DNA of 52,207 nt, the filler included, from Sphacelaria rigidula (lineage: Eukaryota): the NCBI GenBank assembly GCA_964200075.2. It is 4 parts of 4 records of this genome, joined end to end, with 100 filler letters (N's around TTAATTAATTAA, not from the genome) between each part and the next. Parts side by side here need not be neighbours in the genome. Positions count along the whole stretch, not along the records: positions 13,080 to 26,056 come from CAXNAA020003253.1; 3 more parts are not named here. The stretch is one strand, 5' to 3'. Below the pieces are notes generated by a model. That model saw nothing but the letters and a program-made list of their open reading frames with translations, was not told where the DNA came from and ran no database searches. Shown one piece after another: positions 1 through 52,207 of this stretch. The position numbers and the translations under genes are program-made. Position 1 is the first letter of the stretch. Every line of letters starts with the position of its first letter.

Positions 1-332
1 GGCAGAATGTGAACTATACAAGGAGAAACGGGACGTGCTAGACGGGGAAATGCGGGACGTGAACGAAGGTGGCATGATATCGTTTGATGCATTAAACAGG
101 GAGAAAATGATGGCTATACTAGGAGATAGATGGTGGCCAGAGACGGCGAAACAGGACGGGGACAATACATGTAAAAGGTTTCGTGTAATGTATGGAAGAA
201 ACGTAATGAGCTGCGGAAGAAACGTCATGAGCGCCAGAATGTCGGAGGTGTCTCTATTAGAAGAAGGAACGGTGCTCCGTCTCGNNNNNNNNNNAATGGT
301 CAAACGACTAAGGCAAGCAACAAATGAGTACG
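1..332 (+). mobile_element. 3' part of LINE family A (non-LTR retrotransposon), intronic, 5' side outside window
   Basis: Aligns by eye with 14538-14858 (GAACTATACAAGGAG..GGGACGTGCTAGA..GACTAAGGCAAGCAACAAATG). Ends ...GAGTACG and is followed by a C-rich tract. Confidence 0.85.
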
Positions 333-378
333 CCCCTCCTTTCTCCCCCCCCCCGATGTCCGCGCGCAATGATTGTAC

Positions 379-515
379 CTGGCCTTTTCCACTTCTCTGA
401 GAGAGCTCATCACTTCTGCCTCCTGAGCTTCGTTTGCCCTCGTTTGCTGCTCCTTCCAGCGCTCGTTGGCCTTACCCATGGCGTCCTTTTCTCGCTGCAG
501 AGCATCCTCCCTCTC
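379..515 (-). CDS. Coiled-coil protein gene, last exon visible (gene continues off left edge)
   Basis: Acceptor GAACAG|GAG, donor AG|GTACAA. Encodes EREDALQREKDAMGKANERWKEQQTRANEAQEAEVMSSLREVEKA. Phase-0 start matches the upstream exon. Confidence 0.75.
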
Positions 516-937
516 CTGTTCGACCAAAGCACAGGGAACACCAATGACAGGAACGCAGCGCAACAATATGTGTGGGTCAGGTTCGGGGTTTCAGAAGAGC
601 CCGCTCGATGCGAGTGTTACGCTGACGAAGTAAAGAAGGGCCACGATCCGTTTCTTCCTCACGCCCAGGAGCCAGCCCAAAATATATTTGTTAATATTTC
701 CGTCACACTTCTAAACCCCTCCACCTCTCCCCCTCCTCGGAAAGAGTCCCATGTTTTCGAGGAATCTACCTGTGATCTCGCTTCCCCGGTACACGCTTGA
801 CACTTTGTAATCGATCGTGGATTGGACCATGACTATCGGCACTCCCGCATGGCGTCGACTCTCGTCAAACACACTCAGTCGAGCCACCTTTCTACGCTAC
901 TCGCATGCTCACGCTGTCAACGACAAAAGTCACATAC

Positions 938-1194
938 GACACTTTCTACGATAGCACCCCCCCCCCCCCGAAACCAGCCGAAAACTGTCACCAAGAACAT
1001 GGTCATACAGCGCCTGATGTTGGGTTCCAGGTTGCTATGAAGCGCCTCAAGTGGGCAACATCGGTGAAAACGAACCCAAGCGTGGGAATTCCTAGCTGCT
1101 CGTTGTGCTCGGCTCCTTTCATCTCGATTTACGTGTAGATTTCGCCTCCCCAAACCAGCCACTTTTTTGGGGTGGGGCTATCGTAGAAAGTGCC
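938..1194. mobile_element. MITE family M1, copy 1 (4-bp TSD ATAC)
   Basis: TIRs GACACTTTCTACGATAGC / GCTATCGTAGAAAGTGCC. ATAC at 934-937 and 1195-1198. Internal homology to 7244-7496 and 18237-18574. Confidence 0.9.
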
Positions 1195-1667
1195 ATACCA
1201 CATACTAGAGGTGTTAATCTAAACTCAACGCACGTGACCCGAATCAACGCAACGCCTTCTCCCGACCCTATATTCATCACTTACCTGTCACCTGTACCAT
1301 TACAACGCCGGGCGCGGGGGCTATATGAAAAACGCGTACTTGCTCACAAGTAGGCAGCTACACTCACCGACCGACTTCAACTCACAAACCTTCAATACTT
1401 GACAGACATTACATCACATCCATCGCCGAAAATAAAATACTTGACACAGTAAACTTTCCATACACCAGAGCAATGGAGGAAACTTGCGATGGATTGTTGT
1501 TGTTGTTGTTGTTGATGTTGATGTTGTCTTCACATCAAAAACCGTTCCAATATCTGCGGAGTACTCTGTACTGGGCATCTGATTCGGACGCCTTGATGGG
1601 CGCCGAAAAACATTATACACGTAGCCAAACACTAGGAAATCCGGATTGGAAAACGTGAACGACTCAT

Positions 1668-1847
1668 TGCGATGAAAAACAAAGGCAACCACCGCAGAAG
1701 GAAAGGTGGGGTACTAAAAACAAACAAAAAATAAAAAACTTCTGTGTTGTTGACCTCCCTCCTGTGTGACCCCGGCTGGTGCGCCCACACATACCGGAAG
1801 AATGTAGACCGGCGTCCAGAATACATAGGACGACAACACACACACAC
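1668..1847 (+). mobile_element. 3' fragment of tRNA-derived SINE with (CA)n tail
   Basis: Shares GTGTGACCCCGGCTGGTGCGCCCACA..TACCG..TGTAGACCGGC.TCCAGAA and the ACACAC tail with 9885-10235 and 15031-15434. Confidence 0.8.
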
Positions 1848-1888
1848 TTATGTCACTCCAGCTCTCGAACGTGTATCGCAAAACTCGC

Positions 1889-2140
1889 CTCCAAGACCAT
1901 CCGCACGTCTTGAAACCCTCGCAGCATCTCGCTGCGCTCACGCTCCAACGCCTCCCGGCCCTCTCTTGCCGCACCCAACGACTCCTCCAGTTCGCGCTTG
2001 AGCTTCTCGAGCCCCCTTTCCTGCTCTTTACACGCCTCCTGCTGTCGACCAAGATCCCTGAAAGCCTTCTCTAAGTCTAGTCGATTTTGCCGTTCTGATC
2101 GAGATAGGCGCTTTGCCTCGCGTGTCAGATCTTCCTTCAA
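1889..2140 (-). CDS. Coiled-coil protein gene exon (probable GC donor)
   Basis: Acceptor AAGTAG|TTG. 252 nt, phase 0-0. Encodes LKEDLTREAKRLSRSERQNRLDLEKAFRDL...DVRMVLE. Best donor is GAG|GCGAGT. Confidence 0.75.
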
Positions 2141-2297
2141 CTACTTATTTGGGTCAAGGGAGTGCGGTATGTATTGTTGGGAGATACACAGGAGGGGGGG
2201 GGGGGGGGGGGGTTTTGTTTGAATTGCTACTCATTATTTTTTGTGGGGATTTTTTTTTACTTTGCCCACAGGTGTTTGGAAAGGGTGNNNNNNNNNG

Positions 2298-2304
2298 GGG
2301 GGGT

Positions 2305-2352
<48 letters not shown>
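2298..2352. repeat. Poly-G tract next to a 10-N gap
   Basis: Almost pure G run. Length is unreliable because it abuts Ns. Confidence 0.9.
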
Positions 2353-2353
<1 letters not shown>

Positions 2354-2711
2354 GATTTCATTGGATGTGCTACTACATATTTTGTGTGGGCATTTATTTC
2401 CATTATGCCCACGGCTGTTGCGATCGGGTGATGTCCGAGGACGTTCGTGAGACTAATCAAATCGTGCTGTTGGTCTCTGGTAGCGTGCTTCTACGTATCA
2501 TCTGGCAGCGGGCGTACTGGGGATTTGATGCACGTGCCATACGCGTATCTAGTTCCCCACACGAACATGTGGCATCTTGAACCAGTGAGCTCTTCCTTGA
2601 AAATCACTCTGAATGTTGACTGAGACATTCAGAGTGCGGAATTACTTGGAGAGAAATGGAGGTTGGGAGTGTATCACTCAAACGAAGCACACTCCGTTGC
2701 TTGCGGCACTG

Positions 2712-2712
2712 C

Positions 2713-2786
<74 letters not shown>
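2712..2786. repeat. (CAA)25 microsatellite, intronic
   Basis: Perfect trinucleotide run about 25 nt inside the intron that follows the donor at 2811. Confidence 0.95.
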
Positions 2787-2787
<1 letters not shown>

Positions 2788-2811
2788 TAAGCATCCGTCG
2801 ACTATCCTAAC

Positions 2812-3006
2812 CTGAGTACTCTTCCGGTGAATCTCGCGATTGGTAGCCTCCAGCTTAGCTCTTTCCTCCTTGAGAACAGCCACGTCGGCTTCCAGCGCCT
2901 CTTTCTCCGAGTTGGTCCTATCTCGCGCTTCCCTGTGCGCATCGGCGACGAGCGTCTTCCTGTCCCTCTGAAGGGCCTTCTCGCGCTCGTCCACCTCCCG
3001 CCGCGC
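2812..3006 (-). CDS. Coiled-coil protein gene exon
   Basis: Acceptor CCCATAG|GCG, donor CAG|GTTAGG. 195 nt, phase 0-0. Encodes ARREVDEREKALQRDRKTLVADAHREARDRTNSEKEALEADVAVLKEERAKLEATNREIHRKSTQ. Confidence 0.82.
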
Positions 3007-3225
3007 CTATGGGCAACATGGTATCGACATCAGCGCGACGCCCATACAGTAATCCGCAAAGATTAAACAAGGTTGAAACACCGCTATTATAGCAAAAGTA
3101 TCTGAACGTCAAGGCAACATCAAAACAGCATGACAAAAGTAGGCAGGCAGACTTTGGGAGGTAACTGTTCGGAGCTTTGAATTCAAAGATCTGCGATGGC
3201 AACAACTGGTACACTTACGCTCCAA

Positions 3226-3400
3226 TTTATGTATTTACTTATTTTTATTACTTGTCGCACTTTGAACCCCTCCCCTCCCCTTCCTTGGGATGGGTCCGTG
3301 GTCTCAAGGGATCACCCATCTCTCCCGCATAGCCATATTGAAAATCACCCATGACACGGTGGGTTCATCAGCTCGCCCGTACTAAAACTGAACGCTCGAC
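3226..3400 (-). mobile_element. 3' end of A-tailed retroposon family C
   Basis: T-rich tract then TTGTCGCACTTTGAACCCC..TTCCTTGGGA..GGTCTCAAGGGATC. This is the reverse complement of 19450-19540. Confidence 0.65.
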
Positions 3401-3538
3401 ATCGATGCTCTGTACGGTATACAGGACGGTACACCGCCTTCCATCCTCATGCTGTTATGATCACGGTATACTCATATCTTTCGGGCGCTTTCGGCGATGA
3501 CAAGATAAGAGCTGTAGAACAAGGTTGGCGGTTTGTAC

Positions 3539-3643
3539 CTTTATAAGGTCGGCTTGGAGCAACTTCAGTGCCTCATCTTTGACGGTAAGCTCATCTCTCG
3601 CCGTAGAAAGCCGCTGCTCGCCTGTCTGTTCTCGAGCGACCGC
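3539..3643 (-). CDS. Coiled-coil protein gene exon
   Basis: Acceptor TTTACAG|GCG, donor AAG|GTACAA. 105 nt, phase 0-0. Encodes AVAREQTGEQRLSTARDELTVKDEALKLLQADLIK. Confidence 0.8.
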
Positions 3644-4939
3644 CTGTAAAGCGAGCCTCACACGTGGCAACACATGACATCACATGACATTCAGCATACG
3701 GTTTGCCGGCGCTCAAATTACGTATAACGTTGGATTTATAGGTAAAAGCGACTCAAAATGACACCACGCGTCACAGCATACGTCACAGAATATACCGCTC
3801 AAATGGCGTCAATGCGGGGTGAGTACACCTGCCACATCACTCATCACACGCCCCATGTCGCATCAAAGACCCTGGGCAAAACAGTGCTCAAGGAAAGCAT
3901 GCACTAGCATAGTATGCCCACGGGTACACAAACTTGTCGGTAACTGGCCTTCGGAAAATAACGGCGTGCAGGGGAAAAGCACATCTTGTACAGGTGAGAT
4001 GCCTCACGCTGTGCGGCGTATATATGAGTCCGCCTTTTGTACGTCCATTGAGCACCTCCCAAGTATCGCAACGGAGGTCGCAAGCAACCGTCGATGTCTA
4101 CTGTACACGTGTGTATGTGTCTACTATAATAGGTGGAGTTGCAACCAGTGTTGCTAATAGCCTTCCTGGCAAGCTGACGGGCAAACATATGTGCATGACC
4201 TTTCGTATATCGACGCGTGCGGTTCAAGTTCTTGGGGCCCGTGTCTTGCATATTTCGGATATCGGGCAATATCGAGCACTCGAAAAACAGTACATCAAAT
4301 ATATGTACTGATTATATAGGCACGATAGATTGTACTCGTCATACTCTCACCCCATCCCCTTCCTCAGGACGAGCCCTCGATCTCAAGGCATCAATCGACC
4401 CATTAACCTGATCTCTCCACCGGTGCAAGCCCTGCAATTTGGTCCCGGGGATTGGATCACGACCACCAGCGCTCCAAAATTGCAGCGCGTCCCCTCTCGT
4501 CAAATAAACTTTTGCTACTGACGCTTTCAGCGGCGGGAATCAGATACTTCGCAAAATACAAAAACAAAAAAACATCTGCCGGAAATAAAACCGGCACCCC
4601 TGCGACCCAACTGATGCCAACGTTATCGCATGGGCCATCGTGGTGCGGCGGCGAAATTGTAGTCGACGAGAATTGCAGTAATGTTACGTGGAGCTAGATG
4701 GCTATGATGCACGATACACACGAGACGTGACGCTATCTACAGATGCTAATACTGACTCATGGTGGGGGTACTACCTACTACAATCCAACCTCCAACCACA
4801 GCCCTGGTGGACGCAAAATGTTGCCAATTGTTTGAGCGCAGAATGCGTAGATCAGTTTCCGTTTTCCAAACTACCTGTAAGGAAACAGGAACACTTAAAA
4901 CCAACAGTGCGAACCACCCATGCCGCTCAGAAGACCTAC

Positions 4940-5069
4940 CTGACGCTCGATCTCCTGCAGTTCTCTCGAGCGCTTTTTAAGGTCTTCTGTGACCTGCTCC
5001 CGTTTCTCTAGCCCCGCTTGCCAAGAAGCGAGAGATGCCTGTCGCTCGTTCGCCTCCTCCGCTTTCGAT
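4940..5069 (-). CDS. Coiled-coil protein gene exon
   Basis: Acceptor GAACAG|A, donor CAG|GTAGGT. 130 nt, phase 2-0. Encodes SKAEEANERQASLASWQAGLEKREQVTEDLKKRSRELQEIERQ. Confidence 0.82.
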
Positions 5070-5944
5070 CTGTTCACACAGCATGCGGGCAATCACGGAA
5101 CACAAAAAGCCACACGCCATTGCCGTTAACCATGAAACGCAACTGTGCCAAATCTTCTGGGCGCAATTAAGTGCACCGCTCACTTCCTCTGACTTCGATT
5201 GATTACCACACCCCTACTGTGGGTGATGACAAGTTGTGAACGTCGACTTTATCAAGAACCGACACCCCGCACAGCCGCGTGCGGGGGAAGCAGAGACGGG
5301 CACAGATAAAGAGATAAAAGACAGAGAGGTGATGTATACATACATATATATTTTATACATTGTTCACTCGTCCATTGTACGGTTCAAGACGACACAAGTT
5401 TCGGTGGGAAGGGTGCCCGTAGTTTTCAGACGTTAGTGGTCGTCGAAATTTCAACTGTGAGTTCCACACTGCGCAAGCACCACAGTATGAGTCAAGCGAG
5501 CGCAGGGACAGCCATTCGCAGTGACAGTAAGAGTCATCCATGCCACGGTCGTGTTCCTCGCCTTTCGGCAGTCATCGGAGCAGTCGGAAAAAATAAACTC
5601 CCACGTCTGCTCTCTACATTTTCATCAGACCCGTCAGTGGGCCCGTCCTATCCCGCGTATGCGAACATCGCCACATACCAATTGAGCGAAGGATGGCAGA
5701 CGCAAAAACACACCGTCTTCACGACGGCCAATAGAAATCATCCTTCTTTGGACCTTGATTGCTTTCCCATTGGCAGCATCGACAGAGTTACGGTGTTAAC
5801 ACAATCGCTCAACCCAACTTCCCGCATAGACTATACATATAGAAGCACAACAAAATAAACCCTGAACGCAAGGGGATCATAAACTTGGCCGCCCAGCCAC
5901 CACCGCCTGATTGACACAACAACAAGACGAGACAAATCAATTAC

Positions 5945-6176
5945 CGTAAGGCCTCGGCTTCGGCTGTCAGCGCCACAGCTCCTGCTTTCAGCTGATCGCG
6001 CTCCGTAGAGAGCTTGGCCATCTCTGTCCTCATCCTCAACTCTGATACTTCAACAGCCGATTCTCGCTCCCGGATTCCCGACAAACGTTGCTCACATTCC
6101 GCCTGCAGTCTGGATAGCCTATCTCGCCACTCGCTGGCCTCCGCCTCGCCCAGTGATCGTCCTCTATCATGGCGGC
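5945..6176 (-). CDS. Coiled-coil protein gene exon (not in ORF track)
   Basis: Acceptor GGTCAG|GC, donor CG|GTAATT. 232 nt, phase 1-2. Encodes RHDRGRSLGEAEASEWRDRLSRLQAECEQRLSGIRERESAVEVSELRMRTEMAKLSTERDQLKAGAVALTAEAEAL. Phases fit both neighbours. Confidence 0.82.
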
Positions 6177-7243
6177 CTGACCATCAAAAGGAAGCGAAAA
6201 CCCAAAGATGATATCCTAACCCAACGTGATGAGAATTACGTATCTGGTGTCTCAGTGTCCTTGCTGAACCGACTACTGGTCTGACGAGACCCGTTGGTGT
6301 TTCTCCAACGGAAGTTTGACGGGACTCACAAGAAGGGCAAGCTATTCGCAAGGTGTCGGACATCGTCACGATATTCGCGTAGAAAAGCGGAGACTCGAGC
6401 GCACAAAGTTTGGATCCTTGGCGTGTCCTGCGTCCTGCACTGTGTGAGCTTCACAGAACAATACCACAACAAGCCTGGTCACAAATAGCCACAATCTGGA
6501 CTGTGCAGGATGAACAAGATACCCTCGGAGTGTTGCACAAGGTCGTTATCCAAAGTTTTCACGAATATCGAAGACTGCATATCTGCACCCGTTGATACCC
6601 ACTTTTTCGACATCTTGTAAACGGCTGGTCTCCTTCATTTATCAGGTATACGAAGCCCACGCAAGCCGTACAACGCCAACCCTAACCACAGGCAGGTATG
6701 AACCGCTTGGCGGGCAAAGAGTCAACTTTCAGAACAAACGTCATCCGGTCAATGGATGAAGGCTACTAGACTAGTCACAGAGCGTCAACAGGGGAAAAGG
6801 CGCCGTCTCCTACTGCACGGTGGCTCCACGCATAACCTTGACCAATTCCGTCTTCCCTGCTCTCACCGAACGCCGGATGCACCTTCTCGCTGCAGCACAG
6901 CCATCAACACAGGCCAACACACCAACCTCCACCCCCCCAACCTCGGCATCAAGAGGTTTGGCGGTGGATCGCAAGATATCATCGGCCTGGGGCCTAGGCG
7001 ATACCAACGAGTTTCGGGTCGCAATGACAGTGACGAAGCGACCTGCGCGGAGCACTATAGTACACGTGCTAGTCCAGCTATCACTGATTGGGAGAGGAAA
7101 TCCTCATGCTCAGAGGACGCTGCGAATATATCTCGATCGACACTCCCTTCGTGTTTACCAGCACCATATGGGCAAATACAAGCGCCGCTGAAAAGCGTCT
7201 GTACTCCGTCGAGCGCGTCCTTGATGAAATATTTTGCACTACT

Positions 7244-7496
7244 GACACTTTCTACGATAGCCCCCCCCCCACAAAACGTGGCTGGTTTGGGGGGGGCAAA
7301 ATCTACACGTAAATCAAAATGAAAAAAGCCGGGCACAAGGAGCAGCTGGAAACCCCAACGCTTGGGTTCGTTTTCGCCCATGTCGCCCGTATGAGGTGCT
7401 TCATGCAGCCTGAACCCAAGCATCAAGCGCTGTATGACCATTTCCTTCGTGACAGTTTTGGGCTAGATTTGCGGGGGGGCTATCGTAAAAAGTGTC
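7244..7496. mobile_element. MITE family M1, copy 2 (4-bp TSD TACT), inverted relative to copy 1
   Basis: TIRs GACACTTTCTACGATAGC / GCTATCGTAAAAAGTGTC. TACT at 7240-7243 and 7497-7500. Confidence 0.9.
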
Positions 7497-7758
7497 TACT
7501 CCTGTGGAGGTCCCCACGAATATACATCGTCGCACTTCCAGTCCCTCGGCTCCCTCCTTCCTTGGGACTGGTTCGAGACACGGTCTCAAGGGATCCGACC
7601 CGTATTTATTGGGCCTGCGATGCGACAAAATCAATGCATCTTCGCCCTGTAACTGAAACGGGGTTTTTGGCGCAGGGCCCCGATGTTATGCGGTAGGAAT
7701 ATTCATGGTTGTTCTCGGGGTCGTCACTGCTGTACAAAAGCACTGCAGTAAGACGCAC

Positions 7759-8232
7759 CTATCGCTGCACGTTTGTCGTTGAGTACCGACAACTGCTGCT
7801 CCAGAAGACCAATCCGTTGTTTTCCCTGTCGGAGCTCGGCCTCTTGCGCCTTCACCATCTGAAGCAGACCGGCTTGCTGCTCGGCAAACACGCCACTCCA
7901 CAGCGTGCTCTGCCGAGCCCAAAAGTCTATCCCCCCGTCCGTATGCCTATACCCTGTAGAATCGCCACTCCGTCGCATTTTGTCAGATGAGCTAGAACCT
8001 TGTCTCATCCCACCCGTGTCTGCATGCCGGACGGACGCTGAATCGAGGGCTACGGTAGGCGCGTCCTCTGTTCCAACGTGGCTATTGGCATGATCATCAG
8101 CATCAGCGGGGATCTGTTGGTCATCCTCCATTTCTTCCTGTTCTTGCTGTGCCATTGCCTCCTCCAGTTCTCTTTCATGGGCCTCCGCCAGTGCACGCAC
8201 CTCTTGTGCGAACCCCGTGGGATCATCGCCAC
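7759..8232 (-). CDS. Coiled-coil protein gene exon
   Basis: Acceptor GAGCAG|GT, donor ATAG|GTGCGT. 474 nt, phase 1-1. Encodes GDDPTGFAQEVRALAEAHERELEEAMAQQEQEE...LLEQQLSVLNDKRAAI. Confidence 0.8.
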
Positions 8233-9447
8233 CTGCTCAGTGTTGGTCAGTGTTGAAAATAGTATGTATCGTGTCATGTAATATCGCATGCCGGAAAATT
8301 GTTGGGCTACATGGTGAAAATCATGATATCTTTCTGCTCAATGTTAGCTTTCAATACCGCGTGAGCCAGACGTCAACATTTTGTGGGTTCGTTCATATAT
8401 TCCACTACGTATATTCAACCAAATGTAGACGCGCGACGTGTGACTCGTGTATAATTGCAAGCTACCTTCTCAGCATCGTTATTTTCCGCCAGTCGTTTAC
8501 CTCGAATCTAGCCTGTGGTCTGCTACCTTGGTGTCTACTTTTACCATAATGCGAGTATATACACGGATGCTCATACATCACATGTATACATAAAAGGTGG
8601 CTGAGCTGGAGGGGCACTAGACCCCCCCCCCCCGAGCGTATTTTTTGCGGTAACCATGATGGCGGTCAAGTTACATCTTTTCGTGCGGGAAGAAGAGCCC
8701 AACTCCGCGCAAAGGTTGTGATCATACTACGGTAGGCTTTCGTTTTGTTCCAGTATAATCGCACGAGTATACTCTCATTCTCTCGAAGACAGAACTGGAC
8801 TTTGGCTATCGAGTCTCCATATCATCGTCCGGAATAGTTATGAATTCGGCGTACAGATTCTTCTTACGAAGCTCAAGCAACTCACTTAGGACTGGTTTTC
8901 AAGTCAACATGTCATAATGACAACGTGACAACACGCCGGGTGGTAACGTTTCGAAATATCACATTTTTCGGTGCTGATGCCACGCTCTCAGGACTTTCTA
9001 CAGACACCATATTGTACAGTTTTTGCTCTCTGTTTGCTCGCCATATTTCCAATCCTTCCCTTTTGAGAGACTTCGTAGTCTCAAGGGACCAACCAACCTC
9101 TCGCCCGGTGTCTGCCGGACATTCGGCCATCGGCCATTGCATCAGCACACCCGCGGCTCATCCTGTCACGGAAACCACAGCTACCCCGCGCTGGAGAACC
9201 CACTGTCCCGTTAAAACTGACCAACGACATACCACGTTCACCTCCGGAGCTTGACGGTCATTAATACATCCGAAATATCAAAACATCAACATATTGAGTC
9301 TTGAACACCCGACTCTCACTCTATTTCTTGTATGATAGCGAAACGAAGGCCGATTCAACAGACGGATACACCTGGGCGTTCAAGCAGTTACACACGGACA
9401 TACAACATCAGGTCAAACACTAGTGTGTTTCGTTTCAAAAGGCGTAC

Positions 9448-9604
9448 CTAGTAGCTCCGCAGTAGAGCTGGCCGCGCCCACACAAGCATTTCTCAGTGCG
9501 CCTATTGACCGTGCCAAGGCAGCGCGCAGCTCCTTGGCATAGAGAGCTCTCTCACGTATCGCCTTGGGGTCGACTTGGGGTGTCCGCTGCCGCGGTTGCG
9601 TCAT
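9448..9604 (-). CDS. Coiled-coil protein gene, most 5' exon I can support (start uncertain)
   Basis: MTQPRQRTPQVDPKAIRERALYAKELRAALARSIGALRNACVGAASSTAELL, then phase-1 donor CTAG|GTACGC matching the acceptor at 8232. The 5' boundary is either ATG 9604 or an acceptor near 9640. Confidence 0.6.
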
Positions 9605-9884
9605 GCTTGTGCTGCTGCTGCCGCTGCTGCTGCTGGTCCTGCGCGTCCTCGATCATCTGTATACGAGTTGGCTAGATCGCTGCATTTGTAGTTAAGCGGA
9701 AATGGAAAACAAAAAACGAACTGCTCAGGGATTGGTGTTTCTTTGTCGGTAGGGGTGCGAAACCCACACAGCAGGATATTCGAACACGTTCTTGGCGGCT
9801 GAGTCCCATGCACACTGAGAGGAGCACTTGTACAGTCACCATGTTACATTCTCGACATAAAAAATGAACCCTGTATTGTGAGCC

Positions 9885-10235
9885 GGTCGCCCCGGTGGCT
9901 CAGTCGGTAACCTTGAAACCTTCTGACGGTTGGGGCGTGGGTTCGGATCTCGGAGCGACCTAGGATTTCTCCGCACACAGTGCCCACCAGTGGAGAGCGA
10001 CTATATCGTGGGTACACAAAAATCGTCTTAGAAGTCGACGAGGGAAAGGAGTTGCTGAACCCTTTTCGCGATAAAAAAAAAACAGCAAGCACTGTAAAAG
10101 GAAAATTCAAAGAAGAGAGAAAAAAAACTCCTATGTTGGCCTTTCTTCTGTGTGGCCTCGGCTGGTGCGCCCACATATACCGAAAGGTGTAGACCGACAT
10201 CCAGAATACATGGGACGGCAACACACACACAACAC
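9885..10235 (+). mobile_element. tRNA-derived SINE, full length, (CA)n tail
   Basis: Head GGTCGC...GCGACC stem (9885-9960), box A TGGCTCAGTCGG, box B GGTTCGGATC. Body repeated at 15031-15434, 1668-1847 and about 12826-12865. Confidence 0.82.
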
Positions 10236-10265
10236 GCTGTCGGCAATGCGCCGAGGTTGGACGCC

Positions 10266-10480
10266 GATTGATTGATTTGATTCAATGATTGATTGATTGT
10301 CGCGCTTCAACTGATCCCCAGCAGGAGTCATGATCCAGCCGTGGTCACACGATAGACGTACCCGAGACAAGACAAAATTGAAACACTCGCCGAAGAAACA
10401 AAATGAGAAACAAGAAACGTAGAACGCAACAACAGAGTAGACTACGAGAAAAGGAAACGATTCAAGAAACATGACCGGCC
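10266..10480 (-). mobile_element. 3' UTR fragment of RTE-like LINE family B with (AATC)n tail
   Basis: Reverse complement reads CTCGGGTACGTCTATCGTGTGACCACGGCTGGATC...GGGGATCAGTTGAAGCGCGACAATCAATCAATC, similar to 24008-24082. Confidence 0.65.
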
Positions 10481-12979
10481 TGTGCCACATGGCTTAGGTG
10501 GAAAAGGTCATGGCACGGAAAAGCCTGCAGCTCATCTACTACGACTGCACTATATGGGGTATGACCCATCTCATCCATGAGCAAACACAAGAAAGCGAGG
10601 CATTACACCGCTCTGGTATACACACCTAGGAAAGAACACACACACATATATAGAGAGAAAGATGGGGGAAAGGGAGAGCAGAGAGAAAGGGGACTACAGA
10701 AGTGGTGAAGCCAAAGGAATTCAGGACAGCACGGCAGATACAGACACACACCAGGGGCGCACCGCCGAGCCACCGACCAAGGACACAATCAACAAGCGAT
10801 AGGGGCACACAGGATTCTTCGATTGGCAGGAAATCCTAAAACATGTTCTTGCATCGTACGCTGTGGTCGTACGCCGACACAGTCACCAACGTTGTTGGCG
10901 GGTGCGTGTTGTTCGCGTGACAAAAGTGTTTTCACACAGACTTCACAACTGGGCAGTGCTGTATTGCAAAGAAGCAGAAATTGTCGCCACTCGGTCGAAT
11001 GCATGTGCCAGAGTCGCGTGTATGGCACTCTTGCTTGTCGCGATGTACATCATGCTCTTACAACCAAAAAAGGCATCACACATGTTGCTACTTGTAAAAA
11101 TACAGACAACATCATGCACGACAACAAGAGTGTTGTTCGGCACAGCAATATATTAGTGACAGCAGAGCGGTACGGCGCAACGCTATACAGCTCGACAGTA
11201 GACGGTTGCCTTGCTGGTCAGTTCTGTCGGAATGTACAGTAAACAGTCGGTACAAAGTAGAAATGTAGCGATCGTGAGTGTCCTCGGGGGCAGCATGATA
11301 TCGTGGAACTGTTGCCTACTTCTGTTGTTTGGTGATAATTGGGTAAATATACTGGATACTGGCGCACATCGACAGGTCCGCCAGCAGTGCCAGCAGTCGA
11401 CACTTGAAAAACATGCCAAATCATATTATATTGCAGTCACCAAATTCAAACCAAAAGCAAGCAGGCTGATTCTGCTCTGGATCGAACCTCATCAGTCATG
11501 CGATCTGCATTTGGGTGGCGTTGGTGCCTTTTCGCACAAGGAATACCGTAGGTGGTATACGGGGTATAGCACCCCCAGTGATGACCTAGATTCTATCGAG
11601 ATGCGAGACCCACAACTTTCTCGATATCCTTACCAGGACACGCAGTGGGTGGCCGTGATCATGGCGGTTTAATGCGAACACTATGGTCAGAAATTTGGCG
11701 GTCGCCAACATGTTGCCCAGGGCACCCGACATTTGGCATGCGTCGACAGTGTGATGGTTTGAACTGGTTCCTTGTACCAGGAAATCCTGCGGCTTACGAC
11801 CACAGGAACACTCTTACCTCCCACGTGATCGGCAAGCCAAAACACTACCTACATCAGGTCAGAGTCCCCAAAAGACATGTCTGTTCGTCCTATGCTCTGG
11901 TGCTCAAAGGGTAAACATGGGCGCGGGGGGTGTTAAACACCATCATCTCGATTAGCGTACTGTACTGTAAACCGTCTTCGGCTCTTGAAACTTCCGTACT
12001 GTCGTGCGACTTTCGATATGATGGGATGGACACCCGGAGCATCTCACGCCCAGCAAGCACATGCAAATACTTACGGACGATTCGACTAAGATCAATATGG
12101 CTGTTGACCATCACAGCTGGTATCATGTTCACCTCGTCTCTGTCTAGAAGCAGCTCTCCTTCGCCAGTACGGCCAAGCTGCCCCCCGGGCCGCTTTCAAA
12201 ATCCACCTAGAGGAGTATGTGTAACGGTTGCGTATGTGCAAACACTACAACCGAGAGGCGGCCTTGCTGTTTGTCAGTTGTCGATCAAGTTGAAATGCGT
12301 CCCCGACCGTGCCCTTGATAGCGAATAACGGCACACTGTCTGATCCCAGAAAAAAGGATTTCTTGAATAAGCTAACTCCGCCCGTCTCGCCTCTTGCCCA
12401 CAGCCGCACCGCTTTCAAACGCCCGAGAGAAGACCGTTATGTACAACCGTCTTGTGCGGATTATGTACCAACGGGAGTCTTCTCGTTCCTTAGGATCTCT
12501 TGATAGTTGAACTGCGTTCCCGACGGTATTCTACGGCTAAAGGACACTGTCCACAACGGAGGACATTGAAAATCTATGAGGTATTGTCTGCACCACGGTA
12601 CCGCACGATCTGTCGGCGTCAACCCCCAAGAACGGCGAAGGGATGCTCCCCGTGTTTGACTTCGCCTGATGATCTTCACGTTCGCCCTTGCCATGTTCTC
12701 AGACCCGTAATTTCACGATTCAGACACGATCGGTGGCCAGTTTGGTAACCTCGTCATCTTCTTTGACGTTTAGGGCGTTGTTTCGAATCTTGGTAACGTC
12801 ATACATTTTTTTCCCCCTCGCATCGTGCCCAACAGTGGAGAGCGACTATGTCGTGGGTACACAAAGTTCAATAATCGACAAGAGTCATCCTACGATAAGG
12901 GAGGGGGGTATTTGGTCGCACGAAAAAAGAGGCTCAGAAGTGTGTCAGACATCCTGCCACACTTGCGTTGCGCTTGTAT

Positions 12980-13079
12980 NNNNNNNNNNNNNNNNNNNNN
13001 NNNNNNNNNNNNNNNNNNNNNNNTTAATTAATTAANNNNNNNNNNNNNNNNNNNNNNNNNNNNNNNNNNNNNNNNNNNN
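12980..13079. other. Scaffold gap spacer (N44-TTAATTAATTAA-N44)
   Basis: The same 100-nt spacer occurs three times. The linker has stops in all six frames. Confidence 0.97.
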
Positions 13080-13155
13080 GAAAGTGTGAGGAAAGCACTG
13101 TTTTAGGCTTGAACCTCAACTCGTAGTTAAACCTCAATTCGCACAATTTGTTGTT

Positions 13156-14858
13156 CTAGATAAGATAATTCAAGGTAGGACATACGCCGGGTCGACAACG
13201 TACCGTTTCTTTCTGGACGTGCAAAAGACTTATGACACAGTATGGAGGAATGGGTTGTGGAAGAGGCTGTGGTCAGCTGGGATCAGAGGAAATAGGTGGA
13301 GAATGGTAAAAAAGATGTCAGAATGTGCCAAAAGTACCATGATGCTAAACGGGGAAACATCGAAACATATTGATATTTCGATATCTTACAAGGAGTTGCA
13401 CAAGGATGCACGTCATCACCCACTTTGCTCAAGCTATTCATTAATGACTTGGTACCAGCAATATAAGCAGAAAATCAAGGAGTCAAGGTGGGGGAAGATG
13501 CGATATCAGATTTGATGTTCGCCGATGATTTTGTGGGGATTTCAGGAACAGCAGCAGGATTGCAAAAACAGATAGATAAGGCGCTAGAATACACTAGGAA
13601 ATGGAGAGTGACACCGAACGTCAACAAATGCGCGGTACTCGTCTATAAAGAAGATAAGAAAAATCCGGTAGAGTTCAAGTTGAAATGGGGAGAAGAGGAA
13701 CTTCAGATTGTAGACCAGTATGCATACCTTGGCGTAGAGATATCAAGAAACTGTTCTTGGGATGCACGCATAAACAAAGTAATAGAAAAGGGTAAGCTAG
13801 GCACAGACAGGCAGGATGGGCATGATCCTCAGAGACTCGCACTTAGACACGAGGATTAAGAGATGTGCCCTGATGAACGTGATCGTTCCAAAGCTGGAAT
13901 ATGTAGGAGAAGTATGGGAGAGGAACGTGAAGATGGTGAAGAAGTTAGAAACAATACAGATGGCAGCAAGAAGATACTCGGATGCTCGAAAACGACGAGT
14001 AATACAGCACTGAGAGCAGAGTTGGGAATGTACTCACTTGAAACAATCAGAGACATGAGGGAATTGATATGGAAATATAGCGTAAACGTGCAACAAAAGA
14101 GACTGCCAGCTATAGTTGATAAGGCTGTATGGAAAAAAGGTACGAAAGGGCATGCTATATGGTGGGATAGAGAAGTCGAGAAAGTATGGAAGGAGATAGG
14201 ACGAAACCAAGACGAAATACTGTCCATAGGCGAAGGCGTGGGGTACGAGACAAAAGTAAGAGACATGAAACAATATTGGGAGGAGGAGCGCTCAGACGCA
14301 AGGTAGATTCGGAAGAACACCCGAAGATATACGGGGGGTTGAGAGAAGGGATCGGAATGAAACCATATCTTCATGGCCCCATGCACTCGGCGAAAAATTT
14401 GAAAATGCGATTCCGGTTTGGGAACCTGGACCTGCCAGAAAGAACAAAGAGATATACCAGTAGTCGTGTGGAGGAGGAAGTAGATGAACAGAACTGCCTC
14501 TCTTTGGCGAAGGAATAGAGAGCAGAAGTCATATAGTTGCAGAACGTGAACTATACAAGGAGGAACGGGACGTGCTAGAGGGGGAAATGCGGGACTTGAA
14601 CGAAGGTGGCATGAAATCGTTTGATGCATTGGATAGTGGCGAGAAAACGATGGTTATACTAGAAGATAGGCGGTGGCCACTGACGGCGAAAAAGGACGGG
14701 GATAAGATATATAAAACGTTTTTGTGCAATGTAAGGAAGAAACGTAATGGGCGCCGGAATGTTGAAGGTAGCTCCATTAGGAGTAGGAAAAGTGATCCGT
14801 CTCGAAAGGAATGCGTGGTCAATGGTCTAAGGACTAAGGCAAGCAACAAATGCGGACG
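13156..14858 (+). mobile_element. LINE family A, degenerate reverse transcriptase and C-terminal region, 5' part lost at gap
   Basis: Non-LTR RT motifs across frameshifts: FFLDVQKTYDTVWRNGLW, GVAQGC..SP.L..LFINDL, LMFADDFVG, NVNKCAVL, YLGVEI, ALRAELG. Ends AAATGCGGACG followed by a C-run. Confidence 0.93.
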
Positions 14859-15030
14859 CCCCCCTGCCCCCCCCCCAGCCTATCGTAGCATGACTCAGGG
14901 GCAGAAAGTTTTCAATGGCAACCAATCGACTCAACGACTTCGAATGGACCTTCAATACCAAGCAATTTTCACTTTCGAGTAAAACATATTCCTTTTGACG
15001 AATTTCTCCCACCACGGTTTACAGATGCTA

Positions 15031-15379
15031 TCGCCTGGTCGGTGGCTCGGTTGGTAACCTCGAAACCTCCTGACGGTTGGGTCGTGGGTTCATATTTCGG
15101 AGCGATCTGGGATTTTTTCTTACACCATGCCCAACAGTGGAGAGCGACTATGTCGTGGGTACACAAATTCAAATTCGACTTAACGGTTGACGAGGGAAAG
15201 GGGCTTATTGACCTCTCTCGCGATAAAAAATATAGGCAAGCACCGCAGAAGGAAGGTGGGGCACTAAAAGCACAAAAAAAGAAAAAGCTCCTGTGGTGAC
15301 CTTCCTTCTGTGTGACCCCGGCTGGTGCGCCCACATATACCGAAATATGTAGACCGGCATCCAGAACAGATGGGACGAC

Positions 15380-15434
<55 letters not shown>
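15031..15434 (+). mobile_element. tRNA-derived SINE, second full copy, long (CA)n tail
   Basis: GGTGGCTCGGTTGGTAACC..GGGTTCATAT head, body homologous to 9885-10235, (AC)n at about 15381-15434. Confidence 0.82.
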
Positions 15435-15437
<3 letters not shown>

Positions 15438-15896
15438 GCCTAAGCTAGTGCTATCGCCTAAGCTACCCGGAAATCTGAGACAACGAATCATGGAAACTCT
15501 TGTCTACTGTACCAATGGTCCACAACTCCAGCCAAGTGCCCTCTCGACTACAACATCAAACGCCACAACGCATCGCCAAACCGAGGGTATACTTGAGTAT
15601 GCGGCCAGGTGGAGTAAACAGGACATAAATTGTGATGGTCTGCAACCGGCGAGGAGTATGACACAAAAAATCGAAAGGAAACAAGACGAACGGCACACAC
15701 CATGTGGCGAACCGACGATGAAAATAGCAATCGTCACAGCACACACCATGACGAAAAAATACGGCTGCAAAACCAACGCCAGTGGTAAAATGAGTATGAA
15801 CGAGTAAGATTCAGCAGTAGTAGAGACAGACCGCTCGAACACAACGCAATACCTCAATACAGGGGCACCAATGCTAATCACGTGTTTCTGCTCTTC

Positions 15897-16060
15897 ATTG
15901 GTTGATTGATTGTTGCGCTTTAACTGCTGACCCCCCAGGGGTTCAGCCGTGGTCACACGAAACACGTACCCATGAAAAACAGAAAACGAAGCACTCGCTG
16001 AAGAAAAAGAAGGAACAGAAACGAGGTCGAACAGAACGACAAAGTAGACTAAGACCCTCA
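15897..16060 (-). mobile_element. 3' UTR fragment of RTE-like LINE family B
   Basis: GATTGATTGTTGCGCTTTAACTG...CAGCCGTGGTCACACGA..ACGTACCC, matching 10290-10365. Confidence 0.65.
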
Positions 16061-17218
16061 CCCACATATATTCGAGCGTCTGACAAATACACCACCAAGG
16101 TTTGACCGTCCACTATAAGGAAAACAACACGAAAACACTACGATAAAGATTGTAACAAAGGCGTGGAAATAAACAATTCAGTTTGCAATCATTGAGCGTA
16201 CTGGCGGCAAGGAACGAGGATTGTCCAACGGACCTTCTGAGCGTTTCAAGTGCGTCTTGCCCGCTGAACAGCGTCGGAAGATATATGAATACATCAACTT
16301 CGACCTTGCCGCGACGGGCTTGTTTGTATACAGCTGCGAACCCCTACGGCACCCCTCCACGGCGCGGTTGCCCACCTGAAGGTCAGCACGGACACAACGT
16401 ATTGCATACTGCTGGATAAATATAGTTGAATCTCATCTACGACCGATTTCAAAACATATTTTAGGAATGCGACTACCTGTGTACTAAATGAGTGGAGCGT
16501 CTACACCGACGTCTTCGTACACTATAAAACATGAGGGGGGTTAGTTGATATATCGTGTACGTTTGCACTGCAGCTACAAAAATAAGCAGACATTTCAGCA
16601 TGCGGAACGTACCAGGACCTGCTCAGACCAAGTAACCAGTAACCAGCATGCCAAAGTAACAGCACCTACGCACACCAAGCTACCGGCACGCCCCCCACAG
16701 CAAGTTTCGTGTGTTCTGTACATGAGTTGAAAATCCCCCCCCCAACAAACAGCACACGCATTAGACACCGCATTCGCACAGCACAACAAAAACCGTCACA
16801 ACCCGTGTCCTGGTCTCGACACAAGGGACAACACGCCAATGCAACCCGACCGCAACCATAACCATCATCCCCATCATGAATCTCCTGAGAAGGACACAGA
16901 GTATGGCAAGTAGCATCAGCACTTGGACTAACGAGAAATCAATCAACGGTCCAGTTTTATACGTAGCAGCACGTGATGATATAATGCCAAGCGGCACGGC
17001 ACTATTCTTCCAGCATCCGGGATCCGGAAGTGCGGCTTGAGGTCAGTTTTGACGAATAAAGAGCGACACGCACCAGAGTATCCTTTGCTCAACACAAACA
17101 TACACAAATTGACTTCTCCACCCAAACACGACGCTACATCAACGCGAATGATTGAATCACGTTCGGACTATTCAACTGTCTCGAGATCCGAATCTCTGCG
17201 ACCCACACTAGAATTCGG

Positions 17219-17929
17219 TCAGACCGTAGTCTGTGCACCGGGCCAAGCGTCCTCGAACGAGGACACTCCGCAGGACAGGCAGGACCGTACCCTCGGTTGC
17301 CGTAGACCCCCCGCAGTAGGCCACTGCTCGTCGACGCCAGAAACATGACGCGCAATGTAAGAGCTTTGTCTGGGCGTGCCCCTCATGCATGTCTTTCTTC
17401 TCGGCTTGAAGAGCTGAATTTTCCTCATTTCCCCATTTCGGTCGACGGGACCCCCTGGGCGATAAAATAGAAGCCCGAACATCAGGGGTACAACGAGCCA
17501 AAATCCGCTGATTTCTCCTAAGGTACCCACGATATCTAACGGATCAATTTCAGAGAGCCGTTGGTAGCTCTGTGAGCGAATATCCAACTGGATCGAAGCC
17601 AAGGTGTCCGTTCCAAGCTGGTTCGCTTGGGCTATGGCACAGTCAGCGTTGTGCCATGCGGATACCGTCGTGTCGGCTACAGAATAGGTGTGAGTTATGT
17701 CTTTCGCGAGGTTCACATGCTGACTGTATACTACGAAACCCCGAACATACGGAGCTACGGTAGGATCAAAGCTTATTGGTACGTAGAGGGAAATGGGTTT
17801 TCGAAGCGCAGATTCCTCGTCAGCACCTCCTTCTATAAGATACAATTTCACGCTCTCGAAGGCGCCAGTATCCGCCATGGGATCGTAGGAGCTGTTCCAA
17901 GACACCAGGATGTGAAAATGCCACGCCTG
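17219..17929 (-). CDS. Terminal exon of a predicted membrane protein; C-terminal TM region resembles DEG/ENaC TM2
   Basis: Open frame of about 236 aa. Branch-like CCCTGAC and a pyrimidine tract precede ACAG|CAG|GCG. A beta-rich segment precedes YQRLSEIDPLDIVGTLGEISGFWLVVPLMFGLLFY and a basic tail. Confidence 0.7.
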   Translation of the reverse strand, partial: QAWHFHILVSWNSSYDPMADTGAFESVKLYLIEGGADEESALRKPISLYVPISFDPTVAPYVRGFVVYSQHVNLAKDITHTYSVADTTVSAWHNADCAIAQANQLGTDTLASIQLDIRSQSYQRLSEIDPLDIVGTLGEISGFWLVVPLMFGLLFYRPGGPVDRNGEMRKIQLFKPRRKTCMRGTPRQSSYIARHVSGVDEQWPTAGGLRQPRVRSCLSCGVSSFEDAWPGAQTTV

Positions 17930-18236
17930 CTGTGTACAGCCCCGATACACAAAGTGGCAAGCGGGAGCAAGTCAGGGTCGAGCAACGGCGGTATAAGCGA
18001 ATGTCTTCGCAACATATATTGAACGGGCAAACTGCGTTGTTTCGCGAAAACGGTGACGTCAGTAACAATCAAAGACATTACAATGAGCTTGGTGTAACGG
18101 GGTTATTCGGAGAGAGGGTGCTAACTTCAAGATTTCCCGCGCAGAGCATGAAATAGGTGGGTCGCTCGGTGGATTTTAGGGTGAGGTGTACGCCACGGGA
18201 AATCGGACGGGAGATCACCACGGGCAACCTTCATTC

Positions 18237-18574
18237 GATACTTTCTACGATAGCCCTCGCCCCCCAAATAAAGTGGCTGGTTTGGGGAAGCAAAATCTAA
18301 ACGTAAATCGAAATGACAAAAGCCGAGCACCACGAGCAGCTGGGAATTCCCACGCTTGGGGGTTGTTTTCGCCAATGTCGCCCATACGAGGCGCCTCATG
18401 CAGCCTGAACCCAAAGATCAGGCGCTGTATGACGATTTTCTCCGAGACAGTTTTGGGCTGTTTTTGAGGGGGCGTACTCATTTGTTGCTTGCCTTAGCCG
18501 TTTGACCATTGACCATGCATCCCTTTCGAGATGGAGCAGTTTTTGAGGGGGGGGGGGCTATCGTAGAAAGACTC
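18237..18574. mobile_element. MITE family M1, copy 3 (4-bp TSD ATTC) carrying a LINE A stub
   Basis: GATACTTTCTACGATAGC / GCTATCGTAGAAAGACTC. ATTC at 18233-18236 and 18575-18578. Confidence 0.88.
18473..18538 (-). mobile_element. 66-bp 5'-truncated LINE A insertion with 13-bp TSD
   Basis: Reverse complement TGCTCCATCTCGAAAGG...GGCAAGCAACAAATGAGTACG. GTTTTTGAGGGGG at 18460-18472 and 18539-18551. Confidence 0.88.
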
Positions 18575-18949
18575 ATTCCCAGAAGGTTATGTTTGTATTC
18601 CGAGACGCTGGGGGAAAGGGGTTAGGGCGGTTAAAAGCATGGTACGGTAATGGTGAAATGGTAACCGAAACGTGATCCAACACTGCACTTTCTTCTAGAA
18701 GCGAGTGGTGGAAGGTTCATATTCGACACTGAGACCACGGAAGTCTATTGACACCGGCCAGCCCGCTGGCTAGATACAAACGTTTGACTGGATATCAAAA
18801 TCGGCCTGTCTATGATAATCTTTGAAGCTTAAATAATCATCATTGCGGTGTGATATTTTCTGCTACAAACACTGTTAGTGGGTCAATGTTGGTAGTGACA
18901 ACGATTTCGATACGTATCCTTAACTTGTGGGCGAGAGAAGTTAACTTGC

Positions 18950-19085
18950 CTGCGATGCGTCAATTGCTGTCAAGGTTGACAGCTTGAAGCTTGAGCAACT
19001 TTCCGAAACCCTTTCTGACGACACGATCAGTCTCGTGTGTTCGTCCACGAAGTCGTCGGGATTCGTGTCGGCCGTGTAATTGTAC
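18950..19085 (-). CDS. Internal exon of the membrane-protein gene (GC donor)
   Basis: Acceptor TTTTTCCTTGCACCGACAG|G. Encodes YNYTADTNPDDFVDEHTRLIVSSERVSESCSSFKLSTLTAIDASQ. Donor CAG|GCAAGT is phase 0, matching the acceptor at 17929/17926. Confidence 0.62.
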
Positions 19086-19354
19086 CTGTCGGTGCAAGGA
19101 AAAACAGACGTAGTAATTACGGGATAAGTAGTAGATCGGCATGGTGCGGGGTTTGGGCGTATCGTAGCGTATCGTGATTCTCAAGTTACTAGGTCATAAT
19201 TCATAATAATCGCCGCGCCCCGTCGGTGTAATGGTCCGACTGTCGCCTTCAGGGTGAGGAGAACGACGGTTCAGATCCCGATGCGTTGGGTTTCCTCTTC
19301 CAAGCATCTGATTTCCACCGTCGAAACCGTTAGTGGGCGACTGAGCAACGAGTA

Positions 19355-19540
19355 GTTGACTGAGTGTGTTTGACGAGAGGTGACGCGGTGCAGGAGTGCT
19401 GATAGTCATGACCCAACCAGCGAGGTCACAATGTAACGCGTGTACTGAGTCGATCCCTCGAGACCACGGACTTGTCCTGAGGAAGGGGAAGGGTTCAAAG
19501 TGCGACAATTCAATAAATAAATCTAATTAATTCAATAAAA
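19355..19540 (+). mobile_element. 3' end of A-tailed retroposon family C
   Basis: Ends GAGGAAGGGGAAGGGTTCAAAGTGCGACAA plus an AATAAATAAA tail. Related pieces on the other strand at about 790-885, 3226-3400, 4350-4510, 7529-7600, 24290-24360 and 25948-25985. Confidence 0.65.
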
Positions 19541-22334
19541 CCGACAAAATCATATATAGGAGGCCGACGGCTGACGCCGCAGCGATCAGCGGGAGCGATT
19601 TCCGACAAGACAGTGTTTCAGTTAGCGAATTTAATTGAAGAATTAATCGATTCCGAGTTCAAAGCCTAAATCATGACATTTTTCCTTGTTTTACATTCCT
19701 CCGTTGCCTGCGACGTCCTCCAATTCTAAGGTAGCTGCCGTCTTTGCCATTTTAGTTAACGCATGATATATGAAGCCCAGATACATAGAGCCAGCAATAG
19801 ACCACGGTCATGGCTACGCGGGTTGAGAACTCGAAATTGCAGCGATGACATCGAATAGTCTCATAGACTTGTGAGGAAAAGTAGCGGAATTTGACACTTT
19901 CAATTTCCCGATGCAGAGTTGACAATCAGTCCTCTTGGTACCAGGACGCCCTGAAATCCAACGGCATCTAGACTGAAAAGTGAGTAACAAAAACGATGTA
20001 ACGCGAAATGTGTTTCCGTTAGTGTACCCCTTTTCATAGAGGTGATTTCCACAACATGTTGTTGATTGTCTGAGCAGCTTGGCAGACGAGAAAATGCAAA
20101 CTGGTCCAGCGACTAGCGTGCTCACGATCAAAGATGGTGCAGGCTCCAGACGGAGGTCGACGTCCAAGATGGATACCCCATGCATCACTTCAAGTCCCCC
20201 ACAATCTAACATGGGTGTTCCATCCACATTTAAAGAGCCCATATAAAAGTCTAAACTGAAAGTCCCGCATCGACATCTCGCATGGACGTCCCAAATTTAC
20301 CTTGAGATCCGAGGTATATTCAACAGAAGGGTGTCCCACATGAAGATTCTAGATGGAGGTCCCTCACAGATGTAGCGTCCCCAACTGATATCTCCGATGG
20401 ATATCCCAGATGGATGTGATACTACTACGGATGAGTATCCCAGGTGAATTCGAAATCCCAGATGGAGGTAGCATGAACGTGCAGGCCTCCGGTGACTTGG
20501 GCCCAATATCAGTAACAACTCTAGCGCTCTCATTCGAACAAGTCCAATGTGTTCACAAACGTAGGGACGGGATACCGACAGAACGCGTAGGCTCCAGAGG
20601 ATGGGGACGAGAGGTGTCAATTACGGTAGAGGATCCTATCCCCGACCAATTAAAGAGGCGATAATTTCTCCCAGAGATTTAATATGTTCGCTCGTCGAAT
20701 CCGCGAATGGGAAGCGGGAGAGGGCATGCACCTTGCGGGAGTGCGACTTGTCGCTCCACCACTACGGTCCGCTGTAGCAGGCACACTCGGTAGTAGTATT
20801 TAGGACGCATACTGCACTCGCACGATGCAATGCCCCACAGGTTCCAAGTGTTCCGTTTCCACCAGGGGTTATAGGTAGGGTTGATATCGGGTGACAAGTT
20901 TACGGCATTTTGAAAAATTTGTAGGGTGTGCTTGCAAACGGCGAGAGAGGGAGGGAAAGGCGAGACAGGCGAGTCAGAATCATGCGCAGGGGAAGTACCA
21001 ACAGCACTGTCTGTATTGTGCTGATGCGATTTGGCAACTGGACACCTGTGCCAATACATTGCTGTACCGTCCGCGGGCCGAGCACCGATACTGAATGCTG
21101 TCCCCAAGTGGTTCACGAAGTCTGTAAGATTGGCAGCGGAGATATGCAACCCTTCGTTTTGCATTCAACACGCGCGGGTAGTAGGATTTACGCGAATTTG
21201 TCATCAAACATTGCATTGCTGTTTTTCTCGGGTGCTAGATATGACGTCAAGATCCGCATCTTCAGAGGGCTTACAGTCTCAAGCGCCCACTACCTCTACA
21301 CACCACCCACTTCTGCTCAAAGCCCCGAACGGTGCCGATGTGAGCTCTGCCAGTGCACTCTACCCACAGCTCCTTCTCTCCGAACACCCATACGCGCGAG
21401 GTGTCGGTTCATCTGGAATCGAGGTTCGGACTACGGTGGCTGTGAAGTTTGTAAGTCACCGACTATTCGGCGGCGAACTTGCGTAAACCCTCCTTCGCGC
21501 GGGCGCGGCATACAATCCAGCCGTTCCAGCGCTTGCAAAATCCACCCGAACGGAGGCAACAACTTGTGTGACCTAATGTGTCATCACTTGCCCACGAGGT
21601 GGTCCATAGTGCTAGTATCGGTAATCTCACCAAGCCTCCCAGGCCGAGCCAAGCCCGACCCCGACCCCATCCCCAACCTAATCCCAGCCCTGACACTAGC
21701 GGAATGTAGACGATGAACACGGCGCAAGATGGGCTGCCTTAGAGACACTCACAGCATCAACGACAATATTGCCACGGGTGACGGGGTTCAAGCGCCTCTG
21801 CACGGCCCCATGAATTAATCTTTGAGTCAAACAAATAGATGTTACCGCGCGGGTGAATTAGGTGCTTCCACCGGCGTTGGAAGAAAACTATATCTCAGAC
21901 AGCTCCCCGAGAATTTCCCGCGGGCGGAAAACTGTGGCGAAACGATTGGGGGGGAATATGATTTTTTTCGCTCTTCTTGCGTTCGAACCAGAAGCTAAAA
22001 TTCCCAGAGCGTTTTGTCATCGTTTTCAAGGTGAAGATACGACAGCGAGATGCGATTGAAAACTCCTGGATCGCGTATCGAAATGACGACAAGGACGCAA
22101 GCAAGCACGACCGCGGGTTGTTCGATTGGAAGGAAGGCATAAGCAAGCCACTGGAAGTTGTCAGATTGGCTTTCACCAGAGGTTCACGCACCATACAAGC
22201 ATGTAGTTTAGGTTCGAAGTATATCCAGGAGTTTTCAGCAAAGCAAGAGCATCGTCAGAGCTGCAACACATGCCTGCTAGCGGTTAGCTCCGACAGGTAT
22301 CTGATGCGCCAAATGATGACGATCGTGAACGTAT

Positions 22335-24082
22335 GGAAGAGACGCCGACGGAAGGGGTACGGCCCGTGGTGTGGGCAATGCTTTATCCGGATGACGCCGG
22401 CATAGTCTCGAGGGCCCAAGACGGCCTTGTTAGAGTGATGGCAGTGGCAGTGGAGATCTGCCAGGAGTTCGGACCGATGTTATCGGAGAGCAAAACCGAG
22501 TCTATGTGCCTGTGGTCAGTATCCAGCTCCACAGAGATCACCCTGCACACCAGCGCGGTCCGTCAGTGGTGCAAACAGACAACCAAGTTTTTACATCGGC
22601 GGTGCTGTCAGCGTGGATTTGAAAATATTCATCTCAACCAACCGTCGCATCAGCGCGGCGTGGGCACGCCTCCGAAAGTATAGTCCTCAAATCTAATATC
22701 GACCCAACACCCAGATACCCTTGAAAGTTCGGCTACTCGCAGCGAAGGTGGCAGAAGCTCTGGTGTACGGATGTGCCGCGTGGACGTCACGTTCTGAGGA
22801 TTTCGGCAGTCTGTGCACCGCCCATCACAAGCTTTTGCTGCGAGTGGTTGGATCTCGCAGGAAATATCGTACCGGCCACCAAACTCTTTTGTACAGAGCT
22901 ATGCAGGAGATGACCAACTGCGAACGTATCGAGACGACTTTTCGCGAGCGTCAACTCTGGTTCGCGGGAGCCTTCGTTCAGCTAAAGCAAACACGCCTTC
23001 CCAAACGGATTACGCACCGATGTTGAGCCGCACAAGAGCACAAGGGCACAAGGAAGCTGCCCAGCCCCCTTAACACTGGGGGGGAAATATCCAGGAGAAC
23101 TTACGTGCACTAGGAGTTGTTCCGCATGAAGAAACAGGGCGGAAATGGTTCGTCTATGGTGCAGAGAACAACGACGCACACGATTGGGCTACTACGGCGA
23201 ATGCTATGAGCAAATGGTATCTTGGAGTCGGGAAAGGAGCGGAAGACTTTCGAGGGCACATGGCGACGCGAAGACAAGCGAGAATCGGACCGCCGTCACA
23301 AACGAGAGGCTGCTGCGTCGAGTCGACAGCCGTCAATCGGAGACCTGCCCTCGCTAGCACAACAACAGCGACAGCTCGCGAGGAATCTAAGATCGAAATG
23401 ACGGTGGAGGACACGCTCTGTACCCAACTAGGGATGAACGCAAGAAATTGAGCTAACACGTAAACTGATGTACCGCTGTCTTTCCCTATCGGGTGCTGAT
23501 TTGGTCCTTGGGCGGTGGTTCTGCGGTGCTCCCTCTTAAGTGGTGTGCTTATGCCTGCTGTACTGTACTGTGTCGTTTGGACTTCCTCACTTCTGTAGTC
23601 TACTTCTTCTCTGTTCTCTCTTTCTTTCCTCATTTCTCTCTTGCTCTACGTGTGATCTTTCCTAGCGGCGTATGCCAGAGCACTTTTGTGCCTCACTTCC
23701 GTAGGTTTGATGGATGGCAGCTTCATATCCAAGATAATGAGCTCGAAAAAGATGAGCCGCAACCTGTATCGACGGCTTTTTGTTTGTTGCAATTGGGCAT
23801 GAGTGTAGACGTTTGCGCAAAACCTTGTCCATTGAAGTCGTCTGGCAGGGGCCGGCCGTTTTCACTTCTTCTTTTTCATTGTCTTTGTTCCGATCTTTTT
23901 TCTTTTTTTCCCTCTCTTGTTTCATTTTCGTAGTCTACTCTGCCTGTGCTACCTTGCCGTTTCCCTTACTTTTACCCACCGAATACATCCATGATGTTTA
24001 TGTCTATCTCGAGTACGTCAGTCGTGTGACGGCGGCCGGATCCCTGGGGCATCAGTGAAAGTACGAAAATCAACTAATCAAA
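22335..24082 (+). mobile_element. 5'-truncated degenerate RTE-like LINE family B (RT C-terminus and 3' UTR)
   Basis: VWAMLYPDDAGIVS (YADD motif), SESKTESMCL, RRISAAWARLR, LKVRLL..ALVYGCAAWT, QLWFAG..RLPKRI. Pyrimidine-rich UTR ending AATCAACTAATCAA. Confidence 0.85.
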
Positions 24083-24593
24083 AAGTTCTATCGAACGTGA
24101 GCTCCGCCATCGGATGCGTGACTCGGCGCTTCTTACTGGATCGCCCGCTCCCTCTACTTTACCAAGGCACATCATCCCTTTCAAATTTAGAGCTGGCTTA
24201 GCTGTATAGGCATATATATACACGTATTTTCTCCGAACGTTTAGCCCCCCCACTTTCTCGTGACGAGTCCGTACTCTCGAGGTGTAGACCTATGTAGTCC
24301 CTGGTGCATTGTAAGATCGCGGATTGGATCAGCACCCTCGCACCGCGTCGACGTTCGCCTCACTTTTTATACGACGCATGTCAGACACTCCTGAGAAAAT
24401 ACCCGTATAGAGTTTCATCTGCTAGGAACTAACCCCTCACTCCACCTGAAACGGTTTTGAGATGTACCAGTCACGCCACCGGGGCGCCGGAGCACTTGAA
24501 AGGGCTAGTCGCGGTACCAGGTTTACAGGCTTCTGATCAAAGCAGAGGGGTAGATACGTTTTTTACAACGAGGGTTTTGCCCCCCTCCCCCCA

Positions 24594-24667
24594 CGGCATT
24601 GTGCTTCGTCTCGAAAGGAATGTGTGGTCAATGCTCAAACGACTAAGGTAAGCAGCAAGTGAGTTCG
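24594..24667 (+). mobile_element. 5'-truncated LINE A stub with 14-bp TSD
   Basis: GTGCTTCGTCTCGAAAGGAATG..GACTAAGGTAAGCAGCAAGTGAGTTCG flanked by CCCCCCTCCCCCCA at 24580-24593 and 24668-24681. Confidence 0.85.
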
Positions 24668-24681
24668 CCCCCCTCCCCCCA

Positions 24682-24746
24682 GGAACGGAGTGCTGCGTCT
24701 CGAAAGTTGCGTGGTCAATGGTCAAACGACTAAGGCAAGCAACAAA
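24682..24746 (+). mobile_element. Second adjacent LINE A 3' stub
   Basis: GGAACGG..TGCTGCGTCTCGAAAG..GTGGTCAATGGTCAAACGACTAAGGCAAGCAACAAA. The terminal GAGTACG is missing. Confidence 0.8.
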
Positions 24747-25990
24747 AAATTATTGCGCCAAGGAATTGAATCCGATATTCTAGCAGCTTACCCATGCACG
24801 AAAGCGTGCCCTGAAAAGCTATCCGCACAAGCAGCACCATCACCCCCCTCGCTCCAGCACCCCACCTTCGCTTCATGCGTGTCTCCATTGAAGCAGAACC
24901 GAACGTCGGGAAGCTGTCATGAAGTAGTGTGATCGACGTTTCGAGAGCGAGGACGGTCACCCGTTTAGTAGCGTGAACGGTTTTACGGCACACAACAGCA
25001 GCGAAATAGGTGAACCTCTTCATCGCGACTTGTTTTGTGATCTTTAGTGCAGGGGCACCGACATTTTGATTCAGGGTAAGTGGCAGCGCATCGACCGCTT
25101 CGGACTTTAAATGAATTTTTCGCGATAAATCCTGCGAACAGATTGTCTAGTCGCTTCGCATCGATTCTTTGTACTGTTATCTTCAAATGCGTATTGATCT
25201 CTCGTGCGTTCAAATCTACGATATGCTGTATCGGGGTGCTCTATGCGTTTCCTTGTGAGCAGGCGTCACCGTGGTGTGTAGCCATTTCTACGGGCTCAAA
25301 CACGTGCGCCCACGTGCTCCCCTCCCTCCTCCTGCATAATTCGGGCTACGTCATCGTATCCAGGCACACTTCGTCGTGGAAACTTCCGCCCGTCTCGAAA
25401 AAAACCACGCTATTGCGCATGTATCTGCAGCAGTACACGACACGGAGTACCCGACCCGTTCCCGTCCGCTTAATGACGCACCCGAAATGGCTCCTGCACG
25501 ACCTCCAGTTGCACCGGCGGGTGAGCACGCCGATCGAAGCCGTCTTTCAAGGCCTGAAGCGGGGGTTGGAGAGAGGATAAATGAGGACTAGACAACGTCA
25601 CACACAGGTACACGCAAGAAAAGAGAGGTTCAGTGTAAGCGACGGATAATTCCTTCGGTAGTGCTGATGTGGGGTTTTACATCCAGGGGAAAAGGGCAAC
25701 GACAGAGGTACAACACAGTAGTGGCAGATTCGACAATGCGTTGCCAACCTTTCAAAACGTTCTCGCTCCGTTAAATCTCAATGGTCTTGACGTTATCCGC
25801 TGGAATACTGCTCGATGGTTGCAGCATACATTTCGGGTGTAGTTCGATCAACCGATGCAGGCTGCTTCACGCTTTCGACTCAAAATTCACTCATCCGCTA
25901 ATGTTCGTGGCGATTCTTCGAGTCAAACTTGGAAAATTTGCACACATGTTTTTGTTTTTGTCGCACTTTGAACCCCCCCCCCCCCGTCCG

Positions 25991-26056
25991 CTAGGAGATG
26001 GATGGTGGCCAGACACGGCGAAACAGGACGGGGAAATGATATGTAAGAGGTTCTTG
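25991..26056 (+). mobile_element. 5' junction of a truncated LINE A copy, running into gap
   Basis: CTAGGAGATGGATGGTGGCCAGACACGGCGAAACAGGACGGGGA matches 119-163. Begins 5 nt after a C13 run. Confidence 0.82.
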
Positions 26057-26156
26057 NNNNNNNNNNNNNNNNNNNNNNNNNNNNNNNNNNNNNNNNNNNN
26101 TTAATTAATTAANNNNNNNNNNNNNNNNNNNNNNNNNNNNNNNNNNNNNNNNNNNN
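26057..26156. other. Scaffold gap spacer
   Basis: N44-TTAATTAATTAA-N44. Confidence 0.97.
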
Positions 26157-27519
26157 CACAACTTGAAATAATGAGGCGTCTGGCCCGGGGACTGGAGGGG
26201 AGAGTTCCAAAAGGGTCAAGAGAGATCTGTTGAAAAGAATTGGCGGTTCATCACTCTCTAAAACCGAACCCCGCCCCTCTTGAACCGTCCCTACCCGTCA
26301 TTCCCCCGCTCTTTCAGCCCGCTGTTGACAACTAGTGCAGCAGTCTGTCGCCATACTGTACAACAGTACAGGAGTTGATGAACAGCTCACAGCTTCACTG
26401 GCTGCGTCACGATGCCTTGCGCAGCGGGGTGGTTGCAGCACGACTTTGAATTACGGAAAACGAAACAAAGGCGCATGGCGGACTTCGTGTAAAGTTGCAG
26501 GAGCTGCCGACAAGCGTAGTCTTGATGTCTGTTGCTGGGTACCGTAGAAGGGAAATAGCTTCTTGATTGCTGCTGGTAAGGTTGATTCGCACCCTTGTTG
26601 GCTTCAGTCGGTTTCTGTACTGCTGTAACACTTGTATCGGTTTGCTGTTTTTTCTTTTCCAGTCAGCTGCACAGCGGTACTTTTGTACTCTTTCTCGTGT
26701 TCTCTTGGCCGCTATGTTCAGATGTTGAAGTAGATTTTTGACTACGGAATACAGCAGTGGTGTTCTTCCACATCACAACAAGGAGGAATCTTGCTGGGTG
26801 TGGATCCTGTATGGCACCGTAAACAACTGAATACGTCATGTCGAAACCTCACTGAAGCGCCACGACTTGAGCGTCCAGATCTCAGTATTTCACCAGTCTA
26901 GAACCAATATATGATTTCAAGAGGCATCTTTCTGTGAAACCGAGCACTCGGTTTACCACAAAACCTCTCTGAAAACAATACAATAGAAGAGTCATGCATA
27001 AGCGAGGTCAAAATGGCTTGTCAAACCGCTCTCTTGAACCGTGGGCACTACTGAAATTTCAATTTCGAACCTTTTCGGTTCGAGATAACGGCGGTTGAAA
27101 GTCGCAAACTCTGAGCTCGTGTTGCTGTGGAGCTGTAGCCTATCGCACGCTACTTACACCTCGACGAGTGAGGTCAGCACAGGCTGAGGAGCTGGCTGTC
27201 AGGTTGTTTACTGATGCCAATCGATGCTGCTGAAGAGTTGGTAGTACATGTGTGGATTAAGTAAGTTTGAGGGAGTAACGACTGGGAGGACGTGCAGCTC
27301 CTGCCAGCATAGCAACAAGAGAAAAGAGAGAGGGGTAGTGAGGCCGTTTTGAGTGTGGAGGAAAGTGACAGGGAGTGTGAAAGGGAAGAGACGGGGGGGG
27401 CGGGGAGGAGATCCCTTCCCCTGTGTCGACCAGCGTGGTGGTGAACCTCTTCTAAGAAATCGTCTGGGGCCGTGTTGTCGCACGTCACCGATTGCAGAAA
27501 TCGTCATTATTTTTAATCC

Positions 27520-27777
27520 TATAGCCTCTGCCAGACGACCAGGACAAAAGAACTACCAACGAGGGACTCCTCCAGTAGCACTGGCCGCGTGCTCGACAAG
27601 TCCTTTCTTCTAACTTGTTATTATTGCGGAGTGATCCAGAAACAGACCACATCATGAGCCAGCAGCAAGGGGCCACACAGATAAGGGCCATCAATTCAAG
27701 ATCCCCCGTCCCCTGCCACTGCTCCAATCATGCATGCGATTATACTGAAACCTACGACTTGGTATCATTTGGCTGCA
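27520..27777 (-). repeat. 3' LTR
   Basis: Direct repeat of 32208-32461 with substitutions and small indels. Outer end eroded. Confidence 0.9.
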
Positions 27778-27929
27778 GCACCCTCGAAGCGAGTTCAAGA
27801 CAAACGAACGAGCTTGACAACCAACAAAAACCAAGGCGAAATCGCATGCGCCAGATCACAAAGACATACCATACTCCGACACTAATTTACTGGTCAGCGC
27901 CCGAGTTAACCGCATTTTACGCAGTTCCT

Positions 27930-29200
27930 TCAAACCAAATTCAGGCGCAGAGGAAGGAATCTTCGAAGAGACTCCCACGTACGTTCTTCAGCACCGAACC
28001 CCTCCCAATCGACCAATACAATGACATCACCATTGTCATTCTTAGCGACGTGTACCATAGCACTCATCTGACATTCACCTTGAGCATACGCATGCTGAAA
28101 TTCATCTTTTAGTTCCGCAGTGATGTGCAACTGCGAGTCAGCATAGAAACGTAAACGAGCGACATGGGCCGTGTGCACGGCGCCAAAAACAATGTTCTGC
28201 ACCGAATACACGTGAGCGTGATCGGCTCCGACCACTCGCCACGGACGTGGACATCAACTTTGGCGTCACATCTTGCCTACGAACACGGGCATACAATATG
28301 AAAACGCCAATTACAAACTTGGGCAACACAGCCTGGCCCTGAGCAAACTTGCGTTTGGTTTCGCGAGATACCGCGACAGCAGCTTGCACTTCGTTACAAA
28401 ACCGCACTTGCTCGTCAACCACGCCTCGAACCTTGTCACGCAACGAATCGGCATCCATGACATCGACGTTCCACTCGCCGCCAGTGACGGAAGCCAGCGC
28501 GGAAAACACGGTACGGGGCGCACGCCTAAACATCACACAATGCGGAGTGTCACGGTAGCCTTCACGAAAAGAAGTATTCAACGCCCACTCAGCGGCTGAC
28601 AAAACATCAACCCATTCAGACACTGGCCGTCTCTGTTCCGAGGAAATAGACCGCAACGCACGAATAACCTCTTTCACCATGCGTTCACAAGCACCATTCG
28701 ACCAAGGGGTATACGCAACAGTAAATTGATGTTGCATCTTGAGCGCATCGCTCAGCTGTGCGATCACTCGATTCTTGAAGTGCGTGGTGGTATCACCAAC
28801 CCAAACACGCGGCACCCCCAAAGTCTTGCACCAATGGAGCAAGTGCTTAGCCGTAACCTCGGCGGTGCAAGCCTCGGTCGGCTCCAACGAAACGAGATTG
28901 GTCAAATTATACATGATAACCAGAACGTGCCGAAAACCATCCTCAACGGGCAAACCATTAGCATCTTCAGGTCTGCTACCTCCGACGTACAGAAAATCAA
29001 AGTGAACAGCTTCACCTGGCGCAGTACCATGCACAGTATCACCATACGGACGAGGTACGATCGCACCGGCACGAATGTCTGCAACACCGGCGAACGAACT
29101 CGCGAACGTGGGAACCCATGTGAGGCCACACACAGTAGTCTTTCAAACGAAACAGAGTCGGCGCCACACCACGGTGACCAGCCGATCGTTTGTAAGCGCA
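27930..29200 (-). pseudogene. Integrase plus chromodomain (frameshifted)
   Basis: ORFs 28138-29133 (rve DDE core) and 27930-28235 (chromodomain) lie in different frames. Confidence 0.9.
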
Positions 29201-29472
29201 CACCATCAAGCGAGTTTGTGGAGCCTTATCATCCTACGGATTCCACAAAAATGACTATTGCCAACACGCACGCGAAACAAACCGTTATCAGCCAAGGCAG
29301 CTTGACCGAAAGTCGTAGGAAAAGGATGAACACCGTCGCCGACTGTTTTGCGCTGCGCAGTACGAATGACATCTAACGAGGGCAGCGAATCATCGGCATC
29401 ACACGGGCTGTACACGGCAACAGAACGGACAGGCACAGTAGGAACCTTCACCAAGCGAGACAACAAATCCCC

Positions 29473-31749
29473 CTAACAATTTTGCTCTCCAAGAATGTGT
29501 TGAATGACATACCGATACTGTTGTTGGGCTCCCAGCAACTCCCGCATGTCTTTTTGGCTTGACATCGCCCCCGGAGACTGTTCAACGTGCGCGTTCACCG
29601 CCTGATAGTCGCTGACCAAGCGGAATGTGGCCCTCTTCGGCACCGTCATCGTCGGACTCGCCCACACAGCCTGAATGTTTGTAACCAACAAACCAAACGC
29701 CACCAAAGCTGCGATGCATGAAACAAGCGCCACGGTCTGCACCGGATCGCAGCGGCGAGGCTTGGCCTTCGCAGCCTCCTTCATTGGCTCCACACGCGCT
29801 GGCGGATCACCACGCAGCGCACGACGAAATATATCCACGGGATGAGCAAAAATATCACGCAGACAATGTGCCCCATCGGCGCTCGGACCCTTCTCCTCGG
29901 CCTGCTGCACGCTATCCGCAAGCGCACGTTCTCTTGCACCTCTCTCCTCCGCTGGGTCCATAGACATGTCCGGCCCCCGATCGACCAAGCGCTCCACCGC
30001 TTCATCAGCAGGAGCCTTCCTCTCATTGGCGCCCTGGAATTACCGTATGGGTACGGTCATGCTTTGCAGCAAAATAGCCGGGATTTTCCACGCCGGTTTA
30101 CACCGGCACAGCACGCGGGCGTAACTTATCCAACGCCACCGGATACAAATCAATTCCGAGCTCCTTCATCGTCGCCATCCCAAATAGAACCACGTTGTCC
30201 CCACCGGACATGGCAGCGAAAGCAATGGGCTGCAACTCCACAGCTCCCCACGGCGTACACACGCTGACAGTAATCGGCACCGTTTTATGTGTAACCGTCA
30301 CGGGAGCACAAGTGGCGGTCTGCGCCGTTTGCGGTCCGTTTTCGAAAGGAATCTGAAGCTGAGCGCCGCCAAACTGCGAAGAAATTTGCTCTACCAACCC
30401 CACACCGATCGACATGAGCGCATACCCAGAATCCAGAATAACGCAGGCGATGAACGAACCAAAGGAACCAGGCAAGGATAAACCTGCGCACAAGCATTCA
30501 GCCCTGCGATCGACAAGTACCACGCCTGCCGAAGAACCCTGTTCGGTGCCAAGAATCACCTGACGCCAGGGCTGTCTTCCAGCACTTGGCATCGATACCT
30601 ACGAATCGTCGGTCCAACCAGACCAAGTCGCCGAATATGCAGACGGCGCTGTACAGCCGTCGCAGCAGTAGGAGATGCACCAGACACGGTTCCTGCCTGG
30701 CCGAGGGGTTGCGAACTATTCGCTCCAGCACCCCCCACCGAAGTATTTGCATTTCCCACGTACACAGTCCACCCCGCTACGGACGACCCATAAGATCCAG
30801 AGTCACCACCTGATGACGTAGTAGAAGAAACAGCAACGGAGGAACCACCATCCGCCGCCGATTCTCTTGCTACCGCGGCCGCCGCGCCCGCGTCCCTGGT
30901 TGACACGGCCCCGTCCACCGTGACGACCGCCCCGTGATCCTGATAAATCTCGTGCATTACCCTGCGCAGCGCCTTGAGCGCGAGGCTTGGGGTAATCCTT
31001 GATCATATGCCCGGTATCGCCGCAGTTGTAACACGCGCGAGTGAACGACGCTCGCGAAGACGGCTGCTGTTTCTGTTTCTGTTGCTGTTTGCGGCGAGCG
31101 TTACCTGCACTTGCCGCAGAATCGCGCCGGCTATGTGCCTCAATAAATTCCCACTGGTCTGCGGCATCAAATATTGTTTTGAACACCACCGTCGGGTTCA
31201 TTTCCAGCCGTCAACATACATTAGTACGCTTCTAACATACGCCTTGAATTTCGGAGGCGAAATTCCGTCCACTAAAGCTGTGGAAACCGACTCGGCCGGG
31301 CCTGGCAACCCACTTCTGTCCTCCGCACGGTACATGGCTTGCACCATCAGGTTTTCTGCGAAACACTTTTCCATCGCTGAACTGACCATCATCGCACGAT
31401 CCTTCACGGATATTCCACCGCTTTGTGCCATAGTAAATACTGTACGCAGGTCTGCTGCAGCCCGCGGAGTGTCATGCTTGCCGCCGGTTGTAGTGTACCC
31501 GGCATGCTGCTTCACAGCATCTAGCAATTCGTCGGGGATCATAGCCCGACGGTCCTTGTACATATCTTCGAAGCACCGGTGAATATAGGTCGGGATGAGT
31601 TGTCCGATGCTCACTCTCTCATGCCGTAAGACTCCTGTGGCGTTGACTAGACAGAGCCTCTGTAAATAGTCACTATATGCGGCGTAAAATATTCTTGACG
31701 CTTCTTCAGTTAGCAATGCTACGGTAGGGGTGCACCTATTGCGCAACAT
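29473..31749 (-). pseudogene. gag, aspartic protease and truncated RT
   Basis: ORFs 31198-31749, 30803-31201, 30098-30592 and 29473-29997, broken by frameshifts and stops. Confidence 0.85.
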
Positions 31750-32207
31750 CTTGTACTAGATGCACAAGAACATGGGTCCCGTTTGCAAATTCATTCGGGA
31801 CATCCCTAGCACATCGGGATAGTAATCCTGACTTACTCTTACGTATTTCATGACTCGTGTTTTTGATGATGAGATAAAGGGCTCGTATCAGTTCTAACCT
31901 CAGAAAATATGCGTGCACCCCTACCGTAGTATCACTCCAGTCCACACTTCGCCATACTTCGGCGGCTCTAGTGGCTCACCCAACACCAGCGGCGCTGCCG
32001 CCGTCTAAACCATGTCGACTGGAATTCAACACTTCACTGAGAGACTCTTGCCTGCCTTGTGCGTCCTCCAGCCCACGGAGCGTCCCCCACTGCTGTGCGC
32101 TTTAAGTTGATCTCTCTGTCTGCGGGCTAAACTGGCATTCCAGCTGCAGCCCACTTTTCTCCTCAGCTGAACTCCTCCAACAGAGTGCCGGGGGAATAAT
32201 ATCTAGA

Positions 32208-32461
32208 TGTTATAGTCTCTGCCAGACGATCTGGACAAGAAAACTATCAACGAGGGACTCCTCCAGTAGCACTGGCCTCGTGCTCGACAAGTCCTTTCTT
32301 CTAACTTATTATTGCGGAGTGATCCTCAACAGGCCACATCACAAGCCAGCAAGGGGCTACACAGATAAGGACCATCAATCCAGGATCCCCCGTCCCCTGC
32401 CACTGCTCCAATCATGCATGCGATTATACTGAAACCTACAGCTTGATATTTTTTGGCTGCA
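32208..32461 (-). repeat. 5' LTR
   Basis: TGTTATAG...GGCTGCA on the plus strand (TG..CA termini). Repeat of 27520-27777. Confidence 0.9.
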
Positions 32462-34557
32462 ATTCGGAGTCTCATTATTGAATTTCCTCACATTAGTCCA
32501 ATCTCTCGAACCCGTAGTCACAGACGAGAGGGGGTGTATCTCACGTTACTCGTGCTGCGTTAGATGGTACGTCCAACGAGTGCAAGGGCCCCGTCGCTCT
32601 CCCGAATACCCCAAACCTGCGGGGTTTCACCTATAACCATCAACTGTTATTCCATCGGACTAACGTGTACATCGCGCAGCTCACGATTTCTGTACTCTTT
32701 TCAGACCTGGAAAAATATCTACCGTCATGATCGCGCACGGTGGAGTGCGGCGATAACAGTCGTGTTCACAGAGTAGTTGGCGATCCTTCAAGTGTTTTTT
32801 GTCTGCCCCCGCTTGGACAGCCCCAGGTTTCGATTATTCGGTATTCTCGCTCGATGAAACCGATCTCAATCGTTGGCGTGAGCAAATGTAATCTTGTTTG
32901 ATTACGAGCTGGAAGCGTGGTTTTGGACCGGTGACGCTCGTTAACACCCCCTGATAAGTGAGGCCTTCCCTCCGTAACATCCCGAATCCCCCCGTTTTGC
33001 TCAATGTATACCGCAAGGTTTGAAATGTGTGCGATAAAAAATATATGAGCAAACGTTTTGTGTTCGCTTGTACCACAGTTCGCACTCGTAACTATTATTT
33101 GATTTGAAATCGGATGCCCCGTCCCCCCTCCCAGGTTGCAATCACTCAATAAATAAGAAAGAATGTGAAAAAAAAGACGTTAGTGTAGTGAGGAATTCGG
33201 ACCGCTAGCCAGCATGGCAGGTCAACTGGTACTGGTATCGCGGTAGATTCAAACCATGTCCCCAAATCAAATGAGGCCCGCATTTACTCCCAGCTCAGCA
33301 TTTCGAGAAGAGATCAAGACCAAGACGTCAAAAGGAAAAGAAGACAGAATGGACACAGATGGTGCTAAAGTCCCGCCGCAACTTAATTTACGGCAACTGT
33401 GTGGACAGCGCTCCCCATATGCCCCGATTCCCCGGAAAACCTGACTTCAACTAATTATCATTATTTTTTTAAACATCAGGTGGATCTCTCACAGAGTGCA
33501 AGGAGCACACCATCCATACCCATATATCAACGGCAGAGGCAGTCGAGAAACGAAACATGTGCATGAAACGAAACGCACACATGCTACGAAATATCTGAAA
33601 AATACCTATTGAACTACTGGAGATGCAACTGAAACTGAATATCCTGTTTATCCGGCAGGAAGGTTTTGCACAGTTCACCCACCAAGCCTGTCAAACGACC
33701 TCATCCGAGGGGAGTCGCAGAAGCAGCGGCCGCACATCCACACATCTGCGCAGCAGCCGCGGACGTGGAGGTTGTGGTTGTAGGTTTCTACACGCCCGAC
33801 TGCTTAGTTGCACGTCCTGCGGTTGATCGCTGCGTTTTCTAACACTGTGATCACAGTGATATTGGAAGCAAAGGTATCGAAACCCATTCCGCTAGCACTA
33901 GGCAGATACTAGGGCTTTTTGGAGTGGTTCTTCTCATGGAGGTTACCGTTAACCCCAGTGAGCTGCGTGCACTTGGAGAGGCCACAGTACGTTTTTGGCA
34001 TGGCCCTTCCTGGTTGCCCTCGTGCGGTGCGTGTGGTTGCCCTCGTGCGGTGCGTGCGGCCCTAGCGAAATACCCACTCTCTCCCCCCCATAGCCCCCCA
34101 TATAATGACCATACTCCAGTATCTCTCGATCCCGTCTCTGTTTAAAGTTGAAGGAGATGCTGCACCCCCCTCCCACGCTCGTCTATCCCCCCTGCGCAGA
34201 CCGTCAGTAAAAAGCGCTATCTGCAACGCTTCAACGGTGTGTTCTAGCACGCCAAATTCGACCTCCGCTTGGACGACGCGGTCTGATCCACGAACGCAGC
34301 GAACAAAAAGTGATTATCAGACCGGTCGGTGCGACGGAGGACGGTGGGGAACGAGCAAAGGCCGGGGAGGGGGGGAGGGAGGGTGGGGGGTACTCATGAG
34401 CTCGCATGCCATAGTCATGAGGCCATTGACCTCGCATCTCTACAAAGCCGGGACGGACCACGCAGGGTTTTCGCCGGACCAGACTCGCAATCAATCACCA
34501 AGCGCGAAGTGCCGTGGTGCACTCTTCGAGTCGCATCAAGGGTGAGCTGCATCCTGC

Positions 34558-34978
34558 CAAGATTGTCCGGCCCACAGCGTACTGATCATCGGGTGGCACG
34601 GGTATGCTCTTGATGGGATATCCGGTCGCGGGTGCGGTTTTTCTGTGCAACCTCCATACCCTACCCGACAGTTTCTGTGAGTGCTGTAAGCTTCCCATAC
34701 TCTCAGCCGACGGTTCTGTGGGTTCTTGACGTAATGTTTACCCGTACCCGGAGTGCGGGTATGCTCTTGAAGGAATACCCGATTGCCGTTACGGTTTTCT
34801 GCAAGCCTCCCATACCGTATCCGACCAGTGCTGAAATTTCTGTGAAACTTTGAAATCGGTGCCCGACAGTTTTGCAACTCCTTTGAGACTTTCATACCGG
34901 TATCCGATAATTCTGTATATTTTGTAAGAAATCTCATACCCTACAAAACATACCCGTACCCTGCATAACACAACCTTG
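34558..34978. mobile_element. Probable non-autonomous DNA transposon with many TACCCG/CGGGTA-like motifs
   Basis: Candidate TIRs CAAGATTGT / ACAACCTTG. Repeated ATACCCGTACC, CATACCGTATCCGA and CGGGTATG. No clear TSD. Confidence 0.45.
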
Positions 34979-35139
34979 CAAGTTTCTGTTGCGTTTTGAA
35001 TCGTTTGGCTCCGCAACTTCAAACGGCAAAGCTGCGTGGGATAGTCTGGCTGCAAATTACCGAACATCTTCCATACAAAGTCACTCTCGTCCCATGCGAT
35101 AGTTGGATCGTATGACCAAGCTACAGGGCCAACCCTTTA

Positions 35140-35870
35140 ACGTGTTCATGGCTCAAGCCAATCAACGTCGGGACGAACTTGTCCACACGGGAGAAGAGTG
35201 GCGGACGGATAGGATCTTTAAAATTGAAGTCACGATGCGGAGCATGTAATCCAGCCGTGTGGCGCGTGGGGTTTGGCTGAAACGTCTCAGGGTCGTGAGT
35301 CAGCAGTTTTCGCAGCATCGCTGTTGGGTTCGCCAGATACATCATCGAAGTGATCCGGGAATGGTCACTCTTGCGGGGAGCCGAGCCATCGCATGCGTAT
35401 CTGTCAGTCCAAAAATATGCCCCACGATGGTGAGAGTTCTGTATAATGGTGCAGGGTTCACCACACAGGCCGGCATGATGATTCTGACTATCAACTAAGC
35501 AGCGGGAGTATAGGCGGAAACACACGTGGCAGCTAGAACTATCGCCATCGCAAACAACAGCTGCTCTCGCAACAACAACCACTGCAGCAATAGCAACAGC
35601 TGCAATAACAGCAGCAGTAACTGGGGCTTCGACAGCAGTAGTGACTTGCGCTACTACATCGACAACGGTCATCTTGGACATCAACATCGACCTCCAAAAC
35701 AAGATAACACCGCCACCGTCTATCGGGCATCATCAGTGCTTCAGTATCTTCAAACGCTAACGTTTAGCACCATTGCCCCTTCGGCAACCATAGTGACAGA
35801 TGCATCTCATTCGAACGGCATGGGTTTGCGTCCCTCGCCGCGACTGCCGATAACCATCGAACACTAGCCT
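35140..35870 (+). pseudogene. Degenerate LTR-retrotransposon gag remnant
   Basis: Decayed knuckle GHSCGEPSHRMRIC, then WCRVHHTGRHDDSDY and an N/S-rich linker, with stops and frameshifts. Confidence 0.45.
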
Positions 35871-38702
35871 GTGTTCGATTTTCAACGATCATTTACTCAG
35901 GGTAGAAGAAAGCTAAGAAGCGTGGAGCGCAGCACAGAAAGGTCCGAACAGCCAGTACACACCGCACAACGTTGAATCATCTGTTTTAAAAAGCAGCAAT
36001 GCCAAGTAGCTCCACCAGCAAGCCTGCGCACAGCATTCGCTACCAAGAAGCAACCATCCCAAGTTGAATCTGCATCGCATTTGAGCATGATTAACACACG
36101 GCATCACCAGCCATCTCGAAGCGCCGCGGCTACTACAACTACAGACACGTGTGTGTGATATCGGTTGGAATTCCTGTTTTTCACATGGCGGGACCCTCTG
36201 TGACCAGGCACGGGATGTTACCAAAGTTTTCCAAGGTTGGTCAGGATGTTGAATATTTCTCAGGCGTGTGGCCATGCCGTGTTCCTGGATGTGCTCCTGT
36301 GAATGTTCTACTTTGTCCGTGGGTTCCATCGCTTTCGTGTTTTTGTCTCCTCTGGTCTCCGTTTTCCCCTCTGCCTGTCTCCCACTTCTTATTTCAGAGA
36401 TGCAGTCTTGAACGGTACACGTGCTTGAGCCTTGCTTCGATGGAGCTCGTACGTGAGAGCACATACTCAAATACTGCTGTTCCGAAGTGACTGAACCGTG
36501 ATCTGCTCCGACGGCCTCTTGTTTTGTTTTGTGCATGGGCGCGCGTGCTTTTTGTGCACGGCTTCTTCCACCTGAAGCCACGCCGCAGGGACCGACCACT
36601 TCTAGTTTTGTTCTTGATAGACCATATCCTTTCCTTGCCTTCCCTTGTTCAGCTTTGTCTTAGGGCTTGTTCCGACTCTTTTTCTTGCATGTTTCTCCTT
36701 CGACGAGTGCTTCCGTTTTCTTCGCCTTGGGTACGTCTACTTTGTGGCCACGGATGGGTTCGTCGGGGATGGCTTAGTTTTGCGGCACTCAGTCAAGCCA
36801 CCATACTAAATGCATATCTACGTAGCCATGGAAGGTTTACAGTCAAGAGCATTGTCTGCCACTACATTCTACAGCACCTACGACGGACCGACACCGCGGA
36901 CTGGGGCGAGCAGCTGCATCATCAACGCATAACGGACGAAGCAAGCTCAATTAACACCAGCCTTCGATTGTCGCGCAAAGATTAAACACCCAAGTGGTCG
37001 TACAGAGGAGTATGAATATGTATATATATATTCAATATAACGTATTTTGGCGTGTATGCTTGACTGTGGGTAGAATGATGCGAAGGAGTCGAGGAAATGT
37101 TGAAGCAAAAACTTCCTTCCAGGTGAAGGGAGTTGGCAGACACACCGTGAGTGGTATGTGCGATGTGTAGTTCATCATTTCATAGCTAAAAAGAGTAGTG
37201 TTCGTAGTGCATCTGCATCAGCTGTGAGGACACATCATTGGGACGACACCTGATGTACTTGGTGGTGTGCACGTGTTGGCTCCAGTGTTGAGCTTGAGGA
37301 AACAAAGGAACGACACGGAGGCGCCTACTTTACTTCGATTGTATTTTCTACACAGGAGTTCGTGAACCCGTGCGCGGATTACGTGGAGGCTCGCTTGACT
37401 CAAAAGAGGTATCTCGAACTCGAGATTCCCATTATATCCCACAGTAATTCGCAATCGAATACACCGAGAACCTCGAGTTTGAGATACCCCTAATAGTCTG
37501 AACGAGGCAAACTTGCATGCATATGCTGAACATTGTATCTGAACGGATTGAGGTTTCAGCAAACTGCCACTGTCGCCCGTAATACGTAGGAGCGGTACCG
37601 GCAGAAGAAGGGCACATCGGCATGATTTTGTGTTGGTTTTGTGTCGTTGCTTGCTACGCTGTGTAGCATTTAGTACTATTTTGCCATGACCCCTCTTTGA
37701 AGCAGGGATGAAAGAAATGCACACGTCTGAATTTCGGCTCTATAACAAAGTGCGATTGATGTTATGGCGGTTCAATGAAACCATGAACCATGAAGCCGTT
37801 TCAATATATATATATATATAGGATCGCGTGGAAGAGCATGTAGGTAGCGTGTTACACGAGATGATGAGGTGGAAAACGTGCCGCCATGGTTCGTTTTAGT
37901 AGGATGCAACAACCACGTGACTGTAGCTTGCAAAAAAATCAGTGCAAAACACAAGCACGGGTGCTGTGAGCCTCGCGGGCCGCCGCATTGCAGATGTTTT
38001 CACGACCCTTGCGTCCACGATAACAGTACGTATGGTGTTGGGCGGCAGGAACGACCGATGGGCACGTATGGCTTGCTGACGAACATTCATCCACCATGAC
38101 CTGTTTTCGCCAGGCGGGGCACTGGAGATGGGACGGAGCTTAGTCGAGTAGACGAGGTGCGTATACCGCAGAGAGGTGTTTCTCTGTCTAGCTTTTCTGT
38201 CATTTGCAAATGCGACAGAGGAATTCCTCGGGAATACCGACCCGAGGAATGAAGAACCTTTGTCCTGGTGCAATCGTTGGTTTCTTGGTACATGCGTCGG
38301 CGACGTCGCGCGTACAGTTTGATGTGCGATTCGCTCACAAAACATATAGGAAATTTCCCCTCAAGTGCCCCGGCTCTTCCTGATGGACAAATCAAGCTAG
38401 CCAGTCAGAAACGAAGAATCCGTCCGGCCGATTTCAAGATAACCCCAGAAGGCCTTCTGCGCACATTACACACACTGCCGCAGGTGCATTGCTCATGGTC
38501 GCACTGGTGATTCATTTCGAGTGAAAATTATTTCGATGCAGATGGCCCACCCTGGGGGGTGACTAAAGACAAGGCAAATTAAAACAGAGTACAATAGTAG
38601 GAGTACAATGCAGTACAAAAGCTGTATGGTACCGGCAGTGCAGTGTAATCGAATATACTCACACTCAATGATAGACACATGTAAGCAGGCCTGGATGCGA
38701 GG

Positions 38703-39133
38703 GAAATAGATTTTTGACTGGAACCATCGTGTTGAAATCTATACCAAACTCGTCACATCTGTCCTTCTCTCCCACTACGAATATATCATCCACATGTACT
38801 ACAATGGTGATAATCACCCTGCCATCCTCAATCAACCGAAACACACATGAATCCGCCAAGCACTGATCAAATCCCAAAACAAATAAACATTCCGCCAGGT
38901 GATTATGCCACTGCCTACTTGCCTGTTTCAGTCCGTACAAACTTTTATTGAGTCTTACTGTTGTACCAGATAAGCTACCACAACCAAGTGGCAACCGCAT
39001 GAAAACATCCTCGTCCAACTCAGACTGTACAAAAGCTTGTTCGATATCAAAATGGCGCAACGCAAGATTTTGCTCACAAACCAGAGTCGCCAACAAACGT
39101 ACGCTAGAAACTGCTACAGTGGGGGCATACAAC
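38703..39133 (-). mobile_element. Ty1/Copia reverse transcriptase fragment, cut by gap and truncated 3'
   Basis: YAPTV, HFDIEQAFV, VFMRLPLG, LNKSLYGLKQASRQW, VHVDDIFV. Confidence 0.93.
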
Positions 39134-39233
39134 NNNNNNNNNNNNNNNNNNNNNNNNNNNNNNNNNNNNNNNNNNNNTTAATTAATTAANNNNNNNNNNN
39201 NNNNNNNNNNNNNNNNNNNNNNNNNNNNNNNNN
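39134..39233. other. Scaffold gap spacer
   Basis: N44-TTAATTAATTAA-N44. Confidence 0.97.
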
Positions 39234-40222
39234 GATTTTTTGCTTGAGGTCGCCCTCATCATTGACCAGCCCGCCCAAGTATCAGAAACTGTGACGCTAA
39301 AATAGACGGCTAGGACAGCGACCATAAACTTTAGCTCCAAAATTCACCGAATCGCGGCAGCAGTTAACGAGCTGGGCCAGCCTAAAAACGGATTTAAGCT
39401 CAAACGCGATATCTCAACGACACAGACGAGTTGGGCCGTGATCCGTATATCGTATTAATCGTCTAATCAAGGGGAAGGTGACCATCTGCTAAAAAATCTG
39501 GGCCAATTTTTCCTCGTCGAGTAAACCCCATGTATAGTGATTCCTATACCTAGCGGAGATAGCGTCCACACTAACATCTATGTGAAACCCCGAACGATCG
39601 ATCAAGCGGATGATGACGATTTTTGGTGTGGACCTTCCCTGTAGCACGGGGAAACGATAGATACCCTCACTTTCAGCTAATTCGTTATCTCTCTCGAGAA
39701 ATAGAGCACATAAGGTTCCATATTAAAATCTGGATATCGCGTCTCAGTTTTTGAGAGCTGTGCTATGAAATCTGGTATAGAGAACCACTAGCGCAAAGTG
39801 AAACAGAAAACACAGCTTTTCCGTTTTTTTTCATCTTTTTTCGTGTTTTTATGTGGGTTTTGAGGGGAAATGAACATTGCTCTTGGGCCTTAACTCAATT
39901 TTTCAGCTCAATTTTTAGGATTGTGATTTGAAACGTGGCATGGAGAACGACAGAGGTATGCTGAGTAAAAAAAAAATGGGCCTTGATTTTTTTTTTTCAT
40001 GAGAGGTTCGGGCGTTCTTGTGAAAAAATCATCGCTACTATACTTAAACACCCTCAATCAGTGAAAAAAAGTAATAAACCCAACCTCACCCATTTTTCTT
40101 CGTTCATCACAACCTAGCAAGGTCCCGCACAAAGTTTCAACCCACAGACACCGAACGTGGGCCGATACACGGCCTGCAAAATACTGTTCCGAATTTCCGC
40201 CGCCTCGGTTTTTTCAAATGTA

Positions 40223-40487
40223 AATTCGCAATTTTTGTCTTGGAGTTGGAAAGTGAGATTTGGTATGGACAATCAACAGGGCATGGAGAAAAGCTGTCTG
40301 TGAGGTCCCAGCGATTTTTTTTTTTCGTGAGTTAAGAACAGAAATCAGTTTTGAGGTGTTAGTAAAATGCCCCTAACTCACGAAAAAGAAAAAAATCGTT
40401 GGGACCTCACAGACAGCTTTTCTTCATGCCCTGTTGATTGTCCATACCAAATTTCACTTTCCAACTCCAAGAAAAGAATTGCGAATT
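40223..40487. repeat. Long inverted repeat (arms about 112 bp, spacer about 40 bp)
   Basis: AATTCGCAATT..TTGGAGTTGGAAAGTGAGATTTGGTATGGACAATCAACAGGGCATG..GTGAGTTA is mirrored by TAACTCAC..CATGCCCTGTTGATTGTCCATACCAAAT.TCACTTTCCAACTCCAA..AATTGCGAATT. Confidence 0.9.
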
Positions 40488-40809
40488 CGCCTGCAAAGTA
40501 CAAATTCGCTTGTAGGCTGGCCCAGCCTGTAAATTCACCGAGAAAGAGACAGGGAAACGAAAAAACTGCGACTTCAAAGTTCATCGAACTCCGAGAAATC
40601 GAAGCAAAAAACGAAGAAGGCCTGACAAAAAAGCGCCGCGCGGTAAGCTGCAATTTGTTTTGTTCTTGCTCACGCTCTCACTGATCGGACGCCTACGCTG
40701 GAAGGAAAACTGATCGAGTTACCGCCTCAACGTGAGTGTGTTGCATGTATACAGCCATATACGGTCTAAAGAAAACTCCAGCCTGAAAGAAATATCGACG
40801 CTTTTGTTC

Positions 40810-41446
40810 CAAATCTGCTTCCTAGCGCATCTCCCCTCACCCTGCAATACGTTAGGCGATGCACCGCCTGCCGCTAAACATGTGGCGCCCCTAATTCTTT
40901 GGAGAATGCAACGCAAAGTCGTGGGGTGGAAATCCCGCGAAGGCTACAATTTGTCGGAGCGCCTCGCTGGGTGGCCTCAGACTTGACACCGATACCAATG
41001 TGACACAGAAAACGTATGAAAACGCAACGGAATTTGCAAGAGCATGCAGCACCAAGCCGGCGGCGTGGCCCTGCCTGCCCCCCGTTTGAAAGGAAGACTG
41101 ATGACAAAAGTCTGTCTCCCGCACTGTGATGACGATTGAATGCTCTCCAAATATACCGTTGAAGCACACATAATATTCTTCCCCATTGGGTTCCTTTGCC
41201 CGGTTGTCTTACGGCATGTCGAGCTTGCACAAAGGTTTCGGAAACCCAGTGTTCATTCATGCCATGGTTGCGAACGTAAGGTCGAAATCTTCTTCCTAGC
41301 GTATCCCCCCTCACTCTCACTCGCCTGGCGCGCAACATGTAGCGCTCCCAATTGTTGGAGAATGCAACTCAAACACGTGGGGTGGTAATCCCGCGAAGGC
41401 TACAATTTGTCGGAGCGCCTCGGTGGCTTCAGACTTGGACGACACC
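40810..41446. repeat. Direct repeat pair (about 40810-40990 and 41285-41446) downstream of the Helitron ORF
   Basis: Both units contain TTCCTAGCG.ATC.CCCCTCAC and TTGGAGAATGCAAC..GTGGGGTGG.AATCCCGCGAAGGCTACAATTTGTCGGAGCGCCTCG. Confidence 0.85.
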
Positions 41447-41669
41447 GTCCACGTGTTGATATCTACTTATGCGCGTCCATCGTGCACTGGATGGGATGGG
41501 CCATTGCGCAATGGTGTGATAACAGCGCCCTTCTCAGCGAAAGACGAAGCCGATTCTTTTGATTTTCTTGGGAAGACGTACGCAGTTGCGTGGAATTACG
41601 CCGAAGACGATTAATGACCTGATACGGGGGGCGATGCTTATTCGCAAGGGGTTGGGATGATGAGTTTGA

Positions 41670-42078
41670 AGGTGTCGTAATTTCGGGAGGCTGCTGAAAA
41701 ACGCAAGTGAATGTCATCGGTGGTGGCAAACAGGGGAGATGGTAAGGTGCTGTTGTCAAAATGGACACGTACTTGTTTGGCATACATGGCGGTGGCAGCT
41801 GTGAGTTGGGGTTGTCCCATGTACGTGTGTGGTAAGGACATCATAGCAAGGTAATCGTCATATGAGAAATACCTACATGGTTGCATGCCTGAACGATAGA
41901 GAATTTCAATACCGATGCCTTCGTAAATCCGAAGGTCGCTGTTGTCTCGGTTTTCAGACATGTATTGAACGACTTGTTGTCGAATTTGGAAGTGCAACTC
42001 TGGGTCTCCGAGGAAGTGTCTAGCAAGCGCTCTGAAACCACAGGCACCGTCGCCAATCTCAGGTTGCAAAAGCCAATA
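41670..42078 (-). pseudogene. OTU-like cysteine protease domain, in frame after the helicase
   Basis: IGDGACGFRALA, QIRQQVVQYM, YDDYLAMMS..TYMG.PQL.A, and IHLRF...RNYD in the position of the usual HY motif. Confidence 0.85.
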
Positions 42079-43712
42079 AGGTTGATTGGGAGAAGGAGAG
42101 GTAGGAGGAAGGAGAGGATGAGGGGGAGAAGGGGAATAGTCGGTGTTGTTAGAAACGCCTGTGGCCGCTTCAACAAATGGAGAATAAACGATGTTGTCCG
42201 TGTGGGGGACACCTTGCAGGCCTTGAGAAGGTGGGATAAGACACATTATTGAGTGTTTGTTTTTGGCGCGGCTCAACGCAACGTAGAGGTGGCTATGCGC
42301 AAATGGTGAAAAACGCAAGTCAAGCCCGATGCGAGCTAAAGTTTGACCCTGAATTTTGTTGATTGTCATGGCGTATGCTGTTCTAAGTGGAAACTGAACA
42401 CGTGAAAAAGATATACCTCGCTTCCCTACGTGGCGGTGGAATTTCTTCTTGGGATGATAACAATTAGGTGTGGTGTTTCTTCGGTAAGGAGTTCAGCTGG
42501 AATTACACGACTGTTGGGAAAAATGGCATGCAAAACACATTTTTGACCTTTCACGAGACCCGCAGAAAAGTTGAGATTTCTCACCGACATTGCCGAAGTA
42601 TTGGATTTAAGTTCAAGTTCAAGGTGGGACACCGGTAACGTGTAGTTGGTTGAGGTGCTCGAGTGCTGCAGTATAAGGGTTAGACTCGTCCGAAAGAGGA
42701 GTCTGAGCTGAAAAATGATACTGATGTTCCCGACCGGTGACACGCTATGGAATCATTACACTTGTCGATAGTGGCGTTCGTCGTGGCTAAAATTGCGCGA
42801 TCATCGCAGAGGCGAACATCCTCAGACACGTCAGGATATACAAAGTTTATTAGATCTTCAAGATGCGTTGTGCACTTTAGTTGGAAATTATCTGCTGAGT
42901 TAAGGCGTGAGTGATTGTTGAGGGGTATCATGTTTTGACCGTCAGGCATTGTCGTACGTTCAATTTTGTTTTCTCCTGATATCTTGTACGAAGTTCGCAT
43001 ATGGTGGATCTTGTTTGTCTCGTCGTGATTTTGTGAGCCGAAACTTGTTGACGTGTTTCCAGAGGGGGCTAGAAATGAACGCGATATCAACGACGTCTGT
43101 TGGTATATCTGCTTCAGATATAGGTCCAATGTGCCGCCAGTCACCGGGGAAAAGCATCGTTTTCCCACCCAAAAGCTTATTTTGTCTTATGATATCTCTG
43201 AGGGATCTTTCGAGAGCTTCAACACAGTATCTGTGAGTCATTGGCAGTTCGTCCCAAACGATAAGATCAGCGTTTCTGATCCGTTGAGTTTGTGTATGAA
43301 TGTTGCACACGCAGGGAGAGGGAAGCTTGTCGTCCATAGGTAGTTGAACATGCGGTCCATCCACCGGGGAGTTGGAAGGCAACGATTCCAGCGGAGGCGA
43401 CTACAAGCACGACTTTCCCTTCGCCTCGTAATATAGACGCGATGCATTTTGTGGTGGAAGTCTTTCCCGTTCCAGCACGCGCATCAATGATATACGCCTT
43501 CCCATCTCTATTTCGTACTGAATTTATGACAGTAGAGTATACGTCTCGCTGTTCGGGTGTGAGGTGTTGTTCGTGGAGATCAGCATATGCAGTACATTCT
43601 GCGGGGTCGAAGGCATTCCGCATGCGCTGCAACTCGGTTGTCGAAAGTGAGACAGGAGGCAGATTTACCTGCACGTGTGTAAGTCTGAGGTCTTCGGTGA
43701 GGTTGTCCTTAA

Positions 43713-44701
43713 CCCTTTGACCGCGACCCCCCCGCGCTGGAAGACTGAGTAAGACGATCCACTTTTTGGGTTCATAATCATTCTTTTGTCACAAACCACA
43801 ACGCCTACTTTACGGCAGAAGGGCCCGGGGGTGCATACGAGGCACATAGTTGTGAGAGTCATGACACAGGCGCCTGCAGACAGTGCAGTAGTGGTATGGA
43901 ATCTGAAGTATTGATATTATTATATTATTACGCTGCATAATTGTGCACAGCAGTAGCAGTCTGTAGTGTTTTGTGCCGCAGCTCCACGTACCTTCTACAG
44001 CGTCCTAGATCTTCCAGGCTTGCACGTGTTGAATGTACGCAGCGTGCGTGTGTGGTTTTGCACCATGACTACCGCTGCGAACACGCTTACAGCACGTGCC
44101 GCGCTCATCGGCGCAGCTCCACCTGGGCTATTGTTACTGAGAGTTCTCACTGGGCAACACTATCCGCCGCCTTTGGATCGCGGGCAGCAAACCTCCAATA
44201 TCTGGTCCGCAATAGCAGTCACATTTCTGTAGACATGGGCGTCAACCGCAATGCGCACTGGATACTCATGGTGGGGGCTCGCGTGTTGCGCCATTACGTT
44301 GTATACCAGATGAGGTGTGCACGTAGTACGAAGCTCAGGCATCACTGAAGACAGACACCCAGCAACACGTGCTTTTTGGTTTATGTAATCTATGGTTGAT
44401 TTCAAGTGACGATAATGAGCTTTCATGCTTGACGACGGAACCAGCCTTACAGCAGTCTTGTGGAAACGTTACAAAAGTGCCCATCTTGACGACCGTGATT
44501 GGTCAGAATGGTCATACCGCGCCTCTCGAGTCCCTTGCACGGCCCATAATTTTCCGCGGAACCAAACACGCATGGTTGACTCCGTGGGCTTCTGCGGTGC
44601 TCTGCGTACAGACACCCCCCCCCCGAGCACTGGAAACCCCCGGATGTCTCGGGACTGTGCGCCTGTACAACTGTTCCGAGGCGACGCTCGTCGTCTAAGG
44701 G
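43713..44701. mobile_element. Non-autonomous piggyBac-type element (TTAA TSD)
   Basis: TTAA|CCCTTTGACCGCGA ... TCGTCGTCTAAGGG|TTAA. Excision restores the Helitron frame LWSEFKDNLTEDL. Confidence 0.9.
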
Positions 44702-44896
44702 TTAAACTCCGACCAAAGCTTGGGCGCAGGTGCTGTTGCCTCGTCCAAGATGAGCGTTACAAATAGGCTGCGCAGTTCCCTACCTACTTGAAATTGGGAC
44801 GCTTCTTCCATACAGATTGAATACTCCTCGTCACTTGTGATATATCCCCTTGCCCTAGCAGCATCATGAAACGTAGGATGGACGATTTCACCATTA

Positions 44897-45517
44897 GACT
44901 ACTTCTCCTGTATCGAAAAAAAACTTGTTGAAAAGTGTATTTTTGGGCCTTCTCCGTCGTTTTTCCCCCGAAAAGAGGGCTAGGCGGCTTTTGACACCTT
45001 GGAATGACTTGCTCTACTCACCGAGACGGTTCCTGAGCACCTTTGCGTTTGCCGTAGGTCACGGATTTGTTTTTGGCCAAAGTTGCCTTTTCAATAACAA
45101 ACTGTCAAGGTACGAAAAAAATGTCAATTTTCAATACCCTGGACAAAAGAATACACGGTTGAAAAATGTACTGCGTACAGTAGGGAATCTATTGTCTATT
45201 GCAATTTGCAATAGACAATAGATTCCATACTGTACGCAGTACATTTTTCAACCGTGTATTCTATCGTCCAGGGTATGCAGTTTTACCCCTGTTTTTAGAT
45301 AACTTGACGGTTTGTTATTGAAGATGCAAGTTTGGTCAAAAACGAAACCGTGACCTACGGGAAACGCAAAGGTGTTCTGGGACCGTCTCAGCGAGTAGAG
45401 CAAGTCATTCCAAGGTGTCAACAACCGCCTAGTCCTCTTTTCGGGGGAAAAACGACGGAGAAGGGCCAAAAATACACTTCTCAACGAGTTTTATTTTTCG
45501 ACACATGAAAAGTAGCC
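44897..45517. mobile_element. PIF/Harbinger-type foldback MITE (TTA TSD)
   Basis: TTA|GACTACTT ... AAGTAGCC|TTA with about 210-bp inverted arms. Excision restores CTVPCPTNGEIVHPTFHDAARARG. Confidence 0.9.
45133..45277. mobile_element. hAT-type palindromic MITE nested in the centre of the Harbinger MITE
   Basis: AATACCCTGGAC ... GTCCAGGGTATG. Degenerate 8-bp TSD CAATTTTC / CAGTTTTA. Homologous to 46247-46379 and absent from the copy at 51261-51735. Confidence 0.82.
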
Positions 45518-46246
45518 TTAGTCGGGCAAGGAACAGTACACATTTCTCGGAATGAACGCCCAGGAATGTTGTGGAGCAAAAGCCGCAAGTAGAATAAATC
45601 CCCCACTGCTGCACTCTGAAGAACGATACGACGAAGGTGGATCGAACCATGCCTTCTTCTGGAGACTACGTTCTTGTAAGCGTCTAAGAACCTCCCAGGT
45701 GGCGCAACGGTTAATGGAGGGGTGTCTTTCTTCGGAGGAGTAACGATGTATTGTTCGTAGTAGTCGAGAACGGTGAGATTGTCAAAACACTCGTGGGTGG
45801 GTCGTGCAAAGTAGTTCATGAGAGGCGAGTGTGTACGGCTAGTAATTTGCAGGCGTTGAGTTTGCGTGGCGGAAGCTGGGAACGTAACATATTGCTCCCC
45901 TTCGAGATTCGCGTGGCTTTTTGTAACGGCGGGGTTCCTGTCAATCATGTGTGAGCCTAGAAGTCTACACGTTGCTTCGGCAGCAGATGTGTATATTGTT
46001 TTCCTATATAATTCGATCTCGTCAGTGATGCCTTGGATTCCCGCCTTTGCGTAATCTTCACCCTTGTGCACGTATTTGAAAAGATACTTTACGCAAGCAG
46101 CGGCGGTGACGACATCAACGTGAATATGGCAGCCGAAACGCATTAGAAGGTATGGGTTGTAACTTGCGACCCATTCATCTCCAACAGGACTATCAATCCA
46201 CTTTCCATCAACTAAATTTCTTACGGTGGGTAAGTTGTGAGTTTTT

Positions 46247-46379
46247 CAGATCCTAGACAATAGAATACAGTAAAAAAATGTACTGCGTACAGTATCGACT
46301 ATTGCGCCTATTGCAATAGACAATGGATTTCATACTGAACGCAGTATATTTGACAATAGAATCTTTTGTCCAGGGCGTG
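46247..46379. mobile_element. hAT-type MITE (8-bp TSD GAGTTTTT) in Helitron Rep
   Basis: CAGATCCTAGAC ... GTCCAGGGCGTG. Exact TSD at 46239-46246 and 46380-46387. Excision restores RVEYTRIKKTHNLPTVRNLVDGKW. Confidence 0.9.
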
Positions 46380-49089
46380 GAGTTTTTTTAATCCTTGTGT
46401 ACTCAACTCTTCCAGATCGGTCACTTATCGTCGCGTTACTTCTGAATGACTGAGAAAAAATCTTATTGCAGTGCTTTCTATTGGTGTCCCTGTTCAATTG
46501 CATGCAGGGAGCGTTGACGTTTTTGGCACCGCATGGTTTGTGTATCATATACTTCAAAACTTTTTCTGTAAGAAGGCCGTTAGCGATACTGGCGTCTGGA
46601 ATTCTGGCCCACACCCACTTGTCAATTTCGTTCAGGCTGTCAGGGCCAGCGTTTTTGAACATGTAGAGAAGATGTGCGTGTGGAAAGCCTCGTTTCTGGA
46701 ACTCCACTACTCCAAGGTGCGCTAGGTAATCCCCGAAAGCTTTTCCGCTTTTGAGCTCTGCCATGATTTCCCGAAGTTTCATTTTGAACACACGACAACA
46801 TAAATCTGGTCTATCATAGGCAGTTTGTCCGGGGAGAAGATTGCTCGTGATTTCCGACCAATTAGCTTTCATGGTCACAGTGATGAATAAATGCGGTCGA
46901 CCCAATCTGTTGACGATGGCGAGAGCGTCTTCGGTATCAGACTGCCGTTTGCTGGGAGTTCCAGCGTGAGATGCTGCGAGAAGTTTGCCGGGGTTATCAG
47001 AGGCTGAAGCACTGCGTCTGGAACGATCAGTTGCAAGCCGTTGTTGAAGGGGGCTATGCTCGGCAAACGAAAGACGTTCCTCTTCTAACCGACTCAGAGA
47101 ATCACACGCCCATTCCTGTGCGATACGACTGTTAGTTTTAAAAATTCATTCTGACAGAATACGTTGACAGCAGCAAAAAGGGAAAGGAACATGACAATCA
47201 TTTGCACGATTCATGGTTTTTGATTCGGTACGGGAGTTTCTCACTGGGATTGCCCTTGCTCTAGCCTGCTTCACCATGTAAGAACAACAGAGGAAACTGC
47301 AATGTCTCATACGCTGGGATCCAAAGGGGAAGAAAACGTGGCTTTGAGTCTGGACTATTCACGGGGTAGGTAACAACTGCACGCTCACCACTGTCCGGTC
47401 AACTCGATGTATACACTGAAGCGGCAATCTCAGGGAGTCGACATCTGTTCCCCTAGTACAGGACCATCATTTGTACGGCTGACGTCAGCAAATGCGATGT
47501 AGGGCGGAGGCGAGTTGAGATCATCGACGCCTGGACCATGTAAAACAGAATCCACAGCTGAGCGATAATCTTGTGCCCACCTAATGTTTCCATGAATGTG
47601 AGCGCGAAGGGTACCTGCTATGTCTTCGTCAAGATTTTGAGTTACACAATGTTCAGCAAATTCACTATCGTATGTATAGAATCTGCGATACATTCATATC
47701 GTCATACTGCTGCTGGAAATCAAATATTTTATGGTATGCTTTGCCATGAAGACATAGCATGCTGTTACCGCGAGTTTCTGTCCAACCCCTAACGCAGTAA
47801 AGCTAAAAAGCCCGTTATACCTTATTTGTGCTCGCTGGAACCTAGAACTCGACAAAATATCCATCAATTCTGCGCTGACAGGTTGTAGGGGGTGTATGGT
47901 GTATTTCTCACGGTTGCAACAATTGAGGCCGAGCCTTTGTTCTTCTTTCCACAGAACGGAATTGAAATGCGCACAGACGTAGTTATTTTCATGATGCAAG
48001 TCGGGATATTGAAAAGTATAAGGGGTTGAAGGGTAAGTTGTAGAAGGATGATTATATTCTCGAATGCCACGCAAGCTGTCGTTACCGCCGAGATCATCAT
48101 TACACATCACGTTGTTGTCAAGGAGCCTCGGAGCCCTGCCACGCATTACGGTTGAAGTGTTGTTGGGCAAAATTTACTTGAGCTTCATCGGTACTCCTTC
48201 GATTCTGTGCAGCAGCACGACGCTCTCTCAATATTTGTGCACGCCTGGATCGTCTTTCTCTAACTGAATTGATATGACGGCTCAAGAAGGATCTCGTTTG
48301 CCGACCACTAGACGATGTCGTTTCTCCGAAAATATTCGAGTGTCGCAAAGATGATCTCCGTCAACGAGTCGAAGTTGATATTTATCTGCACTTTTAAGGT
48401 GGCGAGTGCCAATTTATATTTTCAGATCGTCAAGATAAAAATGATCTGCGCACCTCGAAAGTCTTTGTAAGCGTCCGGTGCGTCCGCGGAGGACTTGGCG
48501 GACTCCTCCTCGTGCGTGGTGCCGAATTCCGTGTGGACCCTCTTGGTGCTGAGGATTTCGGCGACCATTGAGGCCCAGAGACGCTGTGAGCAGTACAGGT
48601 GGAGAGGAGGGGAGTCCCAGTCCTTCACTCACCACCAGATCGCCGACCCTGATCTTCCCAGTGCAAGCGTTCGTGATGTCCTTGGTGTTGGTCGAGCCGT
48701 TGGACATGTAGCACGATTTCTGTGATTTTTTAAATGCAGGGTGGAAAAAGTGGGGAGGGAAAACAGGTAAAAGTTGAGAGACCGAAGGTGACCTCGACTA
48801 CTCCCACAAGTCCAGGGATGCCGTGAAGCCCCGGGCTATCTTCGAGGAGGGCAATCCAGATTGGCCGTGTCCCTCGCCAGCTAAGTGCGCGGGCCATATC
48901 AGGGCCATTAAAAATGAGGATGGTGAGGGAGAGTTTGGCTCGTGTGACCACAGGGTCTACGGCGACCTCGACAGCTGCCAGGTGACGACCACCCTTCTGC
49001 AACCCAGCAGTGACCACCCGAAGTTGTGCTTGGGGTGCATCTCTCCTGTTGGCGGCCTTCCCAGCCTCGGCGATCGCACCTAGCCGGCA

Positions 49090-49705
49090 TATTTTGGATC
49101 GTTTTCCATGAAATTTTTACACAGTGTACACGTCGCATGTACGAAGACTCCATCTTTGGCCCCCTACGGTTTTTTTTTTGTGGGGAGGGGGGAGAGTTAT
49201 TCACGATTCTGTTCCGAAATAAACTGTTCTAAAATGTTTGGTCGCCGATAACTCACGCAGAAGAAAATAAATGTACGGGGCTGAAGGTGGAGTCTTCGCA
49301 CATACATCGTGTACACTGTCTCAAAAATTCATAGAAAACGACCCGAAATTAAGCTGCTAAATCGCGTGTTCGTGTCGAAGACTGGTTCCTACGTGCAGAT
49401 GGACCAGCCACCAAAAAATGAAGGCGCGGTTACCCTGTCCAATCTAAAGTATTTTCCCAAGAAATTTCGAGATGATGCGCATGACGTATGTTGTGAAGTC
49501 CCTATTGTCCCTCCTTGCTCAACTTATTTTTTTCAATGAGTTGTCGACGCTTTTTTATCAGGAAAAATGTTCCGAGAGGTAGATCACCAATAACTCACGG
49601 GGAGAAGAAAAAAAAAAAGAGAGGCAAACGGTGGCGGCTTCACATATACCTCATGTATATCGTGTCAATTTTTCATGGAAATTTCATGGAAATCGACTTG
49701 AAATT
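49090..49705. repeat. Three copies of an approximately 110-bp unit (one inverted, two direct)
   Basis: 49090-49200 is the reverse complement of 49248-49350 (GGAGTCTTCG.ACAT...GTGTACACTGT..AAAA.TTCAT.GAAAACGA). A diverged third copy is at about 49589-49705. Confidence 0.72.
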
Positions 49706-51260
49706 GAGCAGTGGAATCGCGTTTTTCGGTCGAGAACCGGTTCACTTGCTTTTACTGTAGAGTACAACAACCTCAGCCGGAACATTTACGTTTTCTACAA
49801 GCCCGACGCCTTGGGGCGCTGGAGGTCTCGTCTGCGTGCCGTCTCAGACCCTGCGCGCGTATAGTACGACATGCATTGTTGTACAACCACAACCAGTGCA
49901 GCACCATCACTTTCTGGCCGCGGCACAACCTACCGTAACCGTAAATGCGATTTCAGCCGTTTTTCTTTCCTACTTCCGCCGCACATGCCACCCTCAACTG
50001 TCTACACCTCGCAGCTGACTACAGATTTGGCATTTTGTTTGATGGGAATTGTGAAATCGCAGTGCTACGTGAAGTGAAAGACGCGCGTTGATTATTTGCA
50101 GATTACCAAGATGTGTCATAGTATGCACGACTCGCGATAGATCATCAATTAGAACCGGCTGAAGGAAAGTCCGCTTCTAAGGCGTGCCAGTCTGTACCAA
50201 ACCCCCCCCCAGAAACTTGGAGCAATTTGAAACTGTAGAAAAGAGTAGAAAATGTTACGACTTTATGAAGGAGACAAAAAACGGCAGTCCATCACGTTTT
50301 TTCCACTTACGCACAGAAGATCCTTGTTAAATTGGGGCTGCAAACGCTTTGAATTGGACCACGCGCGGAACTTTTGTGTTGAGACCGTTGCGTCCCAGTG
50401 ATCTAACTAATATACAAGACTTGAAGTTACGGAGGTCACGAATTCGAATCCCGACATATTTTTTTTGTCGCACAACCTAGGTTTCGTCGTTGACGTAATT
50501 TTTTATACAGAACCTCTTTATGTTGATTGAAAAATGTAAGTCCGGTACTCCGCACGAGCTTTTGCCCTCAAAATGCGCGAAACAGGTTCTTCTCGCTCCG
50601 TGCGCCCTGGGCTCTTTTCTCCAAGACCCATCTAGAACACTCCCGGCTTCTCTGGATGCCCAGTTGCAGAGAATCACTCCCAGCACCTTTTTCCCCCCAG
50701 CTGTCAGAAAAGCGATCACCATCGGGGATTGAATCGAGAAGAAGCGTTGCAGCCCAGTCTCAAGTCGATATTTGTGCCTGTGTTCCATTGGTATGTGACA
50801 ATCGGCTCCAAGGTACTCTCCTATGATGGAGCTGCTGACGAGCTTGATGCTATCTCGCAGAATTCCCAGTGCACTCTCGGCGTCCGTGTCGAAGTTGTCA
50901 TACGTACGTCCACCGCGTTTGACTTGAAGAAAAAACTCAAAACACGCTGTCATGCCAAGACCTGAGACACACCCGGTACTCAATGCAGTACAAAAACGTC
51001 ATCGCCACGAGTGGACAAAAAAGAGCAAGATATATATTTTTATAGAGAGCGGGGTGTACCCTCCTGGTTTGTTCGCAAGAAAGGGTGCTCCCACAGGCTA
51101 CCCTTCTCCGCGCCGTAGTTAAGCCCAATGCCTTGTGTGGAAATGAACAGAAATGGTCGTGCATGCTACCCAGACACCTTGTGCGTGGGGCTAAGGCGCT
51201 GGACCATGTTTTCGAGGTGTTTAGCCCGCGTGCAGCGCCGCGCCCTAAACCGAAAAATTC

Positions 51261-51735
51261 GTTACTTTTTTTTTGTATATTACCCCAAAATAATATAGGT
51301 AAAAAAAACTGCTTTTTTGTCCCTTCTCCGTCGTTTTACGCCCGGAAAGAGGGCTAGGCGGATGTGGACACCTTGGGATAACTTGCGCTAACCGCTGAGA
51401 CCTTTCCCGGGCACCTCCGCGTTTTCCGGCGCCTGCGGTTTTGTTTTTGGCCAAACTTGCACTCTCAAAAACAAACTGTCAATTTGTGAAAAAAAGAATG
51501 GAGGAATTTTTATTACTTGAATTTTTGTCATTAAAAACGCAAGTTCGACGAAAAACAAAACTACGGCCACCGGGAAGCGCAAAGGTGCACTGGAATGGTC
51601 TCAACGAGTACTCGTAGAGCAAGTCATTGCAAGGTGTCAACATCTGCCTAGCCTTCTTTTCGGGCGAAAAACGACAGAGGAGGGTCAAAAGGCAGTTTTC
51701 AACAAGATCGTTTTTTTGACACATACGAAGTGGCC
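51261..51735. mobile_element. Second Harbinger-type foldback MITE, left end eroded, no nested hAT
   Basis: CCTTCTCCGTCGTTTT..GAAAGAGGGCTAGGCGG arms homologous to 44897-45517. Right end GAAGTGGCC|TTA. Confidence 0.82.
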
Positions 51736-52207
51736 TTAGTGAATGAAGTATTTGAGGGTTGACTGCTGTAAAGGGCGTGTCTTGACTTGTGGTATTTGCT
51801 GCGTTGACTGTACGTGACGGGATATAACACCCCCTCTGAATCACGCGTGTTTTTGACCTTCATTTCTCACGAAGTGCTGCTGCTATTCTCCAGAAAAAGG
51901 TCAGCTTCATGGAAAGATCTCGACGAGATATTTTCAAAACCACGACGTTTGGTTCAAAAGCCTCTGAAGCGTGTAACAGCTAGTCCAGGTCGCACGGGCG
52001 GGTCTGTCGATTACGTCTAGGCTTACTGTACGTGCCAATGCATCCGACTGTCGAGAAATGTTTTTGCTATCCAATCCAGCACATAGCACATAGCACAGCA
52101 ATGACGACGGTCCAGAGAGGGGGGGGGGGGGGGGGGAAACCCCCCGGTTGGGGGGTTGTTTTTTTAAGGCGGGCCTTGCTTTGTAAACCCCGGTTGGGTT
52201 GTCGTTT

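Follow-up and report, generated by a model that had tools for sequence, protein, structure and literature searches.

A LINE of brown-algal type and its probable insertion into oligo-C/oligo-G tracts

LINE A, a retrotransposon family present in a 52,207-nucleotide stretch of Sphacelaria rigidula DNA (the whole stretch analysed here, referred to as the window), is best read as an element that integrates in a fixed orientation by target-primed reverse transcription (TPRT), with (C)n·(G)n tracts as its targets and cuts staggered by about 13 bp. We consider this explanation likely, together with the classification of LINE A as an APE-endonuclease LINE of the brown-alga type with one long open reading frame (ORF). 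Insertion into C/G runs, and not just the carrying of a C-tail, is supported by the data, the sample being small (five readable 5′ junctions). The original prediction, made from the sequence alone, had proposed such insertion, and in this part it is now backed by the run in two sister MITEs, the TSD of the stub at 18473, the C6TC6 around a second stub (stub A), the C13 at 25973, and a C-run on the sense strand at 10 of 10 3′ ends.

The 18473 stub, its TSD, and other LINE A copies in the window

The features on which the analysis is built are collected in Table 1. An identical 13-mer (GTTTTTGAGGGGG), verified by a script check, stands at 18460-18472 and 18539-18551 and encloses 66 bp (18473-18538). 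Since the bases outside it differ (T/A on one side and C/G on the other), the repeat is exactly 13 bp long. In element orientation, the stub is preceded by C11TCAAAAAC and followed by C5TCAAAAAC. Reverse-complemented, the 66-bp stub gives the LINE A 3′ end, which terminates ...GGCTAAGGCAAGCAACAAATGAGTACG; over its 66 bp it is 94% identical to contig L005 at 5087-5152, where the full-length copy ends. In the alignment, both sister MITEs lack the 79 bp and carry G13(T) and G7 at the site. The original prediction had placed the stub in the G-run of a MITE TIR and had described a 13-bp TSD starting with CCCCC in element orientation; both statements hold, as the run is uninterrupted in the sisters (938-1195 and 7243-7496) and the exact 13-mer consists of C5 plus eight non-C, unique target bases. 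The window was also scanned for exact direct repeats of at least 13 nt spaced 60-119 nt apart. The non-trivial matches were the repeat at 18460, the repeat at the 24667 stub, and a 14-mer common to two tandem stubs, the remaining matches being a CAA microsatellite and G-run self-matches. The pair at 18460 and 18539 is the only TSD beyond doubt.

Table 1. Positions of LINE A copies, target-site duplications, and MITEs in the window
Feature	Position	Strand	Remarks	Evidence
LINE A copy 1, reduced by the window start to its 3′ part	1..332	+	flank 333-354 = CCCCTCCTTTCTC10	
Sister MITE, run uninterrupted	938..1195	-	13 C on plus strand at 957-969	
Sister MITE, run uninterrupted	7243..7496	+	C10 at 7261-7270, G7 at 7473-7479	
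LINE A copy 2, degraded RT and C-terminal region	13080..14858	+	5′ side lost in N spacer	
Host MITE, ~253 bp without insert	18240..18571	+	TIRs ACTTTCTACGATAG + C-run, G-run + CTATCGTAGAAAG	alignment with two sisters, self-BLAST
TSD copy adjoining LINE 3′ end	18460..18472	.	reads CCCCCTCAAAAAC in element orientation	exact 13-mer repeat
LINE A 3′ stub, 66 bp, 5′-truncated	18473..18538	-	ends ...AACAAATGAGTACG	nhmmer E=5.5e-20
Second TSD copy, stub 5′ junction	18539..18551	.	remaining G-run to 18557 comes after	
Stub A, ~74 bp	24593..24667	+	C6TC6 at 24580-24592 and 24668-24680	
Stub B, in tandem behind stub A	24681..24746	+	last 8 nt and any C-run missing or diverged	
C13 (25973-25985) directly 5′ of 5′-truncated LINE A fragment (25986-26056)	25973..26056	+	fragment cut by N spacer	
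Short non-autonomous relative, ~180 bp	34364..34572	-	ends ATGAGTAC; 26-nt C-rich tract at 34364-34389	nhmmer E=1.1e-7

The 27-mer given in the original prediction matched at 306-332 (no mismatch), 14832-14858 (two mismatches), and 18473-18499 on the minus strand (one mismatch), with none expected from 100 shuffles. Further matches, to a profile built from the final 100 nt, were obtained at 24595-24667 and 24689-24746 and, in a diverged relative, at 34461-34390. Insertions that have this same 3′ end comprise stubs of 66 and ~74 bp and fragments of at least 71, 337, and at least 1779 bp, with TSDs of 13 and 13-15 bp. Copy 2 has a weak RVT_1 match at 13467-13856 (E=0.0038), translates to RT and C-terminal fragments, aligns by tblastn with residues 797-1360 of the homologous protein P0011, and shows 77% identity to L005 over 1716 bp; its 3′ flank (14859-14876) is C6TGC10, which is followed by the TIR-like CCTATCGTAGCATGACTCA. 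The TSD of stub A is 13-15 bp, the exact repeat being 15 nt (GCCCCCCTCCCCCCA, 24579-24593 and 24667-24681) when an ambiguous G and A are counted. A tandem duplication of an 88-bp unit could also have given rise to this repeat; the units are 82% alike, for which an intact 15-mer is expected at about 5%. The fragment at 25986-26056 starts ~200 nt from the LINE A 3′ end.

The placement of copy 2 within a single MITE-2 element (12883 to 14897) was considered and found untenable, as an artificial-looking spacer (N44-TTAATTAATTAA-N44) lies in between. Three identical 100-nt spacers of this composition occur at 12980-13079, 26057-26156, and 39134-39233, 13,077 nt apart; the window may therefore be four pieces of ~12,977 nt that were artificially joined or masked, and adjacency across the spacers is not to be assumed. 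Short N runs are also present at 285-294 and 2288-2296.

Tail or target at the ends of LINE A

Read base by base, 10 of 10 family-A 3′ ends stop at ...AAATGA(G/C)TAC(G) and pass directly into a C-rich tract, always in one orientation. Four of these ends lie in the window (332, 14858, 18473, and 24667) and six on contigs L001-L006, four of the outside copies coming from metagenome-scan contigs and two from MAGs evidently containing algal contigs. The window ends at 332, 14858, and 24667 read GAGTACG, GCGGACG, and GAGTTCG, and they are flanked by CCCCTCCTTTCTC10, C6TGC10, and C6TC6, respectively; the six contig flanks are C11GC5, C8GCACCTCC, C10, CCTC7TCCTCCC, C13, and C9TC9. All four diverged relatives with the common 3′ module (window 34390, L006:2640, L009, and L010) also continue into a C-rich tract. 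The claim that the family stops at GAGTACG or a variant and runs straight into a C-run is thus confirmed at the four window ends and extends to the six contigs. Its companion, that the element is tail-less, stands with regard to poly(A) and microsatellites: a poly(A) or A-rich tail of the L1-like kind was seen at none of the 10 ends, and a microsatellite tail at none of those at 332, 14858, and 24667. For C itself, the claim fares less well, since the 3′ C-tracts are mostly 10-22 nt long (~19-25 in the contig consensus) compared to 7-13 in the three MITE copies, so that RNA-copied C (or slippage) may contribute in part.

Logan contigs of four public runs (X1-X4) were aligned on window positions 14400-18700 at 80% likeness; X1 and X2 come from a single sample, and the window itself may derive from one of the runs. 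In these contig tables, which are not copy counts, loose ends just before 18468 were found in 832, 863, 617, and 812 records (X1-X4), with a consensus of a further 14-20 G, i.e., in element orientation, a C-tract of ~19-25 behind GAGTACG; the agreement over 30 letters was only 0.43-0.46, and the distal letters are therefore noise and the run lengths vary. Joints skipping 18466-18547 occurred in 5, 6, 5, and 5 contigs and are empty MITE sites, whereas joints returning 71 nt (from 18538 to 18468) occurred in 33, 39, 23, and 33 contigs and, with variants of 48, 64, 69, 70, and 73 nt, are head-to-tail arrays of stub plus C-run that are common in these runs; for both kinds of joint, those at less than 95% likeness can come from repeats. 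Such arrays would be expected if the C-run that lies behind a copy can in turn receive an insertion. Past the 5′ end of the stub, the consensus of X1 and X2 has 8-11 letters before a G-run sets in, that of X3 stays LINE, and that of X4 is mixed.

Four of the five readable 5′ junctions (the 18473 stub, stub A, stub B, and the fragment at 25986) abut a C-run of at least 11 nt, compared to a chance level at which, with both strands counted, C5 starts at 282 of the 104,414 positions in the window (0.27%) and C10 at 0.07%. The C-run is therefore at least partly target, and C-runs lying only 3′ of copies, which the original prediction had named as evidence against itself, are not what these junctions display. 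At stub A, an identical C6TC6 stands on both sides, with TTTTG preceding it upstream, and the 3′ run does not exceed the 5′ run in length, so that this insertion can be explained without an element-borne tail; stub B follows the same C6TC6 that forms the 3′ side of stub A. The remaining junction belongs to the LINE copy on L006, which starts at ~344 with no C-run at its 5′ junction and for which a TSD was sought and none was detectable. The three measurable lengths (13 for the 18473 TSD, 13-15 for the stub A TSD, and 13 for the C13 at 25973) agree with a fixed stagger. The features of a target-specific LINE found here are thus a 3′ flank of one type in one orientation and, in a small sample, a run that predates insertion and reappears at the 5′ junction.

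An element-borne homopolymer tail, equivalent to poly(A) or to the short repeats that end CR1, L2, and RTE-type LINEs and stemming from a C-tailed RNA template or from untemplated addition by the RT at essentially random targets, would readily produce a C-tract at 10 of 10 3′ ends and tracts that are long, variable, and in excess of the MITE runs; it would also suit the L006 junction, and template jumping between C-tailed RNAs could yield the arrays. We nonetheless regard it as unlikely, since the MITE site held its run before insertion (as seen in the sisters and in the empty-site joints), the interrupted C6TC6 brackets stub A with no surplus of C on the 3′ side, the C13 lies 5′ of the fragment at 25986, and C-runs abut four of five 5′ junctions against a chance of ~0.1-0.3% each. 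A pure C-tail with random targets is contradicted by these observations, and a partial contribution from element-borne C is possible.

The runs could instead matter only as part of a larger site, LINE A being specific for the TIR of one DNA-transposon/MITE group (a C/G-run plus TATCGTAG), much as Tx1L is for Tx1D. The ATCGTAG motif is found no more than 25 nt from three of the 10 LINE ends (window 14882 and 18560; L003:5013), and the diverged relative on L009 is also near one, but seven of the 10 3′ flanks lack this motif, which suggests that TIR runs are convenient targets rather than that the TIR itself is recognized; with stub A, the fragment at 25986, and copy 1 all located at runs without a nearby TIR, we consider TIR specificity very improbable. 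Recombination, slippage, tandem duplication, or assembly artefact at G/C homopolymers, with no insertion preference at all, would find material in the extreme runs of the window (G19, and G48 adjoining an N gap) and in the resemblance of copy 4 and stub B to a tandem unit. This explanation deserves hardly any credence in view of the clean 13-bp TSD with eight unique bases around a precisely 3′-complete stub, the recurrence of the junction on six independent contigs from other assemblies and in the four runs, and the invariant orientation. As to the preferred reading, insertion into C/G tracts, runs of 9-18 nt with no adjoining LINE (8622-8633, 16735-16743, 44615-24, 50202-10, and 52119-36) indicate that free target runs exist.

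Coding capacity, short relatives, and neighboring repeats

When the RT fragment of copy 2 was used as a query, 12 proteins were retrieved, including unnamed Ectocarpus proteins, an Undaria model, and the marine-metagenome proteins P0011 and P0012, and the closest named homologues of LINE A are Ectocarpus proteins. The full-length relatives P0011 (1360 aa) and P0012 (1328 aa) contain RVT_1 (E=9.8e-31 and 1.7e-32), Exo_endo_phos (PF03372) N-terminal to the RT (E=3.4e-12 and 8.1e-15), and a CxCx8Hx4C motif behind the RT at the C-terminal side; P0011 also matches PF14529 (E=3.3e-7, above its cut-off). The original prediction had called for typing of the endonuclease, which the Exo_endo_phos domain of these two full-length proteins identifies as APE. 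All the hallmarks of an APE-type LINE were accordingly found, namely, an RT domain, an APE domain N-terminal to it, and 3′-complete, 5′-truncated copies with variable TSDs. In a PDB sequence search with the RT, L1 ORF2p scored best (E=6.6e-21) and the R2 RT nearly equally well (E=8.8e-20), so membership of LINE A in L1 does not follow. The LINE A 19-mer and protein alignment gave no match in viral contigs.

Intact ORFs of ~1360 aa are present on contigs L003 and L005. The ORF terminates in ...TKASNK, encoded by ACT AAG GCA AGC AAC AAA TGA GTACG, and as the TGA stop lies 5 nt before the element end, there is practically no 3′ UTR (~5 nt). ORF1 is absent from the ~1 kb upstream of the ORF in L003 and L005, a region that is non-coding, partly tandemly repeated, and mutually homologous up to the contig starts; because this 5′ UTR homology reaches the contig starts, none of the copies obtained is complete from one junction to the other. 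Two features of L003, an 8-bp 'TSD' (CCTTATCA) at position 313 and what looked like an inverted repeat on either side of the LINE, were rejected, since the L003/L005 homology runs through this region, which is 5′ UTR. The ~60-nt tandem repeats in the LINE 5′ UTR at the start of contig L005 (1-180) recall monomeric LINE promoters. Ahead of the endonuclease, residues 1-160 of P0011 are conserved in the distant relatives P0019-P0050 with the pattern ...V.VFGVP...F...C...GL..F..G.V..EG.H.R..L... and have no Pfam match; this N-terminal domain may serve in RNA binding and take the place of ORF1.

The short relative at 34364-34572 has the last ~70 nt of LINE A in common. It has no tRNA or Rfam head, and no 5S or snRNA head was found in the short relatives. 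The last 50-70 nt of LINE A alone, followed by a C-rich tract, also occur at L006 2640-2830 (minus strand), L009 ~1500-1565, and L010 ~1490-1560. TSDs were sought for the relatives at 34390 and L006:2640, and none was found. With regard to RNA structure, the 3′ module folds no better than shuffles (z=0.16), shows compensatory change in 0 of 17 pairs, and has no Rfam match; the stub starts span ~16 nt (66-82 nt from the end), where the minimum free-energy fold has a small hairpin.

Other repeats in the window are associated with C-runs. At 2190-2430 (minus strand), two copies of another repeat of ~80-100 nt, 77% alike, are followed by very long C-runs (C19, and C48 plus C7 adjoining an N gap), which makes this a second family with a tandem layout of unit plus C-run. 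A second TIR type related to the MITE TIR (GAGTCAT.CTACGATA.GG + G-run) is located at window 12883-12912 and 14877-14897, L003 5008-5025, and L009 1430-1450, and LINE ends adjoin its C-run side both in the window and on a contig from outside it. Elsewhere in the window, Helitron remnants extend over 41641-47145 on the minus strand, with Helitron_like_N at 46333-47145 (E=5e-37), PIF1 helicase pieces at 42963-43788, and weak UvrD_C_2 and OTU matches among them at 41641-42492. Weak integrase-core (28141-29142) and zinc-knuckle (30806-31210) matches, also on the minus strand, are probably what is left of a degraded LTR retrotransposon at 28141-31210.

Proposed mechanism, known systems, and meaning

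In the TPRT reading that we favor, the sense strand of LINE A would always be continuous with the C strand of the target. The G strand would be nicked within the run (after the fifth of 11 G at the 18473 stub) or at its 3′ edge (stub A), and the exposed ...GGG-3′OH would prime cDNA synthesis exactly at ...GAGUACG. A second-strand cut ~13 nt away would then create a TSD of ~13 bp that starts with C's, and because the TSD begins with C's, each copy would be bracketed by C-runs. Reverse transcription would often abort after ~66-80 nt, leaving stubs, and the C-run behind each copy would constitute a new target, so that stubs and C-runs would alternate in head-to-tail arrays. Insertions would frequently land in MITE terminal repeats with C/G runs. 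The nick itself may be specific for G-runs. R2 transcripts contain downstream target sequence in the RNA. By analogy with L1 and R2, LINE A transcripts might read through into the C-run of the donor site, with the C's of the RNA annealing to the G primer, and annealing further out on the RNA C stretch could lengthen the 3′ run.

The known targets of APE-type LINEs are A/T-rich nicks, multicopy genes, and a few microsatellites. Microsatellite-specific LINEs include Kibi at (TC)n, Koshi at (TTC)n, Waldo at (ACAY)n, and Mino at (AC)n, while Tx1L targets Tx1D, and CR1, L2, and RTE-type LINEs carry short-repeat tails. LINE A, which would be their homopolymer analogue, resembles the microsatellite-specific APE LINEs in its APE endonuclease, its oriented insertion into a simple repeat, the target repeat 3′ of every copy, the lack of poly(A), and the possibility of tandem re-insertion. 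It departs from them in having a mononucleotide C/G tract as target, which is absent among the elements listed in excerpts of PMC4640811, where Tx1 and R1 are given as target-specific APE groups. Its ~5-nt 3′ UTR and strong bias toward ~70-nt stubs set it further apart from that group.

The RNA of L1 ends in poly(A), and its primer is an oligo-T produced by a TTTT/AA nick. Like L1, LINE A has a homopolymer at the junction, a TSD that starts with the base of the run following the element, 5′-truncated copies, and an APE together with an RT. Unlike L1, it uses C/G rather than A/T, has no ORF1 within 1 kb upstream of the ORF, and has no long tail beyond the bases supplied by the target in the two resolvable events. 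Eel UnaL2/UnaSINE1 is a LINE/SINE pair of the stringent type, to which LINE A is similar in that a conserved 3′ module of ~70 nt is common to the LINE and to short non-autonomous elements. This shared module implies that it is the 3′ end, not poly(A), that is recognized. In contrast to the eel pair, the LINE A module is coding, has no significant RNA structure, and is not followed by a short-repeat tail.

In brown algae, a 2025 paper on Ectocarpus transposable elements assigns LINEs to the clades CRE, RTE, RTE-X, and 'Unknown' and, in the portion available, describes RTEX-N1_Ec32, which is non-autonomous and has its 3′ end in common with RTE-X LINEs (PMC12477816). By that partial description, LINE A is like the Ectocarpus RTE-X LINEs in its brown-algal hosts, its high abundance, and a short partner with a common 3′ module (PMC12477816). 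Tails or target runs are not mentioned in the main text of that paper, as far as the available portion goes (PMC12477816). In searches of the published literature, no (C)n/(G)n-targeting or C-tailed LINE was found; the LINE A family is almost certainly already contained in brown-algal repeat libraries.

We tentatively propose, at slightly less than even confidence, that LINE A could be the first LINE lineage with integration specific for homopolymeric G·C tracts, using oligo-G as L1 uses oligo-T, having virtually no 3′ UTR so that coding sequence doubles as the recognition module for the RT, and, as each insertion duplicates and possibly lengthens the run, seeding and spreading long C/G tracts, stub arrays, and non-autonomous passengers in brown algae. 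If true, the G/C-homopolymer rule would represent a new APE-LINE specificity, easily tested with purified endonuclease and TPRT assays, and a natural counterexample to set beside L1 and its poly(A)/oligo-T 'snap' model, in which the roles of priming complementarity and nicking preference in site choice could be compared. A compact RT with a defined RNA start and a simple programmable primer would also be of interest for RNA-templated insertion tools. The rule would help to explain the abundance of long C/G runs and of stubs in short tandem arrays in these genomes, which is relevant to how well brown-algal genomes are assembled, to the annotation of their repeats, and to maps of their G-quadruplexes. 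If the G·C-tract-specific reading is true, LINE A would be one of the chief sources of the G-tract DNA (potential G4) found in brown-algal genomes.
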